A stretch of 64,000 bases of DNA, taken from the IMG/VR virus record IMGVR_UViG_3300004151_000006, positions 186,001 to 250,000 of that record; one strand, written 5' to 3'. This document shows positions 1-64,000 of the stretch, piece after piece (positions within the stretch are counted from its first letter, which is position 1; each line of letters starts with the position of its first letter). Under the pieces are notes generated by a model. It had not been told where the DNA came from, made no database searches, and was given only the letters and a program-made list of their open reading frames with translations. Made by a program: the position numbers and the translations under genes.

Positions 1-2
1 TT

Positions 3-230
3 AATACAATAATCAGTACTTTAGAATGGGACACAGTAGTTAAAGAAATAGTAGAATTTCTTATTAATAATAATAAAGCTATTAATCTCCCATTTTATTT
101 CTTAGAACAACTAAAGATTGATCATCTTAATCAAAAAGAATATCAGTATCCTGAAATTATTATCAAAACCATTTGTGGATATACATTGGATGTTACAACA
201 GGCATCTATGAAGGAGCAATTGAAGCATGA
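3..230 (+). CDS. 3' end of a hypothetical protein, truncated by the window edge
   Basis: Open frame from base 3 to TGA at 228-230; the stop overlaps the next ATG (ATGA coupling). Confidence 0.6.
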   Translation, partial: NTIISTLEWDTVVKEIVEFLINNNKAINLPFYFLEQLKIDHLNQKEYQYPEIIIKTICGYTLDVTTGIYEGAIEA

Positions 231-1378
231 TCATAGCCATTAAACCCAGTTCTTTTGAACCATGTATAAAATTTGTAGATAGTAGTACTACAAGAGTAAT
301 TCGTGGTACCCATTGTGGTGAAAGTTATTATGGTATTGGTGGATATTTTCATGTCTCTGATAAAATCCAGAAATATAGAATCACTGAATATCATCAAGGT
401 GTTTATATTGAAAGATATTTTGTTGGTCCTAAGGGATACTTATTTCATCCAAAATGGAGATCTGATAAATTGCTTTGTCAGATTATGATAAAGACCGTTG
501 ATCCCAGAGTAAACATTTATCGGGGTGATATTACCCATGTACTCATTGATAGACGTGGTATTGAAAAGTGTTTAAAGCTTTATAATGATTTATCTGTCAA
601 TACAAAGTTTCTCAGTAATATCTTTTATAAATGTGTAAAAGCTGAATGTGAAAATGATGCCTATTTAGGAGAAGCTTTTGATGATGCAGAATGTAGTATA
701 GATCAATATCAACAACTTAGTTGGGTATTATCTAAACATTTAAATCATGGTAGAGAATTTATTCCACATTATCAACCTGAAGACATTATGAATATATTAC
801 TTACAGATTTTCAAAGTATACAGCGTGGATATATACCTACAAGACAATTGTTATATTCAGTGGAAGATCTTTTTGTACCAGATGGGAGTCTTACATTTCC
901 CAATAGATTCAGTGCACAAATACTCAAAAATCCAGGTACATCACAAGATGAAATCATGTCACATGTCGGTGGTGAAATAGGGAGAGATAGTGTATGTACA
1001 GATGATGTAGAATTTATGGATTTAGCAAAATATAGATATAAAATTAAACCAATCACCTATTATAATGAGGCTATCATGGATCTAATTGATGTGTGTAGTA
1101 CTATGGTCTATAGTGATCTTTATTTCGAATATATATCATTAAAATGTGGTAATATAAAATCTACTGTAAGATATGCTGGTGTAATATTAGATTCAGTTTA
1201 TTCAAATGATATATTGAGAAATATAGCTACCATTATCATAGATGATCTCATGCCTACCATTGGTGAGTTTAAGTTTTATAAAACATATGATCAAGAGATC
1301 TATATTGAAGCTAACAATGAACTTATTGTAATAGACATGGTTTTAGGTAATATTATTTCTTTAGCACTACATAGGTAA
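227..1378 (+). CDS. Hypothetical protein, 383 aa
   Basis: Long ORF coupled to the upstream stop, GAAGGAG RBS; no motif recognised. Confidence 0.75.
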   Translation: MIIAIKPSSFEPCIKFVDSSTTRVIRGTHCGESYYGIGGYFHVSDKIQKYRITEYHQGVYIERYFVGPKGYLFHPKWRSDKLLCQIMIKTVDPRVNIYRGDITHVLIDRRGIEKCLKLYNDLSVNTKFLSNIFYKCVKAECENDAYLGEAFDDAECSIDQYQQLSWVLSKHLNHGREFIPHYQPEDIMNILLTDFQSIQRGYIPTRQLLYSVEDLFVPDGSLTFPNRFSAQILKNPGTSQDEIMSHVGGEIGRDSVCTDDVEFMDLAKYRYKIKPITYYNEAIMDLIDVCSTMVYSDLYFEYISLKCGNIKSTVRYAGVILDSVYSNDILRNIATIIIDDLMPTIGEFKFYKTYDQEIYIEANNELIVIDMVLGNIISLALHR

Positions 1379-1433
1379 TAACAAATTTATCTTTGTATCT
1401 AAATTGATCCGAAAAGAGGAGGGCTATACATAT

Positions 1434-3041
1434 ATGATCCCCATTCTGCCCAATCAAGCATTGCCAAATTATATCAATGATGCAAATATGTTCATGCAGG
1501 GTAGTGCATTTTCTTCAAGATGTGCTACCTTGTATTTATTTACTCCAAAACATCTGTCGGATCAATTCCGCAGACCTCATGTATACAAATTTGAACAGCC
1601 CTTTATTTGGAATATCCAAAACACTATTGAACATAATAAAGTATCACAGCGTAACATCAATATGTCTTCATTCATGGTGGGTAATGCTGAAGCTAATACT
1701 TCCGTTATGCCAAATATGCATGGTATCCCCATTCAAACTAATCCACTTCGTATAATGTGGACATTTGTACTCATTGTTGACAATGATAAAGATCCTTCTA
1801 TTGGTATGTATCTTAAAGTGAATCAGAGAGCCATTTATTCTGGATATTGTACAGATGAACCTGTTAGTGTTGGTCTTAATGGTATGAATCCTCAACCTAA
1901 TCCACAGTGTTTCTTTGTAGTGACACATCGTACTTCTACTAATGTTGGAAATGTAATTAGTCAAACTGGTACTGTGCCACAAATGCATGTATCATCCAAT
2001 GCAGATATTTTACCTGTAGATAATATCATCATGACTTCACCCACTCCTGAGATTTATGATATTACACCACGATCCATTAATAGAAATGTAGTGGATAATC
2101 CCAATAATGGAACAGTTGATGTGTTTGCTGGTAATCATAGTTTACTACAACGCAATGCGGCAAATCAAAACGGTAATCCTATTATTGATGCGGAGTTTTC
2201 TTCTCCTAAACACCATATGCACTGGGTAGTCAATAATCTTCAAAAAGCTATACTTGATGTACACCCACTGGTTGGTAATGAACAGGCTCTTCTCATGCAG
2301 GGTAGTGGTACATCTATGGCTGAAACTTCATTTGATAGTTATATGGATGCAGCTTCACCATCTAATTATAATGATCCTTTAAATAGTAATCATCCCATTG
2401 CATTTCCAGATATCTTGCGTAGGTATCCTGATCTTGATATTAAAGATTGTCGTGCACCATATGAAACACCTTGGTATACTGATACTGCTAATCAAGGTGA
2501 ATCTACTCCTAAGAATGTAGCACAAGCTGTACTCTCATATACTGTACCTTTCCTTCTCAATGAATTTCAGTTGTGTGATGTTTCATTTCGATATGCTAGT
2601 TATATGACAGATGGCATTTCTAATATCAAAGGTATGGATCAGCCCGATATGGTCACAAGTATCATCCCCATGGCAGATGAATTTAGATATCAAAAATATC
2701 GAATGTTCATTGAACGTATGAAGATCTTGGTATTTCCAATCTTAGAACAAATCGATGGTCCATTTGATCTCATGATGACATGTTCAGTCTCTGGACCCAG
2801 TATCATCAATTTACAATATAAAGATTATAATGCAAATAATAACTTTTCAGGTTTTTATGAAACCAATAATCTTTTTGGTGGTATTAATACACCTCTGGTT
2901 GGTACAAAACCTATCTTTGAAAATAATGTCAATGAATTGGCTAAACTCAAAGGTTGTATCCTGGAAGCTGCTATGCCCAATCAGCAGTTTTTCACAACAG
3001 ACAATTGGTCTCCAATGACCGATTGGACTAATCTCGAATAG
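1434..3041 (+). CDS. phiKZ gp69-like protein (PicA/Imp1, phage-nucleus protein import factor), putative
   Basis: Position upstream of gp70-like and nvRNAP genes matches phiKZ order. Segments LYLFTPKHLSDQFRRP and WTFVLIV...RAIYSGYC resemble the family as recalled. ATG 1434 follows AGGAGGG. Confidence 0.5.
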   Translation: MIPILPNQALPNYINDANMFMQGSAFSSRCATLYLFTPKHLSDQFRRPHVYKFEQPFIWNIQNTIEHNKVSQRNINMSSFMVGNAEANTSVMPNMHGIPIQTNPLRIMWTFVLIVDNDKDPSIGMYLKVNQRAIYSGYCTDEPVSVGLNGMNPQPNPQCFFVVTHRTSTNVGNVISQTGTVPQMHVSSNADILPVDNIIMTSPTPEIYDITPRSINRNVVDNPNNGTVDVFAGNHSLLQRNAANQNGNPIIDAEFSSPKHHMHWVVNNLQKAILDVHPLVGNEQALLMQGSGTSMAETSFDSYMDAASPSNYNDPLNSNHPIAFPDILRRYPDLDIKDCRAPYETPWYTDTANQGESTPKNVAQAVLSYTVPFLLNEFQLCDVSFRYASYMTDGISNIKGMDQPDMVTSIIPMADEFRYQKYRMFIERMKILVFPILEQIDGPFDLMMTCSVSGPSIINLQYKDYNANNNFSGFYETNNLFGGINTPLVGTKPIFENNVNELAKLKGCILEAAMPNQQFFTTDNWSPMTDWTNLE

Positions 3042-3055
3042 GGGAGACCACATAT

Positions 3056-4669
3056 ATGGAATCATTCACGAGTCAGGATATCACAGATTTTGTTAAACTT
3101 ATTGTTGAAGCTGGTGGTGGGTATTATGTTGATGCTGATAATGTGATTCGAAGAGAGAAGACTAATGATATTTGGTGTATTGAAACAAATGATACTCCTC
3201 CGCGTAAAGTAAAATTGGTGATTTACAATCACAATCAAAAAGATTCAGATGTCATCATGGTCAATCCATTTATTGAAGGTTTGCAAACATCAAAAGAATT
3301 ACAGTGGTTTTATATCACTAAAAATCTTGTAGTGTCTGTGTATCTCAAATTGCTTTATATTAATATTATCAAAGAATGTTTGAAAGTCAAAGCTAATCAA
3401 GAACTTGATAGTAATATTGTGAAACTTATTTCACCCTATTTGGAAATGGTAGATGATAAGATGTATGCTGAAATTGAAACCATCACAGCTAAGATCCACA
3501 CATTCTGTGACATTTATTGGAATGTGAATAAGAAATCTAGTGAACTCAAAGTCAGTGTACTTTCTGAGAATTTTAGAAAATCTTTTGGTAAGAAGATCCG
3601 TCAGAAGACTTGGACATATCTCATTGAAGTGGCAAAAGCTATCTTTGGTACTGATGATCCATCTTCTGTTTATCGAATGAAATCAGATAATCATGGATGT
3701 GCTAAGTTTGAAGCATTCGCTCAAGTGTTCTTGATGGTATTTAAAGCTTATAGACCGTATTTTGTATTGACTCCTGATTTTAAAGCATTTGATTTTGAAG
3801 CTATGGAGAAGCATATCTCCATGATTCCACTTTATTATCATCGTGCTAAAAACCTTGTGTCTCCAGCTATTGTGGATCAAAAGAAAAAAGCTGTAACTCC
3901 AGCCAATCCTCCTTGGAAGCCAGTTCCAGTTATGGCTACCAATGTGGAATACATTCCACCGGCTGCACCAACAGTGGCGACTCCAGTCATTGGGTCTGCT
4001 CTCGGTACTCCGGTGACACCCACTCCAGTACCAGTACAACAAGCTACAATCCCGACAGCACAAGCCACCGTGCCGGCTATCCCTGTGGCAGTACAGCCGA
4101 TGGCTGCACCGACATATATGCAGCCACCTATCTCTGTGGGACATGCTGTCCAGGCTGCTATGATGGCACCCCAGATGATGAACAATATGTGGGGAGGGTA
4201 TCCCCAAAACCCTATGGTACAGCTGCCACCCATGCCCCAGGTGGCAGCTGTGGGCCAAATGGGTGCACCATACGGTAACATGCCCATGATGATGGGACAA
4301 CAGCAGTATCCCATGATGCAGCAGCCTGGAGCAATGCCCACTCTTGGTCAAGCTATGGGAACTGTACCACAGCAACCACAGATGTATCAGCAGCCCATGC
4401 CTGTAGGGTACCCCAATCAAATGGGATATCCCAATATGGGTATGCAGATGCAGCCAAATATGGGACTCATGGGTATGCCGCAACAGCAGCAAATGATGCC
4501 CATGCAGTATCAGGGTATGATGCCCCAACAGGGTATGTATCCTGGTCAATATCCTATGCAGCAGCAGATGATGCCTGCTAGTGATACCATGACGATGTCA
4601 TCAATTGGTGTGCCGATCCGTATGAGTAATAATCCTGATAATAATCGTGCAGCATATAAACGTGGATAA
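3056..4669 (+). CDS. phiKZ gp70-like core protein with a long Pro/Gln/Met/Gly low-complexity C-terminus
   Basis: N-terminus (DFVKLIVEAGGGYYVDADNVI...KLVIYN...NPFIEG) resembles the gp70 family and synteny fits; the last ~230 aa are PQMG-rich. Confidence 0.55.
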   Translation: MESFTSQDITDFVKLIVEAGGGYYVDADNVIRREKTNDIWCIETNDTPPRKVKLVIYNHNQKDSDVIMVNPFIEGLQTSKELQWFYITKNLVVSVYLKLLYINIIKECLKVKANQELDSNIVKLISPYLEMVDDKMYAEIETITAKIHTFCDIYWNVNKKSSELKVSVLSENFRKSFGKKIRQKTWTYLIEVAKAIFGTDDPSSVYRMKSDNHGCAKFEAFAQVFLMVFKAYRPYFVLTPDFKAFDFEAMEKHISMIPLYYHRAKNLVSPAIVDQKKKAVTPANPPWKPVPVMATNVEYIPPAAPTVATPVIGSALGTPVTPTPVPVQQATIPTAQATVPAIPVAVQPMAAPTYMQPPISVGHAVQAAMMAPQMMNNMWGGYPQNPMVQLPPMPQVAAVGQMGAPYGNMPMMMGQQQYPMMQQPGAMPTLGQAMGTVPQQPQMYQQPMPVGYPNQMGYPNMGMQMQPNMGLMGMPQQQQMMPMQYQGMMPQQGMYPGQYPMQQQMMPASDTMTMSSIGVPIRMSNNPDNNRAAYKRG

Positions 4670-4692
4670 TAGATTGATTCATTGATTATTGT

Positions 4693-4729
4693 GCTACAGA
4701 TAGGGAGCCTGGGGCTCCCTATCTGTAGC
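4693..4729. terminator. 17-bp stem hairpin after the gp70-like gene
   Basis: GCTACAGATAGGGAGCC-TGG-GGCTCCCTATCTGTAGC; T7 run about 20 nt downstream. Confidence 0.7.
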
Positions 4730-4775
4730 TTAAAGAGTATGTACATCTATTTTTTTATAAGGAGAATAAGACATT

Positions 4776-6338
4776 ATGGGAACAGAAAGCGGTACTATCG
4801 GAATAAAGCCATTAAAGCTATCACTGTATTTTGGTACAGCTGCAGCAGATAAAGAATTTAATGGTAGAGAAATCAAAGTTTATATCACAGATTTTCTTCC
4901 TTATCTGAGTGGTAAACTTGAAGCCACTGAAATAACATCAAAAGTTGGTTTAGAAGACGATAGATCTGATGGTGGATCTGGTGAAGCTAAACAAACTAAT
5001 ACTATCACTGCCACATATTCAGATCTATTCACTAATAGAAAGTGGCCACCTGATATACGTAAAGGTGAACAAGTATTTGTTTTCAATGTGGGGGACAGTG
5101 ATACATATTATTGGTTTTCACTTGGTAGAGATGATAAATTAAGGAGATGTGAAAAATTACGTTGGGAAATCTCAGATGATGTGCAATTTATAAAAGAACT
5201 CACCAATGACAATACTTGGTATGTGGAGATGGTTACTTTACCTGATGAAGAAGGTAACCCAGTAAAACAATTTGTTATATCTACTGCTAAATCTGATGGT
5301 GAAGAATTTAGATATTTGATTAGGATTGATGCGATAGCTAATACACTTCAAATCAATGATGATGCCGACAACATGATACTTATGGAATCTAAAGAGAAAC
5401 GTATATTTTTACGTAACACTGATGGTTGTAGTCTTGAATTAAATAAGAAAAATGCTGCTTTAGTTGCTGTAGATGAACTTACTCTTAAAGCTGGAAAATT
5501 GATAGTCTTTGATGGTCCATTATTAGCAGATCAACAAGATACTAAAGATAAAGCAGCTATCAAAATAGCAGATAATATACATTTCACTGCAAATGAATCA
5601 TTTGTCATTACGACACCCATGTTAGGTATACGTGGTCCGAAAAATGAAGATACTGGTGAAGAAGAACAAGTCAATGTGACTATCTGTGGTACACTCCTCA
5701 CCAAGATGTTTGCAGCTATGTGTACGAGTATGGTTAAGTTTGATCCGAGTGCTTGTGGTGAGAATCCATGTGAAGAAATTGACAGTGAAGAAGCCAATAA
5801 TAATGTAGAATCTTTAGTCATGCGATCTATAGCAATGTTTGGTGCAGAAACTAATACCTTAAAGAGCAGTGGACCTGATGAAGGTAACAGACCTGAAGAA
5901 CTCAAAGAAGAATTTGCTGATGGATGGGGAGCTGATGAATTGAGAGATGATTATCATTTCCATGATAGTAATGTACCATCTACAAGTGCTTCTGCTTATA
6001 ATGGTGTTGAAATAGATATAAATACTGCAAGTTGTAGTGAAACTGGTAATGAAAAAAACAGTGTAGATACTGAATCTGGTAGACACTTGGCTGCATGGGA
6101 TCAAATCACTTCAGCTTTAGATAGAAATTCTGTAGCCATTCAAAATATTCGTGAAGCCATTGATAGACTAGCTGAAGTAGTATTGGATACGAGTGATGGT
6201 TCTAATCCAGAAAAGCAATCTTCATATATGGATATATTAAATGAGATTAAACAAAAGACTGAATATGCCGATAAACTCGGTGTAGAAGCGAGAGTTCTTG
6301 GTGTCAATAGTTTTGTAAAAAATGGTCACACTGGATAA
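4776..6338 (+). CDS. Baseplate spike / cell-puncturing protein (phiKZ gp164-like, Gp5-type OB fold N-terminus)
   Basis: N-terminal IKVYITDFLPYLSGKL...TITATY...NRKWPPDIRKGEQVFVFNVGDSDTYYW matches the recalled gp164-type pattern; beta-rich middle; acidic C-terminal extension. Confidence 0.6.
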   Translation: MGTESGTIGIKPLKLSLYFGTAAADKEFNGREIKVYITDFLPYLSGKLEATEITSKVGLEDDRSDGGSGEAKQTNTITATYSDLFTNRKWPPDIRKGEQVFVFNVGDSDTYYWFSLGRDDKLRRCEKLRWEISDDVQFIKELTNDNTWYVEMVTLPDEEGNPVKQFVISTAKSDGEEFRYLIRIDAIANTLQINDDADNMILMESKEKRIFLRNTDGCSLELNKKNAALVAVDELTLKAGKLIVFDGPLLADQQDTKDKAAIKIADNIHFTANESFVITTPMLGIRGPKNEDTGEEEQVNVTICGTLLTKMFAAMCTSMVKFDPSACGENPCEEIDSEEANNNVESLVMRSIAMFGAETNTLKSSGPDEGNRPEELKEEFADGWGADELRDDYHFHDSNVPSTSASAYNGVEIDINTASCSETGNEKNSVDTESGRHLAAWDQITSALDRNSVAIQNIREAIDRLAEVVLDTSDGSNPEKQSSYMDILNEIKQKTEYADKLGVEARVLGVNSFVKNGHTG

Positions 6339-6349
6339 AGGGAGGATAC

Positions 6350-6925
6350 ATGCTTTTTAAACCAAAACAAATATCTAAAGATTATACATTCATTTTAAAA
6401 GATGTTATCTATTCTTTAGAATATCCAACTATAAAGTTTACACAACAATATGAAACAATGGCACCTATTTTAAAATCATGGATCAATGATGAGTGGCATA
6501 TCATTAGTGCTAATCTTGGTATCCCAATTCAAAATAGAGTATTGGTACAATTTGCTAAAATAGTAATAAGACATATAGCCAAACCTGAATATCGTGAGTA
6601 TCTTAGAAAGGTGAGTCAAGATCCTAATGGTTTTACTACTTTTAGTAGATTCATGGACATAATTGGTATGATTCATATTGCATGTGAACCAAAGTTTTTA
6701 GATATATTACGTATACGTTTTTTAAAATCACACATAGATGATGTGTATGGTAAGATGTATAATGGAGAGGAGCCAGAGCTCCTCCCCACTGCTGAAGACT
6801 GGATCAGTTGTATGGAAGAATTTCCATGGGTATGGATCATACCACATATTCAAGTTTTGTTTTATGGCGATAGTAATATACAAACTCAATTCAACGTTTT
6901 ATACCAGCAGCAATTACGGCCTTAA
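6350..6925 (+). CDS. Hypothetical protein, 191 aa
   Basis: ORF with GGGAGG RBS; 3' end overlaps the convergent gene by 35 nt. Confidence 0.7.
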   Translation: MLFKPKQISKDYTFILKDVIYSLEYPTIKFTQQYETMAPILKSWINDEWHIISANLGIPIQNRVLVQFAKIVIRHIAKPEYREYLRKVSQDPNGFTTFSRFMDIIGMIHIACEPKFLDILRIRFLKSHIDDVYGKMYNGEEPELLPTAEDWISCMEEFPWVWIIPHIQVLFYGDSNIQTQFNVLYQQQLRP

Positions 6926-7256
6926 AAATACTAAGTAATTTATCGATATAACTAGTATCCGGTATACGAACATTAGTATTTAATTGATTAAAATCCATAT
7001 CAGAAACTAATTCATTGATAAACATAAATATCCAAATATATTTAGGATCTTTAATATTGTGATTTTCTTTTAAATAGAGTTCTGGTCTAAAGAGATATTG
7101 TTCCATATCTTCAGGAGTGATAATAACTTTAGTTGAATTATCCAATATTAATTGTTTATGATCTTGAATATAAATACGCCAATCTTCATAAGCTTGATTG
7201 TATTTTGATATATAGTTATTGAGTCTATCTGATAATTTGATCTGATCTAAAGCCAT
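6891..7256 (-). CDS. Conserved small phiKZ-type protein (LysM-like / baseplate wedge-like), putative
   Basis: GGAGG RBS before ATG 7256. Pattern WRIYIQDHKQLI...YLFRPELYL...IWIFMFINELVSDMDF...IPD resembles the small gene found divergent to the nvRNAP beta in these phages. Confidence 0.45.
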   Translation of the reverse strand: MALDQIKLSDRLNNYISKYNQAYEDWRIYIQDHKQLILDNSTKVIITPEDMEQYLFRPELYLKENHNIKDPKYIWIFMFINELVSDMDFNQLNTNVRIPDTSYIDKLLSIFKAVIAAGIKR

Positions 7257-7345
7257 GGTATTTCCTCCATACAATAGTGGATTTTATTCATCAAATATGT
7301 ACATATATATTACATCTAAGAGACAATATAAAGGAGGAATCACAC

Positions 7346-9592
7346 TTGTTAGAACCGGACTCCTTTTGTGGGAATTGTACGGTAGATTTAAGGTTTGTTG
7401 GTATTGGTCCACTCTTATCACCACTTTCAGAGACAGATTCATCCCAACGACTCATGATGTATGGGGCACATTTGCCCCAAGCTATGATCCTTAGTGGATC
7501 TGAAGCACCAGAAATTGGTACAGGTTTTGAATTGTTAGTTGGAAAATATGAATTCAATCCTTCTAAACGTGATAACGATATTCAGATTTTAGCTGCTATT
7601 AGAAAATATATCCCAGAGTGTGGACCATGTCCTATCAAATCAAATTCTAATCCACTCACTACTGTTATCTATCGTGACAATAAAACTGGTGAAGTAAATT
7701 ATTTTGAATTACATAAATATACAAAAGGTAGTGATGGGCATGGTTATGAAAATCAATTGATGAATACACATCTTCTTAGTAAAGACAACTATGTTCCCAA
7801 AGAAGTACAATTTCAAACTTCTCCATGTCATAAAGATAACATGTATGGTGTTGGTCTTAATGTAAAAACTGCTTATATATCTTTAGAATCAATCACTGAT
7901 GATGCATTTGTGATCAGTGAATCATTAGCTAAGAGATGTCAATCTACAGCTATTCGTACTGTCAACTTTCAAGTAGGAATTAATAAAATCCCACTTAATC
8001 TATATGGAAATGAAAGTGAATATAAATTTATGCCTGATATTGGTGAAGCAGTGAGATCTGATGGTATCCTTTGTGGATTTAGAGAACCAGATTCAGTGTC
8101 TTATGCATCTGATACTCAATTTGATGCACTTTCTAGGATTCAACCATTACATGATACTTTATATTTTGCACAACATCCAGAAGGTGTGGTGATTGATATT
8201 AATATTTATGTAAATAAGAAACATAAGATCCCCAGAAAGATCTATGATCAGATTCAAAAATATCAAGATCAGAATCATCGATATCACATGTCTATCATTG
8301 AAGCGTATAATGAAGCTAAACAGCGTGGATATCCCATTTCATATGCATTCAATACATTAGTGACACGTAGTTATGCATTACTTCGTGCAGATGGTCGCGG
8401 AAAGATCCCTGGACTTACGGCTAAACCAAATATTACACTCATTCAAAAGAAAGACCCCATTGAGTTCTTATCTATATCTGTAACTTATATGTATCCTAAT
8501 GAAGTAGCTGCTGGATATAAATTTACTGGACAATGTGGTGATAAGGGTGTTGCGTGTATTATATTACCAGATGATGAGATGCCCATGGATAGATATGGTG
8601 TACGTGCAGATATGATACTTGATCCCGCATCAGTATTTAACCGTATGAATCCAGGACAGCTATATATTCAAGAACTCACTAGAAAGAATTTATTTATGCG
8701 TTGGCGTTTGCATCATATGCGTAATGGTGGAGACATTTATCAACCATTTTCATTTCAATTGCCTGATGGTAGTATGAGTGATCCAGTACCACCCATCGCA
8801 TCCGATATAGTAGTCAATTCACCATATGATTTGTTATTGCAATATTTTCACGATATGAATCCAAAATATGCAGAGATGGTAAAAGCTAATATGCAATCTT
8901 CTATGGATATTGAAAATCTTCTTAATGAAAGTATTAATCATGGTATTTATTTAATCATGCCACCGTTTTTAAAACACACTAAACCTGAATGGTTTTTAGA
9001 AATGGATAGAAGATATCCTTCACCGGCTACTTCAGTACTTATCACTACTAACAGACGTGATGGTAGAAAGAAATATGATTGGACTATCAGTCCAATAACT
9101 ATTGGTTTAAAATATGTATATTGTTTGTGTAAGATTCCACAACTTAAATCTTCTGGTCCCGGATATATCAATCAACACAAGACACCAATTCATCCTTCTA
9201 CACATGCTAAGTTACAATATCCTATTTCACAGACACCAGTGCGTGATGGGGAAGATGAAGTACGTAATAAATCTATGGCAGCAGGGCCTGCACCAGTAGC
9301 ACGTATGATAGCATTACACGCTAATAGTCCAGATGGACTTACTGCACTTATGGAGAATTTAATCTATAATAAGCATCCAACTAAGATCAATCGAATCCCA
9401 ATGACTACCCGTGAACTCATCAATACAAATTGTATCAATATGACTACACAGCATTTGTTTAGTACATTTGGTGTAGACATTTTACAGCAAGTTGGTCCTG
9501 GTGAATCGAGATATGATAGTTATATGGAGTATCTCAATATGGTCAATGGGGGAGTCATCGATGATCGAAGTGGCTTACAGTCAGATAGTTGA
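7346..9592 (+). CDS. Non-virion RNA polymerase beta subunit, C-terminal part (phiKZ gp71-73-like)
   Basis: Beta motifs DSSQRLMM, GYKFTGQCGDKG, DMILDPASVFNRMNPGQ and PVRDGEDEVR; TTG start at 7346 after AAGGAGG. Confidence 0.9.
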   Translation: MLEPDSFCGNCTVDLRFVGIGPLLSPLSETDSSQRLMMYGAHLPQAMILSGSEAPEIGTGFELLVGKYEFNPSKRDNDIQILAAIRKYIPECGPCPIKSNSNPLTTVIYRDNKTGEVNYFELHKYTKGSDGHGYENQLMNTHLLSKDNYVPKEVQFQTSPCHKDNMYGVGLNVKTAYISLESITDDAFVISESLAKRCQSTAIRTVNFQVGINKIPLNLYGNESEYKFMPDIGEAVRSDGILCGFREPDSVSYASDTQFDALSRIQPLHDTLYFAQHPEGVVIDINIYVNKKHKIPRKIYDQIQKYQDQNHRYHMSIIEAYNEAKQRGYPISYAFNTLVTRSYALLRADGRGKIPGLTAKPNITLIQKKDPIEFLSISVTYMYPNEVAAGYKFTGQCGDKGVACIILPDDEMPMDRYGVRADMILDPASVFNRMNPGQLYIQELTRKNLFMRWRLHHMRNGGDIYQPFSFQLPDGSMSDPVPPIASDIVVNSPYDLLLQYFHDMNPKYAEMVKANMQSSMDIENLLNESINHGIYLIMPPFLKHTKPEWFLEMDRRYPSPATSVLITTNRRDGRKKYDWTISPITIGLKYVYCLCKIPQLKSSGPGYINQHKTPIHPSTHAKLQYPISQTPVRDGEDEVRNKSMAAGPAPVARMIALHANSPDGLTALMENLIYNKHPTKINRIPMTTRELINTNCINMTTQHLFSTFGVDILQQVGPGESRYDSYMEYLNMVNGGVIDDRSGLQSDS

Positions 9593-11501
9593 TCCACAGA
9601 CTCCATATTGGCTCATGGAACAACAGGGTATAGCTAAACAGCAAATCATACTTCAACTATCCGATGGTGCAGTCAAAATGTATGCACCCGATGCGATCAT
9701 CAATATGCTCTTGTGGCAAATATTTGTAAAGTTTAATATACCAATCAAGATCGAACATATTCAACCACGCATGCCACTTAATTCAAATAATCTAGCTAAG
9801 ATGCTCACCACTATTCACAATGAAGTAGCATTTATATATCCAGAAAAAGAATTTGAAAGAAAAGATGCTGTATTTACTACTATCAGTAATCTATATAATT
9901 TTATTGTAGAAGAACTCAATGCATATGTATCGAGTATTTCAGCACTTGATCTTTGTAAGATAATCACAGATCCAAAAGTAGTAGCTCTTAAGAAATCCAT
10001 GAATCTCAATACTGAATTGGGCACTGATGTCATTGAACAAAAAATCAATATAGCTAGTGTGGAATTACTTAGATTATTGGGTACTGAAGGTGAACTTTCC
10101 AATCAAACACTTCTTATTTATCAACAGACTGGTACTCTCAATAAGTTCCAAGTACCACAAATGTTATTAGCATATGGTCCACGTACTGATGTAGATGATG
10201 TCATTATTAGATACCCAGTACTTGATTGTGCAGTAGAAGGACTGGGTGATATTAAAGCTTTTGCTATTGAGTCTCTTTCTGCTAAGAAATCTGCATTTTA
10301 TAATAGAGTGGCTGTCACTGAATCTCAGTATACTGGACGTAAGCAGCATATCTTAGCATCATCCATTACTACCATTTATCCTGGTGACTGTGGTACATCA
10401 CTGACTGTAAAATTCTTGATCCATGAGAAAAATTATAAAGCTGTAGTTGGTAAGAATTTCATCAAAGATGGTGTAATGTATACTTTCAGAGAAGAGAATG
10501 AAGTTAAACCTTATATTGGACAATATGTAGAATTGCGTAGCCCATTGGTATGTAGATATCAAGATGGATATTGTTCAGTATGTGGTGGTCTCATTACTAG
10601 AAATATCAATAAGAAAATCAATGCTGGTATCTTAGCATCTATTGCAGTATTTGAGCCAACTACTCAGCGTATCTTATCTGCTAAACATTTAGTGAAAACA
10701 AGTTCACAAGTATATGACGTACCAGTAGAAGCCGCAGAATACTTTACTAGACTTAGTGCTGACATGATCTGTTGGACTACAGCCCTACATACTAAGTTAA
10801 AAGATTTATCTATGGGTGTTTCTAATAAAGATCTACCTGCTGGATCACTTACTGATATTCAGCATATTACCATGAACAAAAACTTAGATGAGGCGAAATA
10901 TAGTAATATCACCAATATCATACTCAGAGTCAATGCTACTGGTGAAGTATTCACTATTCCTTTAATGAATAATAATCAGTGCCCATTTTTCACTAAAGAA
11001 ATGCTTATGTATTTGCGCGATAGATATAAAGACATTGTAGCTGATGGGAATATGTATTGGTTACCTTTAGATGGTACACATCAGTTTCCAATATTTAAGT
11101 CTACAGTGATCAATGATAACATGATGCTCTTTGTGAAATCTGTGAAAGATTGTTTAGAAAGTAACATTGACAGTTATACTTCAGTATCATGTGCATTGAG
11201 AGATTTTTCTGATATAGTTTATTCTAAGGTGGACAATGCTGCACTCATGCATCTTGAAGTATTACTTAAAGCATACTTGATTAGTTCACCACTTGATTAT
11301 CGTATCCCAGTAGTGACAGATCCTGAGAATGTGAGATTTCAAACTCTTAAAAATGTCATAGCAAATAGATCCATTGGACAGAAGTTTGCACATGAATGTT
11401 TGGGTATCTATCTCGGTAATCCTACCGTGTATCTGGTACCTAAGCAAGGATCGGTCTTTGACATCTATGTGGGGATCATTGGTCCAAAGCAAGCTGCATA
11501 G
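9561..11501 (+). CDS. Non-virion RNA polymerase beta' subunit, C-terminal part (phiKZ gp74-like)
   Basis: Bridge-helix-like SEYTG/ESQYTGRK region, DCGT and RSPLVC-x5-CSVC Zn site, EPTTQRILSAKH; ATG 9561 after GGGGGAG. Confidence 0.9.
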   Translation: MIEVAYSQIVDPQTPYWLMEQQGIAKQQIILQLSDGAVKMYAPDAIINMLLWQIFVKFNIPIKIEHIQPRMPLNSNNLAKMLTTIHNEVAFIYPEKEFERKDAVFTTISNLYNFIVEELNAYVSSISALDLCKIITDPKVVALKKSMNLNTELGTDVIEQKINIASVELLRLLGTEGELSNQTLLIYQQTGTLNKFQVPQMLLAYGPRTDVDDVIIRYPVLDCAVEGLGDIKAFAIESLSAKKSAFYNRVAVTESQYTGRKQHILASSITTIYPGDCGTSLTVKFLIHEKNYKAVVGKNFIKDGVMYTFREENEVKPYIGQYVELRSPLVCRYQDGYCSVCGGLITRNINKKINAGILASIAVFEPTTQRILSAKHLVKTSSQVYDVPVEAAEYFTRLSADMICWTTALHTKLKDLSMGVSNKDLPAGSLTDIQHITMNKNLDEAKYSNITNIILRVNATGEVFTIPLMNNNQCPFFTKEMLMYLRDRYKDIVADGNMYWLPLDGTHQFPIFKSTVINDNMMLFVKSVKDCLESNIDSYTSVSCALRDFSDIVYSKVDNAALMHLEVLLKAYLISSPLDYRIPVVTDPENVRFQTLKNVIANRSIGQKFAHECLGIYLGNPTVYLVPKQGSVFDIYVGIIGPKQAA

Positions 11502-11538
11502 CTTGATTCCTTTATATTGGCAGGGGCGTTGAAGTACC

Positions 11539-11563
11539 AGGGGATCCCCAAAAGGGATCCCCT
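11539..11563. terminator. GC-rich hairpin after nvRNAP beta'
   Basis: AGGGGATCCC-CAAAA-GGGATCCCCT. Confidence 0.55.
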
Positions 11564-11574
11564 ATCTCTACTCT

Positions 11575-12042
11575 ATGGTTGGAGGTGTTGTGGTAAAAAA
11601 CGAATTGACGGAAAAAGAATGGATCATTAGGGAATCTAAAAAGTATTGGGTACATTATTGGTTTTATTTGACATTGGTTTTGTTTTATTCTTTGATTTAT
11701 TTTCCTTTTATTGATAAAACCATTACTTTTGGTGATTTCATGAATACATATATTTATGCAATGTCTGGTATGGCTTCAATTTGCGCGATTAAAGTGTTCA
11801 CAGATTGGGATATCACAGGAGCTATTTATAATAAAGATGGTAATGTGAGATTTATTATATATCTTGCAGCATTTGTTTATCTATTACAGGGGATGGGTAG
11901 AGTAGTAGTAGTTGTCATGTCACATATTAAGTATACATCTTCTTTAGATCTTAGTTTATTATCTATGTTTGGGTTTATATTCATAATCTTTGGAACATAT
12001 TCTATTGATATGATACAGGATCCAAAAGAGTATTATAAATAA
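11575..12042 (+). CDS. Hypothetical membrane protein (about 4 TM helices)
   Basis: Four hydrophobic segments in 155 aa; exact start uncertain. Confidence 0.65.
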   Translation: MVGGVVVKNELTEKEWIIRESKKYWVHYWFYLTLVLFYSLIYFPFIDKTITFGDFMNTYIYAMSGMASICAIKVFTDWDITGAIYNKDGNVRFIIYLAAFVYLLQGMGRVVVVVMSHIKYTSSLDLSLLSMFGFIFIIFGTYSIDMIQDPKEYYK

Positions 12043-12105
12043 ATATATATCCACATTTGACTACCATCATACAGGAGAATTACCATGAAATGAGAGGAGT
12101 AATAT

Positions 12106-13575
12106 ATGATTAATATTTTTATACATAATACATATTTTAATTTTGCATGTCCACCCAATGGTGAATTGATATCTGGTAAACTCAATATAAATAGATTCTT
12201 ATGGAATATCACTGAATCTACATGGAATCCACGTATACGAAAATGGCAGAAGCAATATGTGTATTGCTATTATGATAGACGTACAAAGATGTTACATTTT
12301 CCACGATATATTTTAGATCTATTTTTAGAATACATTAAACATGTAGAATATATTACTACATATATACCAGCTTCACCACCAAGAGAGATCAGTGTAAAAC
12401 TAAAACCGAATATCGAAGATAAAGACGATCAGGTGGATCTTATTGAATACATCACCGATCCGAATGAACATGTGAAATTATTAGAAGCTTCTACTGGTAT
12501 TGGTAAGACGTATTGCACTATCAAAAGTGGATTGGTTAAATTGGGTTATGTCACTATGATACAGACTGCTAGTCTTATTGAACAGTGGAAAGTTGAAGTA
12601 CTCAAATTTACTAAGATCAATGAAAAAGATATTTATATATTGCAGGGTAGTAACAGCATAGCTAAATTACTCAAGACTAAAGGATATAAACCAAAATGTA
12701 TCATAGCTTCATTACGCACATTACACAACTATGCAGTATATAAAAAAGAACCCTATATACATTTCCCACCACTCAATGAATTCTTAGCTAAATATGGTGT
12801 AGGATTTCGTGGAGTAGATGAAGTTCATGAAAACTTCTTTGCTAATGTGATGATAGATCTCAATTGTGATGTGGAACATACAGTCAATCTATCTGCCACA
12901 TATGGGAGAAGTAATAATCAAAGTAATAAGATATTTCATTTAGTGTATCCTGAGTTCTTACGATATGGTAGTCACCACAATATGAAATATACGAAGGTAT
13001 TCATGTATGGGTATCAGCTGACATATTACATGGAGAAAGCTAGACTCATTGGTCAGAGTGGATATATGCAATGTAAATATGAAGGTATCATCTGTCATCA
13101 CAAGATCACACAAGATGTATTTTTAGATCAAGTCATTTATCCATTGGTGCAATCCCACTATATCAACTATCATAAACCTGGAGAGAAACTCTTAGTCTTA
13201 TGTTCCACTAGAAACTTAGTAGAATTATTAGCAAGATATCTTTCTCATAAGTATCCAGATCTTAGAGTGATCACTTACATGAGTGAAGATGATGATGAAA
13301 AACACCAGAATTGTGATATTATTGTATCTACTATTAAATCTTCAGGTACTGGTAGAGATATCAAAAAGTTGATCACATGTATCAATACTACAAGTTTTAA
13401 ATCTGAGACACTCACCAAACAATGTTTGGGCAGACTCAGACATATGAAAGATAGAGATACAATATTTATAGATATTTATAATAAACATCTCCACTCACAC
13501 TGTGAACATAAACGGATCAGACAGAAGATCTATGAGGATAGGGCACTCACCTTTCAACAACTTGATATCAACTAA
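12106..13575 (+). CDS. SF2 DExH helicase (phiKZ gp75-like, UvsW-related)
   Basis: Walker A ASTGIGKT, motif II DEVH, motif III LSAT, GTGRDI, motif VI QCLGRLR; follows the gp74-like gene as in phiKZ. Confidence 0.9.
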   Translation: MINIFIHNTYFNFACPPNGELISGKLNINRFLWNITESTWNPRIRKWQKQYVYCYYDRRTKMLHFPRYILDLFLEYIKHVEYITTYIPASPPREISVKLKPNIEDKDDQVDLIEYITDPNEHVKLLEASTGIGKTYCTIKSGLVKLGYVTMIQTASLIEQWKVEVLKFTKINEKDIYILQGSNSIAKLLKTKGYKPKCIIASLRTLHNYAVYKKEPYIHFPPLNEFLAKYGVGFRGVDEVHENFFANVMIDLNCDVEHTVNLSATYGRSNNQSNKIFHLVYPEFLRYGSHHNMKYTKVFMYGYQLTYYMEKARLIGQSGYMQCKYEGIICHHKITQDVFLDQVIYPLVQSHYINYHKPGEKLLVLCSTRNLVELLARYLSHKYPDLRVITYMSEDDDEKHQNCDIIVSTIKSSGTGRDIKKLITCINTTSFKSETLTKQCLGRLRHMKDRDTIFIDIYNKHLHSHCEHKRIRQKIYEDRALTFQQLDIN

Positions 13576-13581
13576 TGGAGG

Positions 13582-14493
13582 ATGTATATGGCAAGCTTTA
13601 AAGACAATATGGAAAAGTTTAGACTGTTTAAAAAACAACTTAATGATATTGATCCAGAGTGGATAGTATTGCGTTTGAAGTTTAGTATTGATGTAAAAAA
13701 TCTTGATATTTATGTCCGTGCCAATTTAGAGAAAAATGATAAACAGTATAAATTGAATTTTAATGATTCACCAAATAATGATGATGTTGGATGGGTTGGT
13801 GTGACATCTTCAGAAGTCAATCATAATTTTAGACTTTATATGGGATTGGATAGTTTATTTGATTTCATGATACAATATTACCGACAAGAATGTGCTATTA
13901 GAGATTCTACAGTATTTAATTGCGTTATGCAGCATGATTCCTATTCTATCAGTTATGATCCAAAAGAATGTAACAATGATGTCATGTATCCATTTGTTAT
14001 TTATTATACTGGGGCAGCCAATGATATTGATATCAACTCATTTAAAACTCTTCCTAAATATAAAAGTCTTTTACTCAAGGCTTTAAATAAATTATATGAA
14101 GAAAATGCACTTGCTGATACTATTTGTATTGATGTAGATATTTTTAATGTGAAAGAAAAAGATACACCACAGATCAGTAAATCATTTTGGTATACTGTTG
14201 GAGATCTCCGTAATACCTTAAATACTGCAGCTATGTCAGATGAACGTGATGATAGATTGTATGAATTTTTGAATAAGCTTGAAAATTTATATATTGATGA
14301 ATCACTTATACCCACTACAGTTATTCAGTGTGTGTATACTTTAACAAATAATGATACTTTAATGTTACAATTTTCAATTAATGACAATGATAATCCTAGT
14401 CATAAAGGCTTTATTTATGGTTCTGAGAAATCTATGGGTGTGTTGATTGATATTGAAACTTTGATAAAGAATGGTATCTTTCATAATGAGTAA
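13582..14493 (+). CDS. Hypothetical protein, 303 aa
   Basis: ORF with GGAGG RBS; no motif recognised. Confidence 0.7.
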   Translation: MYMASFKDNMEKFRLFKKQLNDIDPEWIVLRLKFSIDVKNLDIYVRANLEKNDKQYKLNFNDSPNNDDVGWVGVTSSEVNHNFRLYMGLDSLFDFMIQYYRQECAIRDSTVFNCVMQHDSYSISYDPKECNNDVMYPFVIYYTGAANDIDINSFKTLPKYKSLLLKALNKLYEENALADTICIDVDIFNVKEKDTPQISKSFWYTVGDLRNTLNTAAMSDERDDRLYEFLNKLENLYIDESLIPTTVIQCVYTLTNNDTLMLQFSINDNDNPSHKGFIYGSEKSMGVLIDIETLIKNGIFHNE

Positions 14494-14504
14494 TTAATGA
14501 ATAC

Positions 14505-14534
14505 TGCATGGGTGGGGATATCCCCACCCATGCA
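14505..14534. terminator. Perfect 30-bp palindrome between convergent genes (bidirectional terminator candidate)
   Basis: TGCATGGGTGGGGAT|ATCCCCACCCATGCA. Confidence 0.7.
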
Positions 14535-16037
14535 TCAAGAGAACTTTATTATTTTTTTGTCTTGTACATATTTAACATTGTTGTTTAAACAGATATAAGC
14601 TTTTTCTAATTGAGTACCGACATACATGGCATGGCCTATATCAGATATACATTGGTTGATATAGAGAAGGTGTTGTATCTCTTGTGGGGTACACCCTTCA
14701 TAGTGTGCTAACTCTATATTTTCATGATCAAAATGATAAGCATGTATGAGCTTTTTATCTGGATCTGTAGTGATTTTAATATATCCATATCTATCTAATT
14801 TTATCCTTGGATGTCTAGTAAGATATGATTCTATTTGATTTGATATTTGACCAATATTGTTTGGATCAAGTGAAATAGAATGTGAGATGATAGTGAGCAA
14901 TCCGACATTTAATTCTGTTTGATAACAAACTCTTTTTAACACTAAAAATAAACCACAAGCATTTTTTATCCAAGCTAATGCACCATTGTGACTACGAAAG
15001 TTTACAGTCAAATGTACTTTATTATCTATCTTTCTAAAAAATAAAGATACCATACAGGGTCTACCTGATATGCGATTAATATCTTTAGTATTGTCCCAAA
15101 GAGTGATATAGCATCTTCTTCTATCACCAGGTAACATGAGTTCATGTATTACTTTTTGAAGATTGTTTTCATTGTTGAAATGTTTAGTGATCCTATTCCC
15201 ATAAGAATAGGTTTGACCTTCATCTATCTCAGGAGACATGAGTGTATCTGCATAACTTTTTAATTCAGCTTTAGTTAAATTACATTCTTTTAACTCCAGA
15301 TCTGTTAGATAATCTATACCTTCTGATTCAATTACCACTTTTAAATTAAGAAGTTCTTTTCTTTGTTTATCATTACTAAATTCTCTCATGACTCCAAATT
15401 TATTAAGCTTGAAGAGTACTTCTCTCCAAGCAGTGAGTACACATTTTTGAATGACTGTGTGTCCAGCTATATTGCTTGGTGCAGTATCAGATATAGCTAT
15501 TAATTCAGGAGATATTACCCTTTTCACAGATGGGTTATCTTTAGGGATATAATGATTGAGATAACTAAGTAGGAGTGGAAGATCAGTGATAGTATTTGTA
15601 GATATGATTTTGAAAGTAAAATTCCTATCTTTAAATTTATATGGTAAGATGAATGGATCTAATAAATATTTACCACAATCAGTATCTATGTAATGTTTAT
15701 CATATTCTACAATTTCTTCAGTGGATACATCTTTATATTGTTGGGTAGATTCAAATCGAAATACCTCATCATTAAAATACGCTTTTAAATAATCAGAGCC
15801 ATGTCCAAGTTCTTTACCAAACACCAACAATGTATCTATTTGTGGGTTGTATAAAAGATTTCTCAATAAAATATTTAATCCACCACCATAGAGTCCACCT
15901 ACTACACATACTGGTCCATTATGACTCAGTGTATTAATGATATTTTCTGGTGGAGACCAGAGGGTACAGATAGCTACTGTACCCTCTTGGTTTATAAGGT
16001 GGACACCTTTGGATGGATATAATAGTTTAATGGACAT
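14535..16037 (-). CDS. thyA: Thymidylate synthase-family protein fused to an N-terminal MtrA-like and a C-terminal DUF4346-like domain
   Basis: TS core: YSYGNRI, RRCYITLWD, catalytic PC (GRPCM), FRSHN, WIKN, HSISL. N-terminus VAICTLWS...GGLYGGGLNILLRNLLYNP; C-terminus DRYGYIKI...GHAMYVGTQLEKAY...KYVQD. Confidence 0.75.
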   Translation of the reverse strand: MSIKLLYPSKGVHLINQEGTVAICTLWSPPENIINTLSHNGPVCVVGGLYGGGLNILLRNLLYNPQIDTLLVFGKELGHGSDYLKAYFNDEVFRFESTQQYKDVSTEEIVEYDKHYIDTDCGKYLLDPFILPYKFKDRNFTFKIISTNTITDLPLLLSYLNHYIPKDNPSVKRVISPELIAISDTAPSNIAGHTVIQKCVLTAWREVLFKLNKFGVMREFSNDKQRKELLNLKVVIESEGIDYLTDLELKECNLTKAELKSYADTLMSPEIDEGQTYSYGNRITKHFNNENNLQKVIHELMLPGDRRRCYITLWDNTKDINRISGRPCMVSLFFRKIDNKVHLTVNFRSHNGALAWIKNACGLFLVLKRVCYQTELNVGLLTIISHSISLDPNNIGQISNQIESYLTRHPRIKLDRYGYIKITTDPDKKLIHAYHFDHENIELAHYEGCTPQEIQHLLYINQCISDIGHAMYVGTQLEKAYICLNNNVKYVQDKKIIKFS

Positions 16038-16584
16038 TGTCTATTAACAATGATGGAATGGTTCTAATGGATGATGTATTGAAAATACTATTAGTAAAAA
16101 CTTCGATACTTTCTGTAGTTAGAGTCAATTGTTCAAATGTATCAAATTCAGAGATAATAGAATTATCTGGCATTTTATTTGTATTTATTGAAACATATGG
16201 ATATTCATAATAAATATGTTTAACTCCAGCTCTATATAAAATCTCAGCACAATTGATACATGGTGATGTGGTGATATATACACTACCATTAATGACACTA
16301 TTCATCATATTTATAGTTCTTAAGTAATTGAGTGCATTTATTTCAGCATGAATAGAATTACAGAATAATTGTTTTTCAGCAGCTTCACGTTTCTTACAAT
16401 AGACTTTATCTTCAGTAGTTTTATCAATACAATGTTCTTCTCCAGATAATGCACCATTGTATCCAGTTGAAATGATTCGTTTATCATTCACGATCACACA
16501 TCCCACTTTACGTACAGAGCAAGTGGATCGTGAGCTCACGATCTTTGTAATGCACATAAAGTATTGATTCCAATCTGGTCTCAT
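16027..16584 (-). CDS. dCMP deaminase (ComEB/dCMP deaminase family)
   Basis: RSTCSVRKVGCVIV...STGYNG, HAEINAL and SPCINCA Zn motifs. Confidence 0.9.
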   Translation of the reverse strand: MRPDWNQYFMCITKIVSSRSTCSVRKVGCVIVNDKRIISTGYNGALSGEEHCIDKTTEDKVYCKKREAAEKQLFCNSIHAEINALNYLRTINMMNSVINGSVYITTSPCINCAEILYRAGVKHIYYEYPYVSINTNKMPDNSIISEFDTFEQLTLTTESIEVFTNSIFNTSSIRTIPSLLIDNVH

Positions 16585-16588
16585 GTAT

Positions 16589-17260
16589 TTACTCCTTTTC
16601 TTTGATTAGTCTATGTGTAGTTCTACCAGATACACCACTAAATACTGAGTTAAAATCTCTATATAAACTTTTATGATTTTGAATACGGGGCCAACGTTTG
16701 ATCATATCTTTAGGTACTGTATCATAGATCTTTACTTCATGCCAAGCCGGACATCCGGGATTCATCATATTTGGAATTGGATATGCATAATACGGATATT
16801 TGTTTAAAGTGGATGAGTTACCACCAATAACAACTATTTGAATATCACAGTGTTCTAACATAGAGAGATAGATACGGTGCATCCCATCACATATCAACCA
16901 ATTAAAATTACCATTTGACATAGTAGAACCTTCTACTATTGGAGGTAAAAGATCAATTTCAAATACACCACCAACATTAGGATATTTAACAGATAGGGTA
17001 ACATATCCATCAAGTTGAAACATATCGATATCGTGCGTCTTTAGTGAATAGTTTAAATTACGAATTTTAATCAATTCATCTTTAGATAAATAATATTGAC
17101 ATGGATAAAGTGTTTCATTTTGTTCATTATTAATTTCTAACCTAACATTACTATCTTTATAAATTTTAATATCTGGATAGCTCATTAAAGTCACTTGTTT
17201 CAATTTATTGATCAATATTTCCACATCATGATGCTTGATATCAATGATTTCCATTTCCAT
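16589..17260 (-). CDS. ParB/sulfiredoxin-fold protein, putative nucleotide-processing enzyme
   Basis: LLPPIVE...LICDGMHR motif. Confidence 0.55.
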   Translation of the reverse strand: MEMEIIDIKHHDVEILINKLKQVTLMSYPDIKIYKDSNVRLEINNEQNETLYPCQYYLSKDELIKIRNLNYSLKTHDIDMFQLDGYVTLSVKYPNVGGVFEIDLLPPIVEGSTMSNGNFNWLICDGMHRIYLSMLEHCDIQIVVIGGNSSTLNKYPYYAYPIPNMMNPGCPAWHEVKIYDTVPKDMIKRWPRIQNHKSLYRDFNSVFSGVSGRTTHRLIKEKE

Positions 17261-17943
17261 TAGTACATCCCCAATTGACGTCTGTGACTGACGTGTTGTA
17301 GTTGATCCATGTGTGCAAGAATTTGCTCATAAGTGGTCACTGAATATAAATTTTTATGTATTCCAGGTAACTCTTCAAGTTTATGATTAAACCAAATAGC
17401 TTTACCACCAAGCTTTAACATAGGGATAATATCATTGTCCCAATGATCACCTATGATACAAAGATTAGATACATTATATCCAAGATCATCAATCACTTTA
17501 CGATAGAATTCACCATAAGGTTTTCTACATCCCATTTCGTGACTAAGATATTTCTTTTTAGCATTAAGATTGAATTTGATGAAATTATCTCTGAATGCCC
17601 GATAAAAAGGTCCCCAAATATTAGAGACCAAACAATATTCAAATTCAGAATCGATTACACTATTAGTAAATTCTTTACTACCTTTCATTGGAAATGATTC
17701 TAATTCTTGATGTCGAATGATTTCCATAAGTGACACTTTATCTTTTAATTCAAATTCTATACCACAACGATATTCAATATTTCGAACAAGTCCATTGACA
17801 TCATTTCCATAATCCATAGTAAATAAGATTTTTTTGAGTATATCTTTTTTATTTTTTGAGATGTTGATATTTTGCATGATTTGTTGGACTGGTGGTTGTT
17901 TATTGTCTAATAGTGTTTGACCGATATCAAACATAAAGAACAT
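17260..17943 (-). CDS. HAD-superfamily hydrolase (nucleotidase-like)
   Basis: Motif I FDIGQTL, motif III KP, motif IV IGDHWDNDI; AGGAGG RBS. Confidence 0.85.
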   Translation of the reverse strand: MFFMFDIGQTLLDNKQPPVQQIMQNINISKNKKDILKKILFTMDYGNDVNGLVRNIEYRCGIEFELKDKVSLMEIIRHQELESFPMKGSKEFTNSVIDSEFEYCLVSNIWGPFYRAFRDNFIKFNLNAKKKYLSHEMGCRKPYGEFYRKVIDDLGYNVSNLCIIGDHWDNDIIPMLKLGGKAIWFNHKLEELPGIHKNLYSVTTYEQILAHMDQLQHVSHRRQLGMY

Positions 17944-18023
17944 AGGTTCCTCCTTTAGGATATATTTTTAACAATAAACTATTATGAGATTACAACAATG
18001 CATATAAAGTGATACAATAGATA

Positions 18024-18055
18024 TATGGATGCAGGCGTATACGCCTGCATCCATA
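18024..18055. terminator. Perfect 32-bp palindrome
   Basis: TATGGATGCAGGCGTA|TACGCCTGCATCCATA. Confidence 0.65.
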
Positions 18056-18064
18056 CAGTGTGGA

Positions 18065-18487
18065 CTATTCTTGTTTAAGAATAAATGGGAGTGCATTATA
18101 TGCTCTACGGATTTCATTTAATGTATATTGATGTTCAGCTACGTTGGTGAGATTATGAAATGCGGGGAGCATACCTATGACATCTCCAAATGGTCCATGG
18201 ATACTTGCAGCCACTGTAAATGGTTTAGTTTCATCTAAAAATTCAGTGGGGACAGCCTCACCTTTTTCATCATATTGTGCAAAATAGACCCACATATAGT
18301 TCGCACCACAAGGATTTTTCAATGGTACCATAGCACGAGGAAAACCAATACCAGTGTTAGGATCTTTAATAGCTACAGTGATGGTCATATGAAGTAGGTC
18401 AACTAATGTATCAGTATTTTTCAAAGGGATATGTGGAATATTAAAGATATCGGGTACCGGGATATTTTGTTGAGCTTGAAGAGGCAT
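18065..18487 (-). CDS. Hypothetical protein downstream of fibre tip A (possible fibre chaperone)
   Basis: TAAGGAG RBS before ATG 18487 (MPLQAQQ); function suggested by position only. Confidence 0.55.
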   Translation of the reverse strand: MPLQAQQNIPVPDIFNIPHIPLKNTDTLVDLLHMTITVAIKDPNTGIGFPRAMVPLKNPCGANYMWVYFAQYDEKGEAVPTEFLDETKPFTVAASIHGPFGDVIGMLPAFHNLTNVAEHQYTLNEIRRAYNALPFILKQE

Positions 18488-18584
18488 GATCTTCTCCTTA
18501 AGGGTATGTGTATGTGTAGACCCATCTGATGGGACATGTAGACTCTCTCGTAGTATATCCAATTTACTTACTCAAAAAAATATA

Positions 18585-19832
18585 TCACGATTTAGCTAAT
18601 CTACACCCAATGACCGAATATCCAGATCCATCCCAATATGAATTGTCATATGTAAATAATCCAGCATTATACCAATCATTACCTCTCCCACCAGATAACC
18701 AAGTATATGGACTATTGGTATATATTGTACAATAATCCGGAAATGTAGAATTAGATTCACTCCCATCAGTTAAAGAAGGTATAAATAATTCCATAAGATC
18801 GTGTATATTTTCATATTCATTGGTACTTGTACCAATAGTGAAACTACCATCACATATATCAACTATCCAACCCCTACCACTAGTATTGTGATCTAAAGTT
18901 AATGTATTGCTATTCAGTGGGTCAGTGAGTAGCAACTGTCTAGTATCTTCATCATATTTTATATTAGGTAAAATACACCAATAATGTGCCCAAAGATCAC
19001 ACATATACAGTGCATTTGATCCAGTTTTTCCTGTCTTAGGATATGTATTATGTGCAGTATTATCACCCCAAATACTTTGTACATTACTACCATTTCCAAA
19101 GATGAGAAGTAATATCTTAAGCAAGCTCATATCCCAAATATCAAAGAGTCTGAATCCAGTATATCCACCGCTATTTCTATTGAGAGCATATGTATTGAAT
19201 GTAGTTGGGGTCTTACTGGCAGTTACAGTTTTATTATATTTAGATGTAATACAAGTTTTTGTCCTCACTGTTTCTGTATTAGCTAAATAGGTACCCCACC
19301 AAATTTTATCTTTGATTGTATTGTCACGTTTAAATGCTGTTGCGGGTCTAAACCCAAGGTTTGGTGCATCAGCTATCCACCAACATTTTTTTCCAACACT
19401 ATCACTACCCATTGGACCGGATACATCCGTTTTGATATACAAGGTTGGTACTTCCATCATGATACATCCATCTATAGTGATTTGTTTTAATTTTGAATAT
19501 ATTGGATGAGAGGTATAAACAAAATCACTGATAAAATTACCCTGCCAATCAATAGTTTTAAATTGTCCACTGCCACCACCAGTAGATACCATACAAATTC
19601 CAACAATGTTAGCTGTTGGTCCAATGATAAAAGGTAGATCTACTATACTCCATTCACTATATCCGAGTTCATCAGTATAATAACGCACTCTAGCATATAT
19701 TGGTTTACCTTCTGGAAGATCTACTCCTTTTTCCACTATATCAATAGATTCAACATAAGTATCTAGATATTCATAGATCAGTGTAGAGAAGTCTTGCACT
19801 ATACTGATTTGAAAATGTGTTTTTGTTTCCAT
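18585..19832 (-). CDS. Tail-fibre tip A: half FN3-like N-terminal module plus C-type-lectin (Mtd/FGE-like) domain
   Basis: N-terminus THFQIS...PIYARVRY...GYSEWS; MMEVPTLY, WWGTYLA, DLWAHYW; C-terminus LSGGRGNDWYNAGLF...VIGCRL typical of CLec-fold adhesins. Confidence 0.65.
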   Translation of the reverse strand: METKTHFQISIVQDFSTLIYEYLDTYVESIDIVEKGVDLPEGKPIYARVRYYTDELGYSEWSIVDLPFIIGPTANIVGICMVSTGGGSGQFKTIDWQGNFISDFVYTSHPIYSKLKQITIDGCIMMEVPTLYIKTDVSGPMGSDSVGKKCWWIADAPNLGFRPATAFKRDNTIKDKIWWGTYLANTETVRTKTCITSKYNKTVTASKTPTTFNTYALNRNSGGYTGFRLFDIWDMSLLKILLLIFGNGSNVQSIWGDNTAHNTYPKTGKTGSNALYMCDLWAHYWCILPNIKYDEDTRQLLLTDPLNSNTLTLDHNTSGRGWIVDICDGSFTIGTSTNEYENIHDLMELFIPSLTDGSESNSTFPDYCTIYTNSPYTWLSGGRGNDWYNAGLFTYDNSYWDGSGYSVIGCRLAKS

Positions 19833-19877
19833 AATTAATCCTTTTTAAATAGATCTATATGTTGATTATAATGCATA

Positions 19878-19914
19878 ATAGAGTGCTCTCCCTGTGATGG
19901 GGAGAGCACTCTAT
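19878..19914. terminator. 15-bp stem hairpin between the fibre stalk and tip A
   Basis: ATAGAGTGCTCTCCC-TGTGATG-GGGAGAGCACTCTAT. Confidence 0.7.
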
Positions 19915-19919
19915 ATATA

Positions 19920-22900
19920 TTAGATATCCACCGCAACATTGATAGCATCGAAAGTAAATGTCACTGCATCTGAAGTGAGTACTGCATTACTTGCTGGATA
20001 TGTGATGGAGGGTGTGGCAATGATATAATGTGGTTTAATAGTAATATTGTATTGATTAACACTGACACCTCCAACTATAGACCAATCATTGATAGCCCAA
20101 TTATTGCTAGTATCAAAACAATGTTCATATGTAGCAATACCTAAAGTCACTACTGTATCTACAGCCACTTTTGGAAAATATATAGTGATATTCTCATTGG
20201 GTAATATTTCATAATTTTTTGATATACTTAAACCTGTCAATCCAGCACCATCAATAAACCATATGTAATAACCTCTAATTTGATCAGTATCAACACCATC
20301 AGCACCACCAGTCATCGAAACAGTCATTGAATTATTACCAGTTATAGTTGTTATTATACCAGTTACTGTGGGTGCGATTGGATAAGTGTTGATTTTACGA
20401 ACAAATGTTTTTGTAGTAGTTTCTAAACCGTCTGTTGCAGTAACAGTAAATGTAATAGTATCACCACGTACAGCACTGTTCGGTATAGTTATATTGAAAG
20501 TTTCATCATTTATTAAATTAAGCGATTTTGAAAAACCTATATTCGGATAAGTTGTAGAGATATTGTAAGTTATAGTCTGATTGGTACTATTAATATCAGT
20601 TATTCCACTGATTTTACATCCAGAATATATACCACCCCACCCACTATTTCCACTACCTAAAGGTACTAAATAATTTGGTAAATTGAAGATAGCTGAACTT
20701 AAATCTGGTAAACTATTTACAAGTGATGTGACTATTTTAGTAGCAACTTCACAATAATCAGATACTACAATAGTGAAACTGACTGTAGTATTTCTGGTAA
20801 TGTTATTACCAACAGTCATAGTGAATGACTGTCCACCAGGTATTGCAGTAGTATTAAAATCATGAGAAAAAGTAATATTTGCATCATTAGCATATAACCC
20901 ATATTCTACAACAGATTGACCAGCATCAGATGAACTACCACCTGTGATATTTAAAGTGTATATGCCGCCGGGTTTAATAATTGGAGGTAAATTATTAATG
21001 ACTGCACCACTTGCATTTGGTACCGTATTTATAATAGAAGTAAATGTGGTGTTGACAGTTTCTAATCCATCAGAAATGGTTACTGTGAATGTAATTGTAC
21101 TACCACGGGTAGCATCACTAGCAACAGATAAAGAAATATTTTCACCACTAGTGATATCAGTAGATTTGGATAATATCACTTTGGTAGTACTTGGTACAAT
21201 AGACATTTTCAATGTTTGATTATCAATATCTGTAGCAGTGGCTGAAATTGAATAGGTTGCACCAGGTACCAAATATGGAACAACATTGTGTGTAATAGCT
21301 GTTGAAGGTAAGGTATTAATTTTAGTAGTGAATACTTTATTGATGGTAGTTAGTCCATCACTAACAGCAACTGTCACTGTTATTATTTCTCCACGTGTGG
21401 CAGATTCACCTATAATGAGATTTATGCTTTCACCTGAAGCTATTCCGATATTTTTAGAGAATGTGGCATATAATTTATTTGAAGAGATTGAATATGTGAG
21501 TACTTGCCCATCGGGATCAGTAGCACCAGATATAGAAAAAGGTACAGTGCTGTTGGGTTTCACAATACTTGGAATTGTAGTAATAAGATTAGTTATTACA
21601 GGAGTATTATTGATCTTAATAGTTTTAGTAATACTCGATGTTTCAATTCCATCATTTCCAATAATCGTAAAAATAAGTGTTGTGTTTTCAGCGATATCAC
21701 CAATAATTACATCAAATGATTCGTTATGCATTAAACCTGTATTCTTTGAAAATGATACACCAACAGTATTGCAACTGATTGAATAAGTCAATCCACCAAT
21801 AACAGTCACATCAGTCATTCCTGAAAGGGTAGAAGTATAAGAAGTATTTGGTTTTACTATATTGGGTGTATTGAGTATTACATTTGACATATTGGGCAAT
21901 ACGTTAATAAGTACACCCATTGGTGAAGGTGTTGATTCTAAACCATCACTAGCAAAGATAGTAATATTAGGTGAACTACCACGAGTGATATCATTAGTTA
22001 CAGTCATGGTGATTTCTTCATCTGGTGCAATATCTGTAGTTTTGGAAAAACTTACTTTGGGGTCATTGCATACAATAGAATACAAGATAGCTGTCCCATT
22101 TGGGTCATTGAATCCAGAAAAAGAAAGTGGAGTAACTGTACCGGGGGCTACAATAGAAGGAATACCTGCCACCAAATCACCAATAGGTAGAGTATTTATT
22201 GCAGCGGTAAACGTATCTGTATTATATTCAAGCCCATCAAAGATCGTCACCGTAAAGATGATGGTCTTTCCACGAGTGATACCAACCTGTGGTGTAATGG
22301 CGAAAACTTCATTAATTGCAATACCAGCACTTTTAGAGAAATGTACATTTATATCATCACTCGTAATTGAATATGTGAGAGTTTGATTAGACTGTTCATC
22401 AATACTGGATACTGATACATTATAATCTTGTCCAGGTACTAATATTTCAGGTAAATTTTCAATTATAATACCTTCGGGCAATGTATTTACAGTGATAGGA
22501 AAAGTTTTATCTTTTGTAATATATCCATCATGTACAGATACTGTAAATATGACAGTGCTACCACGAATAACATCAGAATCTATTGACACAGTGAGTGCTT
22601 CATTTTCAAGAATATTGTTATCTTTAGAAAAAGTGAATTTCGGATCAGAAGATACAATACTGTATGTGAGTACTTGCCCATCGGGATCAGTAGCACCAGA
22701 TATACTGAATGGTACAGTACTATTGGGTTTCACAATAGTGGGTAAGTTTAATACCATATCGGTGATTATCGGTAATTGGTTGACTTTAAAAGTCTTTGTA
22801 ATCGATATACTTTCCACACCATCAGAAATATCAACAGTAAAAGTAACTATAGTTCCCAGTGGAATAGTTTCAGTGATGGTCATCATAAATGTTTCATTGG

Positions 22901-25900
22901 GTACCAATTTTTCAGATTTAGAAAATGACACATTTAAATTATCAGCACTAATGTCATATGTGAGGTTTTGATTATCCACATCTACACTAGTAATATTCAT
23001 ATCCACAGTTTGTCCAGGGATTACATATTGTGGAAAGTTATTAATAGTAACAATGTTGGAAGGTAAATGATTAATAATAGATGATATAGTTTTTGATGAA
23101 GTTTCTAATCCATCACTACCTGTGATAGTAAAAGTGATAGTACTACCACGAACAATATTACCAACATGGATATCAAAGTTTTCACCGTTAATGAGATCTG
23201 TAGATTTGGAAAAACTAATATCAGAATTATCACAAGTGATGATATATTTAAGATTTGTTTGACCGGGAGTTATATCTGTGATACCCGAAATGTGTACATT
23301 ATTGAGAGTGATATTTGGTGCAAAATATTCAGGAATGACTGCCGTAACATTCGTCATATCTGGTAAAGTATTAATATATGTGGTGAATGTATCCTTAAAT
23401 GCAGATTCTAATCCATCTGATGCAATGACTGTGAAATAAATATTTTCACCACGGATGATTCCGCTACCAATTGACATAGTAAATGTTTCACCTTCAATTA
23501 ATCCAGTTGATTTAGAAAAACTGATATTTGGATTCACTGTTTGAATGGTGTATGTGAGAGTAGAACTATTAATATCAGTAGCACCAGTAATGTTAAGTGT
23601 ATAATCTTCATTGGGGATACAGATAGTTGGGAGATTATTAATATTGAGTGCAGAGAGATCGGGAAGATTGTTGATTAAAGTACCACGAATGTGTTGATTG
23701 GTTTCTAATCCATCACTACCTGTGATAGTAAAAGTGGGATTTGTATTGCGTGCAGTATTACTAATAATAGTATCGAATGGTTCATTAGACGTGAGATCCG
23801 TAGACTTAGAAAATGTAATGGTAGGATCATTGCAAACAATAGAATATGTGAGTGGTTGTGCATGTGTATCAGTAATACCATTTAATTTAGTAGAATATGT
23901 AGCATTGGGTTTTATAATATTTGGTAATGAATAAGATATAGCAGTCATATTAGGAATAGTATTTACTTCATATACCAGTGTTTTATTAACAGATTCCAAT
24001 CCATCCATGACGGTCACAGTAAATGTAACAGCACTACCACGAGTAGTGTTGGTAAAGTTAACAATAATAGATTCACCGGGATCAATATCATTTACTTTAG
24101 AAAAATTGACACTCAGATCACTACTAACAATAGCATATTTAAGAGTTTGGGAATTGATATCACTACCACCATTTAAACTAATTTCATAATCAAAATTGGG
24201 CTTTACAATAAATGGGAGATTGTTTATAATTACATCAGTAGCTATCGGAAGTGTATTGGCTTCAGTGGTAATAGTCATATTGGTGGTCTCTAATCCATCA
24301 GAAATAGTCACAGTTAATGTGATGGGAGTACCACGATCAATGTTGTTAGCTACTAACATGGTAAATGTTTCACCACTGGTAATATCAGTAGATTTACTAA
24401 AAGTGATACCAGTATTATTACTAGAAATACTGTAATGTAAATCTTGTACAATGTCCATATCGGTAGAAATAATAGTAATGGGATAATTTTGTCCAGGGAT
24501 TAACAAATCAGGTACATTATGTGATATCCCAATTGAAGGCAGTGTATTAATAACAGAATAATATTCTTTAGTATTGGTTTCTAAACCATCAAATGTGGTG
24601 ACAGTGAAAGTAATGGTGCTACCACGAACTATATCAGCAGCAAAGCTAACATCAATATTTTCACCATTAGCAATGTTAATATCTTTAGAGAAAGTCACTT
24701 TAGGATCATTGGCTGCAATAGAATATACTATTCCTGGGATAGTCAATGTGGTATCAATAGCACCAATAACAGTAACAGTATGTGTACTATTGGGTTTTAC
24801 AATGGAGGGTACATCAAAATGAAGACCTGTAAGTATTGGAAGAGTGTTGACAATTGACTGTTTTATTGTGGGTGCACTATATTCCAAACCATCCGATCCA
24901 ATGATGGTGAAATTTACGGTATTTCCACGGGTCACATTACCAGTAGTGATAGTGAATATTTCACCTTCTGTAATACCTGTAGATTTGGAGATAGTGATAC
25001 TACCATCATTAACTGTGATTCCATATGTAAGAGTCTGCCCACCAGAGGTATCAGTGATACCAGTAAGAGTTACATCATTATACATCGTATTTGGTTTAAT
25101 GATATTAGGGAGATTAAAATTAATATCTGACATGTTGGGTAAAGTATTAACATATACATCAAACATCTTTTCTACAGTTTCAAGACCATGAGCTTTTACA
25201 GTAAATGTGACTGTAGATCCACGAGAGATATTTGTATTTGTGGTGATCTGAAATGATTCACCATCACTAAGACCTGAGGCTTTAGTAAAAGTTATCATGC
25301 CTTCAGGAGCATTGCTGGAGATATCATACACCAAAGGTACACCACTGTCATTTTCTGTACCATTAATATTAACCATATAGGGAGTATTTGGTTTTACAAT
25401 AGTAGGCAATGTATTGATTTGTGTATTGGTCATATCAGGTAATACATATGCGTGACTCGTAACATTAATATCGATAGATTCCATACCATCAAAGATAGTC
25501 ACTTTAAACAATACAGCATCACCACGAACAATATCATCACTTGTAAAGATGGTCACTGATTCATTGGGAGAAATACCTGTAGTTTTAGATAATGTTACTT
25601 TGGGATGTAAAGATATTACAGTATATGTAAGTGCTTGTCCATCGGGTTCAGTAGAAGTAAATACACATGTGGTATTTTCACCAGGAATGAGGAATGTAGG
25701 AATTGTATGTATTAAATCATTGATAGGGAGTTGATTTACTTTAGTGGTGATAGTTTTTTGGATGGTTTCTACACCATCAGAAATGTCTACTAAAATATCA
25801 ATAGATTTACCACGCAGAACATCATTAGTGACATTCATCTGTACTGGATCATCAGGATGAATATTGGTTGAAGGATTAAAAGCAACATGTGTATCATTAG

Positions 25901-27695
25901 CTAACAGCGTATATGTGATTTCTTGTTCATCAAATTCATTAGAATCAAAAGTAAGATCATACGTAGAGTTGGGTTTGATATAATCTGGTATGTTGTGAGC
26001 TAATACGTTAGATGGCAACATGTTAATTCTAGTAGTAAAGATCTTTGGTACCACTTCAAGACCATCAGTAATTAAACAAGTAAAAGATACGATATTTCCA
26101 CGGAGAACATTATTATTTACAGTGATAGTAATTTCTTCATCAACATTAAGATCGAAAGATTTATTTAAAACGATGTTGGTGGGATCATCAGTAATAATAG
26201 CATAACTAATCAATTGACCATCAACATCATTGACTCCAGAGATTTTGAAATTATAACTACCATTAGGTTTAATGTATTCTGGAAGAGTAGAGTTAATATT
26301 TGTGATATCAGGGAGTGTGTTAATTCTAGTAGTAAATATTTTATTGACAGTAGCACCAACACTATCAGTGACTGTCACTGTGATACTGACTAAAGTACCC
26401 CGATTAATATCCTGTGGCACAAACATCGTGACGGTTTCATTATTATCAATATTGATATTTTTAGTAAATGTAATAGTGGGCTGGTTGGTAGTAATGGCAT
26501 ATTTAAGAGACAATCCTTCTGGATCAACAGCACCAGAGATTGTAAAATCGATATTACTGTCTGGTTTTATGATAGTTGGAATAGATGTTGTGAGAGAAGT
26601 GATATTGGGAAGTTGATTGATCTTAGCTGTATTGAATGTACGAGTACTACTACCCATATAGCTATCAATAGCTATTACATCGAACACGATAGTGCTACCT
26701 GCGGTGGCACTATCAGCTACAATGATAGAGACTATTTCAAGTGGATTGATATTTTCTATTTTAGAGAATGTAATATGTGGATCTGTGGAGACAATATTAT
26801 ATTTGATATTGTGACCATCGGGATCGGTGGCACCAGATAATTGAAAATTGGTGCTAGTGTTTTTAGCTACCAAGTTAGGAAGAGTACATGTTAAAGTAGA
26901 TATATCGGGCAGTTGGTTGATCTTCAAACTAAAAGATTTAGTAGCCATACCATCTTTAGTATCATGTGCAGTCACTAAAAAGGACACAGTACTTCCACGT
27001 TCAGCATCATCGGCAAGAGTAAATGAAATATAATCATTTTCTATGATACCAGAAGTTTGATTAAACACTAAACTTGTATCTGAAATGGAATATAAAAGAC
27101 TATCTCCATAAGGAATATCAATATCAGTAGCTCCAGAAAAAGATATTGAGATGGTGTCTCCAGGATTAGCATAAAGTGGAAGACCATTGCATATTAAATT
27201 AGTGAGATCTGGTGCAACATTGTTGGTGATAGTATATTCTACCATGGTGGGAGGTGAAATATTGTTGACTTCATCATAAGCATAAAACGTGATCACCTGT
27301 TTTTCAAATCGGTCACCCACTAAAGCTATTGTAACTGTAGCACTATTGTTAATAACCTGGGGCTCTTCTATGGTAATGACAGTATCATCAGATTTAATGA
27401 TCTTAAATTTAGTAATACGGGTACCCACCAGCAAAGGTGTGGCTGTCAAAGTGATCATATATTCTTCTTCAGATTCTACTGTAAGAGGACCACTGATGAT
27501 GGGTTTTTCAATAGCTATAGGGATCTTAGCTACTTCAGCACGGATATCAGGGTGTGCTTCTTCACTAATATTGTGTGTAGCAACATAAGCAATATTGGAA
27601 CGCAAAAGGTTACTGGTATTTTCAATTTCAGCACTCGTAACAACTACTTGGTCAATTGCATCCTGCAATGTCTTGAGATCATCAGCTGAAGGCAT
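19920..27695 (-). CDS. Giant Ig/cadherin-like repeat tail-fibre stalk, 2591 aa
   Basis: AAAGGAG RBS before ATG 27695; fibre-head motif HNISEEAHPDIR; about 24 tandem ~97-aa repeats (N-x-L-P...ATDPDGQxLTYSI...FSK...RG...FTVTxSDG). Confidence 0.85.
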   Translation of the reverse strand: MPSADDLKTLQDAIDQVVVTSAEIENTSNLLRSNIAYVATHNISEEAHPDIRAEVAKIPIAIEKPIISGPLTVESEEEYMITLTATPLLVGTRITKFKIIKSDDTVITIEEPQVINNSATVTIALVGDRFEKQVITFYAYDEVNNISPPTMVEYTITNNVAPDLTNLICNGLPLYANPGDTISISFSGATDIDIPYGDSLLYSISDTSLVFNQTSGIIENDYISFTLADDAERGSTVSFLVTAHDTKDGMATKSFSLKINQLPDISTLTCTLPNLVAKNTSTNFQLSGATDPDGHNIKYNIVSTDPHITFSKIENINPLEIVSIIVADSATAGSTIVFDVIAIDSYMGSSTRTFNTAKINQLPNITSLTTSIPTIIKPDSNIDFTISGAVDPEGLSLKYAITTNQPTITFTKNINIDNNETVTMFVPQDINRGTLVSITVTVTDSVGATVNKIFTTRINTLPDITNINSTLPEYIKPNGSYNFKISGVNDVDGQLISYAIITDDPTNIVLNKSFDLNVDEEITITVNNNVLRGNIVSFTCLITDGLEVVPKIFTTRINMLPSNVLAHNIPDYIKPNSTYDLTFDSNEFDEQEITYTLLANDTHVAFNPSTNIHPDDPVQMNVTNDVLRGKSIDILVDISDGVETIQKTITTKVNQLPINDLIHTIPTFLIPGENTTCVFTSTEPDGQALTYTVISLHPKVTLSKTTGISPNESVTIFTSDDIVRGDAVLFKVTIFDGMESIDINVTSHAYVLPDMTNTQINTLPTIVKPNTPYMVNINGTENDSGVPLVYDISSNAPEGMITFTKASGLSDGESFQITTNTNISRGSTVTFTVKAHGLETVEKMFDVYVNTLPNMSDINFNLPNIIKPNTMYNDVTLTGITDTSGGQTLTYGITVNDGSITISKSTGITEGEIFTITTGNVTRGNTVNFTIIGSDGLEYSAPTIKQSIVNTLPILTGLHFDVPSIVKPNSTHTVTVIGAIDTTLTIPGIVYSIAANDPKVTFSKDINIANGENIDVSFAADIVRGSTITFTVTTFDGLETNTKEYYSVINTLPSIGISHNVPDLLIPGQNYPITIISTDMDIVQDLHYSISSNNTGITFSKSTDITSGETFTMLVANNIDRGTPITLTVTISDGLETTNMTITTEANTLPIATDVIINNLPFIVKPNFDYEISLNGGSDINSQTLKYAIVSSDLSVNFSKVNDIDPGESIIVNFTNTTRGSAVTFTVTVMDGLESVNKTLVYEVNTIPNMTAISYSLPNIIKPNATYSTKLNGITDTHAQPLTYSIVCNDPTITFSKSTDLTSNEPFDTIISNTARNTNPTFTITGSDGLETNQHIRGTLINNLPDLSALNINNLPTICIPNEDYTLNITGATDINSSTLTYTIQTVNPNISFSKSTGLIEGETFTMSIGSGIIRGENIYFTVIASDGLESAFKDTFTTYINTLPDMTNVTAVIPEYFAPNITLNNVHISGITDITPGQTNLKYIITCDNSDISFSKSTDLINGENFDIHVGNIVRGSTITFTITGSDGLETSSKTISSIINHLPSNIVTINNFPQYVIPGQTVDMNITSVDVDNQNLTYDISADNLNVSFSKSEKLVPNETFMMTITETIPLGTIVTFTVDISDGVESISITKTFKVNQLPIITDMVLNLPTIVKPNSTVPFSISGATDPDGQVLTYSIVSSDPKFTFSKDNNILENEALTVSIDSDVIRGSTVIFTVSVHDGYITKDKTFPITVNTLPEGIIIENLPEILVPGQDYNVSVSSIDEQSNQTLTYSITSDDINVHFSKSAGIAINEVFAITPQVGITRGKTIIFTVTIFDGLEYNTDTFTAAINTLPIGDLVAGIPSIVAPGTVTPLSFSGFNDPNGTAILYSIVCNDPKVSFSKTTDIAPDEEITMTVTNDITRGSSPNITIFASDGLESTPSPMGVLINVLPNMSNVILNTPNIVKPNTSYTSTLSGMTDVTVIGGLTYSISCNTVGVSFSKNTGLMHNESFDVIIGDIAENTTLIFTIIGNDGIETSSITKTIKINNTPVITNLITTIPSIVKPNSTVPFSISGATDPDGQVLTYSISSNKLYATFSKNIGIASGESINLIIGESATRGEIITVTVAVSDGLTTINKVFTTKINTLPSTAITHNVVPYLVPGATYSISATATDIDNQTLKMSIVPSTTKVILSKSTDITSGENISLSVASDATRGSTITFTVTISDGLETVNTTFTSIINTVPNASGAVINNLPPIIKPGGIYTLNITGGSSSDAGQSVVEYGLYANDANITFSHDFNTTAIPGGQSFTMTVGNNITRNTTVSFTIVVSDYCEVATKIVTSLVNSLPDLSSAIFNLPNYLVPLGSGNSGWGGIYSGCKISGITDINSTNQTITYNISTTYPNIGFSKSLNLINDETFNITIPNSAVRGDTITFTVTATDGLETTTKTFVRKINTYPIAPTVTGIITTITGNNSMTVSMTGGADGVDTDQIRGYYIWFIDGAGLTGLSISKNYEILPNENITIYFPKVAVDTVVTLGIATYEHCFDTSNNWAINDWSIVGGVSVNQYNITIKPHYIIATPSITYPASNAVLTSDAVTFTFDAINVAVDI
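21493..22704. repeat. Identical 42-nt direct repeat inside the Ig-repeat gene (21493-21534 and 22663-22704)
   Basis: TATGTGAGTACTTGCCCATCGGGATCAGTAGCACCAGATATA occurs at both positions, 1170 nt apart. Confidence 0.85.
23101..23736. repeat. Identical 36-nt direct repeat inside the Ig-repeat gene (23101-23136 and 23701-23736)
   Basis: GTTTCTAATCCATCACTACCTGTGATAGTAAAAGTG occurs twice, 600 nt apart. Confidence 0.85.
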
Positions 27696-27748
27696 ATGTG
27701 ATACTCCTTTAAGAGTAGATTTTATCATGTATGTAGTACGATACACGC

Positions 27749-27815
27749 AGACTATAAGATGGAATTTAGATATATCACTACAGTTGTTATTATTGTCATT
27801 TCCATCCTATAGTCT
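27749..27815. promoter_or_regulatory. 16-bp imperfect inverted repeat (15/16) around a 35-nt spacer in the divergent fibre intergenic region
   Basis: AGACTATAAGATGGAA (27749-27764) and TTCCATCCTATAGTCT (27800-27815). Confidence 0.5.
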
Positions 27816-27848
27816 TTAGATACCATCACCTCTAGGAGGATCACATAT

Positions 27849-29351
27849 ATGGCTACGCCCTCTGGTACTCAATTTCAAGTAGCTACAGATAGTAGCTTTG
27901 CTAATAAACTCATAGACTACTCTGGTGCATACAAGACGAGTCATGTGACTGCTAGTGGTACGCTCACCAAAGGTGTCCCACTGTATAGCAGAGTGAGACA
28001 TGCTAGTGTAGAGACGAGCTATAGTGACTGGAGCAGTACAAAGCAGTTTAGTATAGCGAATTATGTGAAAAAAGTAGTTTATTTTAATAATGTTGTTGGG
28101 TATCTGTTATATTACCATATTTTTACACAATCATTTGACTCAAATTCTAATCTTTTTTATGTCTTTAGATCTCAAACTGATGATTCTTGGAATATTGTAA
28201 AATTAAATAAAAATTTCAATATTCAAAAAGTATTGACAATAATTAATCCTAATCAAATTTTAGCAAATTTTTGTATAGATGCATCAGATAATGTAATTGG
28301 TGTTTTTCGTAATTATGATTCCAATACAACAGCATATTATCCAACTATAGTCAAATATGATAATAATTTGAATGTACGGTGGTGTAAAAAAATAGTGTTT
28401 TTAAATAGTGAAATATCATCAATGCAATATAATTTTATTTATACCGATGGTGATGAAATAATAATTGGGATACAAAGTAGAAACATTGCTAACACTCTTT
28501 TTTATTCACATTTATTGTGGGTGAATACCAATGGTGAAGTGATCAAGTGTGGAATTCTTGGTGGTGGTTATCACAACGATTTTAAAGTTACTTCAATTAC
28601 AAAAGACAATCTTAATAATTTTTATATTAGTTCAGCATACACAGTGGGTGTTGCACAAAATGGTGGTCAAGTGTCTGGTGGGTGTCTCATGAAAATAACA
28701 GATACAAATTCACTCATGTGGGTGAACTCATCGAATCCAAATATTAGCACAACTAATTTTTCCTTTCATGTAATTTTAGGATCTACAATTATAGTCTGCG
28801 ATTATTCTTATATAACTTGTATAAATAATATCACCAAAGATGTCTTGTGGCAAAAAACCATACCATATGGTAGATTTGGTAATATGTTGGTATATTCTGA
28901 AAACATCTATATTCTATATGTAATTTCGACAAGTGCTGCCGGTGTTATTAAAATGGATATGAATGGAAATGTCCACTGGATACGTAGTTTTAAAGTTAAT
29001 AATACTGGGGTTGTACCAATAAGTCTTGGTATTGATAATAAGACTGGTACTATTTGGATTAATGGCGCATTAAATTATAGTGGTACTTCTGGTTATTTTT
29101 GGGGTATGGATCCTGTCGATGGTGCACCAATTGGTAATTTTGTTACAAACAGTACTTTTGCATTTGATACATTCACATCTATATTAAATGTTAGTGGTGA
29201 AGGATTATATGATTTATCAAGTACTTTGGGATATCTTAATGTTACTAACACATCCACAGTAGTCAATACAATCAATTTCGATTATAATTTGTTAGGAATA
29301 ACAGACACTACTGCTACAACACAGATCACTACAACAGTCTGTGATTATTGA
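27849..29351 (+). CDS. Tail-fibre tip B: half FN3-like N-terminal module plus a beta-propeller-like domain
   Basis: AGGAGG RBS; N-terminus TQFQVATDSSF...PLYSRVRH...SYSDWS; repeated blades (IVKYDNNLNVRW, KDNLNNFYIS, KMDMNGNVHWIRS). Confidence 0.6.
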   Translation: MATPSGTQFQVATDSSFANKLIDYSGAYKTSHVTASGTLTKGVPLYSRVRHASVETSYSDWSSTKQFSIANYVKKVVYFNNVVGYLLYYHIFTQSFDSNSNLFYVFRSQTDDSWNIVKLNKNFNIQKVLTIINPNQILANFCIDASDNVIGVFRNYDSNTTAYYPTIVKYDNNLNVRWCKKIVFLNSEISSMQYNFIYTDGDEIIIGIQSRNIANTLFYSHLLWVNTNGEVIKCGILGGGYHNDFKVTSITKDNLNNFYISSAYTVGVAQNGGQVSGGCLMKITDTNSLMWVNSSNPNISTTNFSFHVILGSTIIVCDYSYITCINNITKDVLWQKTIPYGRFGNMLVYSENIYILYVISTSAAGVIKMDMNGNVHWIRSFKVNNTGVVPISLGIDNKTGTIWINGALNYSGTSGYFWGMDPVDGAPIGNFVTNSTFAFDTFTSILNVSGEGLYDLSSTLGYLNVTNTSTVVNTINFDYNLLGITDTTATTQITTTVCDY

Positions 29352-29362
29352 GATTGGGTGTC

Positions 29363-29395
29363 ATAGTGGGTGGGGCAAAATGCCCCACCCACTAT
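29363..29395. terminator. 15-bp stem hairpin
   Basis: ATAGTGGGTGGGGCA-AAA-TGCCCCACCCACTAT. Confidence 0.7.
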
Positions 29396-29435
29396 ATTTC
29401 ATCATATTTAAAATCAGATATATGGATTTATTTAT

Positions 29436-29867
29436 GTGGGGATTAACACAATAATTGGAAATCAGATGTCAAGGACTAATTACCCAGAGCGTCTTCGTTT
29501 GGCTATCATCAATAAACAACTCAACATCCCACTATATTCAATCTCTGGTGAACTTTTAGCTAGTAGCTATACCCGTATAGTTATTGGTGAAAGAGGGCCT
29601 TATATTGAATGTTTACCAGATACAATTATTTGGTTTAATTTTTATATACCAACTAGTCGCATATGGAAAGCCGATAGTGATATGGTAGATTATGTAGAGT
29701 ATAGATCAAATCAAGATAATGTAAAACTCTATCTACAAAAACGTGAAGTCAACTATGCAACATATAAGATAAACTATGTCTATCTCTCTCCTTTTGATGT
29801 TTATTTTGATCCAGATGGAACTGGAAATTTGATAGTCATCATTGAAAAACTAAAGAAGAATATGTAA
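29436..29867 (+). CDS. Conserved hypothetical protein, 143 aa
   Basis: ORF; YTRIVIGERGPYIE...KLYLQKREVNYATYK resembles a recurrent phage family of unknown function. Confidence 0.65.
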   Translation: MGINTIIGNQMSRTNYPERLRLAIINKQLNIPLYSISGELLASSYTRIVIGERGPYIECLPDTIIWFNFYIPTSRIWKADSDMVDYVEYRSNQDNVKLYLQKREVNYATYKINYVYLSPFDVYFDPDGTGNLIVIIEKLKKNM

Positions 29868-29931
29868 TGTTTTACTCTAAACCTCAAATAGAAAATCACC
29901 TGTATCTTATACTCGGGAGGACCAAATCCAT

Positions 29932-30597
29932 ATGACACCATACCGAGATCCACGTGATATCCAAGAGTCCATCGTAGGACATATTCAAAATAGTTGCAAT
30001 GATTGGCCAGGTAAAATATCTACAGTCATCTTTTTATCTGGGTGTAATATCTTTTGTCCAACTTGTCATAATTGGGAGATAGCACATCCTCAAGGAAAAC
30101 TGGATAAAGTATTGCTAGATAATATCCTTATGTATATTCAAGCTAAAAGAAAATGGTTAGATGGAGTAGTCATTTCTGGTGGTGAACCTCTTATACACAA
30201 TAATCTGTCTGATTTAGTATTCCAACTCAAATCTATCTCTGATCTCCCCATCAAATTAGATACTAATGGATTGGATCCCGATGCATTAGATGAGATATTA
30301 GCTACCCAGTATATAGATACAGTCGCTATGGATATCAAAGCCTATTGGGATAAATATCCAACAGTCACTGGATGTAAACAAAAGGATCCAGAATATTTTC
30401 AACATCACATTGAAAGATCCATCCAAGTCATACAAGCTTATCAAGATGTTCACCTCTATTTTCGGACTACCTTGGTACCAGAGATCAATGATCCAATTTA
30501 TCTTGAACAAGTAAAGAGCATCATCCCGGCTGGGTATGTCCATAGGTATCAGACCTATAGACCCATTGACCACACCACTACCAAAGGATCACAGTAG
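29932..30597 (+). CDS. nrdG: Anaerobic ribonucleotide reductase activating radical-SAM enzyme
   Basis: CNIFCPTCHN (CxxxCxxC), GVVISGGEP, IKLDTNG, AMDIK, FRTT; directly upstream of nrdD. Confidence 0.9.
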   Translation: MTPYRDPRDIQESIVGHIQNSCNDWPGKISTVIFLSGCNIFCPTCHNWEIAHPQGKLDKVLLDNILMYIQAKRKWLDGVVISGGEPLIHNNLSDLVFQLKSISDLPIKLDTNGLDPDALDEILATQYIDTVAMDIKAYWDKYPTVTGCKQKDPEYFQHHIERSIQVIQAYQDVHLYFRTTLVPEINDPIYLEQVKSIIPAGYVHRYQTYRPIDHTTTKGSQ

Positions 30598-30598
30598 T

Positions 30599-33500
30599 AT
30601 GGAATCCCGTCAGATCGTCAAGCGTGATGGACGTATTGAATCTTGGTCCACACCTCGTATTGGTGATGCTATCTTTAAAGCATTCAAAGCTTCTGGTATC
30701 AAAGATCGAATGATGGCTGATAGACTCGCTAAGAAAGTAGCTGATAAAGTCTTTGAAGATGGTCGTGTCATGGTGGAACAAGAATTCGTACAGGATACAG
30801 TTGAATCTATTTTGATGAAATCGGGATTTGATGAAGTAGCTAGACGGTATATCATTTATCGTGAACAACGTAGAGCTATTCGATCAATGGATACTACATA
30901 CATGCTTGATAGTAAAGAAATTATTGATAGTTATTTAGATGAATCAGATTGGCGTGTAAATGAAAATGCTAATATTGGTATGAGTGTATCTGGTCTTATT
31001 CTTCATATGCAGGGTGAGATGCAGAAAAAATATGTACTCAATAGTGTATATACTAAAGAAATTCGAGAAGCACATATGAATGGGTATTTCCATATACATG
31101 ATTTATCATTCTCACTTGTCGCATACTGCTCAGGATGGTCATTTAGAGATCTCTTATTGGATGGATTTTCTATTAAAAATGCATGCGCTGCAGGACCTGC
31201 AAATCATTTTACTGCTGCACTCGGTCAGTGTGTGAATTTTCTTGGGACTTTACAAAATGAGTGGGCTGGTGCACAAGCATTAAACAATTTTGATACATAT
31301 CTTGCACCATTTATTCGACATGATGGTTTGGATTATGAACAAACTAAACAGGCTATTCAGAATTTTATTCACAGTATTAATACTACTTCTCGTTGGGGAG
31401 GACAATGTCCTTTCACCAATGTCACCATTGATGTAACTTGTCCTGAACATATGAAAAATGAACCCGTGATCATTGGTGGAAAATATCAAGAATCCACCTA
31501 TGGTGAATATCAAACTGAAATGAATATGTTCAATAATGCATTTGTTGAAATTTTAATGAAAGGTGATAATAATGGTTCAATTTTTTCATATCCTATTCCG
31601 ACGTATAATGTTACTAAAGATTTTCCTTGGGAAAGTGAAGTGGTGACCAATGTATTGGGTATGACTGCTAAATACGGTATTCCTTATTTTCAGAATTTTA
31701 TCAATAGTGATCTTGATCCTAAGGATATTCGTAGTATGTGTCCTCTCACTGGTGATACTAAGGTACTAGTCCGATCTACACGTAATTTTACACAAACTGC
31801 GGACATTAAAACAATTTATGAAAGGAGTGTTAAAAATAATTTAGTTTATGAAGTTTGGACACCCGAAGGTTGGTCCTTTGCACGTCCAGTAAAAATGCCC
31901 ATGACAGATGTGTATGAAATTACTCTCAGTAATGGTAGTACAATTAAAATGGGTGAAAATCATCTTCAGCCGGTGCGTGGAATAAATCAACTGGAGATCT
32001 TGTCGGCAAAAGATCTTAAAATGGATATGTGGATTCCGTATAATAAAGATGTAATTCCGAATTATGGCTTAGGAAATTATAGTCTTGGATATGCAGTTGG
32101 TGCTTATCTTGGTGATGGTTCGCTTACCTCTAAAGGTATTCTTTATTCCTTGAATCAAACTACTAAATTAAAGACCGCTTATGAATTGGCTGAAATTTGG
32201 GCATTCTTTGGTTTTAGTTCTAAATTGATTCCTTCTACTGATGGTGAATTGTTAACACTTAGAATTAATGGCCGTCCATGGGATTTAATTTCTGATTATG
32301 TTGGTGGAGATGGTGCTATAACAAAATATATTTCAGATGCAGTGTTTGATACTACTGAAGAATTTAAATTTGGACTTATTGATGGTCTAATGGATACCGA
32401 TGGATCTCGTGAAAAGAAACGTTTATATACTTCTTCTTTGGAACTTGTCAATACACTTAAAACACTCTTTACTCAGCTGGGAAAAAAATGTCGACTGTGT
32501 TCAGTGGATACTCGTGATGGTAGGCTGGGAACTGCGCCAAATTATTGTTTGAGTTTTACAGATAGAACTAGTTATGGTAATATGTTTAATGAAGATTCTG
32601 AATACAATTATTATTCAATTGTTAAAATTGAAAATTTAGGAAAACTTAATAATGAAGAATTGTATTGTTTTGAAGTGGCAAATGCTGATAACTTATTTAT
32701 GTTGGCTGACGGTATGATTACACACAACTGTCGATTGTCTCTTAACCTCAATGAAATTCGTAAGAAGACTGGTGGGTTATTTGGTGCTGGAGATCTGACT
32801 GGTTCAGTTGGTGTAACAACTCTCAATCTTTCTAAATTGGCATATCTTGCTCAAGATGAAAATGAATTTATGGATCTCATTACTGAATATGCTGATTTGG
32901 CTAAAGAATCTCTTGAGATTAAACGTAAATTTGTGAATAAACAATTAGAGTCTGGTCAGATGCCTTGGACTAAGAAATATCTTAAAAATGGATATGGTGG
33001 ACATTTTTCAACTATTGGCATTAATGCTGGACACGAAGCATGCATGAATCTTATTGGTAAAGGCATTGAAACTAAAGAAGGTACTGAACTCATGGTTCGA
33101 GTATTACAGCATCTTAATATACTTACCAAACAGTATCAAGAAGAAACTGGTAATCTCTATAATCTCGAGGCTGCACCTGCAGAAGGAGTAAGCTATCGAT
33201 TGGCTAAACTTGATAGAGAACTTTATGGTAAAAATATTTATATCAGTGGTAATGAAGAAACGCCATACTACACTAATTCTACAAATCTCCCCGTGAACCA
33301 CACCTCTGATGTATTTGAAGCATTGGAACATCAAGATAAATTACAACCTTTATATTCGGGTGGGACAGTTTTTCATTCCTTTTTTGGAGAAGCTATGCCC
33401 GATGTAGAATCAGTAAAAAACTTTCTAATCAAAGCTATGTCTATGACTAAGATTCCATATATTTCTATTACACCCACTTTTAGTATTTGTCCTGAACATA

Positions 33501-33709
33501 AATATATATCTGGTGAACATTTTGAATGTCCCAAATGTGGGTGTGAGACTAGCGTATATTCAAGAATCGTTGGCTATTTCAGAAGTATTTCTCGTTGGAA
33601 TGTTGGAAAAAAACAAGAATTCAAAGAAAGAAAAACATATGATATTGATTATACTGAGTTGAATTCTGAAATGAAAAATAGCACAGTCAACGAAAAGTTG
33701 GAAGTCTAA
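30599..33709 (+). CDS. nrdD: Class III ribonucleoside-triphosphate reductase with ATP cone, interrupted by an intein
   Basis: VKRDG ATP cone, HIHDL, QNEWAGAQA, RSMC[intein]CRL, YYTNS, CPEH...CPKC Zn site, glycyl-radical loop YSRIVGYF. Confidence 0.95.
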   Translation: MESRQIVKRDGRIESWSTPRIGDAIFKAFKASGIKDRMMADRLAKKVADKVFEDGRVMVEQEFVQDTVESILMKSGFDEVARRYIIYREQRRAIRSMDTTYMLDSKEIIDSYLDESDWRVNENANIGMSVSGLILHMQGEMQKKYVLNSVYTKEIREAHMNGYFHIHDLSFSLVAYCSGWSFRDLLLDGFSIKNACAAGPANHFTAALGQCVNFLGTLQNEWAGAQALNNFDTYLAPFIRHDGLDYEQTKQAIQNFIHSINTTSRWGGQCPFTNVTIDVTCPEHMKNEPVIIGGKYQESTYGEYQTEMNMFNNAFVEILMKGDNNGSIFSYPIPTYNVTKDFPWESEVVTNVLGMTAKYGIPYFQNFINSDLDPKDIRSMCPLTGDTKVLVRSTRNFTQTADIKTIYERSVKNNLVYEVWTPEGWSFARPVKMPMTDVYEITLSNGSTIKMGENHLQPVRGINQLEILSAKDLKMDMWIPYNKDVIPNYGLGNYSLGYAVGAYLGDGSLTSKGILYSLNQTTKLKTAYELAEIWAFFGFSSKLIPSTDGELLTLRINGRPWDLISDYVGGDGAITKYISDAVFDTTEEFKFGLIDGLMDTDGSREKKRLYTSSLELVNTLKTLFTQLGKKCRLCSVDTRDGRLGTAPNYCLSFTDRTSYGNMFNEDSEYNYYSIVKIENLGKLNNEELYCFEVANADNLFMLADGMITHNCRLSLNLNEIRKKTGGLFGAGDLTGSVGVTTLNLSKLAYLAQDENEFMDLITEYADLAKESLEIKRKFVNKQLESGQMPWTKKYLKNGYGGHFSTIGINAGHEACMNLIGKGIETKEGTELMVRVLQHLNILTKQYQEETGNLYNLEAAPAEGVSYRLAKLDRELYGKNIYISGNEETPYYTNSTNLPVNHTSDVFEALEHQDKLQPLYSGGTVFHSFFGEAMPDVESVKNFLIKAMSMTKIPYISITPTFSICPEHKYISGEHFECPKCGCETSVYSRIVGYFRSISRWNVGKKQEFKERKTYDIDYTELNSEMKNSTVNEKLEV
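31742..32728 (+). mobile_element. Intein with LAGLIDADG homing endonuclease in NrdD (start 31742 Pro or 31739 Cys)
   Basis: (C)PLTGDTKV block A, ENH block B, GAYLGDGS and GLMDTDGS LAGLIDADG motifs, YCFEV block F, ITHN|C splice junction. Confidence 0.9.
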
Positions 33710-33713
33710 TATA

Positions 33714-33743
33714 GAGTGGGGTGGGCAGTGGCCCACCCCACTC
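33714..33743. terminator. 13-bp stem hairpin after nrdD
   Basis: GAGTGGGGTGGGC-AGTG-GCCCACCCCACTC followed by ATTTACTTTTT. Confidence 0.7.
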
Positions 33744-33752
33744 CATTTACTT

Positions 33753-33768
33753 TTTAAACATATATTAT
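33753..33768 (+). promoter_or_regulatory. Putative early (vRNAP) promoter
   Basis: TTTAAACATATATTAT; same motif recurs upstream of many genes and resembles the phiKZ early core TATATTAC. Confidence 0.5.
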
Positions 33769-33803
33769 TTTAATGTATCCATAACTAAAATTCCTGGAGG
33801 AAT

Positions 33804-35312
33804 TTGTATATGCGGGCTATTTATAATGAAGATATGGATTTCTTTGATAAATCCATATCTGATGAACAGTGGTTTCTCAATAAAATTTTAGAAGGAAGAT
33901 TTGAATTATTAGAAAATGATACGGTGATCTATGATAAAGTAAGAAATACTCACAGAAAACCTGGAATAAAACATAATGGTGATACTCCATCCGTCCGGTA
34001 TAAAGTGTATGATATTAAAATTGCATCCCCACAACGTGGTAAGAGATCAATTTATCTTCATAAATTTGTATTTATATTTTATACAAAAAATATAGTACTA
34101 AAAAATACTTATTTAAAGTTTAAAGATGGGAATATTGGGAATACAAGTTTTGATAATTTGGAATTAGTATATAAACGAAAAGAAAATGATGATTTTTATA
34201 ATGATGAAATTTCTGCAAAGCAATGGTTTTATTCTGAAATTATAAAAGATCGTTTTGTATTATCTGAAAATGATACTAAAATATACGATAAGGTGCGAGA
34301 TAAATATGTCATACCTGGAGAATTTTCAATTTATTATAAAGACAATAAACGCAAAAAGAATTATCTTCGGTATTGCGTTGATTCTAGTATTCCGTATTAT
34401 AAAGAACGGTATATTCAATTGCATCAATTCGTTTGGATGTATTATCATAAACAATTGATACCTGAAGGACATGAGGTACACCATAAAGACGAAGATAAAC
34501 ACAATAATTGGCATGGAAATTTAGAACTGATATCTAATTTTGACCACATGCGACATCACAACAACAGTACAGAACGTCGACAAAAATTGACATCTCCTGA
34601 AAGTATAGCTCGACAAGTGAAACATAGACTATTATATCGAATGTTAAAACATAAGTATTGTTTTTCTGAAAAGAAGCTTTGTAGTAAGTGTAAAAGGTTA
34701 TTACCATTTATACGTTTTGATAAAGCAAACGAACAAAATTATATTTTAAAGTTAGAATCACTATGTAAAGAATGTAAATATATTTTATATGGGGACAATA
34801 AAAAGAACATAGACCGCTATCAATTCCCATCCGGGGTTTTATCAGATAAAATTGTTCTTGATATAAGATTTTTATTTAACATTGTAAATCAATCTTTCTA
34901 TCTTGTACAAAAGAAGTATCCTAACATTTCTAAACAAGATCTTAAAGATATCATTCTAGGTAATACATACACTCACATAGATACACTTCATGGTATCCAC
35001 GATACTCCTTATAGAAATGAAAAATATATCAATCAAATTGAACACTGTCATATACAACATGCATACAAACAGGCTGATTTCACTCCAGAAGAGTTATCCA
35101 AGATCTATGGAAGATCATTAAATGAAATTATCTATGTACTTACCGTAGGAAGGTATAGACCAGAAATAGAAATGGTAATGGATGTGCAGAAGTATGTGAA
35201 ACTATATAACGGGATATATACACAGCGTGAAGAATATATAATTGATTTCAATAAACTCAAGGAACGTGATATTAGTATCCCCACCAATGTGGTAGCTGGT
35301 GAATTAGTTTAA
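33804..35312 (+). CDS. Free-standing HNH homing endonuclease with two HNH-like modules
   Basis: LHKFVF...FKDGNIGNTSFDNLEL and LHQFVW...VHHKDEDKHNNWHGNLEL; CSKC/CKEC Zn pairs. Confidence 0.75.
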   Translation: MYMRAIYNEDMDFFDKSISDEQWFLNKILEGRFELLENDTVIYDKVRNTHRKPGIKHNGDTPSVRYKVYDIKIASPQRGKRSIYLHKFVFIFYTKNIVLKNTYLKFKDGNIGNTSFDNLELVYKRKENDDFYNDEISAKQWFYSEIIKDRFVLSENDTKIYDKVRDKYVIPGEFSIYYKDNKRKKNYLRYCVDSSIPYYKERYIQLHQFVWMYYHKQLIPEGHEVHHKDEDKHNNWHGNLELISNFDHMRHHNNSTERRQKLTSPESIARQVKHRLLYRMLKHKYCFSEKKLCSKCKRLLPFIRFDKANEQNYILKLESLCKECKYILYGDNKKNIDRYQFPSGVLSDKIVLDIRFLFNIVNQSFYLVQKKYPNISKQDLKDIILGNTYTHIDTLHGIHDTPYRNEKYINQIEHCHIQHAYKQADFTPEELSKIYGRSLNEIIYVLTVGRYRPEIEMVMDVQKYVKLYNGIYTQREEYIIDFNKLKERDISIPTNVVAGELV

Positions 35313-35328
35313 GTATAATAGTATTACT

Positions 35329-35364
35329 ACTATCACACACCCGGATATCCGGGTGTGTGATAGT
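35329..35364. terminator. Perfect 36-bp palindrome
   Basis: ACTATCACACACCCGGAT|ATCCGGGTGTGTGATAGT. Confidence 0.65.
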
Positions 35365-35435
35365 CCCTAATGCTGTTCATTATCATTTAAAAAATATATT
35401 AGTCATTTGTTGGGTACTAAATTTTCAACTCAGAG

Positions 35436-36044
35436 GTGGGGTGTATGTCATTGAGTAAGTTAACTAGAGATTGGTTATGGTCTATGTTTATTGCAAGAAT
35501 ATTCTTTGCCTATTCATATACCATTTCTACGGTGTATCTTTGGAATCATTTGGAGTCTAAACATAACGCAGTAGCTGGTATATTGGCTGCAGGATTTGGT
35601 ACTGTTGCATCACAATTTTGTTTAAATGGTCGCATCCGGACATGTATCCTAAAACATGGGATATCACTCTTACTGATAATAACAGCCATTGATGCTGGAA
35701 CAGAATTGTTCTTATTGGTGAGTCCATTTACTAAGTTGATTGGGGATGTGATAGCTGGGCCATTTACATATCAGATCCTCAAGATGTTGGTGTTGGAACG
35801 TAAAAATGTTATCTATCAAAATCCTGAAGATCGTATCTTGTTTGATGTAAAATTTGATAAATACACCAATTTGGCCTTGGTGGTTGGATGTGTTGGGGTA
35901 TTGTGTTATTCTCCAGATATTGAAGTAGTGGTAGGTATCTCTGTGTTAGCAAATGTGCTACAATTTGGGTTAATGGTTTGGAGATTTAAACTATGTGATA
36001 GATACATGTGTCACCATGGATTGGAATTTGCCATAACACGGTAG
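35436..36044 (+). CDS. Hypothetical multi-pass membrane protein (half-MFS-like, 5-6 TM)
   Basis: Alternating hydrophobic segments over about 200 aa. Confidence 0.6.
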   Translation: MGCMSLSKLTRDWLWSMFIARIFFAYSYTISTVYLWNHLESKHNAVAGILAAGFGTVASQFCLNGRIRTCILKHGISLLLIITAIDAGTELFLLVSPFTKLIGDVIAGPFTYQILKMLVLERKNVIYQNPEDRILFDVKFDKYTNLALVVGCVGVLCYSPDIEVVVGISVLANVLQFGLMVWRFKLCDRYMCHHGLEFAITR

Positions 36045-36052
36045 ATGATGTG

Positions 36053-36078
36053 GTGGGTGGGGGATATCCCCCACCCAC
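36053..36078. terminator. Perfect 26-bp palindrome
   Basis: GTGGGTGGGGGAT|ATCCCCCACCCAC; T-rich run downstream. Confidence 0.65.
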
Positions 36079-36197
36079 AATGATGGGGTATTTATTTTTT
36101 TTTATAATGCCGATTGCATAACTAATCTATTTAGTTTATAGTCTGAAATTATATATGTCCTAAATCTAATATAGTCCAAATGATATGGGAGGACATC

Positions 36198-36560
36198 ATG
36201 ATTAGATTTATATTCAGATTGCATATAAGATGTAATAATCAATGCTTGATAGTGGAAGATACATTGGAAGAATTTTGTAAAGCATATTTAAATCATACTG
36301 ATGAATCATTAAAAGAATATAAAGAAAAACATTGGACTGATTTTGGACAAAGCCTGTTCAATGATTTTATTTTAAAGTTAAGAACAAACAATGGAATGTA
36401 TACTGGATCTCAATCTCATCACTTAAAGGTATATCATTTAGAATTATTCACTATTAGACAATATGAAGAATATCGACTTAACAAGATTGCTGAAGAATTT
36501 ATACCACCAACCAATGTTTCAAAATTGTGGGATGATGCACCCACACAGGAGGAATCATAA
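36198..36560 (+). CDS. Hypothetical protein
   Basis: GGGAGG RBS before ATG 36198. Confidence 0.7.
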   Translation: MIRFIFRLHIRCNNQCLIVEDTLEEFCKAYLNHTDESLKEYKEKHWTDFGQSLFNDFILKLRTNNGMYTGSQSHHLKVYHLELFTIRQYEEYRLNKIAEEFIPPTNVSKLWDDAPTQEES

Positions 36561-37051
36561 TGACTACAGATAAACATCCCACAGTCCAAATGTTTGAAAC
36601 ATCTGATGCTACTATGACCAATGCACCCAATGGGTATCTCATCATCCGTGAAAAAGAAAGCGGTAGTCTCACTGTACAGTGGTTTAATCCTGGTACTGAA
36701 AAAGAATTGTTTCAGATGATGAAAGAAGAAGTATTGAAACATATTAAAAAGGGTAATCGTATCTTGTCTGGTGGAAAATATCAAATTTGGGGTGTAGCCA
36801 CTAAGAGTTTTAAAATGTATAATCTCAATTTAAATGTCCCCAGTGGGATTGTTCCAATTGATCATAGTGTTAATCTTATTCCTAAGAAAGATGATATCTT
36901 GAAATTGAATCAACATGTTGGTGACATTATACGGAATAATGTATTCAGTAGCAATGATGAAGATTTTCAATCAGACCTCGATACTTTGAAAGTGATCATT
37001 GATAATCACCAAAAAGATGCTAAATTTATGATAGGTCTGTCGGAAGAATAA
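36560..37051 (+). CDS. Hypothetical protein, 163 aa
   Basis: TAATG coupling with the upstream stop; GGAGG RBS. Confidence 0.7.
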   Translation: MTTDKHPTVQMFETSDATMTNAPNGYLIIREKESGSLTVQWFNPGTEKELFQMMKEEVLKHIKKGNRILSGGKYQIWGVATKSFKMYNLNLNVPSGIVPIDHSVNLIPKKDDILKLNQHVGDIIRNNVFSSNDEDFQSDLDTLKVIIDNHQKDAKFMIGLSEE

Positions 37052-37055
37052 ATCT

Positions 37056-37787
37056 ATGATATTAACAAATCTTACAAAAAATCCATGTATTCAATGTGAT
37101 CATTGGAAACGTACGAAATATAATAAAGGTATTAGTATATCAGAATTTGGATCATGTGCTTCAAATAGAGTGATCAATCTTACTAAAGATGCGGATATAA
37201 AAGATATTTTTGCTCCAGGATCATTGCAGTATATCGGTATCTCTTCAGATAACGATTGTGAAGTATTGCTTCGTACTCATGCATGGTTTGGTTGTAGTAA
37301 TTATGGGCTTATCAATGGTGATGAAAATAGAAATATGATTAATTGTGTTACTAGATACCCGAGACTGTTTGAAGATAGCATCATTAAACGTGAATTGTTA
37401 AATGGTGTGATGTATAAGTATCTTTATGCTGAAAAGAATAGAGCTGTAGTAAATTTTCAAGATAATGTGGTCATTGAATTTCATGTCCTGAAAGAAGATT
37501 GTGGTCCAAAAGAATATGAATTATTTTTAAAGATGCTTGATGAATGGAAACAAGCCACACATATCTTTACACCAGAAGAATTGAATAATGAAGAAAATAT
37601 AGAACAAGAAAAAAATAGACCATACAACACCATGGGTTTATCGTATTTTATTAAACATATTGCAGAACCCAAATATGCCTTAGATATATATGATCTTAAA
37701 CTTACAGAATACTATCTAGAAAGTAAGTACAATCAGCAACTCCTTTTTGTACGGCTTGAAGGTATCTTTGGTGGATGCAATTCGTGA
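37056..37787 (+). CDS. Hypothetical protein with N-terminal Cys cluster, 243 aa
   Basis: CIQCDHW...GSC N-terminus; ORF in operon. Confidence 0.7.
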   Translation: MILTNLTKNPCIQCDHWKRTKYNKGISISEFGSCASNRVINLTKDADIKDIFAPGSLQYIGISSDNDCEVLLRTHAWFGCSNYGLINGDENRNMINCVTRYPRLFEDSIIKRELLNGVMYKYLYAEKNRAVVNFQDNVVIEFHVLKEDCGPKEYELFLKMLDEWKQATHIFTPEELNNEENIEQEKNRPYNTMGLSYFIKHIAEPKYALDIYDLKLTEYYLESKYNQQLLFVRLEGIFGGCNS

Positions 37788-37791
37788 TAGG

Positions 37792-37817
37792 TGGGTGTAC
37801 CCCATGGGGTACACCCA
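37792..37817. terminator. Perfect 26-bp palindrome
   Basis: TGGGTGTACCCCA|TGGGGTACACCCA. Confidence 0.65.
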
Positions 37818-37825
37818 TCATCATG

Positions 37826-37840
37826 TTAAATATATATTAC
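37826..37840 (+). promoter_or_regulatory. Putative early promoter
   Basis: TTAAATATATATTAC contains an exact TATATTAC. Confidence 0.55.
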
Positions 37841-37884
37841 TTTTATGAATCAGTAATTTATTTCAACTCTATGGAGGAAAGACT

Positions 37885-38262
37885 ATGGTTAATCAAGAAG
37901 AGAATGTGTTGAGTCCGGATGAACAATATAGAAAAGATATTATCACCTTTGTTAAATTATTATGTGATCAGAAAAAATTACTTACTTTTAATTTTACATA
38001 TACCCTTGGTGTGGATGATTCTAATGTAAATGAAATTTTAGAATTTGTTTCTAAGGTACCAGATTCACTTAAAGAAATGTTTCAGATTGATATCTTAGAA
38101 GAAAATTGTCACAAAAGAAAAAAAGATGATGTGGATATTCATACAGGACAATGGTGCATGGCCAATATGGAGACACTTTTTAACTATGTGAGTAAGTGTC
38201 AACAGGAAATGAATGATACAATTATTGCTATGTTAGAAACTATTGCTGTGGAACATAGGTGA
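37885..38262 (+). CDS. Hypothetical protein, 125 aa
   Basis: GGAGG RBS. Confidence 0.7.
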   Translation: MVNQEENVLSPDEQYRKDIITFVKLLCDQKKLLTFNFTYTLGVDDSNVNEILEFVSKVPDSLKEMFQIDILEENCHKRKKDDVDIHTGQWCMANMETLFNYVSKCQQEMNDTIIAMLETIAVEHR

Positions 38263-38297
38263 TCTAAACTTAAAGTTGTTCATTAAAGGAGAACCCC

Positions 38298-38687
38298 ATG
38301 GCAGAACAACTTATCGTTCGATTGACTGGTATCATTGACGATAGTGCAGTGGTGCTGGACTTTACTATTGAAGATCTATTAAAACGTATGTGTGAATTTA
38401 CTGATGATTATATTCTTGAATCAAAAGCTGAGCATGATGATGGTTGGAATATGTTAGCCACTCTTACACTATGCAATGGTTTTAAAAAGAGACCATTGAT
38501 GGTACTAAGTCACAGACATATACCAGATCCAATTCCATCTGATCAAGTGGGTGAATATGTTAAAAATTTCTTTATTTATGAACTGCTGATGTTTATCCAT
38601 GATGAATCTGAAGAATCTTTACGTAAAGATGATATATGGTGTATTGTACGATTCCCGCATCATAAGGAGAATCCATATGTCCAATAA
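38298..38687 (+). CDS. Hypothetical protein, 129 aa
   Basis: AAGGAG RBS. Confidence 0.7.
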   Translation: MAEQLIVRLTGIIDDSAVVLDFTIEDLLKRMCEFTDDYILESKAEHDDGWNMLATLTLCNGFKKRPLMVLSHRHIPDPIPSDQVGEYVKNFFIYELLMFIHDESEESLRKDDIWCIVRFPHHKENPYVQ

Positions 38688-39222
38688 AAGACATCTCATG
38701 CTTAGAGATAGAGCTGTTGGTAATAGCTTTGCTTTAGTATATTCTGCATCAGTAGATAAACATAAAAGTGATTATGAATTTTATTGTGCTGCACAAGAAG
38801 AATTGGAAATGATGAGAAAGTTTCCGACTGTAGTCACTTGTATGTTTACAACAAAGATAATGAGCTTATGTGAAGAAGCTCCAGATACTCCATGGAAAAA
38901 ATATACTCAAGGTATGCGTGAACACTTTATCATTTATCCCGATGTAAAGACTATTCATGTTTTTGATAATATTGGATATCATAAAGATTGGTTTAGTGAT
39001 ATCACAAAATGTATTTATACTTTGAATAAAAATGGCATTGCTTATTATGTTGATTATTTGGATTGTCCAAATTACATTGATGAGTTACAAGAACGTTTTC
39101 ATATTCTAGATAACTATTTTGAATCTTTAGAAGCTAGATGGAGTGATGTGCATGATCCCTGTGACTTGAGTGATAAGTTTGAAGTATCTGATATTCAACG
39201 TATCTTAGGTGAAATAGAATGA
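38677..39222 (+). CDS. Hypothetical protein
   Basis: AAGGAG RBS before ATG 38677. Confidence 0.7.
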   Translation: MSNKRHLMLRDRAVGNSFALVYSASVDKHKSDYEFYCAAQEELEMMRKFPTVVTCMFTTKIMSLCEEAPDTPWKKYTQGMREHFIIYPDVKTIHVFDNIGYHKDWFSDITKCIYTLNKNGIAYYVDYLDCPNYIDELQERFHILDNYFESLEARWSDVHDPCDLSDKFEVSDIQRILGEIE

Positions 39223-39683
39223 ATAATAATGATACACATAGTGAAATGGTTCCAGCATATTGGGATAATTTATATGATACACTCTTTAGACCTAAGATAT
39301 TAGAAGTCTATCATGATTGTTGTGAAGAACTTGAATTGGAGATCTTTCCAAGTGAAATATGCAAAAAGTTAAATGATACCATGAAATTATTAGAATATAC
39401 TGCAGTACTTGGGATTGCTACATATCTAGATAGAATGGATAAACAAATAAAATATACTAAAGATATTAATTTCATCATGCCTGGTTGGTTATCATTTATT
39501 GGTGCTACAAATAAAGAAGATTATCCATCAAATACATATATCCTTTCAATAAATATTGTGAGTAAAGATATGCTAGAACATATATTTGTAACTGTGAGTA
39601 TGGAATTTTATAAAGGTAGATCTGATGGTATGATGGAATTAGTCACCACACTTTATGAAGTTGTACCAGAATACGTCCAATAG
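39219..39683 (+). CDS. Hypothetical protein, 154 aa
   Basis: ATGA coupling with the upstream gene. Confidence 0.7.
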   Translation: MNNNDTHSEMVPAYWDNLYDTLFRPKILEVYHDCCEELELEIFPSEICKKLNDTMKLLEYTAVLGIATYLDRMDKQIKYTKDINFIMPGWLSFIGATNKEDYPSNTYILSINIVSKDMLEHIFVTVSMEFYKGRSDGMMELVTTLYEVVPEYVQ

Positions 39684-39704
39684 AATTTAAAAGTTAATAT
39701 CAAT

Positions 39705-39905
39705 ATGTCCAATTCAACAGCAAGTCAAATTAATTTATCTGGAGTGAATACTGATTTTGATGGAGATGAAATACTTTACATTAAAATACAAAAACCACGT
39801 AAATGGTTATCTGGTAAAGAAAATAAACGTATCCATAATAAAATTACTAAACGTGGTCGTCCATTTAATATTAAAAATATAAATAGATTTCCAAAGTTAA
39901 ATTAA
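39705..39905 (+). CDS. 66-aa ORF carrying the RNAP catalytic motif NTDFDGDE followed by a basic tail
   Basis: Motif encoded at 39747-39770; weak RBS. Confidence 0.45.
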   Translation: MSNSTASQINLSGVNTDFDGDEILYIKIQKPRKWLSGKENKRIHNKITKRGRPFNIKNINRFPKLN

Positions 39906-39913
39906 TGGATAGG

Positions 39914-39942
39914 AGGAGGACCACCATAATGGTGGTCCTCCT
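39914..39942. terminator. 14-bp stem hairpin
   Basis: AGGAGGACCACCAT-A-ATGGTGGTCCTCCT; T-rich run downstream. Confidence 0.65.
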
Positions 39943-40150
39943 ATCTACTTTATATTTTTTAATAAAAGTACGACATTCATTACGCTATAAATATATATCA
40001 TCTATGCGAAGACACATAGATGATGATGTCTCGGGGACTCGACATGATCATTTGTGTGAATCAAATCGAATATCATCACATGGTGTGATGAATACGATGG
40101 GTCATATAACCCAAATACTTTTAGTCTTAAACTTTCTCAGGAGTATACTC

Positions 40151-42295
40151 ATGGCTAAGATCATCTTTCTTATCATGGTGTCAATGTTGTTAGCAGATCA
40201 TAGCTTTGGTCAGACCAAAAACAATGATCTCCCCACAGTGGAAGAAGTACAGGATAATATCCAAAGATCTGGTAAGCAGTGGACAGCTAAACGCAATAGA
40301 TTCATGGATATGAGTCAGGCTGAGATCGATGCCACACATGGAGCAGATGATTGGTCTACTCTCTCCAGAGATATGGATCTCAAAGGTTTAGAGGGTTCTC
40401 CATATGACAAAGATGTCACTGGTGTCCTCACTGATAATCCCCTTCCATCAGCACATGATTGGAGGAATCATAATGGAAAAGATTATACTACTCCAACCAA
40501 ATATCAATCCAGCTGTGGTGCATGTGTCACATTTGCAACAGTTGCTATATGGGAAACACTCCTTAAGATTCAGTACTTGGATGAAAGACCTTCATTCAAT
40601 CCGGATCTCAGTGAACAGTTTATAGTTTCATGTCCATTACCGAAATCTTGTTTTGGAGTCAATCCAACTTTTACAATACCGGATATGGTACAAAACGGTA
40701 CTTATTCGGAGACATACATCCCATACATTGCAAAGCCAGTACCTTGCAGTGAAGTGACAAGCGGTGTTGATCTTACAAAGATTGGGCATTATCGTGTTAT
40801 GAATTATGAACATGTGGTTGTGTATGAACCCGGTGGAGATGATGTGAGTATTGACATGTTAAAACGTATGTTGGTGGAGATTGGACCATTTTTCACAGTG
40901 ATGATGCAATACGATGATTTCTATCTTTATGCGGGTGGAGTATATTCCACAACACCAACTGCGAGTTATCGTGGGCTTCATGCCGTCTGTGTGATTGGGT
41001 ATGATGATGCTGAACAATGTTTCATTGTGAAAAATTCATGGGGAGATTGGTGGGGAATAAATGGTTATTTTAAGATAGCCTATTCAGAAGCTACAAAATT
41101 ATCCCGTACTACATTTGGCTTAGATACATGGGCATTTTCTGGTGCTGTCATTGATCGTGAAGAACCAGAGCAAGAGATACCCCCAATAGCCAAAGTCATA
41201 AACTTTCCCACAGGTACAATATATGCACATGATCGGGTGTACAATGTAACTTCTGAACCAGCAACTGCAGTATCATTTGCTTTTCGTACTGATGGTGGTA
41301 CCTGGAGTGAACAGATACCCATTTTAGGATCTTTGTGGATCTATGATCCCACTGATGGTCCACATACACTTGAAGTGATTACATGTAGTGTATCTGGTGC
41401 TTGTCAATCTAAAAATGATCCCACTACATATCATTGGATCAATGATACTACACCTCCAGAATTTATCAATATCACCAATCCACCAGCTGCTATCACTGAT
41501 GTCACATCTTACGTATTCAATGTCACTGCGAGTGCAGATACTGTAAAATATATGTGGGCATCTGATTTAATAAGTGGCTGGTCTGCTATGCTACCAATAT
41601 CAAATGCAACTATCACTTTAAATGATGTCCCCGATGGTAAACATTATATTATTCTGGTAGCCAGTGATGTAATCGATAATTACAGTGAGCACACTCGGGT
41701 GGAATGGACGGTATCGAGTAAAATCACAGCATTGTTAAGTGATCTCCCAAATATCAAAACTACAGATACTTCAACACGGATCACGGTATCTTCTAATTCA
41801 TCAAAATACATTGGATATCGATATCGTCTTGATGGTAGTATGTGGTCTGCAACTGCAGATAAAGATACAAAGATACAGTTATCTGGGTTATCAACAGGTG
41901 TACATACTCTTGAAGTAATTGCAGTGGGGAGTGACGGTAGTATTCAAGATGAAACTGCTACTTCAATGTATGCTTGGATAATTGAAGAAGCCGCTGCAGC
42001 TGTAGCAGTATTGCAAAATCCACCTGATTCAGTATCTACCGCATCGAAATATCAACTGTATGTTGGTGGGGAAAATACCGTGGCATATAAATATTCTATC
42101 GATGGTCAACCTTTATCACAGGAGTATGATATCAACACACCTATCAATTTGACACTTTCATCGGGCCTGCACATACTCCGGTTGTCAGGAAAGAATAATG
42201 CTGGTGTATGGCAAGAAAGTTATACCACTAACAGTTGGACAGTCAAACGGTCTACTGTAAACCTTGGTGCAGTCTATCAGCTATTATTGAATTAA
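40151..42295 (+). CDS. Secreted papain-family (C1A) cysteine protease with C-terminal Ig-like domains
   Basis: CAGGAG RBS; signal peptide MAKIIFLIMVSMLLA; QSSCGAC (Gln/Cys), GLHAVCVIGY (His), KNSWG (Asn); repeated beta-rich domains; hydrophobic C-terminus VNLGAVYQLLLN. Confidence 0.85.
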   Translation: MAKIIFLIMVSMLLADHSFGQTKNNDLPTVEEVQDNIQRSGKQWTAKRNRFMDMSQAEIDATHGADDWSTLSRDMDLKGLEGSPYDKDVTGVLTDNPLPSAHDWRNHNGKDYTTPTKYQSSCGACVTFATVAIWETLLKIQYLDERPSFNPDLSEQFIVSCPLPKSCFGVNPTFTIPDMVQNGTYSETYIPYIAKPVPCSEVTSGVDLTKIGHYRVMNYEHVVVYEPGGDDVSIDMLKRMLVEIGPFFTVMMQYDDFYLYAGGVYSTTPTASYRGLHAVCVIGYDDAEQCFIVKNSWGDWWGINGYFKIAYSEATKLSRTTFGLDTWAFSGAVIDREEPEQEIPPIAKVINFPTGTIYAHDRVYNVTSEPATAVSFAFRTDGGTWSEQIPILGSLWIYDPTDGPHTLEVITCSVSGACQSKNDPTTYHWINDTTPPEFINITNPPAAITDVTSYVFNVTASADTVKYMWASDLISGWSAMLPISNATITLNDVPDGKHYIILVASDVIDNYSEHTRVEWTVSSKITALLSDLPNIKTTDTSTRITVSSNSSKYIGYRYRLDGSMWSATADKDTKIQLSGLSTGVHTLEVIAVGSDGSIQDETATSMYAWIIEEAAAAVAVLQNPPDSVSTASKYQLYVGGENTVAYKYSIDGQPLSQEYDINTPINLTLSSGLHILRLSGKNNAGVWQESYTTNSWTVKRSTVNLGAVYQLLLN

Positions 42296-42305
42296 TCTAT
42301 GATGA

Positions 42306-42331
42306 CATGGGGGACCATTCGGTCCCCCATG
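42306..42331. terminator. 11-bp stem hairpin
   Basis: CATGGGGGACC-ATTC-GGTCCCCCATG. Confidence 0.6.
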
Positions 42332-42427
42332 CCCTTACAAATGCTACTCATTTTTTTATAAATATATATCATAAAATTGAATGTGGATTAAAATCTGATT
42401 AACACTTTAACAATGAGGTAAAATGTT

Positions 42428-42652
42428 TTGGCTGGAAATTTATGTTCATTAATTGCTGTGACTGGTAAAGGCCGTGGTCCCCGTCAACCTGAAGTCAGGC
42501 CCGACACTGGACGTGAAGCTGTCATCTCCTTACATCAGCGTAAGGGGATGGTTACCTGCAAAGTGTGTAAGACACGATTTCCTCGATTTAAGATGAAGCA
42601 TGGGTTATGCCCATTCTGTCATCACGACCGGAAACAGAAGATTGAGGATTGA
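42428..42652 (+). CDS. Small Zn-ribbon protein, 74 aa
   Basis: CKVC...CPFC; GAGGT RBS, TTG start. Confidence 0.55.
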   Translation: MAGNLCSLIAVTGKGRGPRQPEVRPDTGREAVISLHQRKGMVTCKVCKTRFPRFKMKHGLCPFCHHDRKQKIED

Positions 42653-42657
42653 TTTTA

Positions 42658-42682
42658 GGGACCTGGGCAATGCCCAGGTCCC
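42658..42682. terminator. 12-bp stem hairpin
   Basis: GGGACCTGGGCA-A-TGCCCAGGTCCC. Confidence 0.6.
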
Positions 42683-42815
42683 GTATCAAATATAGTAGAT
42701 ATCTTTTTATTAACAATGATTATGCTGATCATCTTTTTTCAAATATATATAATCAAAGTGAAGTCAATAGGATATCCCACTGACTAATCGTCTTAACATC
42801 CGAAAGGAGAGCATC

Positions 42816-43016
42816 ATGGCTACTACCTTTACGGGACTCCTTGATCGTGAACCGATCGTCGGGGTCCTCCCCGAATTTTGGTGGCACGATGAGACCCGTC
42901 CTGGTTTTACCCTGGTGCTCGACCAGGATGTCCAGGACCAAATCAATACTGGAAACTGTGACTGGACAGCTATGGCTGACAGTCTTGGTGCCCAGGCTAT
43001 AGGGGCTGCCGCATGA
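42816..43016 (+). CDS. Hypothetical acidic protein, 66 aa (GC-rich codons)
   Basis: AAAGGAG RBS; coupled to the downstream HTH gene. Confidence 0.65.
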   Translation: MATTFTGLLDREPIVGVLPEFWWHDETRPGFTLVLDQDVQDQINTGNCDWTAMADSLGAQAIGAAA

Positions 43017-43324
43017 ACACCTCCATTATCCCAATGAGGAGACCGCTCTCTTCTCCTCCCATGCAACTGAAAGAAGCTGCCAAATCCAGCATGAATCGAC
43101 TCATGCTGGCTGAGATGACTTGTCGAAAGGCGGGTCATCGGATCCGGGTCCTACGAATAGCTTATCGCATGACCCGTGAGGACATGGCCCAGCGGGTGGG
43201 TCTTACCCCCAGTCAGATTGAGGAACTGGAAAGCTGCAAGGGGAATACTTGCAGAAATCTCCTCAAACAAGTGGCTTCCTTCTTCAAAGTGCCGGTCGAC
43301 GAGCTGGCACTTGACTGTCAGTAG
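43013..43324 (+). CDS. XRE/Cro-family helix-turn-helix regulator
   Basis: GHRIRVLRIAYRMTREDMAQRVGLTPSQIEELES...LKQVASFFKVPVDEL. Confidence 0.8.
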   Translation: MNTSIIPMRRPLSSPPMQLKEAAKSSMNRLMLAEMTCRKAGHRIRVLRIAYRMTREDMAQRVGLTPSQIEELESCKGNTCRNLLKQVASFFKVPVDELALDCQ

Positions 43325-43329
43325 GGTCA

Positions 43330-43365
43330 ATGGGATGGGTACCCCATTTGGGGTACCCATCCCAT
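43330..43365. terminator. 17-bp stem hairpin
   Basis: ATGGGATGGGTACCCCA-TT-TGGGGTACCCATCCCAT. Confidence 0.65.
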
Positions 43366-43439
43366 GTCACATGGTACTCATATTTTTTGATATATACATT
43401 ATAGTTCTGATATCAATACAAAATTCCACGGAGGAACAC

Positions 43440-43772
43440 ATGCTTAGTGAAGAACAAAAACTCCCCATCTTCAACTATGGAAAGATCGTGGTATGGCGAG
43501 TATCATACTTCCGAAAGGATGATACTACGCTTCATGATAACCTTTTTACCAACCATGATTTCAGTCTGCAGTTTCTTGGTGGGGGTTGGCCACTCACTGA
43601 AAATGAAGAATTCCAGTTTATTCAAGAACTTCTCGGCACCAAACGGTGGTATCCTCAAATCAAATCTTATATCGAAATGGTCCGGATCCAAAAGATCCAA
43701 CTCGACTTCGGTCGGGATGAAAATGTCAGATTCAAGGAAACCGTCACCATCATCGGCAACTGGACCCATTGA
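43440..43772 (+). CDS. Hypothetical protein, 110 aa
   Basis: GGAGG RBS before ATG 43440. Confidence 0.65.
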   Translation: MLSEEQKLPIFNYGKIVVWRVSYFRKDDTTLHDNLFTNHDFSLQFLGGGWPLTENEEFQFIQELLGTKRWYPQIKSYIEMVRIQKIQLDFGRDENVRFKETVTIIGNWTH

Positions 43773-43784
43773 TCGCATGCTAGT

Positions 43785-43810
43785 GGAGCAGCCCCATGTG
43801 GGGCTGCTCC
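43785..43810. terminator. 12-bp stem hairpin
   Basis: GGAGCAGCCCCA-TG-TGGGGCTGCTCC. Confidence 0.6.
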
Positions 43811-43896
43811 CATCAAACATGTATCTCTACCTTTTTTTATTGGTATTTTGGTGCGATTCTATAGATCACATACATCCTCTCTAAGGAGATTTATAT

Positions 43897-46800
43897 ATGT
43901 TGACTATGCAGGACTTTTTCTTTGAATGTGATGATATTGAAACAAATATCATCTCCAATGAAATGTTTAACTATCCAAGATTTAAACTTAATTATCATAA
44001 CTGGAAGTATTCCTTCTTGACTAATAATTTTTTTGACATTGGTACAATGCAATTGCCATGGGATGCTACGTATCATACTGCAGATAATTGGTTTGGTGGC
44101 GTACAACAGGACTATCCAAATATAGTCAATGATCCTTTTATCTCTAACGAAATGTATTATAAATGGATCTATCATCAAACTATATTTCAATTAAATGGTC
44201 CTATTCAATATGATACTAAATACAACTATTTGACTAGTGGGTTGTCTACTATCTTAAATGCATTTCGATCACAATATAAAGCACAGTTTCGATATCTTCA
44301 AAAATTAGAAGACACTCCAAGAAAGAAAGAATCTCTCACTATCATTAATTACAATCCTTTATTTAGATGTTACACATTTGGTGCATTGCAATATTTTAAG
44401 AAAGTAAATTTGATATTATCTACTATGTTTAATACAGTAGCTCACATGATTGATATGTATCCAGATAAACATCAATATATCTTGATCCCATGGAATAATG
44501 AAATCTATACTCAAGATCAATTTACACGTACAAAGAAAAAGATCGATATCTCTTCATTGAGAAATCCCAATAGTTTTCATTTTATTTTTATGGTCTATTT
44601 GATGAATTTCATTGATCCTAATACTGATCTTGGACTCTTTAATCAATATCCAGAAAAGTACTGGAAAGAAACTAATTTAGTATTTCGAAATGGTAATAAA
44701 GCCACTATCTTTAATTTAGAAGATCTCAAGACTCTTAATGATAAAAATAGAGCCTATCTCAAGGTAGTATCGCATCTCAATATCTTATCTACCATAGGGA
44801 GCAGTACTATAGTACTGGATACCTCTGAAGTAGATGGTATCTCTGGACCAACAGATCGTATCCCAGTGATCACTGAGACTAAATGTACTATCTCATTACC
44901 TGATATCACTACAGTACCTTTAGATAAGACTAATCCTGAAGTCACTGATAAATCAGAGAGTGTCTCTAAAGATCCAGTACCTATCGTAGATACTACACAG
45001 AGTATCATGCCTAGCAGTATCATTGGTACAACCAAATCAGTGATCCAAAAGACTTTTATCCCTATGGTAAAATCCACAGTATCTATTATGCCTAAAGTGA
45101 TCTCTAAATCAGATACACCAAATCAAATATTAGAAGACACTAAACCTGTGATGAGAAATCTCATTCCACAATTAGCTTCTAATATCACCCAGATAGAATC
45201 AGAGACTGATCCCAATGTAATCAAACAGCGTAGTAAAGAATATTTAGAAGACATTGATGCACAAGCTGTAACATATATTGATAATAGAGAAGATCTCACC
45301 CCAAAACAAAAAGAAAGACTCAAGACTGTAGCAAAGAAATATAAACAAGTCACTATTGGTGAAGAGACTCTTCAAGATATCATCCTTAAAAACAATGATG
45401 TACTCATTGATGAAGATCCACCACAGTCTGTGATAGATACTTTACCTGATAAGACTATGGCTAAATCAAAAGCATTTCATTTTGATAAAGCTTATATCCA
45501 TAAAACTATGAAAAAAGACTTAGCCAGCATTGCTGTAAACTTTAATAAACTTGGTATGTTTTTGACAGATATTAAGACTTCACAGACTATTAATGAATTG
45601 ACACAATCTGAAGAATACACTTTTAAGTTTGAAGATGTCCAAGGTAAATCACATACTGTCAAATTCAGCGTGCCTATCATTGATAGTAATGGATATTGTT
45701 ATATCAACGGTGTCAAAAAGTATTTGAAGAAACAAATGATCAATATCCCAATTTGTAAGATAGGTGAGAATAAGGTTTCTATGGTCTCCAATCAGAATAA
45801 AGTATTGATCTTGCGTAATGAAACTAAAGCTCATAGTTTTGATACACAGATAGATAAAATAGTAGAACTTGGAAAATCAGTACTTAATATAATCTATGGT
45901 ACACTGGATCTCAATCTTTCTTTAGCTTATGAATATGTCTCCATTGCACAAAAATATAATACCATTACTATTAAATCACAAGATGGTAAATCACATACTT
46001 TATGTTTTGATTATTATAATAGATTTAAAGATATTGCTGATGTAGCACTACATTCTAAATTAGATGCATTGGAGAAACAATATGGTACACTCTTTGGTAA
46101 AGATGGTCATACTGGATATTATTTTATTGATACTAATAACTTAGTCAGTTTGATTACATTGGATAGAAAAGATATCACACCTTCAGATGTGGTATCTATT
46201 GTAGATATCTTTAAGACTACATATCCTAAAGAGTTAGCTAGTAAGATAGGTTTCATCACAGAATGGATAGATATTAACTTAGTCTCTAAACCTTTACCTG
46301 TTGGATTTATCTTAGCATACCGATATGGTCTAGTCAACATGATGGATCACCTTGGGGTGAAATATAAGCTCTTAGCTAAACGTGGTAATAGTGTGTTAGA
46401 AGAGAGTGAATTCTCAGGTGAGAATGTTATTTCTGCTACTGAGTCTTTTGATACTTTGACTATGGATAAAGTGATCAATATTGATACTCGTAGGAAATGG
46501 AAGATCGATGATGTCAAACATCTTGAACTTTTAGAAAAGTACAATATATCTAAAACTGAATGTATCATCAGTGGTAGTGCTGCTATGATAGCACATCGAT
46601 ATCCGAACTGTATCAACAATGATCTTGATATTGTGGTGACTGATAGAGTATATGCTAAACTTAAAAAGGATACTACAAATTTTTCAGTACATAAAGCACG
46701 TGATGGTATTGGTACTGATATAAAATTGGTCAGCAAAGATGAGAAACTTGAGATCACTAAATATTTCCATGCTTTATCTGAAGAATATACTTTTGATGTG

Positions 46801-47862
46801 GTGAAAAAAGAAAGTGTGAATGTCATTGATGAATATATGTTCACTGATTTGGATTTCTTATTTAAAATGTATACCAAACTCAATAGACCTAAAGATCAAG
46901 ATAAGATCAAATGGTTGACGGAACATCAAGGTAAGACAGTAGCTGCCAATGAATCCCTGATATCACATGTGACTGATAAAATCATCTATATTGAAGATGA
47001 AGCACATCATTTGGTGAATGCTAATGAAGCACTCACTGTAGATAAGTACACTTACACCCCTGGGGATATAGTCATCAAATTCAAAGATTGTAATTTAGTC
47101 TTCAATAGGTATCCCATGTATCAATCTTTGATCATGTGTGGGCTCGATCATTTCAATACCCAAGCATATACCTTTGATGAATTTAATATGAAAGATGTAT
47201 ATTACTCACTCATGGAAGATAGGGGTATCAAATCTAACTACCTTAAAGCTGTTAATAGTTTCTTTGATCTCTTTATGGACCCTATCACCAAAGATGTACT
47301 TCAGCAGATGGGTGAACCAACTAATGTACAAGATCTCCTGATCAGAGCCAGTGTATTACTTACTACCAAAGATCATAAAGAGGCTTCATCTATAGCCAAC
47401 CACCGTATCCGTAGCTATGAACAATTCAATGCTATCATCTATAATGAAATGGCTAGAGCCTATGCAGCCTATCAAGTGGGTAGAGGTAAAGGTAATACTT
47501 TCAGTGTGAATCCCAATGCTGTATTCCAACGTATCATCCAGAACCCATCATTCACTATCGTAGAAGATATCAATCCTATCCAGGAATTAAAAGAAAGAGC
47601 TGGATTTACTTTTGCTGGTGTGGGTGGTCGTACATCTGAATCTTTTGTAGTGGATGATAGACGGTATCCTGAAGATGGTATTGGTATCATCTCTGAATCT
47701 ACAGTCGATAATGCTAAGGTCTCCATGAATGCTTATCTCACTGTTGATCCAACTATAGCTAATACTCGTGGTATCATTGATATTGAAGCTTTAAATAAAT
47801 TAAGTTCTAGTAATGTACTCAGTGTCACTGCACTTAATGCACCATGTGCAATGCATGATGAT
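43897..47862 (+). CDS. Virion RNA polymerase beta subunit (phiKZ gp178-like), exon 1
   Basis: PIIDSNGYCYING, LKKQMINIPICKI, LFMDPIT, HRIRSYEQF, TFAGVGGRTSESF, IGIISESTVD motifs; ends at ...HDD before the intron. Confidence 0.85.
46400..47040 (+). other. Nucleotidyltransferase-fold domain inserted in-frame in vRNAP beta
   Basis: IISGSAAM...NNDLDIVV (GS 46573-46578, DLD 46621-46629) and LNRPKDQDKIKWL; flanked by SGE, ATE, ANE and ANE. Confidence 0.6.
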
Positions 47863-48242
47863 GGAGATGTTGAATACACAGAAGATTCAGCATTATCTCT
47901 CTGTCCCACCAAATAGTGATATTTGGATGGTATCTCCCCTAATTGCTGGGATACCCTTAGAGCCATTCTACCTAAGCGGAGTGTGAAAACACACACGTGT
48001 CGAAAGACAGGTTGGAAAAGTGAATGGATTGGGTAATCAGCAGCGAAGTCCCTAAAGACACTATGTCCATGGGATGTGTTCAACGACTGACCGCTTATCA
48101 CGGTGTACACACTGAGTGGTGTGGAAATGGGGAGCACCCCAAGTGGGTGAAGGTATAGTCTCATCTGCATTGAAAGATGCAGCAGTACAGTATATTTATA
48201 CTGTACGGGATTGTAGGTAACGCTACAGTCCGAAGACACATG
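47863..48242 (+). ncRNA. Self-splicing group I intron without ORF, 380 nt
   Basis: P AATTGCTGGG 47941, Q AATCAGCAG 48035, R GTTCAACGACT 48078, S AAGGTATAGTCT 48150; P3 CTCCCC/GGGGAG; P1 gives U47862-G47903 wobble; terminal G48242; splicing restores HDD-SKRISF in frame. Confidence 0.85.
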
Positions 48243-49391
48243 AGCAAACGCATAAGTTTTATATCTACCCAGATGAGTCATGTGGTGGCTACTAAAGACC
48301 TTGATCTTTGTAGAGTCCGTACTGGATATGAAAATATGATAGGACAACAATGTAGTAGTACATATGTTGGTATAGCAAAACAAGATGGTGTAATCACACA
48401 AGTAGATAGAGCTAATAATATCCTTAGAGTGGATTATAAAGATGGAACAGCTGATGTGTATAGTTTTGGTGAACAATACACCAATATCTCTGGTATGTAT
48501 ATTACACAACATCTCATTTGTGTCGTAGACCAGGGTGATAAAGTAAAGAAAGGTGATATACTCTGTTTCAATGATCAATATTTTAAAATGGATAAATATA
48601 CTAAACAATTAAATGCTGGACATGGTGTGTTAGCTAAAGTGGTACTTATGGAGACCGATAATACACTTGAAGACAGTAATGCTATCACTAAACAGTTTGG
48701 TAAAAGACTTACCATCACACCCACACATACTCGAGATATTGTATTGACTAAAAATAGTGTGATACATCAATATCTTACAATAGGTACACATGTAAAGAAT
48801 ACTGATACTATATTGGTGTTTGAAGATGAAGATCTTGGCGATATGGGATCACTCACTGGTGGGGATATCTCAACTTTAGAGATGTTAAAGACACTTAATA
48901 AAAATATGCCTAAAGCTAAACATAGTGGTGAAATAGTCAAGATAGAGGCTTTTTATGCCTGTCCTATATCTGAGATGGGTGAATCTGTAGCTAAACTTGT
49001 CACTGAATGTAATAAATCTAAATTAACTAAATATAAGTTCTCTCGTGGTACCAATATGGAATATGATTATATTCCGCCCACAGTACTTCCTGAAAGGACT
49101 AAATATAAAGGTAATGAATTTGATAAGGATACGGTAGTCATTCAGTTTTATATCAAAGAGGATATAGCACATGGTGTTGGTGATAAAGCTGTACTTGGAA
49201 ATCAATTAAAAAGTACCTCTAATGAAGTATTAGAAGAACCTATTCTTTCTGAATCTGGTATAGAGATAGATGTCGTATTTGGTACTGCTAGTGTAGCAAA
49301 TCGTGTTGTACTTGGATGCTTTTTATCTGGTAGTGCATCTAGAGTATTGGAAGAATTACAATATCAAGCTGTAGATATGTATTTTAATTAA
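48243..49391 (+). CDS. Virion RNA polymerase beta subunit, exon 2 (spliced product about 1704 aa)
   Basis: KRISFISTQMSH, GVGDKAVLGNQLK and DVVFGTASVANRVV beta motifs. Confidence 0.85.
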   Translation, partial: SKRISFISTQMSHVVATKDLDLCRVRTGYENMIGQQCSSTYVGIAKQDGVITQVDRANNILRVDYKDGTADVYSFGEQYTNISGMYITQHLICVVDQGDKVKKGDILCFNDQYFKMDKYTKQLNAGHGVLAKVVLMETDNTLEDSNAITKQFGKRLTITPTHTRDIVLTKNSVIHQYLTIGTHVKNTDTILVFEDEDLGDMGSLTGGDISTLEMLKTLNKNMPKAKHSGEIVKIEAFYACPISEMGESVAKLVTECNKSKLTKYKFSRGTNMEYDYIPPTVLPERTKYKGNEFDKDTVVIQFYIKEDIAHGVGDKAVLGNQLKSTSNEVLEEPILSESGIEIDVVFGTASVANRVVLGCFLSGSASRVLEELQYQAVDMYFN

Positions 49392-49401
49392 CTACTGATA
49401 G

Positions 49402-49437
49402 AGATGGATGTAGGGGCATATGCCCCTACATCCATCT
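49402..49437. terminator. Perfect 36-bp palindrome
   Basis: AGATGGATGTAGGGGCAT|ATGCCCCTACATCCATCT. Confidence 0.65.
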
Positions 49438-49523
49438 GCATTGAATATATATATTATTCACATGATACAATGTATTTATTTTTAAGGATCACTATCAATG
49501 ATTTGAAATGGAGGTAAATCCAT

Positions 49524-50360
49524 ATGGGTAATGATTCAACAAATCATACAAAATTGATTCATAGTATATTAAATAATTTAGAAGATACTGCCTATGGTCA
49601 GAAAAGAGAAATGATGCATGAGTTATATAACACCGATATCTATTGCCCATCAATTACTCCAATGAAAATACCATCATGTAAATCAGGAGTATTATCTATA
49701 ATGAAAACATTTCCACTAGATATGAATCTTGGTAAAACTCTATATTTCAATGAATTGGAGATACGTAAATATGAAGCTTTTGATAGTGATGTAAAGATAC
49801 CAGAATCTATCACTGTAGGAAGCATTGCTTTATATTTATCTGAGAGTAAACAATGTAGTGTTATGGAACTTTACAGTACAATGGATCCTTATCAGAAATA
49901 TAAATTAGCTATAGTGTTTAAAGATAATATGTTCATTGAACCATTGAAGATCTTTTTATTTCAAAAGTTATACAGTTATATGGGAGGGAGTCCATTATAT
50001 CAGGATATACACAGTGTGTTTGGTAATGACAGTATCAATCTACGTGCGGATCCACGACATATATATGTAAAATGTAATAAAGATACAATAAAACCACATG
50101 AGGTAACTAAATATATTTATTATGATAAATCAAATACATCATCAGAAACATTGAGTGGACGTTGGGATGATACATCCAGAGTAGAGTATTTAAATTATAA
50201 ACATGAATTGTATAAAGATGATACCTGCATACTACTTGAGATCTTACATATTGAAGATATAACTATATTGCATAAACATATGCATACATCTAGACAATAC
50301 ACAAAGTTAGATAGCTGGTTAGGTGTAAATCTCAATATACGGAGTATCTATGGGATATAG
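49524..50360 (+). CDS. Hypothetical protein, paralog of the next gene
   Basis: Shares EIRKYE...IP...V.ELY...YK..I and C-terminal W.GV.L...I.GI with 50350-51363. Confidence 0.7.
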   Translation: MGNDSTNHTKLIHSILNNLEDTAYGQKREMMHELYNTDIYCPSITPMKIPSCKSGVLSIMKTFPLDMNLGKTLYFNELEIRKYEAFDSDVKIPESITVGSIALYLSESKQCSVMELYSTMDPYQKYKLAIVFKDNMFIEPLKIFLFQKLYSYMGGSPLYQDIHSVFGNDSINLRADPRHIYVKCNKDTIKPHEVTKYIYYDKSNTSSETLSGRWDDTSRVEYLNYKHELYKDDTCILLEILHIEDITILHKHMHTSRQYTKLDSWLGVNLNIRSIYGI

Positions 50361-51363
50361 TGGATGTGAGTTATTAAAACCCATATCAAGTACAAATCAA
50401 GATTTGATATATCGACCATATTTAATAAAAATACAAGATATAAACAAAGAAATAAAAGAGATAGAAGAAATATTAGAATGTAATAGAAGAATATATTACG
50501 ATCGGTGTAATGATGGTTTTGATAATAAAAGTCTTGTAGAAAATATTGATTTATTAGTTAAAAAATTAGAAAAGAAAAGAATTGAATGGTGTGAATATGA
50601 CAAGAAAATCAAGGAGGTAAAATTAATGAGTGTGACAAATCACATGAAAGATGAGATCGCATATCCATTTGGTATTAATATCAACAATGCTATTCTCATA
50701 GATCCCATTGAAATCAGGAAATATGAATGCTTAGATACATGGTTGGCTATCCCAGATCAATTTGAAATCAAATGTATTGGTATGTATAGTACTAAAAATG
50801 GAAATAGTCGTGTTGTTGAATTGTATAATGGTACAGATATACTTAACAGTGAATACAAGATGAGTATTTTGACTACAGATGCAAAAGCTAATGCTATTAG
50901 AGAAATTATATTCTTTGAAAGAGCAGAGATCGGTAATGTGGTTACAGATATTGAACAATATCGTACATTACGAAAGATGTGTGGTGATGGATATATCACT
51001 TTAAATTGGGAAAATGATGAAGTGCCAATGGAACGTATTTATACTCGTATATTGGATAATCAAGATCTGAGTAAATCATCAGAAAAGACCATCTCTAATC
51101 ATAAACTATTTTACAATAAAGTCATTGATCCAAAGAATAATAAAGAATATGCACATGAATGGAGTTTCCAATGTCCGATTGATAGTGTACCATATATCAC
51201 AATGTTGTATGAAGATAAAGATACTCAAGTTGGTGAATTGGTAGAATTTGATTGTTTCAATTATAGAGAAGGATATCGCGGTAGCGATTTTAATGCAAGG
51301 CATGTAATTATTTGGGTGGGGGTAAAACTTAGTTTGACAAATATTAAAGGTATCTATGTTTAA
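50350..51363 (+). CDS. Hypothetical protein with N-terminal coiled coil, paralog of the previous gene
   Basis: Shared motifs as above. Confidence 0.7.
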   Translation: MGYSGCELLKPISSTNQDLIYRPYLIKIQDINKEIKEIEEILECNRRIYYDRCNDGFDNKSLVENIDLLVKKLEKKRIEWCEYDKKIKEVKLMSVTNHMKDEIAYPFGININNAILIDPIEIRKYECLDTWLAIPDQFEIKCIGMYSTKNGNSRVVELYNGTDILNSEYKMSILTTDAKANAIREIIFFERAEIGNVVTDIEQYRTLRKMCGDGYITLNWENDEVPMERIYTRILDNQDLSKSSEKTISNHKLFYNKVIDPKNNKEYAHEWSFQCPIDSVPYITMLYEDKDTQVGELVEFDCFNYREGYRGSDFNARHVIIWVGVKLSLTNIKGIYV

Positions 51364-51369
51364 GGAGGG

Positions 51370-52350
51370 ATGATGAAAAAATATAGTTGGATAACTTTAT
51401 TTATTTTATCAATAAGTCTCATTGCTAATATCACTTATGCTAAAGGTAGTAGTAGTAGTAGTAGTAGTTCTAGTGGAAGATCATCGTCATCATTTTCTTC
51501 TAGTAGTAAATCTAGCAGTAGCTTCAGTAGTAGTAGTAAACCAAGTACACCCTCATATACTTCATCATCTAGTAAACCCACTGGTATTACATCATCTAAT
51601 TCAAGTAATACACCTAGCAGTACTATACCCAAGACACCAATAATTTATAGTAATACAACCAAGTCAACCACCATCTCTAGTGGTAGTAATAATACAATCA
51701 AACCAAATAATCCACCTAAACTCAATTATATTCAGAATGCAAATACACCCACTAAAAAGACTGAAGATGTGAAAAGTTATCGTACGGAGAAAGCTCGATA
51801 TACTTTTAATACTTCAACTCCTCCAGTGACTACAAGATCAACTATCCCAACGAGTAATCGTAGCTGGTCTAGTTATGATGAATACAAATCTAATCAACGT
51901 AGGTATTATACTGAGCACAATTGGAATCCTCCTGTTTATATTTACAACACCTATCCTTCATTTGGTGGATTCTCTAATCCATGGTTATTTTTCATGTTAG
52001 GTAATATGTCATCGAATTTCTTTTATCATAGACAAGATGATCCTGGTGTAAAGACATTCTTAGCTGAAGCAGAAAGATTATCTACTGATAATAAAGAATT
52101 AAAAGATCAATTAGCTAAAGTAAAAGCTGATATGGAAAAATTGAAACAAGATGGTACTACTATAGAAAAAGAATATTTTCCCAAAGATCAGGATCCTGAT
52201 ATAGCCACTGAATTGGAAATCGATGATGATGATGAAAGTAGTGATTTTGGTACTATCTTAGTATCTATCTTAATCATCGGTATGTTTATTTGGATAGGTG
52301 TTGTAGCTATACGTATTTTACGTAGACATAAACAAAAGAGAGATTGGTAA
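51370..52350 (+). CDS. Exported/membrane protein with signal peptide, Ser-rich linker, coiled coil and C-terminal TM helix
   Basis: N-terminal hydrophobic leader ending YA, poly-Ser, FFYHRQDDPG...AERLSTDNKELK, C-terminal TM followed by RRHK. Confidence 0.75.
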   Translation: MMKKYSWITLFILSISLIANITYAKGSSSSSSSSSGRSSSSFSSSSKSSSSFSSSSKPSTPSYTSSSSKPTGITSSNSSNTPSSTIPKTPIIYSNTTKSTTISSGSNNTIKPNNPPKLNYIQNANTPTKKTEDVKSYRTEKARYTFNTSTPPVTTRSTIPTSNRSWSSYDEYKSNQRRYYTEHNWNPPVYIYNTYPSFGGFSNPWLFFMLGNMSSNFFYHRQDDPGVKTFLAEAERLSTDNKELKDQLAKVKADMEKLKQDGTTIEKEYFPKDQDPDIATELEIDDDDESSDFGTILVSILIIGMFIWIGVVAIRILRRHKQKRDW

Positions 52351-52475
52351 TGTATGAATGGATCGACCATTTATTGTTTGATAATCCAAGGCTTACTATC
52401 TATACATTACTTGGTATAATTGTTGGGATGATTATAAGTCTTATATACACTGTAATTCGCAGTAGATTCGAATAA
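52350..52475 (+). CDS. 41-aa single-TM microprotein (not in the ORF track)
   Basis: TAATG coupling; MYEWIDHLLFDNPRLTIYTLLGIIVGMIISLIYTVIRSRFE. Confidence 0.5.
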   Translation: MYEWIDHLLFDNPRLTIYTLLGIIVGMIISLIYTVIRSRFE

Positions 52476-52495
52476 ATCCTAAATACGGAGGTAGC

Positions 52496-53380
52496 ATGTT
52501 TTCACCAATTGCGGTTTTTGCAAGTATGATAGTGTTACTTGTTATAAGTCTTGGTGTGGGATGGCTTGTTAATGACATTACACAACCCTCTAACAGAAGG
52601 AGAAAGACCATGGGCCTGTTCGGAAAGCTGTTTGGCGTCAAAGTCGATCGCATCAAGGATGCCATCCTCAAGAGTGATGTCCTTGGTAACCCCAATGACA
52701 TTTCTGAAGCACAGCTGCGGGAATACCAGGAAAAGTGGGAAGAAATCACCACTCGTCTTGGCACTGCCACTCAGCGTCTGGCCAAAGAACAGCGGGATGT
52801 GACTGAGCTTGAAGAAGCTATTCGCATCCACGTCATCGGTGCCAAGAAGATGCAGGAAAAGCGCGATGCTGCCGGCACCGAAGAAGAAAAGAATCGATTC
52901 CAGGTCAAGATCGACCAGATGGTCGGCGACATCAAGTCCATGCAGGCCAAAATGGACATCGAAAAGGCTGAAGCCACTACTGCTTCCAGCCATGTCAATC
53001 TGTTGCAGGAAGCGGCAGATAAATGCATGGAACGCATCAAGTCCCATCGCAAGGCTATCCAGGATGCCAAAGATAACCTTGAGTCTGCCAAGCTCAAGCG
53101 TGACATGGCCAAGGATCGTGAAGAAGATGCCAAGCTGGTCTCTGGCCTGGTAGATCCCAATGCCATCGGCATCAACAGTGCCCTGGATGCCATCAACAAA
53201 GTGGCCCAGGATCTGGAACAAGAAGCTACCATCGCCAACCAGCGGGCTGACATGCTCCAGTCTGATGTGGCCAAGGATTCTCCGGATGCTGACATCCGTC
53301 AGGTCTTGGAAGAAGCCAAGAGCACCACTCCCAAGGGTACTCCTGAGTCCACTGACGACTTCTTGTCCAAGTTCAAATAG
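52496..53380 (+). CDS. PspA/IM30-like coiled-coil protein; two in-frame starts (52496 TM-bearing, 52610 soluble)
   Basis: MGLFGKLFG amphipathic start and long heptad helices; GGAGG before 52496 and GAAGGAG before 52610. Confidence 0.65.
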   Translation: MFSPIAVFASMIVLLVISLGVGWLVNDITQPSNRRRKTMGLFGKLFGVKVDRIKDAILKSDVLGNPNDISEAQLREYQEKWEEITTRLGTATQRLAKEQRDVTELEEAIRIHVIGAKKMQEKRDAAGTEEEKNRFQVKIDQMVGDIKSMQAKMDIEKAEATTASSHVNLLQEAADKCMERIKSHRKAIQDAKDNLESAKLKRDMAKDREEDAKLVSGLVDPNAIGINSALDAINKVAQDLEQEATIANQRADMLQSDVAKDSPDADIRQVLEEAKSTTPKGTPESTDDFLSKFK

Positions 53381-53390
53381 CACATGCTAA

Positions 53391-53424
53391 GGATAGGGTG
53401 CACCCACATGGGTGCACTCTATCC
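53391..53424. terminator. 16-bp stem hairpin with one G-T pair
   Basis: GGATAGGGTGCACCCA-CA-TGGGTGCACTCTATCC. Confidence 0.65.
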
Positions 53425-53444
53425 ACCTTGTTATCCATTTATTT

Positions 53445-53460
53445 TTTAAATATATATTAT
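53445..53460 (+). promoter_or_regulatory. Putative early promoter
   Basis: TTTAAATATATATTAT. Confidence 0.55.
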
Positions 53461-53501
53461 TTATTTGGTGTTTATGTTAAAATCTATAAGGAGGATGTCA
53501 T

Positions 53502-54320
53502 ATGGCCAAACATTATAGGGCAGCATTGGTCCGTGGTGATATGGAACTTACCAGCAATCAAATCAAACAAAATAAAGCTCTTGTCAAAATGTTTAATATG
53601 ATGCGTGAAGAAGAATTCTATATGAATTTAGTGAACATATTATTTATGTATGCTACACAAAAGAAAGAATTAGAAGTCTTACCTGAAGATATTGTATATA
53701 TCACCATGGATGGAGATATCAAATTTAAGATGATATTGACTCAAGAAAACATTGATGTATTTAAACAAGCTGTTGTGAGAAGTGTCATAGATGGTGAACA
53801 CACCGTAGTGGAATCACACAGTATTTCAGATGTATTTTTAATGACTAAAAAGAACTTTGAAAAGTTTCATTATCGGGATACTCCGGGAAAGATCTTCGTG
53901 TTAGTCAGTGGTTTCAGCAAAGCAAATGCTCTTAAAATCCTGGAGCAATATGATAGCATGTTGGATAAATCCGACTGGGAGGATATTACTCATGAAAAAT
54001 ATACAGAATTAAAATCGGGTATTGAAGCTATAGCTGAAGAGTATTTTTACAATAATGGTGTCCCCTACAACGATGACTCTATAGAACTCATGCTTGCAGT
54101 ATCTATCATTTTGGATTCATTTACCATAATTGATTATGATTATTTAAATTGGTATAAATCCATTGGTAAAAAAGATGCTATGAATTTTCTTGAATTGTTG
54201 GAGGATGTCATTGAAGAAGACAAGTTGAACTATTATCAAGATCTTGATACATTGAAAGAAAAGATCAAAGTACTCAAAGAAGAGTTGTTGGCACATTACA
54301 CCCCTAAACGTGTAAAATAA
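53502..54320 (+). CDS. Hypothetical protein, 272 aa
   Basis: AGGAGG RBS. Confidence 0.75.
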   Translation: MAKHYRAALVRGDMELTSNQIKQNKALVKMFNMMREEEFYMNLVNILFMYATQKKELEVLPEDIVYITMDGDIKFKMILTQENIDVFKQAVVRSVIDGEHTVVESHSISDVFLMTKKNFEKFHYRDTPGKIFVLVSGFSKANALKILEQYDSMLDKSDWEDITHEKYTELKSGIEAIAEEYFYNNGVPYNDDSIELMLAVSIILDSFTIIDYDYLNWYKSIGKKDAMNFLELLEDVIEEDKLNYYQDLDTLKEKIKVLKEELLAHYTPKRVK

Positions 54321-54332
54321 AGGAGAGACTAT

Positions 54333-54599
54333 ATGTCCATTATTCTGGAATTGATACGGGCGCACCCATTTCTTACATATCTAAACATAGGGATCTTAAT
54401 TATTGCGTTTTCAATTTTGATCAGGTCTAATATCACCAAAACCAACATATTGAAAAAAATAAATGATCATATCTGCGATCGCATAATTTATGAAAATGTC
54501 AGTCCGATCTCCGTAGGGATTTCACTTTTCGTGTGTTTTCTTATTTGGCCACTGTTCATATTCTTATTGTTTTTCCATTTTACACCCAAAACCAAATAG
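54333..54599 (+). CDS. Small 2-TM membrane protein, 88 aa
   Basis: Two hydrophobic helices, ending in ICFLIWPLF-like segment (CFLIWPLFIFLLFF); AAGGAG RBS. Confidence 0.65.
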   Translation: MSIILELIRAHPFLTYLNIGILIIAFSILIRSNITKTNILKKINDHICDRIIYENVSPISVGISLFVCFLIWPLFIFLLFFHFTPKTK

Positions 54600-54615
54600 T
54601 AGGGGAATTTTTCAT

Positions 54616-55254
54616 ATGCTTCGTATTTGTATGCAGGATCTGGCTGATTTCGTCAATCAAGATTCTCCTGGACAGATCAAACATCTGGAAGACTTTATGT
54701 CTTATAATCTGGATGTTTTTCAAACCTTTAATAATATTGTGCGAAGTGGAAGGGTCAAACTTTCTACGGAAATCGGCAACCGCCCTTACAATGAAATGAC
54801 GGAGCAATTTACTGTGTTTTGGTGGATGCGTCATAGTAATGTTGAAACCACTTTGCTCATCTTACAATGGTTGAGTCAGAGTAATAAATTCATTCATCGT
54901 GAGCAGGTGTTGGACATTTGTACCAAGGTATGTATCACCATTCTCAATCATTCCATTGATTATTATACCACCGAGAGGTATCTCGGATTTGCTTTTCGTG
55001 TGGAACAATATTTGACCAATCCCATCAAAGATGCATCGGAGTTTGATGATATTGGAAAAGATATTGTAAGGGATTATTGTGATGCACACTTGATCCTAAA
55101 CCATATAACAGCTGAAGATAATGTGGCATGGTTTTGTTTAAAACGTATGCCTTGGGCAGCATACACTTTCTATCGAGATGATACTACCACCAAGACATTT
55201 CCAATTGAGCTTCGATCAAAGATTGAAAAGCTTTTGGAGTATGAGCTTGGCTAA
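54616..55254 (+). CDS. Hypothetical protein, 212 aa
   Basis: ORF with AGGGG RBS. Confidence 0.7.
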   Translation: MLRICMQDLADFVNQDSPGQIKHLEDFMSYNLDVFQTFNNIVRSGRVKLSTEIGNRPYNEMTEQFTVFWWMRHSNVETTLLILQWLSQSNKFIHREQVLDICTKVCITILNHSIDYYTTERYLGFAFRVEQYLTNPIKDASEFDDIGKDIVRDYCDAHLILNHITAEDNVAWFCLKRMPWAAYTFYRDDTTTKTFPIELRSKIEKLLEYELG

Positions 55255-55282
55255 TGTATAAACACATCTAAACCCTTCTAAC

Positions 55283-55308
55283 TGGAGTGGGGAATATTCC
55301 CCACTCCA
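55283..55308. terminator. Perfect 26-bp palindrome
   Basis: TGGAGTGGGGAAT|ATTCCCCACTCCA. Confidence 0.6.
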
Positions 55309-55320
55309 CCTGAGGTAATC

Positions 55321-56028
55321 ATGTATATCCAAATCACTGATCGTTGTAATATGTCATGTGTACATTGTGGTCATAATTGTACTACTGTTGGTAATGACAT
55401 GGATGTTAAAACTTTTGCACAGTCCTGTAAATTGGCAGTTAAATTTCACTATGATATTTGTATTGGTGGAGGAGAACCAACACTCCATAAAGATTTTGAA
55501 AGATTTCTTGAAATCAGCTTGGATCATTCTGATAATGTCAATTTGGTGACTAATGGAACCAACACCAAAATGTCCTTATTTTTAGCAGAATTGGCTGCTG
55601 ACGGTATTATTCATTGCACACTATCTCTTGATAAATATCATGATCGTTCTATGGTTAGCCAAGATGTGATCAATGCATTTCAAAAGGACACTACCAACAA
55701 AAAAGATCATCGACATATACAGGATGTCTCTGAACCAGGACACCGGCTAGTATATGCTGGACGAACAATACTCTCCAAAACAAAAGGTCTCATTGATCAG
55801 GAAATCAGAGATGATTGTTTTGGTCCTGGATTCCATGTGAAACCAGATGGTCGTTTATATCACTGTGCTTGTCAAATGGTCTCATACAACACAGTGTTCA
55901 ACCCCACTTTTCATCGAAACATTTATCGCACACGGTATACCTGTTCTGAACGGGATCCATGGCGCAAGTATTTGCGTATGACCAATGATGATGAAGATTG
56001 GGAAAAGATGGTTTGGAGGGGATATTAA
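55321..56028 (+). CDS. Radical SAM protein with a short Cys-containing (Twitch-like) C-terminus
   Basis: ITDRCNMSCVHC (CxxxCxxC), GGGEPTLH, LVTNG, SLDKYH, C...HVKPDGRLYHC. Confidence 0.85.
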   Translation: MYIQITDRCNMSCVHCGHNCTTVGNDMDVKTFAQSCKLAVKFHYDICIGGGEPTLHKDFERFLEISLDHSDNVNLVTNGTNTKMSLFLAELAADGIIHCTLSLDKYHDRSMVSQDVINAFQKDTTNKKDHRHIQDVSEPGHRLVYAGRTILSKTKGLIDQEIRDDCFGPGFHVKPDGRLYHCACQMVSYNTVFNPTFHRNIYRTRYTCSERDPWRKYLRMTNDDEDWEKMVWRGY

Positions 56029-56076
56029 ATTCAATGGATTTAATCAAATACTTTGATTTAACCTTTTAACATGTGA

Positions 56077-56120
56077 CACATAGCACAGATGGTAGCACAT
56101 GCTACCATCTGTGCTATGTG
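56077..56120. repeat. 21-bp-arm inverted repeat
   Basis: CACATAGCACAGATGGTAGCA-CA-TGCTACCATCTGTGCTATGTG. Confidence 0.8.
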
Positions 56121-56141
56121 ACTATTATAAGGAGTATTTTT

Positions 56142-56960
56142 ATGGGATGTATACCAAGACATAAGGATCCAAGAGTCAGTATCTTTAAACAGTATATGAA
56201 TTTTAATTCCATTAGTACAAACATTATTATTGCACGTGGTACTCCTAACTATGTCAGTATTTATCATAATCAACAAAACACTGCATTGAAGTTTGTATTT
56301 AAATCAGAATATAGTGAAGGTGATGCTTCTATCACTAAGAACAATAATGGTGCAGCATTGCGTATCAATTCAGCACATATTGGAAAATATATTGATTTAG
56401 TTAAACAGATACCCATCTATCAAAGCTTGAGTGATCCATATGTTTGGTATTTACCTATTGATCATAAATCAGATACAGTAAAGCCATATCACATTGTTGA
56501 CAATGACACTTGGATTCAAGATCCTGTGATCATTCGAAATACAAAAGATGTATCTATATTCACTATTACTTATTGCCCACAAACTACAACGTGTATGAAT
56601 GCAATATTCAGTACTTCAGTTTCACAATTAGATAAATATCCTAAGTTTTTCATGAGTAAATCTATTTACTTTGATTATGATACTACCATTAATAAGGTAG
56701 CCATTAAATTTAATCATCCATTTAAATATGGACATAATTTATACAATACAATGTATGGTAATAATGCATGTATTGATATTGAGCATATCAATATGATATA
56801 TGGGTATTATGGTAAAGATCTGATAGATAAAACTGTGAAAAAATCACATTCACATTATTTTAAGATAGGATATCATCCCACTGATGATGGAGTATATGTG
56901 ATAGAGGATATCTATACCACACAAAGTTGTATGGTCAATGCTAATGAATGTGAAAAATAA
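56142..56960 (+). CDS. Hypothetical protein with two internal beta-rich repeats
   Basis: TAAGGAG RBS before ATG 56142. Confidence 0.65.
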   Translation: MGCIPRHKDPRVSIFKQYMNFNSISTNIIIARGTPNYVSIYHNQQNTALKFVFKSEYSEGDASITKNNNGAALRINSAHIGKYIDLVKQIPIYQSLSDPYVWYLPIDHKSDTVKPYHIVDNDTWIQDPVIIRNTKDVSIFTITYCPQTTTCMNAIFSTSVSQLDKYPKFFMSKSIYFDYDTTINKVAIKFNHPFKYGHNLYNTMYGNNACIDIEHINMIYGYYGKDLIDKTVKKSHSHYFKIGYHPTDDGVYVIEDIYTTQSCMVNANECEK

Positions 56961-56975
56961 GGAGTCTGTATCTCT

Positions 56976-57689
56976 ATGGGTAAAGAAAGGTTGGATCATC
57001 CAACGATAGCATTCTGTAGTGGTCAACTCATCTTCAATCAACAGGTAGTCAAACTTCAACCTGACATGCAATATGTGAAGGTATATTATCATCCTAAATT
57101 TAATATATTCAAATTTGTATTTACATCTGAGGATGAAATTGAAATCAATAGTCTCAAACTCTCTACACAATGCAGTAATTATTCATGTTCCTCATGTAGC
57201 GTAATATCACATATCTTTAATAAGTTTGGTAAAATGGATCTCACTAAATATTCACTCATCTATCGTAAACATAGAGATGCATTTTATCTCTTGTTGGACA
57301 ATATCAATATCAGTACTGAGATAATTGATTCTTTTATTCCAATGGAAATACGTGATGAATTTAAACCATATACATTCACGATATACAATTATAAATCAAG
57401 TCAGCGTGGACATTTTAGTAGATCATTCAAAGATGTATTAATATATGAAGAATATGATACTGTCAATTTTGTAATAGATAATGATGATGTCTATTTAGTA
57501 TTTGATATTGATGGTCCTAAGATATATCCACCTATCAGAGGAAGAGGATATTCATTTTCTTGTACTAATATTTTACCATCTATTTATAAAACATTTAACA
57601 AATCAGATAAATATATGATGCTCCCTCACCCACAGAGAGCACATACTTATCTGATCAAGGAGTACACCCATGGATCCCATCACCCTTAA
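56976..57689 (+). CDS. Hypothetical protein, possible paralog of the previous gene
   Basis: AAGGAG RBS; VKVYYHPKFNIFKFVF resembles VSIYHNQQNTALKFVF. Confidence 0.65.
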   Translation: MGKERLDHPTIAFCSGQLIFNQQVVKLQPDMQYVKVYYHPKFNIFKFVFTSEDEIEINSLKLSTQCSNYSCSSCSVISHIFNKFGKMDLTKYSLIYRKHRDAFYLLLDNINISTEIIDSFIPMEIRDEFKPYTFTIYNYKSSQRGHFSRSFKDVLIYEEYDTVNFVIDNDDVYLVFDIDGPKIYPPIRGRGYSFSCTNILPSIYKTFNKSDKYMMLPHPQRAHTYLIKEYTHGSHHP

Positions 57690-58176
57690 TAAAACTATCT
57701 TGTCCTATACTTCTGGATCCCAGAGTGTAACTGAATTGTATCAGTTTGTTACAAACCTTCTTAAAAGTATCCCCATCACGTATGGTAATACATCACGATT
57801 GAGTGAAGAAACTATGCATTATCAAGTATTGTCATTGCTTTCTACTGAAGATGCTGAGACATATTTGGGATGTATCATTGAAAACAATGGATTTAAGTGG
57901 ATCAAACATTGGATCGATGAACAATATTTACGTGCAGCTAAAAATCAATTCATCTATCAAGATGTTCATATACGTATTGACACTGATAATCATGGTAAAT
58001 ATTTTATCACCCTTGATTATGATCGTATCAAAAGTACTCAACCCTGGTTGGTCTCTCACATCAAGACACTCCCTGATACGGGTATCATCACTGTGACTAT
58101 GTCTATGCAATTGTATGCGAAAGATGTGGATGAAGTCAACATGATCAGTGATACAGAAGATACTCCGGTGACATAG
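57670..58176 (+). CDS. Hypothetical protein, paralog of 59029-59544
   Basis: I.L.KTI..Y, (W/Y)IK(H/Y)WI and LP..G...V motifs shared. Confidence 0.7.
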   Translation: MDPITLNKTILSYTSGSQSVTELYQFVTNLLKSIPITYGNTSRLSEETMHYQVLSLLSTEDAETYLGCIIENNGFKWIKHWIDEQYLRAAKNQFIYQDVHIRIDTDNHGKYFITLDYDRIKSTQPWLVSHIKTLPDTGIITVTMSMQLYAKDVDEVNMISDTEDTPVT

Positions 58177-58195
58177 CTCTTTAATCATGCATTTC

Positions 58196-58224
58196 TAGGA
58201 GTGGGACAATATGTCCCACTCCTA
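58196..58224. terminator. 13-bp stem hairpin
   Basis: TAGGAGTGGGACA-ATA-TGTCCCACTCCTA. Confidence 0.6.
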
Positions 58225-58285
58225 TGAATATGTTAATTAATATGACATATTTTCTTTTTATAGTCTAGAAAGGAGGATATTAGCC

Positions 58286-59008
58286 ATGACCACATCTCTC
58301 ATAGGTTGTGAAATGTGTGAGTATATTGAATTTAAATATGATCACTGTGATAATGATGATAAGAAAAAACTATTAGCTGATAACATTGTAAAATGTAATT
58401 GTGAAATCAATGTGTTTGATATTGCAGCTAGTCAATGCGGTGTTGGTAGTGTTGATTACACTGATCTGATCTTAGATAATGGATACATTGAAGCTATTGT
58501 ATTCAACCTTAAATATAAAGATGAAGTGATCTCTCTTAAAATGGACATCAGTAAATATGTATATTCCAGATATGGATTACATAAAGATACAACTACAGCT
58601 GCCACTAGGGTAGCTAAATTCTGTGGATCATTTAACGTGGCAGAGCTCATTGAAGAGAATCTTGAATATAGGTCGTTGTTATCATCTGTTCCACCGGATA
58701 TCTATATTGGTTTAGAATTTAAAAGTTATATTGATTTACAATATGGAAATCTCCACAGTAAAGTGATATCCACATATAGTGATGGATTTAGTACAATATT
58801 TGAATTATTAGATATTGGATACATCCCAAAACTGTGTATCCATAAGGCAAATGATACTCCTACATTACATGTTACAGACATGACCCATGTCTCTAAAGTC
58901 ACTTTAGATGAATATGCTCAAATTGAATATGATGCCAAACATTATAATGTGATCAGTATCAACTGTAGTCAAGATCAATGGACACTCACTCTCACTAAAT
59001 GTAAATAA
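58286..59008 (+). CDS. Hypothetical protein, 240 aa
   Basis: AAGGAGG RBS. Confidence 0.75.
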   Translation: MTTSLIGCEMCEYIEFKYDHCDNDDKKKLLADNIVKCNCEINVFDIAASQCGVGSVDYTDLILDNGYIEAIVFNLKYKDEVISLKMDISKYVYSRYGLHKDTTTAATRVAKFCGSFNVAELIEENLEYRSLLSSVPPDIYIGLEFKSYIDLQYGNLHSKVISTYSDGFSTIFELLDIGYIPKLCIHKANDTPTLHVTDMTHVSKVTLDEYAQIEYDAKHYNVISINCSQDQWTLTLTKCK

Positions 59009-59028
59009 ATACAAAAGGAGATAACATC

Positions 59029-59544
59029 ATGAGTATCATCTCATTAGACAAGACCATCAGTGAATATGTGATCACTGATCTTGATCTGGATACTACGTTG
59101 ATCATATTGTATAGTCTACTCGATGATCAAGTACAGAATTTACTTTATAATATTTCTATTGATATGGATGAAGATACTAAAGACAGACTCAAAAATGATC
59201 ATGTTAATAAATTGTTGTATATTTGGTATAGGTCTATACATCCTGATGATAGGTTGGCATATATCAAATATTGGATCACCAATCCCTATGGTAGTGTAGC
59301 TATCATGATGTTGGATACCTTATCTAAACATAGTTCTTATTATAACCATTCATCTTCATATATCGTAGTATCACAATTGAGTCTTCAACCAGATCAATAT
59401 CAAATCACTATCACTCTTGATCATCTTAGGTATGAAGATGCTGTGCAGCTCATCTCTCATCTACCGCCTAAAGGTACAGTGCATGTCAAACATGATATCC
59501 GGGTGAATGCAGCAGCTCTGCCTACTCTTGATGTGACTACATAG
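59029..59544 (+). CDS. Hypothetical protein, paralog of 57670-58176
   Basis: AAGGAG RBS; shared motifs. Confidence 0.7.
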   Translation: MSIISLDKTISEYVITDLDLDTTLIILYSLLDDQVQNLLYNISIDMDEDTKDRLKNDHVNKLLYIWYRSIHPDDRLAYIKYWITNPYGSVAIMMLDTLSKHSSYYNHSSSYIVVSQLSLQPDQYQITITLDHLRYEDAVQLISHLPPKGTVHVKHDIRVNAAALPTLDVTT

Positions 59545-59549
59545 GGAGA

Positions 59550-59576
59550 GGAGTGGTGGCACTATGCCACCACTCC
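59550..59576. terminator. 12-bp stem hairpin
   Basis: GGAGTGGTGGCA-CTA-TGCCACCACTCC. Confidence 0.6.
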
Positions 59577-59684
59577 ATCCACCCATCATGATATATCTCT
59601 TTTTTAGAGGAATAATATGTATCTCTATTGATCAATAGTTTATAATGTTTAATCGATACATTATTTATAAGGGGAGAAAAGATT

Positions 59685-59828
59685 ATGACTATCATCAAAG
59701 ATATAATGAAATCTCTTAAAGATAGATTGATAGGATATATACATTTTCTTACTATAAGGATCAAGTTATCTAAAGGAGATACTCATCCTTCATTATTCAA
59801 ACATACTAAGGAGAAACAAGATGACTAA
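59685..59828 (+). CDS. 47-aa microprotein (not in the ORF track)
   Basis: AAGGGGAG RBS; stop overlaps the next start. Confidence 0.4.
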   Translation: MTIIKDIMKSLKDRLIGYIHFLTIRIKLSKGDTHPSLFKHTKEKQDD

Positions 59829-60228
59829 AGTCTTTTTAGGTGGTACTACCAATGGATCAGATTGGAGAGAGAAGCTCATACCTGGACTATCTATCAATTA
59901 TTATGATCCGGTAGTACTCCATGATTGGACTAGTACACATAAAGAGAAAGAGATTAAGATGAGAGATGAATGTGATATCCTTTGCTATGTCATTACACCT
60001 AAAATGACTGGAGTTTACTCTATAGCTGAAGTAGTAGATGATAGTAATAAACATCCACATAAAGTAGTCTTTATGGTACTCACTTTAGATGATGGTGAAA
60101 CCTTTAGTAGTGAACAATCTAATAGTCTACTCAGTGTGGGGACTATGATAGAAGCTAATGGTAGTACTTGGGTACGTAGTGGAAAGATACAAGATCTTTG
60201 TGATACTCTCAATTATTTCATGGACTGA
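59821..60228 (+). CDS. Nucleoside 2-deoxyribosyltransferase-like protein
   Basis: KVFLGGT...WREKL...YYDPVV..W...E......D.LCYVITPKMTGVYSIAE pattern. Confidence 0.7.
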   Translation: MTKVFLGGTTNGSDWREKLIPGLSINYYDPVVLHDWTSTHKEKEIKMRDECDILCYVITPKMTGVYSIAEVVDDSNKHPHKVVFMVLTLDDGETFSSEQSNSLLSVGTMIEANGSTWVRSGKIQDLCDTLNYFMD

Positions 60229-60237
60229 TATAATAGG

Positions 60238-60261
60238 GTGGGTGGGCATATGCCCACCCAC
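60238..60261. terminator. Perfect 24-bp palindrome
   Basis: GTGGGTGGGCAT|ATGCCCACCCAC. Confidence 0.6.
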
Positions 60262-60277
60262 TCCAGTCCAATAGATA

Positions 60278-60293
60278 TTTAAATATATATTAT
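60278..60293 (+). promoter_or_regulatory. Putative early promoter
   Basis: TTTAAATATATATTAT. Confidence 0.55.
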
Positions 60294-60335
60294 ATTTAAG
60301 ATGAAACTTTATTGTGTTTCATAGGAGGAATAACA

Positions 60336-61031
60336 ATGAATTCGATGGGTAAGTTGTTAACTACTGAGGATGATCGATCAGAACATATCAAAGCAAACAT
60401 TCATCGTATCATACGGATAATTTGTGAAAAAACTCTTAATGTTATTAATATTAATAAAATTTTAGAAACATATTGGGAAACTTTATACCATGAGTATCTT
60501 AAATATCTACATTTACAAGAAAATAATCTCGTAAAACTGGATTATTCTAAAACCAATCCACACAATAATCTCAATGGATGCATTTATAAATTTATTCATG
60601 GTGAAATAGAACATGAAATAAAAGAAACTGGTAACATCTGGTGGGTATTGAAACTTACGTTTAATGTACATGAATATTTAGTTACCACAGATGATCTCCC
60701 ACCAAGTACACTTATTTTAAAATTATTACCCAAAGAAATTGAAGAATTTAAGAAAGTATTGACAATAATAGATACTAATCAAAAACCCTATGAAAAAGAA
60801 ACTAAAGAACGTTGGGATAATCTCGATAAATCAAGTCAAATTGTGGCGTTGAATAAATTGTCGTGTCATCCCGAATTTAGTGAAATAATTTTCTCATACA
60901 TACAAGAGAGAAAAATGTTACCCACTGGAACAATAGTTACACATATTGATATTAAAATTGACAATTTGGATGAATTCTTTATATCTTTAGAAAAATATAT
61001 GCTAATTTATCCTGGAACATCACTTTTGTAA
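60336..61031 (+). CDS. Hypothetical protein; C-terminal domain paralogous to the next ORF
   Basis: AGGAGG RBS; WDNL...EFSEIIFSY...LPTG motif. Confidence 0.7.
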   Translation: MNSMGKLLTTEDDRSEHIKANIHRIIRIICEKTLNVININKILETYWETLYHEYLKYLHLQENNLVKLDYSKTNPHNNLNGCIYKFIHGEIEHEIKETGNIWWVLKLTFNVHEYLVTTDDLPPSTLILKLLPKEIEEFKKVLTIIDTNQKPYEKETKERWDNLDKSSQIVALNKLSCHPEFSEIIFSYIQERKMLPTGTIVTHIDIKIDNLDEFFISLEKYMLIYPGTSLL

Positions 61032-61309
61032 TGGATACTCAACAAGTAAAAGAGTATTGGGAGAATCTCCCCAATTGTGAAAAAATTAGAGTAATATTAC
61101 GATTAGAAGAATTTTCAGAATTTGAAGGTATTTCAATTTCATATACATGTACATCATACCCACTACCAGTTGGGCATGATGGAATTATAATGTATTCAAA
61201 GGTATATTCTGATATAAAAACAGATCCTTTTGATAAGTTTTTAGAAGTATTAACCTGGTGGTTATCAACTAAGGAGGGACAAGTATATGAACGAAGCACA
61301 AAAATCTAA
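61031..61309 (+). CDS. Hypothetical protein, 92 aa
   Basis: TAATG coupling; WENL...EFEGISISY...LPVG motif. Confidence 0.65.
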   Translation: MDTQQVKEYWENLPNCEKIRVILRLEEFSEFEGISISYTCTSYPLPVGHDGIIMYSKVYSDIKTDPFDKFLEVLTWWLSTKEGQVYERSTKI

Positions 61310-61919
61310 ACTTAAAAATAATATCAAAAATCAATATACTGTTATTAAAAGATTATCAAATCAATTAACTAGAGATAAAAAGGAGTATATACGACTCATT
61401 ATCAGAGATATTGGTTTCTATATAGGTAGAACCTTTTATTTAAAGAGTAATCCTGAAAAGATATTTCAAATAGAAGAGACACATATGAATGATTTGGAAT
61501 TTAAGACCATCACTTGTAAGAACAATCAAACATATGAAAAAACCATATGGTCCATACCTGAGATACTGAATATGAAAGCTGATATTTATTTCATTGATAT
61601 CACAGGTGGACCACCCATTTCATATAACAAAGATGTGTATGTTTCTAATTGGGAGAAGTACTATAATTTAAATGATTTACAACATATCATGTTTATTTTA
61701 GATGTACTTTGTCCCATTCTTGAATATGAAAATTATTTGGAATTTATCTTTTATAAAAACAATATGCAAATGCAGCGTATATCAGTCAGAGATGACACTA
61801 TCTTAGATGATATCATGTGTGAGATAAATACCACCAATCTCTTGAATCTTCATATCAGTAGACAATATGATTGGGCTGACATTAATACGAAATATCAATC
61901 TACTAATGGGGATACATAA
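61287..61919 (+). CDS. Hypothetical protein, paralog of the next gene
   Basis: DIGFYIGRTF motif. Confidence 0.7.
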   Translation: MNEAQKSKLKNNIKNQYTVIKRLSNQLTRDKKEYIRLIIRDIGFYIGRTFYLKSNPEKIFQIEETHMNDLEFKTITCKNNQTYEKTIWSIPEILNMKADIYFIDITGGPPISYNKDVYVSNWEKYYNLNDLQHIMFILDVLCPILEYENYLEFIFYKNNMQMQRISVRDDTILDDIMCEINTTNLLNLHISRQYDWADINTKYQSTNGDT

Positions 61920-62482
61920 TGCCTATGCTCATAGATAAAGATATCAATCAATTGAAATCAGAAGCATTGGCATATGACCAAGCTATCAAATGTTTAGAAT
62001 CTTATATGGCTAAAGCAAATTTGAATATCTCAATATTGACATGTATGGATAATGGTTTTTATATTGGTAGAGAATTTGGATTTTTAAGATATGATAAAGA
62101 TCAACCAATTATAATTGGTAAAATCATAGATATTGGAATTGATAACACCATGATAATTGAATTTAATATATTAGAAACAACCAATACATTCAAATGTCAG
62201 CTGATTATAAATACGACTACTTTGTTGCCACAGTATATTCATATTGAAGGTGGGACATTTGGAAAACTTTTATTGATTGAATTGATTTACTTTTTAGATA
62301 TAGATATCCCCAATAAATCAATATTGTTTAAGGATGATCCATATCAAAAGAATCTTAAATTGTATAAAGCATTGGATATCACTGAAAGGACTAAGCTATA
62401 TGGGTATGGTGATGACTTCATATTGAATCAAACTCTATCTAAGGATAGTACTACTGAGCTATTGATACAACTATCTGAATAG
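61919..62482 (+). CDS. Hypothetical protein, paralog of the previous gene
   Basis: DNGFYIGREF motif; TAATG coupling. Confidence 0.7.
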   Translation: MPMLIDKDINQLKSEALAYDQAIKCLESYMAKANLNISILTCMDNGFYIGREFGFLRYDKDQPIIIGKIIDIGIDNTMIIEFNILETTNTFKCQLIINTTTLLPQYIHIEGGTFGKLLLIELIYFLDIDIPNKSILFKDDPYQKNLKLYKALDITERTKLYGYGDDFILNQTLSKDSTTELLIQLSE

Positions 62483-62492
62483 GAGGAATGAC

Positions 62493-63137
62493 ATGACACA
62501 ATTTAATATCCCTATCTTAAAAGTTCATCTCAATATGTTATCAAATAGAATTGTGGGCATGCTTGAGGAATCAAAACAAATAGAAAAAGCTATCAGCAGT
62601 GATCTTGATTCTATAAAGACAGTATTATCTGAATTTGCTATATTTGTATCTAACACTATATTCATAAGTGATTTACCAGATTTAAAAGACACCACCTTTA
62701 AAACTGTTGATATGGATGTTGTTGTGGAAAACAATGATATTGTTATTAAATTAAAAGTATTGAGACATACAGTTTTAGAATCTTCCATTACATTTAAACT
62801 AGATGAATTGACCCACTTTTTGAAACACACTACAGTGGTAGAAGAGAATTGTCATATTGATATCCCAGAAGTTTGGAAAGGTCAATATACGCTACCAACC
62901 ATTGAAGAATTTAGTAATTATCAAATATGTATATTAAATAAACAAGTTGAAAGGTTGATTACGACATACCATAAAGATAATGTGAAGGTGTTAGATAGTG
63001 ATGATGCAACATACATTACTGTATCAGTTAAACCAACAGTGAAAGTCACTAAGATGTTGAAGATCTATATCAGTGGTGCACATGAACATGGTTTTATTGT
63101 TACACAAAAACCTATTGGAGATATTGATGTCAAATAA
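62493..63137 (+). CDS. Hypothetical protein, 214 aa
   Basis: AGGAGG RBS. Confidence 0.7.
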   Translation: MTQFNIPILKVHLNMLSNRIVGMLEESKQIEKAISSDLDSIKTVLSEFAIFVSNTIFISDLPDLKDTTFKTVDMDVVVENNDIVIKLKVLRHTVLESSITFKLDELTHFLKHTTVVEENCHIDIPEVWKGQYTLPTIEEFSNYQICILNKQVERLITTYHKDNVKVLDSDDATYITVSVKPTVKVTKMLKIYISGAHEHGFIVTQKPIGDIDVK

Positions 63138-63606
63138 GAATCTCATTAAAAATGAGGATGGTACATATTCTGTAGTATTGTGGGATTCGATTAAATCAAA
63201 TATCAAATATGATCTCGATTCTATCGAGCAATGTATCATAGTACCAACTATTGGATTTAAATCGAGATGTGATGGTCGTATAGCATTTGGTGAACTGGAC
63301 CCAATATATACAGAAAATATGGCTGAATACATGGAGATAAAAACAACGAATATTTCACATATGTTTACTGGAGTTGAATGTATCTGGCCAACAGAAGATA
63401 AACGTAGATTAGTGATAGCAGCTAGAGTGTTACCAATGGGTCCACATAAACGTCATTTACAAGACCATATTGATAATAATTGGGAATTGCAATTTAAGCC
63501 TAGATGGTTGGTAAATACAAATATCACACATACTGATGTAATATCTATAATTACTTTTGATTGGTACTACAATGCACCATATACTGTATGTAAGGAGACA
63601 CTATGA
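63127..63606 (+). CDS. Degenerate prohead-protease-fold (T4 gp21 / phiKZ gp175-like) protein, putative
   Basis: FGELDP...NISHM...PMGP...L...F.PR spacing; catalytic Ser apparently absent. Confidence 0.4.
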   Translation: MSNKNLIKNEDGTYSVVLWDSIKSNIKYDLDSIEQCIIVPTIGFKSRCDGRIAFGELDPIYTENMAEYMEIKTTNISHMFTGVECIWPTEDKRRLVIAARVLPMGPHKRHLQDHIDNNWELQFKPRWLVNTNITHTDVISIITFDWYYNAPYTVCKETL

Positions 63607-63977
63607 CTATATCATCCGTGACTAAGATTTGTAATGCTTATGAAGCTGGATTTGGTACTGGTATGGAGCTTAAATTTACACATATAAATCCATATTTTCT
63701 AGATACTGAAGAATCTAAAGCTTGGAGTATTGGACTTAAAGAAGGTGAGAAACGTAGTATGGAGATTGAAAAAAATAAGATCACACTCTCAGATAGATTT
63801 GAAGCTATGGATATAGAAAAACAAATGCTATTTAATGCAAAGTTTACTTCACAAATATTGACAAATGCTACTATTAAAGAAGCATTGAAGCTATGTGATT
63901 TATTGATAGAAAATGTGCCAGATGAACAAGTGATACTCTATAGATCAGCTTTGGGTATTGTGACCAAAATAGACTAA
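63603..63977 (+). CDS. Hypothetical protein with an AYxxG...NPY...AW..G motif
   Basis: ICNAYEAGFGTG...NPY...KAWSIGLKEG; ATGA coupling. Confidence 0.65.
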   Translation: MTISSVTKICNAYEAGFGTGMELKFTHINPYFLDTEESKAWSIGLKEGEKRSMEIEKNKITLSDRFEAMDIEKQMLFNAKFTSQILTNATIKEALKLCDLLIENVPDEQVILYRSALGIVTKID

Positions 63978-64000
63978 AATATATATCATTTCCTCGAAGA

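Follow-up and report, generated by a model that had tools for sequence, protein, structure and literature searches.

A predicted alternative thymidylate-synthesis operon in a freshwater jumbo phage

Why would a freshwater jumbo phage carry a thymidylate synthase (TS) embedded between two unrelated domains and packed together with a ParB-like protein, and does this set of genes make ordinary thymidylate or a modified pyrimidine? Here, we address this question for a four-gene block in a 287-kb phage genome, starting from a 64,000-nucleotide stretch of it (IMGVR_UViG_3300004151_000006:186001-250000; hereafter the window). A sequence-only reading of the window had described one minus-strand operon of a HAD phosphatase, a ParB/Srx-fold protein with a DGMHR motif, a dCMP deaminase and a TS fused to MtrA-like and DUF4346-like domains, and had proposed either non-canonical dTMP synthesis with a different C1 carrier or synthesis of a modified pyrimidine. 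What that reading saw in the sequence is confirmed by our analysis, while its interpretation is only partly supported, with the first option favoured and the second disfavoured. The block was copied whole from anaerobic, sulfate-reducer-like bacteria and most likely makes ordinary thymidylate using an unusual TS, and we found no paper describing the system.

Anatomy of the operon and its encoded proteins

The four open reading frames are tightly packed, with junctions consisting of a 1-nt overlap, a 4-nt gap and an 11-nt overlap, and the unit is bracketed by two strong hairpins. The features, all on the minus strand, are as follows.

17981-18057 (-): upstream boundary, with a 16-bp hairpin (18057-18022) after the preceding gene, followed by a promoter-like site (18008-17981) identified by a consensus scan only
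17260-17943 (-): HAD-superfamily hydrolase, 227 aa
16589-17260 (-): ParB-CE protein ("ParB-like catalytic effector"), 223 aa, motif NDGMHR
16027-16584 (-): dCMP deaminase, 185 aa
14535-16037 (-): three-domain thymidylate synthase fusion, 500 aa
15525-16037 (-): residues 1-171 of the fusion, predicted MtrA-like Rossmann-type domain
14826-15473 (-): residues 189-404 of the fusion, methanogen-type ThyA-fold catalytic domain
14559-14798 (-): residues 414-493 of the fusion, PterinBD-DUF4346 domain
14505-14534 (-): downstream boundary, a 13-bp, GC-rich hairpin directly after the TS stop codon

The HAD-like protein scores just below the Pfam cut-offs of the HAD families, although its bacterial orthologues pass them, and its nearest NCBIfam families are pyrimidine 5'-nucleotidase-like HAD-IA proteins (PynA, YjjG, TIGR02253), all below cut-off. 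In the family alignment D6, G8, T10, S107, K141, D166 and D171 are invariant, such that the nucleophile Asp6 and motifs II-IV (S107, K141, D166, D171) are present, but motif I reads D-x-G and lacks the Asp+2 general acid/base of HAD phosphatases. The ParB-CE protein matches PF24392 at 1.2e-38 (132.8 bits against a cut-off of 23), and D125, G126, H128 and R129 of its DGMHR motif (residues 125-129) are invariant. Its AlphaFold model has pLDDT 91.6, and the nine best structural matches of the model are all ParB/Srx members, led by sulfiredoxin (Z 6.0) and free serine kinase (Z 5.5). The deaminase matches PF00383 at 2.7e-19 (69.4 bits against 25) and phrog_174 dCMP deaminase at 6.9e-39, is ComEB-like in NCBIfam, has intact HAE and PCxxC zinc motifs and would supply dUMP.

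For the fusion, 207 homologues share the same length and architecture and 249 species genomes encode a relative. Its AlphaFold model has pLDDT 93.8 and pTM 0.88. In this model the N-terminal domain matches MtrA with cobalamin (5laa_B) at Z 14.7, with rmsd 2.3 A over 144 of 159 residues, while unrelated folds reach about Z 6. Sequence support for this domain is weak, as a profile search against PDB sequences gave E 0.014 to MtrA, the window protein has no Pfam MtrA (PF04208) hit and only 3 of 96 family members hit that family, weakly. Further, the MtrA cobalt ligand His84 and its partner Glu54 are not conserved and align to Ser/Ala/Gly and to Tyr, respectively (PMC4915002). The C-terminal domain matches PF14251 at 2.6e-15 (57.4 bits against a cut-off of 29.6), as do all 96 of 96 family members, and has invariant D415, G418, Y446, H469 and A470. 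The same region matches the C-terminal part of a 390-aa MtrA paralogue (NF002128) and of the DHPS-like protein TIGR00284.

The catalytic domain matches PF00303 at 1e-10, above the cut-off but covering profile positions 89-255 only, and TIGR03283 at 3.5e-27, below the cut-off of that family. Its best structural matches are 9iqc_A (Z 23.1), MilA (21.5) and ThyA (20; 20.1 for Brucella ThyA). Aligned with E. coli ThyA by hhalign (probability 91%), the motifs read as the sequence-only reading had described them, with Cys328 of the PC motif corresponding to Cys146, Asn359 of WIKN to the dUMP-specifying Asn177, and Asn351 of FRSHN standing where ThyA has Asp169. The catalytic Cys328 and the dUMP-binding residues Tyr279, Arg307, Arg348 and Asn359 (Tyr94, Arg126', Arg166 and Asn177 in ThyA) are each conserved in 96 of 96 sequences. 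In contrast, the folate-handling Asp169 is replaced in all 96 (94 Asn, 1 Ser, 1 Arg), Cys168 is replaced by an invariant His350 (96 of 96), and the 3'-OH-binding His207 and Tyr209 align to Ser389 and Asp391, although this stretch of the alignment is less certain. The C-terminal carboxylate that closes over the cofactor in ThyA is not free here, as the chain continues into DUF4346.

Distribution in phages and anaerobic bacteria

The arrangement is not due to chance and is not phage-specific. Comparison of gene neighbourhoods, which had been suggested beforehand as a check, showed that related jumbo-phage contigs carry the block next to the same helicase and RNA-polymerase genes, and that the same genes occur in dozens of bacterial genomes, mostly Desulfobacterota. 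In 80 bacterial loci examined, always on the same strand, the deaminase is near the fusion in 34, ParB-CE in 31 and HAD in 21, and twelve loci have all four genes. The order of the phage (HAD, ParB-CE, deaminase, TS) is seen, for example, in two Desulfovibrionaceae MAGs (loci L010 and L015) and in Desulfonema magnum (L024). In a FastTree tree the phage clade is nested, with support 100, among Desulfovibrionaceae and termite-gut Deltaproteobacteria MAGs inside Desulfobacterota, although the phage enzymes are only 36-40% identical to the nearest bacterial ones and could have drifted in function.

In 12 fusion-bearing genomes, several of them complete chromosomes, neither ThyX nor canonical ThyA was found. 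In nine of these the fusion is the only TS-fold gene found, while the remaining three (G007, G008 and G011) also carry a short, weak TS-like match. ParB-CE is present in exactly one copy in 12 of 12 of these genomes, even when unlinked to the fusion, and in 0 of 14 control genomes, whereas a HAD orthologue is present in only 7 of 12, always beside the TS gene. In a sample of 201 Desulfobacterota genomes, ThyX is in 125, canonical ThyA in 3-4, a stand-alone short TS in about 55 and the fusion in 11. All 11 fusion-bearing genomes of this sample have ParB-CE, and all 15 ParB-CE genomes lack ThyX. Many of the bacterial genomes are MAGs, and apparent absences are therefore soft. Based on this pattern, the fusion probably serves as the housekeeping dTMP synthase of its bacterial carriers.

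The replaced active-site residues co-vary with ParB-CE in both fused and stand-alone TS. Stand-alone TS in ParB-CE genomes (loci L101-L103) read FRSWN and have lost the H-x-Y pair, while those in ParB-CE-free genomes (L105-L112) read FRSWD and keep H-L-Y. Additionally, three-domain fusions in four near-complete viral genomes keep FRSND and AHIY and have no ParB-CE. The association has one exception, as one small, complete viral genome (L088) has the Asn-type fusion without ParB-CE.

In the phage itself an anaerobic ribonucleotide reductase (NrdD) is present, while ThyX, DHFR and dUTPase were not found. Limited searches of the 287-kb genome, which covered no other kinase or transferase families, returned no Tmk or Tet/JBP family match, and no glycosyltransferase appears among the window proteins that were scanned.

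Interpretation and competing explanations

We consider it fairly likely that the four genes are one transcription unit, taken whole by this jumbo-phage lineage from an anaerobic, Desulfovibrionales-like bacterium, and that they form a self-contained route from dCMP to dUMP to dTMP. In this view, the deaminase makes dUMP and the fusion methylates dUMP at C5 using the normal ThyA nucleophile and substrate machinery, an enzyme that in bacteria would take the place of both ThyA and ThyX. In the phage it would raise the dTTP supply for a genome of about 67% A+T, replicated in an anaerobic host, and the DNA is expected to contain ordinary thymine. The chemistry is probably non-canonical, with the folate-handling Asp169 and the 3'-OH-binding His207/Tyr209 pair replaced. 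Asp169Asn is reported not to open the CH2-THF imidazolidine ring (title of PDB 1bjg) and marks a switch of cofactor in other TS homologues (PMC13326640). As the replaced residues go with the presence of ParB-CE and not with the MtrA-like domain, we infer that ParB-CE, a predicted ParB/Srx-fold and probably NTP-using protein, takes part in the TS reaction cycle itself rather than only feeding it substrate, and that the MtrA-like/DUF4346 module holds or delivers the C1 or reducing cofactor. The HAD enzyme would be an optional accessory, probably a nucleotidase that trims pyrimidine pools.

Our data establish the anatomy of the block, its conservation, its transfer from bacteria, the mutual exclusion with ThyX and the co-variation of residues with ParB-CE. 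On the other hand, dTMP as the product, from whichever donor, the involvement of ParB-CE in catalysis and a cofactor role for the flanking domains, including any binding of a cobamide, are inferred without biochemical evidence, the product from the pattern of gene presence and absence. A structure prediction of the complex between the fusion and ParB-CE gave no answer. Moreover, the best structural neighbour of the TS domain is a flavin-dependent dCMP 5-hydroxylase that also carries Asp169Asn, and a non-methyl product therefore cannot be excluded from sequence alone.

A bolder reading, which we regard as possible but tentative, is that the fusion and ParB-CE together form a third mechanistic class of thymidylate synthase, widespread in anaerobic bacteria and captured by jumbo phages. 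Such a ThyA-fold enzyme would have given up classical CH2-THF to DHF chemistry, would draw its C1 unit or reducing power from a cofactor held by the MtrA-like/DUF4346 module (a cobamide, a flavin or an unusual pterin) and would need an NTP-dependent step carried out by a ParB/Srx-fold protein. The different C1 carrier proposed by the sequence-only reading is, in this regard, plausible but unproven.

It is unlikely, but not ruled out, that the fusion is an ordinary folate-dependent ThyA turning CH2-THF into DHF, with flanking domains that are only structural or regulatory, or that bind or recycle the pterin in the way DHFR does in DHFR-TS fusions, with ParB-CE as an upstream nucleotide pyrophosphatase or NTPase supplying dCMP and HAD as a nucleotidase. 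The nucleotide-binding and nucleophile residues are all conserved, DUF4346 is labelled a pterin-binding domain in Pfam and also occurs fused to DHPS-like proteins, whose products, like the DHF made by TS, are dihydropterins, and three-domain fusions with canonical Asp169 and His/Tyr residues exist in other viruses. A route from dCTP to dCMP to dUMP to dTMP would also parallel phage T4 nucleotide metabolism. However, Asp169 is never retained in the 96 family members, a change that cripples canonical TS (title of PDB 1bjg), and the C-terminal carboxylate is not free. Further, a mere substrate supplier would be useful with any TS, yet in the genomes searched ParB-CE occurs only with the Asn-type TS and never alongside ThyX.

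Slightly less probable still is the mechanistic sub-hypothesis of a cobamide-dependent thymidylate synthase, in which the MtrA-like domain holds a cobamide and a methyl group is passed from methyl-cob(III)amide to the Cys-activated C5 of dUMP. The only known function of the MtrA fold is corrinoid binding in methyl transfer (PMC4915002), the MtrA-like/DUF4346 module is also fused to pterin-binding barrels, like the MtrH-MtrA pair, and the loss of Asp169 fits a donor that needs no ring opening. The carriers are corrinoid-rich anaerobes, as eleven of 16 have CobS and 4 of the 5 without it have B12 riboswitches. Against this stand the unconserved His84/Glu54 dyad and the marginal similarity to the MtrA sequence family. 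Additionally, fusions with a canonical folate-type active site carry the same MtrA-like domain while stand-alone Asn-type TS lack it altogether, and the domain is therefore not tied to the unusual active site.

The least likely alternative is a modified pyrimidine for hypermodified phage DNA, with the Asn169-type TS homologue acting as a flavin-dependent dUMP 5-hydroxylase or as a hydroxymethylase and with ParB-CE and HAD processing the nucleotide; although Asp169Asn is the published diagnostic residue of flavin-dependent 5-hydroxy-dCMP synthases (PMC13326640), such an enzyme (9iqc_A) is the best structural match and ParB-like proteins are obligate activators of phage thymine dioxygenases (PMC13229309), this reading is disfavoured by the block being a probable bacterial housekeeping module transferred en bloc, by its strictly anaerobic carriers, which must make dTMP and cannot rely on O2-dependent hydroxylation, by the anaerobic ribonucleotide reductase of the phage, by the retained dUMP-specifying Asn and, within limited searches, by the absence of Tmk, Tet/JBP and glycosyltransferase matches. 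The co-occurrence of TS paralogues, ParB-like pyrophosphatases and HAD enzymes in phage hypermodification, on which the sequence-only reading drew, is not the relevant context here.

Comparison with known systems

Canonical ThyA (EC 2.1.1.45, PF00303) shares the predicted fold (Z about 20), the catalytic Cys in a Pro-Cys motif, Tyr94, Arg126', Arg166 and Asn177, and the inferred substrate (dUMP) and product (dTMP). The fusion differs in the Asp169, His207 and Tyr209 replacements, the invariant His350 next to Asn351, an N-terminal third of the TS too diverged for Pfam to detect, the lack of a free C-terminus, the two extra flanking domains and the dependence, by co-occurrence, on a ParB-like protein. 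Methanogen-type TS (TIGR03283) is the best sequence family for the catalytic domain, matched over nearly the whole profile, and is the short form of the fold, with cofactor use that is also poorly known (PMC9012536). However, the score is below the family cut-off (95.2 against 174.55 bits), the protein is a three-domain fusion rather than a stand-alone protein of about 200-250 aa, and stand-alone members in Desulfobacterota keep Asp169 and His/Tyr and lack the Arg126/127 pair, while the fusion does the opposite.

Flavin-dependent ThyX fills the same niche, as the fusion/ParB-CE system and ThyX exclude each other in the genomes searched and both occur in organisms that mostly lack FolA, but its fold is unrelated and it uses no enzyme nucleophile, whereas the fusion keeps the ThyA cysteine. 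The phage 5-hydroxy-dCMP synthases (HY126 AfhB, RB69 gp48; PDB 9iqc/9iqu) are short TS-fold proteins that share the Asp169 to Asn change, which there accompanies a switch from folate to flavin. Those enzymes have Asn177 changed to Asp (dCMP-specific), need O2, stand alone and feed glycosylated DNA bases, while here Asn177 is kept in 96 of 96 and the carriers are strict anaerobes. MtrA, the corrinoid subunit of methyl-H4MPT:coenzyme M methyltransferase, shares the predicted fold of the N-terminal domain and an aligned NP-x-I segment, but the cobalt-ligating dyad is not conserved, there is no membrane anchor and the sequence similarity is marginal.

In the bifunctional DHFR-TS of protists and plants and the phage T4 cd/td/frd nucleotide genes, TS is likewise fused or clustered with enzymes that service its substrates or cofactor, and phages carrying a dCMP deaminase plus TS to raise dTTP is an established theme. 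Here, the fused domains are unrelated to DHFR, no DHFR was found in the phage and the partner is a predicted ParB/Srx-fold protein. Finally, the ParB-dependent thymine dioxygenases of phages (PMC13229309) are a precedent for a ParB-fold protein acting as the obligate partner of a pyrimidine C5-modifying enzyme. That ParB has nucleotide-binding and dimerisation domains and acts with an Fe/2OG dioxygenase on DNA, while ParB-CE is a 200-aa single-domain family found with a nucleotide-level TS in cellular genomes.

Gene content of the jumbo phage window and its four-gene block

The window is positions 186001-250000 of a 286,688-bp IMG/VR virus record with inverted terminal repeats, and it encodes split multisubunit RNA-polymerase beta-like proteins, a baseplate protein, an anaerobic ribonucleotide reductase (NrdD) and a 2608-aa repeat protein. 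It is therefore a jumbo phage. The G+C content is about 30-36% in most of the window, and the DNA carrying the block is present in three freshwater metagenome runs. BLAST of the region and of the fusion protein against the INPHARED phage collection gave no match. The relevant features are as follows (window coordinates).

18057-18022: 16-bp hairpin preceding the first gene of the block
18008-17981: promoter-like site preceding the first gene
17943-14535 (-): four ORFs, with a 1-nt overlap, a 4-nt gap and an 11-nt overlap at their junctions
14534-14505: 13-bp GC-rich hairpin following the last stop codon
7277-11501 (+): two adjacent ORFs matching phage multisubunit RNA-polymerase beta-subunit families (phrog_3295 at 1e-128, phrog_3015 at 2e-96), typical of phiKZ-like jumbo phages; the same pair flanks the operon in the related contigs L002 and L003
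19920-27746 (-): the 2608-aa protein, made of more than 20 tandem repeats of about 95 aa with a recurring 'INTLP...FSKS...RG..V.FTV...DG' pattern, probably a giant fibre or adhesin, followed by a 415-aa and a 165-aa ORF without any family match
30536-35312 (+): 1057-aa NrdD-like anaerobic ribonucleotide reductase with an internal stretch (about residues 610-750) that hits a terminase-like family and may be an intein or an insertion; an HNH endonuclease ORF of 502 aa lies directly downstream
4001-6000, 40001-44000 and 52001-54000: islands of higher G+C (0.40-0.43) against a background of about 0.31-0.35

Pfam, PHROG and NCBIfam scans of the block identified a HAD-like hydrolase scoring just under the Pfam cut-offs, a ParB-CE protein (PF24392, 1.2e-38), a dCMP deaminase (PF00383 at 2.7e-19 and phrog_174 at 6.9e-39), and a 500-aa protein carrying a partial thymidylate synthase (TS) match (PF00303, 1e-10) and DUF4346 (PF14251, 2.6e-15). 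The AlphaFold model of the 500-aa protein, built on 96 homologues, is confident (pLDDT 93.8, pTM 0.88), and a search of this model against 48,161 solved chains resolved three domains. Residues 1-171 match MtrA with bound cobalamin at Z 14.7 and an rmsd of 2.3 A over 144 residues, while unrelated folds reach about Z 6. Residues 189-404 are predicted to adopt a TS fold, with Z 23.1 to 9iqc_A, 21.5 to MilA and about 20 to ThyA, whereas residues 416-488 have only weak matches. The sequence-only reading had described this four-gene block, including the tripartite fusion, the DGMHR motif of the ParB/Srx-fold protein and a TS domain with the catalytic Cys, WIKN and RSHN motifs, and all of these are present; its observation is thus confirmed.

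Distribution of the block and thymidylate synthase genes in bacteria

A word-based search returned 207 proteins of the same length and architecture as the fusion. The nearest four (46-79% identity) are phage-like, while the rest come from Desulfobacterota, Synergistaceae, Nitrospinota and others, and are labelled by their sources as 'thymidylate synthase' or 'DUF4346 protein'. Related phage contigs carry HAD, ParB-CE, deaminase and fusion in the same order, beside the same helicase and RNA-polymerase genes, and bacterial chromosomes carry the same partners. In a scan of one genome per species, 249 genomes had a relative of the fusion. In the 80 loci kept, and always on the same strand, the deaminase lies nearby in 34, ParB-CE in 31 and HAD in 21, and twelve loci have all four genes. 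The gene order of the phage recurs, for example, in two Desulfovibrionaceae MAGs (loci L010 and L015) and in Desulfonema magnum. Clustering the ORFs of the 80 loci revealed no other gene family consistently linked to the block, but only lineage-specific synteny with a sigma-54 regulator, a GAF protein, hydrolases and UvrD. In Thermodesulforhabdus norvegica (locus L004, 1-8000), the deaminase-fusion-HAD genes directly follow, on the same strand, three genes of an NADH-dehydrogenase/ferredoxin-type module (2Fe-2S thioredoxin-like, Complex1_51K, Fer2_4). A link to electron supply is possible, but this arrangement did not appear among the recurrent neighbour families of the 80 GTDB loci.

In a FastTree phylogeny, the five phage sequences form one clade that is nested, with support 100, alongside Desulfovibrionaceae and termite-gut Deltaproteobacteria MAGs inside Desulfobacterota diversity. 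The tree is a quick one and composition bias was flagged, but taken with the shared gene order it points to transfer of the whole block from bacteria to the phage lineage.

In 12 fusion-bearing genomes, several of them complete chromosomes, ThyX was found in none, and the PF00303 matches were the fusion itself plus three short weak hits in genomes G007, G008 and G011. Two of the 12 fusions (genomes G001 and G009) are too diverged for PF00303 to detect at all. We also examined an even sample of 201 Desulfobacterota genomes.

Table. Features detected in 201 Desulfobacterota genomes.
Feature: number of genomes
ThyX: 125
Canonical ThyA: 3-4
Stand-alone short methanogen-type TS: about 55
Three-domain fusion: 11
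ParB-CE: 15

ParB-CE is present in all 11 fusion-bearing genomes of this sample and in four others, and none of the 15 ParB-CE genomes has ThyX. With ThyX in 62% of the sample, fifteen misses in a row would be very unlikely if the genomes were independent, which related genomes are not fully. Among the 12 fusion-bearing genomes, ParB-CE is present exactly once in each, even when unlinked to the fusion, while it is present in none of 14 control genomes. An orthologue of the HAD enzyme is present in only 7 of the 12, and HAD was therefore rejected as a core component.

FolA is absent from 8 of the 12 fusion-bearing genomes, but as it is rare in the whole phylum (15 of 201) and appears in none of the listed stand-alone short-TS genomes, its absence does not discriminate. 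Of the about 55 genomes of the phylum sample that rely on a stand-alone short TS of 224-310 aa of the methanogen type (FRSWD, without the Arg126/127 pair), those checked show no FolA or ThyX match. Similarly, CobS is missing in 5 of 16 fusion-bearing genomes, but 4 of those 5 have cobalamin riboswitches, and the phyletic pattern of cobamide synthesis is thus uninformative.

Active-site replacements and their co-variation with ParB-CE

The fusion was aligned to E. coli ThyA with hhalign (probability 91%), and the residues were counted by column across the 96 family members, with the alignment being less certain at the last two positions of the table.

Table. Correspondence of E. coli ThyA residues to the phage fusion and their conservation in the family.
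E. coli ThyA; phage fusion; conservation
Tyr94; Tyr279; 96/96
Arg126'; Arg307; 96/96
Cys146; Cys328; 96/96
Arg166; Arg348; 96/96
Asn177; Asn359; 96/96
Cys168; His350; 96/96
Asp169; Asn351; 94/96 (1 Ser, 1 Arg; never Asp)
His207; Ser389; 74 Ser, 18 Thr
Tyr209; Asp391; 89 Asp

These replacements go with ParB-CE. Three Desulfobacterota genomes (G087, G178 and G149, loci L101-L103) have ParB-CE but no fusion, no ThyX and no canonical ThyA, and carry a 239-aa stand-alone methanogen-type TS that reads FRSWN and has lost the His-x-Tyr pair. No MtrA-like or DUF4346 domain was found in them. In L101 and L102 this gene lies directly upstream of a ThiC homologue, and the short weak TS-like matches of G007, G008 and G011, which do have the fusion, are similar. 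Stand-alone TS from ParB-CE-free genomes, in contrast, read FRSWD and keep His-Leu-Tyr. Conversely, four near-complete viral genomes carry three-domain fusions that read FRSND and keep Ala-His-Ile-Tyr, and none of them has ParB-CE. These large viruses (L091-L094, IMG/VR contigs of 90-154 kb) carry a distant (24-26% identity) MtrA-like/TS/DUF4346 fusion with the canonical FRSND and AHIY motifs, a second, folate-type version of the fusion. ParB-CE thus goes with the loss of Asp169 and His207/Tyr209 in both architectures, and not with the MtrA-like domain, which led us to reject a role for ParB-CE as a corrinoid re-activating ATPase. One exception was seen, a 55-kb complete viral genome with an Asn-type fusion and no ParB-CE, which could rely on a host copy.

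ParB-CE is a family of about 200-aa single-domain proteins named 'ParB-like catalytic effector' in UniRef, and no domain fusions were found among the 120 best of 902 homologues. A sequence search against solved structures gave nothing significant. However, the nine nearest solved structures to its model (pLDDT 91.6) are all ParB/Srx proteins, led by sulfiredoxin and the free serine kinases, with Z scores that are modest (up to 6.0) but stand well clear of the unrelated rows, which reach at most about 3. A complex prediction for the fusion with ParB-CE scored 0.00 and gave no answer, which is not evidence either way.

Inferred function and comparison with known thymidylate synthases

The simplest reading of these patterns is that the fusion plus ParB-CE is the thymidylate synthase system of these organisms, with the deaminase as the usual feeder enzyme and the D-x-G HAD enzyme as an optional accessory. 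While the block, its conservation and the co-variation with ParB-CE were observed directly, this function is inferred, as are an NTP-dependent role of ParB-CE within the TS cycle and a cofactor held by the MtrA-like/DUF4346 module. The interpretation offered by the sequence-only reading, either non-canonical dTMP synthesis or synthesis of a modified pyrimidine, was supported in part, namely in its first alternative.

In the phage, no match to ThyX, DHFR, Tmk-type kinase, dUTPase or Tet/JBP was found, while NrdD is present. A complete dCMP to dUMP to dTMP block would suit a genome of about 67% A+T replicating in an anaerobe, and with no Tmk-type kinase of its own the phage would depend on host kinases, which fits a canonical product. 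We therefore expect ordinary thymine in the DNA, and the inference, if it holds, also argues for an anaerobic host related to Desulfobacterota. A modified base remains possible but is unlikely, and is retained mainly because Asp169Asn and the nearest structure come from base-modifying enzymes.

Searches of the literature for DUF4346, PterinBD, ParB-CE, and TS in combination with ParB, MtrA or corrinoid found no description of the system, although subscription-only papers were not covered, and the Pfam names ParB-CE and PterinBD show that the domains have been catalogued, so that an unpublished or subscription-only description may exist. Thymidylate synthesis is thought to have two solutions, ThyA and ThyX, both of which are drug targets, whereas the fusion-bearing anaerobes examined appear to have neither. 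If the inference holds, the system fills a gap in the metabolic reconstruction of sulfate reducers, syntrophs, Armatimonadota and others, affecting at least 249 species genomes, gives the ParB/Srx fold a role in nucleotide metabolism, and offers a tractable system for asking which cofactor methanogen-type TS enzymes use.

Among known families, the catalytic domain belongs most closely to the methanogen-type TS family TIGR03283 (3.5e-27, below the cut-off), whose cofactor use is itself described as little known (PMC9012536). The DUF4346 region also matches the C-terminal part of a 390-aa MtrA paralogue and of a DHPS-like archaeal protein, and the MtrA-like domain and DUF4346 therefore look like one module into which the TS domain is inserted. 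The MtrA cobalt ligand His84 and its partner Glu54 (PMC4915002) align to Ser/Ala/Gly and to Tyr in this family. With regard to Asp169, the title of PDB entry 1bjg states that the Asp221(169)Asn mutant does not promote opening of the cofactor's imidazolidine ring, and a 2026 paper uses Asp169Asn as the diagnostic residue of TS homologues that switched from folate to flavin and hydroxylate dCMP (PMC13326640). The system described here, shared between anaerobic bacteria and jumbo phages, thus retains the ThyA fold in its predicted structure but differs from ThyA in its remodelled active site, its two extra domains and a ParB-fold partner that is, judged by co-occurrence, obligate.

What the first reader, a model, noticed from the sequence alone, without database searches (positions are those of the whole stretch)
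18585..29351. Split-domain modular tail fibre: one Ig stalk, two interchangeable tip proteins
Seen: the 2591-aa stalk ends with IATPSITYPASNAVLTSDAVTFTFDAINVAVDI*. Two separate genes, each with its own RBS, begin with the same module: tip A METKTHFQISIVQDF...PIYARVRY...YSEWS and tip B MATPSGTQFQVATDSSF...PLYSRVRH...YSDWS. The tips then carry unrelated heads (C-type lectin versus beta-propeller). Tip A lies downstream of the stalk; tip B is divergent upstream. Knowledge (recalled, not searched): in many fibres PSITxP...TxTxSAF...TxFQ(I/V)ATDxxF...YxRVR...SxWS is one continuous FN3-like domain. Inference: that domain is split across polypeptides, so the stalk end captures either tip by beta-strand complementation. 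This would be a protein-level receptor switch needing no DNA inversion.
Basis: partly seen in the sequence, partly recalled or inferred. Interest (0 to 1): 0.85.

Follow-up and report, generated by a model that had tools for sequence, protein, structure and literature searches.

The report
Phage fibre domain split between genes
A 300-kb uncultured phage encodes a very long fibre protein that ends with the first third of a small beta-sandwich (FN3-like) domain, and at least four separate receptor-binding "tip" proteins that begin with the other two thirds. This suggests that tips attach to the fibre by completing that domain; comparative sequence evidence supports it well, but no physical test has been done.

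Summary
The 2591-aa Ig-repeat stalk (27695..19920, -) ends with ~30 residues that match only the N-terminal A/A'/B strands of a ~105-aa FN3-like repeat. Tip A (19832..18585, -) and tip B (27849..29351, +) start, at residue 1-7, with the remaining C-to-G strands.

I tested this with profiles built only from 324 contiguous repeats of unrelated proteins. I also used an AlphaFold model of a contiguous repeat (pLDDT 97.7; FN3 matches over its full length). A natural fused homologue, P0087, has three complete repeats followed directly by a tip-A-type head.

The stop, hairpin, promoter-like motif, RBS and ATG junction is identical in independent assemblies. It is also conserved, with compensatory hairpin changes, in a diverged syntenic phage. 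There the stalk's last 34 aa are 76% identical, against 34% for the preceding 140 aa. So this is neither an assembly error nor read-through.

The genome carries two more tip-B paralogues. Their docking modules are 82-88% identical and their heads 23-25% identical. At least 26 other metagenomic proteins start with the same half-domain.

Trans-complementation itself, the sharing of one stalk by all tips, and a tail location remain inferences. A "mosaic display" is more likely than a "switch".

The parts
19920..27695 (-). Stalk gene: 2591 aa. It has a ~275-aa N-terminal region, ~23 tandem ~97-100-aa Ig-like (He_PIG/Big_9/cadherin-like) repeats, a ~120-aa last domain, and then the half-domain tail.
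   Evidence: Weak Pfam Sde0182_C hit. Atlas Ig-like leads. The gene call of 2591 aa is seen on 4 contigs, including the 300,343-bp contig.
19923..20024 (-). Last 34 codons of the stalk. This is the N-half (strands A, A', B) of an FN3-like domain and the proposed 'plug' given in trans.
   Evidence: The N34 profile hits only here in the whole window, E 1.4e-4, 27.4 bits as a 40-mer. It is 26/34 identical to relative P0152, with 13 synonymous codon changes, against 34% identity for the preceding 140 aa.
19880..19912 (-). Perfect 13-bp hairpin (AGAGTGCTCTCCC / loop CATCACA / GGGAGAGCACTCT) starting 8 nt after the stalk stop. It is terminator-like or a transcript-end element.
   Evidence: Fold of the spacer: -30.1 kcal/mol, z = -6.6. 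The relative L017 keeps a hairpin at the same place through three compensatory base-pair changes. The simple terminator scan did not call it because the T-tract is short.
19855..19864 (-). CAACATATAG motif, 23 nt upstream of the tip A ATG. Candidate phage promoter element.
   Evidence: CA[AT]C[ACT]TATAG occurs three times in the window: upstream of tip A, tip B and the stalk. It is also upstream of the L017 tip A and of P0009 and P0010. The broader CANNNTATAG pattern is not enriched overall (10 matches against 17 expected), so this is only a lead.
18585..19832 (-). Tip A gene, 415 aa: FN3 C-half (aa 1-~66) followed by an Mtd/FGE-sulfatase-like (C-type-lectin-like) fibre head.
   Evidence: An identical protein is found on 5-6 contigs from different samples.
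19635..19832 (-). Tip A N-terminal module: strands C, C', E, F, G of the FN3-like domain. This is the proposed 'socket'.
   Evidence: Match to fullrep/C69 profile positions 61-121 of 135. The AlphaFold model of tip A alone shows strands 3-10, 18-25 and 44-53, with no strand assigned where E should be.
27849..29351 (+). Tip B gene, 500 aa: FN3 C-half (aa 1-~68) followed by a beta-propeller head.
27849..28052 (+). Tip B N-terminal module (FN3 C-half). It is part of a ~260-nt cassette repeated at the 5' ends of paralogues P0009 and P0010 elsewhere in the genome.
   Evidence: DNA alignment; module 82-88% aa identity, heads 23-25%.
27752..27812 (.). Divergent control region between the stalk and tip B. 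It holds CATCTTATAG (27761..27752, - strand, ~57 nt before the stalk ATG) and CATCCTATAG (27803..27812, + strand, 37 nt before the tip B ATG).

Best explanation
**What it is.** This is a gene fission inside a single FN3-like beta-sandwich.
- The long Ig-repeat fibre ('stalk') ends with strands A, A' and B of the domain.
- Tip A, encoded just downstream as its own transcription and translation unit, starts with strands C, C', E, F and G and then carries a C-type-lectin-like receptor-binding head.

**How it most likely works (inferred).** The two polypeptides are made separately. The stalk's ~30-residue tail then inserts into the tip's incomplete sandwich, with B pairing with E and A' pairing with G. 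This rebuilds the ABE sheet and the hydrophobic core, and so fastens the head non-covalently to the fibre end. It resembles donor-strand complementation in pili, but with about three strands donated.

**The other tips.** Tip B and its two paralogues P0009 and P0010 have beta-propeller heads behind a nearly identical copy of the same half-domain. They use the same socket. They dock either on the same stalk tail, giving virions a mixture of heads, or on another protein, not yet seen, that ends in an N-half.

**Shown:** the two halves, the split point, its conservation, the existence of contiguous and fused homologues, and the fibre-head folds.

**Inferred:** physical complementation, stoichiometry, which tips share the stalk, and virion (tail) location.
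For: 1. **Profiles from outside the window.** Profiles built only from 324 contiguous repeats of other proteins place the N-half at the extreme stalk C-terminus and the C-half at the extreme N-termini of the tips, and nowhere else in 64 kb.
2. **Repeat period.** Contiguous repeats have a period of ~105 aa while the tip module is ~70 aa, so ~35 aa are missing from the tips.
3. **Pfam on contiguous relatives.** They hit Ig_Rha78A_N, PhoD_N and fn3, with the C-half mapping to profile positions ~26-81/90 and 41-83/84.
4. **One compact domain.** The AlphaFold model of a contiguous repeat has pLDDT 97.7 and pTM 0.88 and is one compact domain with 8 strands. The first three strands belong to the N-half. 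Foldseek aligns ~100-112 columns to solved FN3 domains, TM up to 0.75.
5. **Fused homologue.** P0087 (942 aa) has 3 complete repeats followed directly by a tip-A-type head. It has the same length after the split point as tip A, so the tips have nothing extra to replace strands A and B.
6. **Core kept hydrophobic.** Core positions of the C-half stay hydrophobic in 26 'split' tips, just as in 324 contiguous repeats. There are no hydrophobic-to-polar changes.
7. **Conserved split.** Syntenic relative L017 keeps the same split: a stalk ending ...AVLTSDAVTFTFDAINVTVQT*, a hairpin, a TATAG motif, an RBS, and tip A. The tail is 76% identical with 13 synonymous changes, against 34% for the preceding 140 aa, and tip A is ~70-76% identical.
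8. **Independent assemblies.** The junction is identical in independent assemblies.
9. **Paralogous tips.** Three tip-B paralogues in one genome keep the module (82-88%) while their heads diverge (23-25%).
10. **A protein with both halves.** P0117 is a complete ORF that starts with a C-half and ends with an N-half around three whole repeats. This is the architecture expected if the halves pair.
11. **Tip alone.** In the tip A model on its own, strand E is not assigned as a strand, consistent with its missing B partner.
Against: - No complex could be predicted or measured.
- The N-half match is short and modest: 17.7 bits in the context of the whole stalk.
- AlphaFold models the tip A module alone with pLDDT 80-91, so it might be stable without a partner.
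- In four other phage fragments with half-domain-first tips (L007, L013, L018, L019) no gene ending in an N-half lies in the sequence available around the tip, at most 10 kb to each side and less where the contig ends.
- The gene upstream of P0117 ends with a complete repeat.
- Only two stalks with an N-half tail were found in total.
- The tip A and tip B modules are only 34% identical.
- Only ~97 kb of the ~300-kb genome was inspected.
- The stalk sits among nucleotide-metabolism genes, not in the tail module.
Confidence: 0.6

Rival explanations
1. The split is real, but pairing is specific. The stalk tail complements tip A only. The tip-B family (tip B, P0009, P0010) docks on a different protein ending in an N-half, or on another structure near the tail tube/sheath block. 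On this reading there is no sharing of one stalk and no competition between heads.
For: Tip A is the only tip syntenic with the stalk in both phages, and relative L017 has no tip B at the divergent position next to the stalk. P0009, P0010 and P0044 lie next to tail tube (PF23971) and ~965-aa structural genes. The tip A and tip B modules are 34% identical, whereas the tip-B paralogues are 82-88% identical to each other.
Against: No second protein ending in an N-half was found in the 64-kb window or in the ~33 kb around P0009 and P0010. Tip B is divergently paired with the stalk and shares its promoter-like motif.
Confidence: 0.35
2. The tip N-modules are autonomous adaptor domains that bind some other virion component. 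The N-half at the stalk end is only a remnant of the fission, or a cap, with no role in tip attachment.
For: AlphaFold gives the tip A module pLDDT 80-91 without a partner. Many half-domain-first tips have no N-half gene nearby. Heads of the same type also occur behind unrelated N-terminal adaptors: P0163 and the L002 gene.
Against: The stalk tail is the best-conserved part of the distal stalk, 76% against 34% identity, with many synonymous changes. That is not expected of a relic. The exposed core positions of the tips remain hydrophobic. P0117 carries both halves at opposite ends.
Confidence: 0.17
3. Stalk and tip A are made as one polypeptide by read-through, ribosomal bypass or splicing across the 87-nt spacer.
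For: In the window tip A happens to be in frame with the stalk: 7914 nt between the two starts. A strong hairpin follows the stop.
Against: The spacer contains four in-frame stop codons. In relative L017 tip A is not in frame with the stalk. Both tip A genes have their own RBS and ATG. Tip B and its paralogues start with the same module with no stalk upstream. Rfam finds no intron in the spacer, although it does detect a group I intron elsewhere in the window.
Confidence: 0.03
4. The break is an assembly or sequencing error, or a recent inactivating mutation (pseudogene).
For: Metagenomic origin only. The tip A homologue in L017 is itself broken into two ORFs.
Against: The junction is identical in a JGI and a Logan assembly from different samples, and the part of the spacer held in a third contig is identical too; tip A lies on 5-6 contigs. 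The same split architecture occurs in a phage whose stalk is only ~34-53% identical. At least 26 other proteins start at the same point of the domain.
Confidence: 0.02

Closest known systems
Donor-strand complementation/exchange in chaperone-usher pili (established knowledge, not searched here)
   Same: An Ig-type beta-sandwich is encoded incomplete in one polypeptide and completed by strand(s) supplied from another. This gives a very stable non-covalent joint that strings subunits into a fibre and attaches a tip adhesin.
   Different: Pilins lack one strand (G), donated by an N-terminal extension, and need a periplasmic chaperone and an usher. Here about three strands (A, A', B; ~30 aa) would be donated from a C-terminus, in the cytoplasm of an infected cell, with no chaperone or usher evident. 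The fold is FN3-like.
Chimallivirus DUF7941 fibre proteins (Goslar gp22/gp23 and relatives; PMC13742148)
   Same: A jumbo phage with multisubunit RNAPs. Several paralogues share one N-terminal docking module followed by different carbohydrate-binding, hydrolase or LRR heads. Assembly is predicted to be head-to-tail through a contiguous intermolecular beta-sheet.
   Different: The module is unrelated (DUF7941, no Pfam hit here). In Goslar a disordered linker docks on a complete globular domain. Here a recognisable single domain is cut in two, and contiguous homologues exist.
Multi-RBP or 'branched' phage fibres with a conserved N-terminal anchor and variable heads, e.g. CBA120 tailspikes, G7C gp63.1/gp66, DT57C LtfA/LtfB (my knowledge; the DT57C paper surfaced but was not read)
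   Same: Several receptor-binding proteins in one genome have a conserved anchor and divergent heads. Host range is widened without DNA rearrangement.
   Different: Known anchors are complete domains binding complete domains (gp10-like/XD modules, adaptor proteins). A joint made by re-forming one split domain has not, to my knowledge, been described for them.
Contiguous homologue P0087 and tandem FN3-like repeat proteins (Pfam PF25788 Ig_Rha78A_N, PF16655 PhoD_N, PF00041 fn3)
   Same: Same repeat sequence family. P0087 has the same tip-A-type head directly after the repeat.
   Different: In these proteins the domain is encoded in one piece. In the window it is divided between two genes.
Invertible tail-fibre segments of Mu (G segment) and P1 (C segment) (established knowledge)
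   Same: A constant fibre part is combined with alternative distal parts.
   Different: Those use a site-specific invertase and fuse alternative exons at the DNA level, so only one variant is made per genome state. Here no recombinase was seen among the ORFs I scanned, mainly between about 14.5 and 35.3 kb and two outer blocks, each tip has its own expression signals, and all can be made at once.
Engineered split-domain pairs such as SpyTag/SpyCatcher (split CnaB2) (my knowledge)
   Same: A beta-sandwich cut into a short peptide and a larger remainder that reassemble spontaneously.
   Different: Those are man-made and lock with an isopeptide bond. This would be a natural, non-covalent example.

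Membership tests
FN3-like beta-sandwich (Pfam fn3 PF00041 / Ig_Rha78A_N PF25788 / PhoD_N PF16655 group) | Sequence match to a curated family model above its gathering score | tested here: inconclusive
   Contiguous relatives pass: P0003 scores 87 bits against a 27.4-bit cut-off, and P0008 scores 69 bits to PhoD_N and 37.9 bits to fn3. The window's two halves taken separately give no Pfam hit even at E <= 10. They are linked to the family only through my profiles of the contiguous relatives.
FN3-like beta-sandwich | Seven- or eight-strand two-sheet sandwich (ABE / C'CFG) forming one domain | tested here: met
   This was tested on the contiguous homologue P0087:501-607. AlphaFold gives pLDDT 97.7 and pTM 0.88, with strands at 11-13, 18-21, 26-29, 41-49, 57-60, 69-71, 81-90 and 102-106. 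Foldseek matches solved FN3 domains over 100-112 columns, TM 0.5-0.75. It was not tested for the reassembled window pair.
Donor-strand-complemented fibre subunits (works like; not proposed as a homologue) | One partner encodes an incomplete sandwich | tested here: met
   The tips start at profile position ~58-61 of a 135-position repeat profile. There is no hidden upstream coding sequence, since stops lie 4 and 12 codons upstream. They have no extra residues compared with fused P0087.
Donor-strand-complemented fibre subunits | The missing strands are present at a terminus of another polypeptide of the same system | tested here: met
   The stalk's last ~30 aa match N-half profile positions 2-29 of 34 and end 5 aa before the stop. 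The same holds in relative P0152.
Donor-strand-complemented fibre subunits | The two pieces physically associate and rebuild the fold | not testable with these tools
   Only single chains native to the window or to fetched records can be folded. No complex prediction and no experiment was possible.
Donor-strand-complemented fibre subunits | Dedicated chaperone and usher | tested here: not met
   No such genes among the neighbours scanned. The 165-aa ORF after tip A has no family hit, and the relative L017 has no ORF at that position.
Multi-RBP phage systems (conserved anchor plus variable head) | Paralogous proteins with a conserved N-terminal module and divergent C-terminal heads in one genome | tested here: met
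   Tip B, P0009 and P0010 have modules 82-88% identical and heads 23-25% identical. All lie on the 300,343-bp contig together with the stalk and tip A.
Multi-RBP phage systems | Heads have receptor-binding-protein folds | tested here: met
   The tip A head resembles Mtd_N, tail-collar-fibre and BppU-associated heads (TM 0.8-0.86; BFVD E 1e-11). The tip B head is an SBBP/DUF5122 propeller. These rest on predicted structures only.
Multi-RBP phage systems | The proteins are virion components attached to the tail | not testable with these tools
   The phage is uncultured. The only evidence is neighbourhood: tip-B paralogues lie beside tail tube genes, while the stalk lies among nucleotide-metabolism genes.
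Invertase-driven tail-fibre switches (Mu G, P1 C) | Site-specific invertase and inverted repeats bracketing alternative fibre 3' exons | tested here: not met
   No recombinase among the ORFs scanned, mainly between about 14.5 and 35.3 kb. No long inverted repeats around the stalk or tips beyond one weak 42-nt pair. The tips are complete genes with their own starts.
DGR-diversified Mtd-type variable proteins | C-type-lectin-type head with a template/variable repeat pair, reverse transcriptase and Avd nearby | tested here: not met
   The head is Mtd/TaqVP-like. However, no repeat pairs with the tip A 3' end within 10-40 kb, and no RT or Avd is seen near it. A relative (L018) does have bAvd next to its tip-A-type gene.

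The most novel reading that the evidence does not exclude
A natural, self-assembling split-FN3 'plug and socket' is a general way for large phages to build fibres. A ~30-residue C-terminal tail (strands A, A', B) of one protein completes the headless sandwich at the N-terminus of any of several receptor-binding proteins. One stalk type could then display a mixture of at least four heads. Proteins such as P0117, which carry a socket at one end and a plug at the other, could polymerise head-to-tail. The system would be widespread: at least 26 metagenomic tip families with at least three head types.
Probability: 0.4. Interest if true: 0.8.

Novelty: new variant of a known kind. Interest (0 to 1): 0.62.

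Why it matters
If the halves do pair, this would be a joint for attaching receptor-binding heads to phage fibres that I have not found described. It would be a single small domain divided between two genes and rebuilt in trans.

- **Fibre assembly.** It would explain how very large uncultured phages mount several unrelated heads without DNA inversion or fused genes.
- **Annotation rule.** It would give a simple sequence rule for pairing fibre shafts with their tips in metagenomes: a protein that starts with the C-half needs a protein that ends with the N-half.
- **Protein tool.** It would offer a natural non-covalent split-domain pair that could be tested as a protein-assembly tool.

Even without the physical proof, the case is a clean, conserved example of gene fission inside a domain, with contiguous, split and doubly split (P0117) forms all available for comparison.

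Tried and rejected
- **Direct family searches.** Pfam and PHROGs on tip A, tip B, their N-modules and heads and the stalk end, and PHROGs on other stalk pieces, gave nothing. PDB sequence search gave only a sub-threshold cytokine-receptor FN3 hint.
- **135-position profile.** The full-length repeat profile did not report the stalk at all. The match appeared only with a profile restricted to the N-half. An earlier attempt to build that profile failed on a script error.
- **Collection scans.** Megablast of 14 kb against GenBank phages gave no match. Five IMG/VR scans (the two tips singly, and alignments A1, A2, A3) and one JGI metagenome scan (A8) returned, apart from the L002 head relative, only this same phage.
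- **Partner genes near other tips.** I looked next to other half-domain-first tips in L006, L007, L013, L018 and L019 and found no N-half terminus in the sequence available around them, at most 10 kb to each side.
- **Read-through or bypass.** Rejected: four in-frame stops, and the frame is not conserved in L017.
- **Intron in the spacer.** Rejected: Rfam finds none there.
- **DGR diversification of tip A.** No template repeat found.
- **Promoter motif.** The loose pattern is not enriched, so it stays only a lead.
- **Stalk N-terminus.** No anchoring domain was identified. There were only Ig-like leads at sub-0.9 scores.
- **Literature.** Searches for strand complementation in tail fibres returned nothing directly equivalent.


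Full report
**Setting**

The window is positions 186,001-250,000 of IMG/VR contig UViG_3300004151_000006 (286,688 bp). It carries split multisubunit RNA polymerase genes, a baseplate protein, NrdD/NrdG, dCMP deaminase and thymidylate synthase. Its RNAP beta subunit is at most 27% identical to those of AR9/PBS1, phiKZ-like and other jumbo phages. It is therefore a distant, uncultured member of the jumbo phages with their own RNAPs. There is no nucleotide match in GenBank phages.

**Observation**

- The three genes are as described.
- The stalk runs 27695..19920 on the minus strand (2591 aa; the ORF extends to GTG 27746).
- Tip A runs 19832..18585 on the minus strand (415 aa).
- Tip B runs 27849..29351 on the plus strand (500 aa).
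- Between the stalk's TAA and the tip A ATG lie 87 nt. They contain a perfect 13-bp hairpin (-30 kcal/mol, z = -6.6) and an AAAGGA ribosome-binding site.
- The two tips share their first ~60 residues (34% identity, E 1e-10).

**Is the shared module half of a domain?**

An exhaustive profile search with the two tip modules found 421 proteins. They fall into two classes.

- In long proteins the module is an internal tandem repeat with a period of about 105 aa, while the module itself covers only about 70 aa.
- The extra ~35 aa read PxITSPxxGatxvxxxpTLTSSAF. This is the pattern of the stalk's tail.

From 324 such contiguous repeats, none from this window, I built three profiles: a whole-repeat profile, a 34-position N-half profile and a 69-position C-half profile.

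- Against all 847 six-frame segments of the window, the whole-repeat and C-half profiles hit only tip A and tip B, at their first residues. The matches start at about profile position 58-61 of 135.
- The N-half profile hits only the last ~30 residues of the stalk, ending 5 residues before the stop. The E-value is 1.4e-4. As an isolated 40-mer the tail scores 27.4 bits, against at most 8.7 bits anywhere else in the 2591 residues.
- The whole-repeat profile alone did not detect the stalk, so the N-half evidence is real but modest.

**Fold**

- Contiguous relatives pass Pfam thresholds for Ig_Rha78A_N, PhoD_N and fn3. The C-half maps to roughly the last two thirds of those models.
- An AlphaFold model of the repeat that precedes the head in P0087 is a single compact all-beta domain (pLDDT 97.7, pTM 0.88).
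- Three short strands come from the N-half (11-13, 18-21, 26-29) and five from the C-half.
- Foldseek aligns 100-112 columns of it to solved FN3 domains such as rhamnosidase N-domains, neogenin, titin and Robo3.
- The split point is therefore the B-C loop. The tips lack two of the three strands of the ABE sheet.
- Tip A modelled alone keeps strands C, C' and F, but the E segment is not assigned as a strand.
- Core positions of the C-half remain hydrophobic in 26 split tips, exactly as in contiguous repeats.
- Compared with the fused homologue, the tips have no extra residues that could replace A and B.

**Fused homologue**

P0087 (942 aa) has an N-terminal domain, three complete repeats, and then immediately a tip-A-type head ending ...RLAKV (tip A ends ...RLAKS).

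**Not an artefact and not read-through**

- Tip A is carried by 5-6 contigs from different samples.
- The junction is identical in a JGI and a Logan assembly, and the 71 nt of spacer held in a third contig are identical too.
- A diverged syntenic phage (L017; stalk P0152, 3353 aa) has the same arrangement: a stalk ending ...IATPTITYPTEGAVLTSDAVTFTFDAINVTVQT*, a hairpin at the same place kept by three compensatory pair changes, a conserved ..TATATAG.. motif, an RBS, and a tip A homologue starting MPDIQNAQTHFQVSTVSDF....
- The last 34 stalk residues are 26/34 identical with 13 synonymous codon differences. The preceding 140 aa are 34% identical, and tip A is 70-76% identical. The tail therefore evolves at the rate of the tip, not of the stalk.
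- The spacer has four in-frame stops, and in L017 tip A is out of frame with the stalk. This excludes read-through.
- Rfam finds no intron there.

- The stalk and tip A also lie on a 300,343-bp contig (Ga0209800_10000051). That contig carries two further tip-B paralogues, P0009 (470 aa) and P0010 (505 aa).
- In the sample of the window these two lie at the two ends of a separate 13,632-bp contig. 286,688 + 13,632 is approximately 300,343, and the coordinates fit. The assembly evidently broke at the repeated ~260-nt cassette (about 50 nt upstream plus codons 1-70) shared by tip B, P0009 and P0010.
- Their modules are 82-88% identical and their heads 23-25% identical.
- P0009 and P0010 flank, as inverted repeats, a block with the tail tube protein (PF23971), a 964-aa protein and a phiKZ_IP-family protein. 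In another phage (L013) a tip-B-type gene follows tube and 967-aa genes on the same strand.
- Relative L017 has no tip B at the divergent position next to the stalk.
- In all, 31 proteins in hand start with the C-half (26 or more besides the window's own). They have at least three head types.

**Heads**

- The tip A head matches predicted phage fibre heads: clusters carrying Mtd_N, Phage_tail_fib or BppU_N (TM 0.8-0.86), BFVD 'tail collar fiber' (E down to 1e-11), and weakly the DGR variable protein TaqVP in the PDB. This is a C-type-lectin/FGE-like fold.
- The tip B head matches SBBP/DUF5122 beta-propellers.
- The same tip-A-type head also occurs behind unrelated N-terminal adaptors (the L002 gene and P0163), so heads and adaptors are shuffled.

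**A protein with both halves**

P0117 (417 aa, L021) is a complete ORF with its own RBS, ATG and TAA. It begins with a C-half, has three whole repeats and ends with an N-half. That architecture makes sense if the halves pair, either head-to-tail or by ring closure.

**Mechanism proposed**

The stalk and tips are separate products. The stalk tail supplies strands A, A' and B to the tip's incomplete sandwich and so fastens a receptor-binding head to the fibre. All steps up to 'two complementary halves exist and are conserved' are shown. Association itself is inferred.

Whether tip B, P0009 and P0010 use the same tail is open. I found no other N-half terminus in about 97 kb of the genome, but about 200 kb is unseen.

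Because the stalk, tip A and tip B all carry CA[AT]C[ACT]TATAG 23-57 nt upstream of their starts, co-expression and a mixed display seem more likely than a switch. That motif is only a lead.

'Tail' fibre is also an inference. The stalk lies among nucleotide-metabolism genes, and no anchoring domain was recognised.

**Weak points**

- No complex prediction was possible.
- The N-half match is short.
- AlphaFold is fairly confident about the tip module on its own (pLDDT 80-91).
- In four other phage fragments no partner gene lies in the sequence available around the tip, at most 10 kb to each side.
- The gene before P0117 ends with a whole repeat.
- Only two stalks with such a tail are known so far.

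**Comparison with known systems**

- In mechanism this would resemble donor-strand complementation of chaperone-usher pili. It differs in that about three strands are donated from a C-terminus, the fold is FN3-like, and there is no chaperone or usher.
- In biology it resembles multi-RBP phages with a conserved anchor and variable heads.
- It also resembles the recently described DUF7941 fibre proteins of chimalliviruses. Those share an N-terminal module, carry varied heads and are predicted to join head-to-tail through an intermolecular beta-sheet (PMC13742148).
- It is not an invertase-type switch as in Mu or P1.
- I found no report of a fibre joint made by re-forming one split domain, but the library is incomplete.

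I rate it a new variant of a known kind.

Noticed in passing
window 47862-48182 (+): A group I intron (RF00028, 64.5 bits) lies exactly between the two RNAP beta'-like ORFs 43897..47916 and 48177..49391. Their PHROG 3148 matches abut (775-1050 and 1051-1420). This RNAP gene is therefore interrupted by an intron rather than split into two genes.
   Followed up: partly
window 30536-35312 (+): NrdD (1057 aa) has a ~140-aa stretch (aa 610-750) with a weak terminase-like PHROG hit, which suggests an insert. A 502-aa HNH endonuclease ORF follows directly (33804..35312).
   Followed up: no
L021:531-1784 (Logan SRR30830637): P0117 is a complete 417-aa ORF that starts with the FN3 C-half, has three whole repeats and ends with the N-half, followed by a palindrome. 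It is a candidate self-polymerising or ring-closing fibre unit.
   Followed up: partly
L008 and L010 (contig Ga0209800_10000051, ~254.9-268.6 kb); outside the window: A 13.6-kb block holding tail tube PF23971, a 964-aa protein and a phiKZ_IP-family protein is bracketed by inverted ~260-nt repeats. The repeats are the 5' cassettes of tip paralogues P0009 and P0010. One metagenome assembly broke exactly there, so the block could in principle invert by homologous recombination.
   Followed up: partly
window 19855-19864 (-), 27752-27761 (-), 27803-27812 (+): The motif CA[AT]C[ACT]TATAG occurs only three times in 64 kb, each time 23-57 nt upstream of the stalk, tip A or tip B start. It also lies upstream of P0009, P0010 and the L017 tip A. 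It may be a promoter for this gene set.
   Followed up: partly
L018:11757-12503 (Logan SRR33881092, 109-kb contig): A bAvd gene (PF22296, a diversity-generating-retroelement accessory protein) lies just downstream of a tip-A-type gene (P0159). There is a 2.2-kb stretch with no called gene upstream. Some relatives may diversify this head by a DGR.
   Followed up: no
L017:14601-15859: The tip A homologue of the syntenic relative is broken into 159-aa and 181-aa ORFs, with the middle of the head missing or frameshifted. This is either a pseudogene or an error in that Logan contig.
   Followed up: no
window 18022-18057 (-) and 14514-14557 / 36060-36103: There is a strong 16-bp hairpin with a T-rich tail after ORF 18065..18562, which ends the tip A transcription unit. 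Separately, GGGGATATCCCC-type palindromes with T-runs recur at gene ends 21.5 kb apart. These look like the phage's terminators.
   Followed up: no
L002:9830-10972 (IMG/VR 504-kb contig UViG_3300028886_000026): A megaphage gene has a tip-A-type head (25% identity) behind a different N-terminal adaptor. It sits in a cluster of fibre-like genes, so heads are exchanged between adaptor types.
   Followed up: partly

What the first reader, a model, noticed from the sequence alone, without database searches (positions are those of the whole stretch)
31739..32731. NrdD intein probably starts with Pro and has class-3-like residues at the radical-transfer cysteines
Seen: RSM-C-PLTGDTKV...YCFEV...ITHN-C-RL. 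Knowledge: this NrdD subtype has a CC finger-loop motif (SxCCRL, as in Thermotoga NrdD); class 3 inteins lack an N-terminal nucleophile (the MP-Be DnaB intein has Pro1) and use a block-F Cys plus a block-G Thr. Inference: restoring SMCCRL needs Pro1 at 31742; F4 Cys and G5 Thr are present, but the block-B Trp of the WCT triplet is not (HLQ). Splicing would gate RNR activity directly at the active site.
Basis: partly seen in the sequence, partly recalled or inferred. Interest (0 to 1): 0.6.

Follow-up and report, generated by a model that had tools for sequence, protein, structure and literature searches.

The report
Proline-first intein in phage NrdD
A jumbo phage's anaerobic ribonucleotide reductase gene is interrupted, right at its catalytic cysteine pair, by a self-splicing intein that starts with proline instead of the usual cysteine; it belongs to a large, apparently undescribed family that looks like a tryptophan-less variant of the rare "class 3" inteins.

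Summary
The 1057-aa NrdD ORF (30536-33709) carries one 329-aa HINT + LAGLIDADG intein at residues 403-731 (31742-32728). All 115 intein-less homologues listed read MCCRL. BLASTP maps C402 and C732 onto adjacent cysteines C376 and C377 of an intein-less NrdD. The excised segment therefore runs from Pro403 to Asn731.

A profile search found at least 67 sequence clusters with the same ...SMC|P...THN|CRL arrangement. All 67 have His at B10, Cys at F4, Thr at G5 and terminal His-Asn. B12 is Gln, Asn or His, never Trp, and B7 is mostly Gly or Asp. At least 40 sister clusters, including the phage c-st NrdD intein, occupy the same site but start with Cys and keep TxxH.

The most likely mechanism is class 3-like, with the F4 cysteine C711 starting splicing. 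This is inferred, not shown. The +1 Cys aligns with the thiyl-radical cysteine, so the enzyme can work only after splicing. Conditional (redox) gating is speculation.

I rate it a new variant of a known kind. I found no description of it in the searchable literature.

The parts
30536..33709 (+). nrdD ORF (1057 aa, P0001): anaerobic class III ribonucleotide reductase precursor with ATP-cone, one intein, Zn-ribbon (CPEH...CPKCG, 33488-33541) and glycyl-radical motif RIVGY (33563-33577)
30536..31741 (+). N-extein (residues 1-402), ending ...DIRSMC. Homology to intein-less NrdD runs from residue 25 to residue 402.
   Evidence: HSP 25-402 against 3-376 of P0005
31739..31741 (+). Cys402 (TGT), the -1 extein residue and first Cys of the restored MCCRL motif
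   Evidence: (invariant 107/107)
31742..32728 (+). Intein, 329 aa, Pro403 to Asn731: HINT splicing domain with an inserted double-motif LAGLIDADG homing endonuclease
   Evidence: AF2 pLDDT 94.9, pTM 0.92; Foldseek top hits TliVMA, PhoVMA, PI-SceI and PI-PfuI inteins
31742..31771 (+). Block A, PLTGDTKVLV. Pro403 (CCT, 31742-31744) sits where Cys1 stands in sister inteins (CFxGDTKVL).
31943..31975 (+). Block B, IKMGENHLQPV: Gly473 (B7; Thr in class 1 TxxH), His476 (B10, 31961-31963), Gln478 (B12, 31967-31969, in place of the class 3 Trp)
32084..32122 (+). First LAGLIDADG motif, LGYAVGAYLGDGS, with the acidic residue kept
32363..32407 (+). Second LAGLIDADG motif, FKFGLIDGLMDTDGS, with the acidic residue kept
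32660..32704 (+). Block F, LYCFEVANADNLFML. Cys711 (F4, 32666-32668) is the proposed initiating nucleophile.
   Evidence: C in 67/67; aligns with catalytic Cys124 of the class 3 MchDnaB1 intein
32708..32728 (+). Block G, DGMITHN: Thr729 (G5), His730 (G6), Asn731 (G7, terminal Asn)
32729..32731 (+). Cys732 (TGT), the +1 residue, second Cys of MCCRL. It aligns with the thiyl-radical Cys (T4 C290, Thermotoga C330).
   Evidence: PMC4493059
32729..33709 (+). C-extein (residues 732-1057, plus stop), starting CRLSLNLNEIRKKTGG
   Evidence: HSP 732-1035 against 377-678 of P0005
29932..30597 (+). Radical-SAM activase (NrdG-like) gene directly upstream, overlapping the nrdD start

Best explanation
The nrdD gene of this 287-kb jumbo phage encodes a precursor whose finger-loop motif M-C-C-R-L is split between the two cysteines by a 329-aa intein, Pro403 to Asn731, made of a HINT domain plus a LAGLIDADG homing endonuclease.

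Residue 1 is proline, so the intein cannot make the usual N-terminal thioester. The most likely route is class 3-like:
1. The block F cysteine Cys711, helped by His476 (B10) and Thr729 (G5), attacks the Cys402-Pro403 peptide bond and forms a branched thioester.
2. The N-extein passes to Cys732 (+1).
3. Asn731 cyclises and releases the intein.
4. An S-to-N shift restores ...RSMC-CRL...

Cys732 is the thiyl-radical cysteine, so the reductase can be active only after splicing. The endonuclease keeps both catalytic motifs and presumably homes the element into intein-free nrdD alleles.

Shown here: the boundaries, the fold, the residue pattern and the size of the family. Inferred: the order of chemical steps, splicing activity and homing.
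For: Boundaries:
- All 115 intein-less homologues read MCCRL.
- C402 and C732 map to adjacent C376 and C377 of an intein-less NrdD.
- TIGR01445 position 2 aligns with L404.
- In a gap-free alignment of 107 site-mates, the -1 Cys is invariant and position 1 is Pro (67) or Cys (40).
- Inteins that do use the first Cys as residue 1 ('site a', RSM|CL...THN|CCRL) keep CCRL in the C-extein. The window has only CRL.

Active-looking intein:
- In 67 Pro1 clusters at 50% identity, His B10, Cys F4, Thr G5, His G6 and Asn G7 are all 67/67. The window copy keeps every near-invariant residue.
- The AF2 model has pLDDT 94.9 and matches solved intein-endonucleases.
- NrdG, the Zn site and the glycyl-radical motif are intact.

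Class 3-like:
- There is no nucleophile at position 1, plus Cys F4 and Thr G5.
- B7 is Gly or Asp, as in characterised class 3 inteins (PMC7891396).
- Loss of Thr B7 goes with Pro1: 5/67 against 34/40 in Cys1 sisters.
- The profile aligns Cys F4, His B10 and Thr G5 with the catalytic Cys124, His65 and Thr143 of the class 3 MchDnaB1 intein, and Gln B12 with its Trp67.
- AceL NrdHF (MCT) shows that class 3 chemistry works without Trp.
- Bvi IcmO shows that it works with Cys+1, and that Cys+1 cannot replace Cys F4.
Against: - No biochemical data exist for any member.
- Trp at B12, part of the defining WCT triplet, is absent. In tested class 3 inteins its mutation impairs or abolishes splicing (PMC5222942).
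- Cys F4 and Thr G5 are equally conserved in the Cys1 sister inteins at this site (39/40). Their conservation is therefore not specific to loss of the N-terminal nucleophile, and Cys F4 may have another role.
- With a Cys at +1, a class 2-type direct attack is chemically possible.
- Phylogenetic affiliation with the canonical class 3 clade is unresolved.
Confidence: 0.7

Rival explanations
1. Class 2-like splicing. The boundaries are the same (Pro403 to Asn731), but Cys732 (+1) attacks the Cys402-Pro403 peptide bond directly, as in KlbA inteins. Cys711 acts only as a helper or structural residue, standing in for the usual F4 Asp.
For: Cys is present at +1, whereas most class 3 inteins have Ser or Thr. 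Trp B12 is absent. Cys F4 is also conserved in Cys1 sisters that do not need it as a first nucleophile.
Against: Cys F4 and Thr G5 are invariant in 67/67 Pro1 clusters. [quoted passage not shown] Class 2 inteins are known only in KlbA, with Ala1 (PMC3196547).
Confidence: 0.15
2. Ordinary class 1 intein starting at Cys402, with Pro as an inserted second residue. Splicing would give RSM-CRL with a single cysteine.
For: Cys402 immediately precedes the HINT domain, and a Cys-first reading is the default for inteins.
Against: All 115 intein-less homologues have CC. C402 and C732 map to adjacent residues of an intein-less NrdD. Block A spacing fits Pro at position 1. Sister inteins read SC|CF, with both a -1 Cys and a Cys1. 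Inteins that do start at the first Cys leave CCRL downstream. Thr B7, which class 1 N-S acyl shift uses, is lost.
Confidence: 0.03
3. A decayed, non-splicing intein: nrdD in this phage is a pseudogene, or the precursor is dead.
For: Non-conservative replacement of residue 1 blocks splicing in tested class 1 inteins (PMC3196547). One class 3-like intein, Arsp-FB24, is a proven pseudogene.
Against: The 1057-codon frame is uninterrupted, with all catalytic NrdD motifs and an adjacent nrdG. The same Pro1 design is kept, with invariant catalytic residues, across 67 clusters down to about 30% identity. These include mini-inteins that have lost the endonuclease, which implies selection for splicing.
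Confidence: 0.07

Closest known systems
Class 3 inteins (prototype mycobacteriophage Bethlehem DnaB intein; Msm and Mch DnaB-1 inteins)
   Same: Non-nucleophilic residue 1 (Pro in MP-Be). Cys at F4, Thr at G5, His at B10, terminal His-Asn. B7 is not fixed as Thr (Gly or Asp occur). Phage-associated, often with a LAGLIDADG endonuclease.
   Different: B12 is Gln, not Trp. +1 is Cys, not Ser or Thr. -1 is Cys. The insertion site is the NrdD finger loop rather than an ATPase P-loop. Per-domain profile scores to canonical WCT inteins are low (median 27 bits, against 54 for Cys1 NrdD site-mates).
AceL NrdHF split class 3 intein (MCT triplet; PDB 6ZGQ; PMC7891396)
   Same: An experimentally proven class 3 mechanism without the Trp. 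Sits in a ribonucleotide reductase gene on a phage-like contig.
   Different: Naturally split. Ala1 and Ser+1. Lacks both assisting histidines. Its host is the class Ib NrdF-type subunit. B12 is hydrophobic Met, whereas here it is polar Gln.
Burkholderia vietnamiensis IcmO class 3 intein
   Same: Class 3 with Cys at +1. Shows the order F4 branch then +1 branch when both are thioesters.
   Different: Has the full WCT triplet. It is a mini-intein in a different host protein.
Clostridium phage c-st / D-1873 NrdD intein, with relatives in Desulfovibrio phage 7757 and MT835492
   Same: Same insertion point between the two cysteines (SC|C...THN|CRL). Same F4 Cys and G5 Thr. Homologous LAGLIDADG domain. 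26-27% identity over 91-96% of a query spanning the intein and about 25 flanking extein residues each side.
   Different: Starts with Cys1 and keeps the class 1 TxxH block B. B12 is Asn or His.
Class 2 (KlbA) inteins
   Same: No N-terminal nucleophile, and Cys at +1.
   Different: Ala1, no F4 Cys, restricted to archaeal KlbA, and direct attack by Cys+1.

Membership tests
Intein (HINT splicing domain) | HINT fold with blocks A, B, F and G, flanked by host-protein halves that are contiguous in intein-less homologues | tested here: met
   Intein_splicing, intein_Nterm and intein_Cterm; the first two score below their curated cut-offs, 29.2 vs 35.8 and 22.4 vs 24.5 bits; intein_Cterm passes, 17.4-18.8 vs 15.6; AF2 pLDDT 94.9; Foldseek E 5e-16 to the TliVMA intein; exteins abut at C376/C377 of P0005.
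Intein (HINT splicing domain) | Terminal His-Asn and a nucleophilic +1 residue | tested here: met
   H730, N731 and C732.
Class 3 intein | No Cys, Ser or Thr at intein position 1 | tested here: met
   Pro403.
Class 3 intein | Cys at block F position 4 (C2:4) | tested here: met
   Cys711, 67/67 in the family. It aligns with Cys124 of MchDnaB1.
Class 3 intein | Thr at block G position 5 | tested here: met
   Thr729, 67/67.
Class 3 intein | Trp at block B position 12 (the W of the WCT triplet) | tested here: not met
   Gln478. The family has Q 50, N 15, H 2 and W 0. Deviations at this position are about 6% by sequence weight in Hoffmann et al. (17 of 1702 triplets are not WCT); no QCT is listed.
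Class 3 intein | Ser or Thr at +1 (typical; Bvi IcmO is the known exception) | tested here: not met
   Cys732.
Class 3 intein | Splicing proceeds through a branched thioester on the F4 Cys (the mechanistic definition) | not testable with these tools
   Needs mutagenesis and detection of the intermediate.
Class 3 intein | Membership of the single class 3 clade proposed by Tori and Perler | tested here: inconclusive
   The trees are poorly resolved. 'Pro1 + WCT as one clade' is not rejected (AU 0.82), and neither is 'Pro1 alone' (AU 0.76). Per-domain scores favour the Cys1 NrdD site-mates.
Class 2 (KlbA-type) intein | Ala1, KlbA host, no F4 Cys, direct +1 attack | tested here: not met
   Pro1, NrdD host, F4 Cys present. 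The chemistry is not testable here.
LAGLIDADG homing endonuclease (double-motif) | Two LAGLIDADG helices, each ending in an acidic residue, in an I-DmoI / PI-SceI-like fold | tested here: met
   The motifs at 32084-32122 and 32363-32407 keep ..GDGS and ..DTDGS. LAGLIDADG_3 matches at 4.8e-4, just under the cut-off. Foldseek hits I-DmoI and PI-SceI. Cleavage activity is not testable.
Class III ribonucleotide reductase NrdD (PRK08270 type) | NRDD domain, ATP-cone, the conserved active-site Cys in the YCSGWS motif, the finger-loop CC, the Zn site and the C-terminal glycyl-radical motif | tested here: met
   (950 bits against a cut-off of 548).

The most novel reading that the evidence does not exclude
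The Pro1 (Q/N)CT inteins and their Cys1 sisters at the identical NrdD site are a natural class 1 / class 3 pair. The F4 cysteine was already in place, and loss of Cys1 then forced a switch of initiating nucleophile. This would be either a second origin of class 3 chemistry or its ancestral state.

In addition, three cysteines (-1, F4, +1) crowd the splice site of an oxygen-sensitive enzyme. Splicing could therefore be disulfide-locked in oxidising conditions, so that the radical cysteine is delivered only under anoxia.
Probability: 0.2. Interest if true: 0.75.

Novelty: new variant of a known kind. Interest (0 to 1): 0.55.

Why it matters
Class 3 inteins are defined by the WCT triplet. They are reported almost only in ATPase P-loop sites with Ser or Thr at +1, and are argued either to descend from one phage progenitor or to be a convergent HINT lineage.

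Here there is a large family (at least 67 clusters at 50% identity, found on large viral contigs). It has the class 3 hallmarks (no N-terminal nucleophile, Cys F4, Thr G5) but a polar B12 and Cys at both -1 and +1. It sits in the radical loop of an anaerobic reductase. Homologous Cys1 inteins occupy the very same site.

That gives an experimentally tractable natural series for asking how an intein changes its initiating nucleophile and what the Trp is really for. It may also yield new Cys-junction class 3 splicing tools.

For annotation, these junctions will be mis-called by one residue if a Cys start is assumed.

Tried and rejected
- A word-indexed search with the mini-intein of P0004 found only itself and P0035. 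The full profile search was needed.
- Tori and Perler 2011 (PMC3133030) is not held, and the supplements of Tori 2010 are not held. I could not check whether InBase already listed a Pro1 NrdD intein. Hoffmann 2020 Table S1 lists 3 NCT and 1 HCT class 3 triplets in nr, which may belong to this family. It lists no QCT.
- The pattern scan of GTDB genome contigs found no cellular copy. The scan is pattern-limited, so this is weak evidence of absence.
- The AU test on the full 118-row set did not finish in two 300-s runs. I replaced it with a 50-row subsample. The topology remains unresolved.
- Model coordinates are not exposed, so the Cys711-to-scissile-bond distance could not be measured.
- The spliced (joined) NrdD sequence was deliberately not built. 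The exteins were searched and compared by reference only.
- The Fisher tests treat related clusters as independent, so they overstate significance.
Full report
**Observation.** The window lies in a 286,688-bp IMG/VR virus record with inverted terminal repeats, estimated complete: a jumbo phage. ORF 30536-33709 (+) encodes a 1057-aa protein, P0001. It matches Pfam NRDD (1.6e-172), ATP-cone, Intein_splicing and LAGLIDADG_3. It matches NCBIfam PRK08270 NrdD at 950 bits against a cut-off of 548.
- 31736-31750 is ATG TGT CCT CTC ACT, giving M401 C402 P403 L404 T405.
- 32720-32737 is ACA CAC AAC TGT CGA TTG, giving T729 H730 N731 C732 R733 L734.
- GENHLQP is in block B and LYCFEV is in block F.

A radical-SAM NrdG-like gene lies directly upstream at 29932-30597. 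The NrdD keeps the conserved active-site Cys motif (YCSGWS), the Zn-ribbon and the RIVGY glycyl-radical motif.

**Where the intein starts.** Five independent lines agree on Pro403.
1. Of the 119 best N-extein homologues, 115 have no intein and all 115 read R[SA]MCCRL. The four that carry an intein all read RSMC|PL...THN|CRL.
2. BLASTP against the intein-less Maridesulfovibrio salexigens enzyme gives two HSPs. Residues 25-402 match 3-376 and residues 732-1035 match 377-678. C402 and C732 are therefore neighbours in the mature protein, and exactly residues 403-731 are extra.
3. The intein N-terminal model TIGR01445 aligns its position 2 with L404, so its Cys1 position falls on P403.
4. Phage c-st, phage D-1873, Desulfovibrio phage 7757 and a gut phage contig carry a homologous intein at the same place. 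It is 26-27% identical over 91-96% of a query spanning the intein and its short extein flanks. It reads SC|CFDG...THN|CRL, so it has a -1 Cys and also a Cys1. In a gap-free MAFFT alignment of 107 inteins at this site, the -1 Cys is invariant, the next column is Pro (67) or Cys (40), and block A then runs in register.
5. A third group of NrdD inteins does use the first cysteine as residue 1 (RSM|CL...THN|CCRL). Those keep CCRL downstream. The window has only CRL.

The class 1 reading with Cys402 as residue 1 is therefore very unlikely.

**How big the family is.** A profile of the five first-found inteins was searched against 1.84 billion 50%-identity representatives. It gave 439 hits at E <= 1e-3. 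Among the best 150, 67 clusters have the Pro1 arrangement at the NrdD C|C site, 40 have Cys1, and about 20 are N-terminally unaligned.

| Position | Pro1 group (n = 67) | Cys1 group (n = 40) |
|---|---|---|
| B7 | G 36, D 12, S 11, T 5, E 3 | T 34, S 5, D 1 |
| B10 | H 67 | H 40 |
| B12 | Q 50, N 15, H 2, no W | N 20, H 12, F 3, C 2, 3 others |
| F4 | C 67 | C 39 |
| G5 | T 67 | T 39 |
| G6, G7 | H 67, N 67 | H 40, N 40 |

The window copy keeps every near-invariant residue.

Four further IMG/VR contigs of 82-201 kb carry SMC|P...NHLQP...YC...THN|CRL. A pattern scan of GTDB genomes found none. Cluster look-ups show mostly metagenomic sources. The window's phage genome holds only this one copy.

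**Fold.** AlphaFold2 was run on residues 393-741 with the 107-sequence alignment. It gives pLDDT 94.9 and pTM 0.92. Foldseek's best PDB matches are the intein-endonucleases TliVMA, PhoVMA, PI-SceI and PI-PfuI, with I-DmoI for the endonuclease part. Both LAGLIDADG motifs keep their acidic residues (32084-32122 and 32363-32407). A working homing endonuclease is plausible but untested.

**Mechanism.** Class 3 inteins were defined by a non-nucleophilic residue 1 co-varying with Trp B12, Cys F4 and Thr G5, usually with Ser or Thr at +1 and a P-loop insertion site (PMC2807308). The prototype MP-Be DnaB intein starts with Pro.

Hoffmann et al. 2020 use the operational definition 'no Cys at the N-end plus Cys at C2:4'. 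They report the following:
- WCT occurs in 1685 of 1702 nr inteins. Rare variants are FCV 7, NCT 3, WCS 3, and MCT, HCT, WCC and FCS at 1 each. No QCT is listed.
- B7 is not conserved, and Gly or Asp occur in characterised class 3 inteins.
- The MCT intein AceL NrdHF splices by the class 3 route.

Bvi IcmO shows that class 3 works with Cys+1, and that Cys+1 cannot replace Cys F4 (PMC5222942).

The window's intein has Pro1, Gly B7, His B10, Cys F4, Thr G5 and Cys+1. The family profile aligns these residues with His65, Cys124 and Thr143 of the solved class 3 MchDnaB1 intein, and aligns its Gln with Trp67. I therefore consider a class 3-like pathway most likely, at about 0.7: Cys711 attacks the Cys402-Pro403 bond, the N-extein transfers to Cys732, Asn731 cyclises, and an S-to-N shift follows.

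The main reservation is that Cys F4 and Thr G5 are just as conserved in the Cys1 sisters. Their presence alone therefore does not prove that they took over initiation, and a class 2-type direct attack by Cys732 remains possible (about 0.15). A dead intein is unlikely, given the intact frame and the conservation across deep divergence. That divergence includes mini-inteins that have lost the endonuclease.

**Consequence for the enzyme.** Thermotoga S328-C-C-R331 aligns with T4 M288-G-C290-R291 (PMC4493059). The second Cys, here Cys732 at the +1 position, is therefore the thiyl-radical cysteine. From my own knowledge of the NrdD subtypes (Wei et al. 2014, not checked here), the first Cys is the extra redox partner found in CC-type NrdDs. 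A 329-residue insertion in this loop must block activity until splicing occurs. That is the ordinary situation for inteins in active sites. No data here show that splicing is conditional. A disulfide lock among the three clustered cysteines is an attractive but untested idea. A partial precedent is oxidative inhibition of the class 3 DnaB-1 intein; this rests on the title 'Mycobacterial DnaB helicase intein as oxidative stress sensor' (PMC6195587, listed), my recollection of the paper, and peroxide inhibition of MchDnaB1 N-cleavage (PMC7664689, figure legend seen).

**Evolution.** Trees of the 157-158 HINT columns kept are poorly resolved.
- A single origin of Pro1 is not rejected (AU 0.76).
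- Grouping Pro1 with canonical WCT inteins is not rejected either (AU 0.82) and gave the best likelihood.
- Per-domain profile scores are higher for the Cys1 NrdD site-mates (median 54 bits) than for WCT inteins (median 27 bits, over partial alignments).

The shared insertion site and the homologous endonuclease argue that the Pro1 and Cys1 NrdD inteins are one lineage. Whether that lineage is sister to the classical class 3 clade, nested in it, or independent of it remains open.

**Novelty.** Full-text searches found NrdD inteins mentioned only generically: phage c-st, Lactococcus phage 949 and the Jug jumbo phages. None describes a Pro1 or class 3-type NrdD intein. I rate it a new variant of a known kind. 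One caveat applies: a few NCT or HCT members may already sit unnamed in published class 3 lists.

**Not done.**
- The spliced NrdD sequence was not assembled. The exteins were handled by reference only.

Noticed in passing
window 33804-35312 (+): A 502-aa ORF immediately downstream of nrdD carries an HNH_3 endonuclease domain (residues ~206-250) and matches several PHROG HNH families. It looks like a free-standing homing endonuclease next to the intein-bearing gene.
   Followed up: partly
window 29932-30597 and 30536: The NrdG-like radical-SAM ORF overlaps the first ATG of nrdD by about 60 nt. Homology of NrdD to intein-less relatives begins only at residue 25, so the real nrdD start may lie further downstream.
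   Followed up: no
P0035:176-426, P0142, P0210, P0127, P0146 (relatives, not the window): Related phage NrdDs carry a second intein at the other active-site cysteine (...GY|CFTGDT...VHN|C[AS]GW). It has Cys1 and an F-C-V triplet. The window's NrdD (VAY-CSGWS, 31118-31141) has no intein there.
   Followed up: partly
P0163:~528-772, P0199:~384-710, P0229 (relatives): A third intein allele sits one residue upstream (RSM|CL...THN|CCRL). The two-cysteine finger-loop motif therefore hosts at least three intein types: site a Cys1, site b Cys1 and site b Pro1.
   Followed up: partly
window 43897-47916 (+), 39905-42295 (+), 19920-27746 (-): The window holds a multisubunit RNA polymerase beta-like gene (phrog_3148, 2e-159), a papain-family cysteine protease domain protein (796 aa) and a 2608-aa ORF on the minus strand. 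No tRNA genes were found anywhere in the window, and GC content is about 0.30-0.41.
   Followed up: no
window 31742-32728 compared with the flanks: The intein's GC content (0.342) is indistinguishable from the N-extein (0.359) and the C-extein (0.345). There is no compositional sign of a recent invasion.
   Followed up: yes

Follow-up and report, generated by a model that had tools for sequence, protein, structure and literature searches.

Short ORFs that carry the catalytic loop of RNA polymerase (RNAP) are already known in jumbo phages, where they are 3' exons of intron-split genes. In phiKZ, gp55 ends '...KAPN' and is followed by the HNH gene gp56, and the 61-aa gp56.1 is the 3'-exon tail; the first-pass annotation of the DNA described here, which placed the loop at the end of an intron-split gp55-56.1, was essentially right on this point. 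In the structure of phiKZ gp55, the loop (417-DFDGD-421) lies between strands beta5 and beta6 of the double-psi beta-barrel (PMC8287921). Phage vB_pir03 has a 125-aa 3'-exon CDS that is annotated as a beta' subunit. The beta subunit of the virion RNAP (vRNAP) offers a related case: in PhiPA3, the gp210 intron lies immediately after two conserved aspartates of the vRNAP beta gene (PMC11620839). When chimalliviruses compete, endonucleases encoded in introns at conserved RNAP sites play a part (Birkholz et al. 2024, PMC11620839).

Here, we describe a 66-aa ORF with the same loop (hereafter the mini-ORF) in a virus record of 286,688 bp and 35% GC from freshwater metagenomes. We analyzed bases 186001-250000 of this record, a stretch of 64,000 nucleotides that we refer to as the window. 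Because the genome holds two sets of split multisubunit RNAP genes, we take the phage to be a phiKZ-like (nucleus-forming, chimallivirus-type) jumbo phage, and its RNAP beta has only ~24% identity to that of any cultured phage. What is new here is that the loop ORF is detached, that the genome's own gene is intact, and that the ORF appears to be of a type from another lineage. The features of the locus, numbered from the first base of the window, are as follows:

39219..39683, + strand: upstream 154-aa ORF of unknown function, in the same frame as the mini-ORF and not beta'-like
39681-39683, + strand: TAG stop of the 154-aa ORF, in frame with the mini-ORF and 21 nt before its ATG
39705..39905, + strand: 66-aa mini-ORF, ATG to TAA, a probable orphan fragment of a gp55-type (non-virion RNAP beta'-N) gene
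39747..39770, + strand: NTDFDGDE, the Mg-binding loop motif, 8/8 residues identical to the resident beta'-N gene
39834..39893, + strand: tail block HNKITKRGRPFNIKNINRFP; its match in beta'-N tails of the BONAISHI clade is the conserved block PHYNIHDTGKPFNIRGIIGLP, equally far from the motif
39914..39942, + strand: intrinsic terminator hairpin, a 13-bp stem with 8 GC pairs, then a T-rich tract
39986..40001, + strand: promoter-like 16-mer TATAAATATATATCAT, which opens the next unit (peptidase island) and has an exact second copy at 42357-42372

The mini-ORF is the last frame in a run of small same-strand ORFs without known function. It closes a probable transcription unit (~37885-39905, with boundaries inferred from hairpins) in which the 154-aa ORF is the penultimate gene, and the terminator hairpin (dG -30.9 kcal/mol, z -5.7) begins 9 nt after its stop codon. 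Two GC-rich perfect hairpins at 36040-36080 and 37790-37830, after ORFs of 202 aa and 243 aa, respectively, look like further terminators that divide the accessory region into short units; both were read off ORF translations (VVGGGYPPPT; WVYPMGYTHH) and are absent from the pattern-scan list. Near copies of the 16-mer TATAAATATATATCAT occur at 12038, 33497, 53445, 60278, and 63974, and also before the beta'-N gene (G000 175398). Since it is found repeatedly in front of genes and brackets the peptidase gene exactly, this 16-mer is likely a phage promoter element. A longer, 62-nt repeat (39989-40050) has an 87% copy at G000 249977-250038, and 44 nt of this repeat (40007-40050) are also found, with 4 mismatches, on another contig of the same metagenomes.

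Downstream of the terminator, a 3.9-kb island (40000-43890) has a GC content of 0.40-0.55 compared with 0.28-0.33, which gives it the appearance of inserted foreign DNA. One of its genes, at 40151-42295, is for a secreted C1 peptidase of the papain family (PF00112, E=1.9e-33) whose C-terminal repeats are Ig-like; others are for small HTH proteins (e.g., 43013-43324). After the island comes the intron-split virion-RNAP beta gene, with its start at 43897 (phrog_3148, E=2e-159). The first-pass annotation had placed the mini-ORF far from RNAP genes, which is wrong because this gene begins 4 kb downstream, with only the higher-GC island between the two. Elsewhere in the window, the stretch 30536-35312 holds a 1057-aa ORF for the anaerobic ribonucleotide reductase NrdD, in which a weak Pfam Intein_splicing match suggests that there may be an intein. 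After the NrdD ORF comes a 500-aa HNH_3 endonuclease ORF (33804-35312), which adds to the mobile-element load of the region. A 2608-aa ORF occupies 19920-27746 on the - strand.

Most of what the first-pass annotation had observed in the mini-ORF holds. The 66-aa peptide encoded at 39705..39905 (+) is exactly as it was quoted, with an NxDFDGD motif (NTDFDGD at residues 15-21, nt 39747-39767) and a Lys/Arg-rich tail. The ORF is also in frame with the upstream ORF (39219..39683) past the TAG at 39681-39683, and its ribosome-binding site is weak: the Shine-Dalgarno match is no longer than a 3-mer, and 51 of the 179 long ORFs are equally poor in Shine-Dalgarno at their first ATG. The tail is basic where real beta' tails are acidic, so that the charge is reversed. 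The coding signature is gene-like. Only 0.13% of same-composition shuffles of the mini-ORF keep the frame free of stops, and its codon likelihood is higher than that of all 400 stop-free shuffles. Codon usage is typical of the phage's genes and above that of all 591 spurious ORFs, three-base periodicity is intact (GC1/2/3 = 0.33/0.33/0.11), and both codon usage and periodicity are gene-like in both halves of the ORF. No fold is predicted for the 66-aa peptide (ESM model pLDDT 0.31). ESM Atlas matches of the peptide to aspartyl-protease fragments were dropped, as shuffled sequences reach the same scores. Read-through of the TAG, or an alternative code, was likewise rejected: TAG ends 57 of the 270 long ORFs, none of the five tRNAs is a suppressor, and reading through the TAG (as X) adds only 1.4 bits to the beta' match.

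The motif is not a coincidence. The numbers expected per genome from six-frame residue frequencies are 0.05 for DFDGD, 0.002 for N.DFDGD, and 1e-4 for NTDFDGD; for the 8-mer NTDFDGDE, the expectation rounds to 0, and the 8-mer was seen in none of 60 Markov-simulated genomes. This agrees with the first-pass annotation, which considered a chance match of eight residues unlikely. The Thr at position 2 of the motif is particular to close relatives of the resident beta'-N gene. At the DNA level, the motif and the next codon are identical to the resident gene at 25 of 27 nt, but given the peptide, codon bias alone produces at least seven of eight identical codons with P=0.13, and the DNA flanking the motif is only ~30% identical. 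Because the nucleotide identity fits codon bias and the flanks are so different, the mini-ORF is not a recent copy of the resident gene, and recent duplication or gene conversion from that gene is ruled out. A perfect motif between near-random flanks is unlike an old neutral relic, which argues that the fragment is either young (from an unsampled donor) or under selection.

Similarity to beta' continues beyond the motif. In a tblastn search of 50,697 phage genomes, the best match (database E=3) came from Vibrio phage BONAISHI, in a gene annotated as 'RNA polymerase beta prime subunit', and BLASTP of the mini-ORF against BONAISHI ORF72 gives 33% identity over 60 of 66 aa at the homologous position (pairwise E=2e-6). 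When the 7057 six-frame fragments of the genome are ranked with an HMM of the beta'-N family, the mini-ORF (E=0.017) comes second, behind only the real gene, and hhalign of the mini-ORF against a beta' C-terminal profile yields 93% probability over 51 columns. The 45-aa tail without the motif scores 10.8 bits against an HMM of three metagenomic sequences (L023, L024, and P0022) that leaves out BONAISHI itself; none of 2000 shuffles reaches that score, and the match sits at the same offset from the loop. Against the HMM of the BONAISHI clade, the tail without the motif scores 13.3 bits, and when the maximum over 10 clades is taken, 1 of 3000 shuffles reaches this score, so the coincidence that the first-pass annotation had kept as an option is rejected for the tail as well. 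The block common to the mini-ORF and the BONAISHI clade reads H..I....G[KR]PF.I...I...P. The tail gave no signal with the HMM of the resident clade or with seven cultured chimalliviruses (p=0.15). Because the tail matches the BONAISHI clade and neither of these, the fragment appears to be of a foreign, BONAISHI-like type; the homology outside the motif comes from this single clade. Among curated profiles, there was no Pfam match at E<=10 (PF00623 RNA_pol_Rpb1_2) and no phrog_2987 match; only custom profiles match.

Judged from these comparisons of sequences and profiles, the mini-ORF is homologous to the catalytic loop of beta' and the following ~40 aa. The homologous span includes the strand before the catalytic loop, the Mg-binding loop, and the next ~40 aa of beta'; by reference to the phiKZ gp55 structure, the mini-ORF would span beta5, the loop, beta6, and the next ~35 residues, or ~40% of one barrel. 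With only ~60 aa, it does not contain the complete double-psi beta-barrel with the upstream GRNPTL element, the Zn-binding cysteines, or the clamp (about 430-530 aa), and it ends ~17 residues short of the normal C-terminus of the family. At the other end, a weak resemblance to beta' seems to extend past the ATG as far back as the TAG, in which case the mini-ORF's start codon may be internal to the fragment.

The family to which the mini-ORF belongs is the gp55 type, the N-terminal half of the non-virion RNAP beta'. The resident gene of this type, 49 kb from the mini-ORF, is intact and intron-less: one uninterrupted 530-aa ORF (G000 175465-177057; phrog_2987, E=2e-82) with its own NTDFDGDE and C-terminus. 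Orthology to gp55 is supported by gene order, in that a chimallin gene precedes the gp55-type gene both in relatives and in phiKZ, and by annotations: that of phage RAY reads 'nvRNAP beta' subunit 1', and that of PhiPA3 agrees on the gp55 type. A second beta' is encoded by a 713-aa ORF with the motif DADVDGD (phrog_2986, E=6e-129). Whether the catalytic motif is kept elsewhere in the genome, a point raised in the first-pass annotation, is thus answered by NTDFDGDE in the gp55-type gene and DADVDGD in the second beta'. A phrog_12854 module (unknown function; weak DUF7277) is inserted in the vRNAP beta ORF at 43897-47916 (residues 877-1012), and the same module is also present in the 713-aa second beta' (residues 415-479 of L025:2855-4996, - strand).

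Introns of groups I and II and HNH endonucleases have a hot spot at the DNA of the motif in the BONAISHI clade, in the phage's relatives, and in phiKZ. Exons, a group II intron, and HNH genes are found at the motif site in L008, L009, L010, L014, L023, and L024. Specifically, L009 (1745-2600) has a group II intron inside the DFDGD codons, with Rfam domain V/VI at L009:2515-2577; L008 (7290-7900) has a micro-exon of ~10 codons, 'ANIDFDGD'; L010 (1780-3060) and L024 (4659-6705) have HNH_3 endonuclease genes at the loop site; and L014, L023, and L024 have 3'-exon frames of 70-90 aa. The ORFs of eight related genes (P0012, P0013, and P0016-P0021) stop at or inside the motif, e.g., after 'NAD', 'NCDFD', or 'GRNPA'. 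Altogether, a stretch of ~60 nt is densely colonized in eleven metagenomic relatives (the eight truncated ORFs plus L010, L014, and L022), at several distinct insertion points and by introns of group II and of a group I-like kind, some with HNH genes and others without. No more than ~25 codons from the catalytic loop, the gp55-type genes of relatives have as many as two introns. Small ORFs like this one, for which the first-pass annotation had pointed to related jumbo phages, do occur there: relatives, phiKZ, and vB_pir03 have 3'-exon ORFs of 60-125 aa. The window itself contains a group I intron (47862-48182, + strand; Rfam RF00028, 64.5 bits) of ~320 nt without an endonuclease ORF, which splits the virion-RNAP beta gene (43897-47916 + 48177-49391) right after the '...AMHDD' codons, which end in two conserved aspartates as at the PhiPA3 gp210 site; in the related contig G001, the virion-RNAP beta gene is uninterrupted.

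We found no homologs of the mini-ORF among 15 billion proteins. The searches covered IMG/VR, 5.8 billion clustered proteins, 1.84 billion representatives, GenBank phages (tblastn), PDB sequences, NCBIfam, and Pfam, and they returned only the mini-ORF itself, one weak beta' match, and repeat proteins. Other contigs that carry the mini-ORF are 100% identical, a scan of JGI metagenomes with the neighboring gene found only an identical genome, and there are no sequence variants at the mini-ORF in four DNA runs. The whole accessory operon is absent from G001 (95 kb, 38% beta'-N identity), which is the only long related contig; a closer beta'-N, 85% identical, is that of P0009.

The repeat proteins lead to a reading in which the mini-ORF is unrelated to RNAP and is instead the remnant of a Ca-binding cadherin-like or bacterial Ig repeat (Big_9, He_PIG type), whose signature 'L.G.TD.DGD.L.Y....P...LSG' happens to read NTDFDGDE here. 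The proteins in question were found by phmmer over 1.84 billion representatives; they carry TDVDGDSLTY units (15 stretches in P0003, 6 in P0006), are Big_9/Cadherin/He_PIG by Pfam at 1e-11 to 4e-20, and have a cadherin-like/Big_9 unit of the form 'ITLAGTDVDGDSLTYTVVQAP..GTLSG'. An HMM of these repeats gives the mini-ORF 19.9 bits, as high as the beta' HMM, with most of the score coming from the flanks, which beat all 1000 motif-preserving shuffles, and hhalign assigns 88% probability to the match. In addition, phrog_18061 (125 positions) matches residues 6-44 of the mini-ORF (E=2.9e-4, 22 bits), although only at profile positions 79-117; it has no match to the beta' genes of the phage, BONAISHI, or G001, and it is independent of the repeat proteins selected by the query. 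The repeat proteins, however, entered the comparison because they matched the mini-ORF best, the addition of 6-15 weak copies inflates their E-values, and other top matches are unrelated repeat proteins without the motif. Curated Pfam models (Big_9, Cadherin_4/5, He_PIG) do not match the mini-ORF at E<=10, only ~35 of ~90 domain positions align (residues 4-38), and the mini-ORF shows no similarity to the Ig-like repeats of the neighboring peptidase. With an Ig-type origin, the agreement of N, F, and E with the resident beta' loop would also have to be accidental, and there would be no explanation for the BONAISHI-type tail block and its correct spacing (p about 3e-4), so we regard such an origin as improbable. 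Still less credible, to the point of being nearly dismissible, is the idea that the mini-ORF is a needed piece of a split beta', either a detached, trans-spliced exon or a subunit translated on its own to provide the catalytic loop. Its size and content are indeed those of real 3' exons (phiKZ gp56.1, the 79-aa ORF of L024, and the 125-aa CDS of vB_pir03), and the first-pass annotation had proposed such a detached exon or trans-acting piece. However, the resident gp55-type gene is uninterrupted with its own loop and tail, and the second beta' is intact with DADVDGD, so no detached or trans-acting piece is needed. Furthermore, at Rfam gathering thresholds there is no intron or intron half at 39-40 kb (the sole Rfam intron in the window is at 47862-48182), and just 21 nt separate the mini-ORF from the preceding gene. 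No 5' exon lies near the mini-ORF, the upstream ORFs have no beta' similarity, and the fragment breaks off ~17 residues before the family's C-terminus. We also considered a decayed, larger beta' gene in the upstream ORFs and rejected it, as no other beta'-like fragment occurs nearby in any frame.

Our preferred reading, to which we give a probability of about 0.6, is that the mini-ORF is an orphan ~60-codon fragment of a foreign-type gp55-like gene, left by recombination at the intron/endonuclease hot spot. In the BONAISHI clade, in relatives, and in phiKZ, introns and HNH homing endonucleases repeatedly break and recombine the gp55-type gene exactly at the loop codons, and breakage at the loop leaves the loop-plus-tail segment as a separate 3'-exon ORF of 60-125 aa. 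Given the intron hot spot at the motif, breakage and repair with foreign DNA there is a plausible source of an ectopic fragment, which could have been deposited in connection with intron/endonuclease traffic and have come to rest as the final frame of a strain-specific accessory operon, immediately in front of the terminator. We infer that the transfer took place by recombination between co-infecting phages and that the fragment has no function. It is probably not a working polymerase part, because it makes up ~40% of one double-psi beta-barrel, has no predicted fold, and lies in a genome with complete catalytic subunits. A recombination relic was among the options of the first-pass annotation and is the best fit to the beta' loop homology, the isolation, and the foreign-clade tail; that annotation thus holds in its observations, apart from the distance to RNAP genes, and in its relic reading, while its detached-exon and coincidence readings fall away and its active-site mimic or decoy is neither favored nor countered. 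The lack of homologs, the absence of the accessory operon from G001, the lack of a Shine-Dalgarno sequence, the upstream similarity, the truncated C-terminus, and the lack of a fold favor a relic. The evidence is mixed, as the open frame, the coding-like appearance, the perfect motif, the reversed charge, the one-clade support, and the rival profile matches count against it. Part of this would suit an exapted small protein that shares the beta' origin but is translated and selected as a 66-aa basic protein keeping the acidic DFDGD loop; such a protein might bind nucleic acid or Mg, or disturb the assembly or activity of the phage's own, the host's, or a competing phage's RNAP. The frame has stayed open against 0.13% odds with gene-like codon usage and periodicity in both halves, the motif is perfectly kept while the flanks have diverged, and the charge reversal of the tail could be adaptive. 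Re-initiation is plausible because the mini-ORF is inside a transcription unit, 21 nt past the preceding stop and 9 nt before a strong terminator. On the other hand, no homolog was found, hence there is no sign of conservation, and the mini-ORF has neither a Shine-Dalgarno sequence nor a predicted fold; we know of no way in which a double-psi beta-barrel fragment acts alone. The same coding signature would be expected of a young fragment that came from a phage with similar composition. As both sets of evidence are explained by a young fragment whose donor is unsampled and similar in composition, we favor the relic, and an exapted protein appears possible but doubtful. A more specific version is a rather unlikely one: that the phage keeps and translates a 66-aa 'active-site loop' mini-protein, a foreign-type beta' loop fragment with an evolved basic tail, exapted from intron/homing-endonuclease debris and acting, during infection or in competition with co-infecting jumbo phages, either on nucleic acid or on RNAP, where it would compete in assembly or at the active site.

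If the relic reading is right, the mini-ORF is a tangible record that distant nucleus-forming phages have exchanged DNA at a site that is a battleground of introns and homing endonucleases, and intron/endonuclease conflict at RNAP sites has recently been shown to affect phage-phage competition. The importance of the mini-ORF itself is modest unless translation and function are shown, and it is only moderately unusual among known systems. With Big_9/He_PIG/cadherin-like repeats, it shares a TD.DGD motif of the Ca-binding type in a strand-loop-strand arrangement, and it is ~45% identical over 28-35 aa; it differs in that there is no Pfam match, about a third of the domain aligns, and the matches were selected by the mini-ORF query. 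With BONAISHI ORF72 (AXH70813.1) and its metagenomic relatives, it has in common the loop, followed at an equal distance by the block H..I....G[KR]PF.I...I...P. Those proteins are ~430-500 aa long with acidic tails, whereas the mini-ORF is a basic, cut-down fragment with an identity of only 33% over 60 aa.

Close in form are the 3' exons of phiKZ (gp56.1 of gp55/gp56/gp56.1) and vB_pir03, which, like the mini-ORF, are short stand-alone ORFs with the DFDGD loop and/or the following tail, cover the same part of the protein, and are of similar length. Those 3' exons lie directly downstream of a 5' exon and an intron (often with an HNH gene) and are joined by splicing; unlike them, the mini-ORF has no adjoining intron, its tail is of another clade, and the resident gene is intact. 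The PhiPA3 gp210 system is similar in what it targets, the catalytic codons that are most conserved in a phage RNAP gene. In that work, the target is the beta subunit and the endonuclease is live, whereas here, with no endonuclease linked, we see a putative ectopic exon-like by-product at the beta' site.
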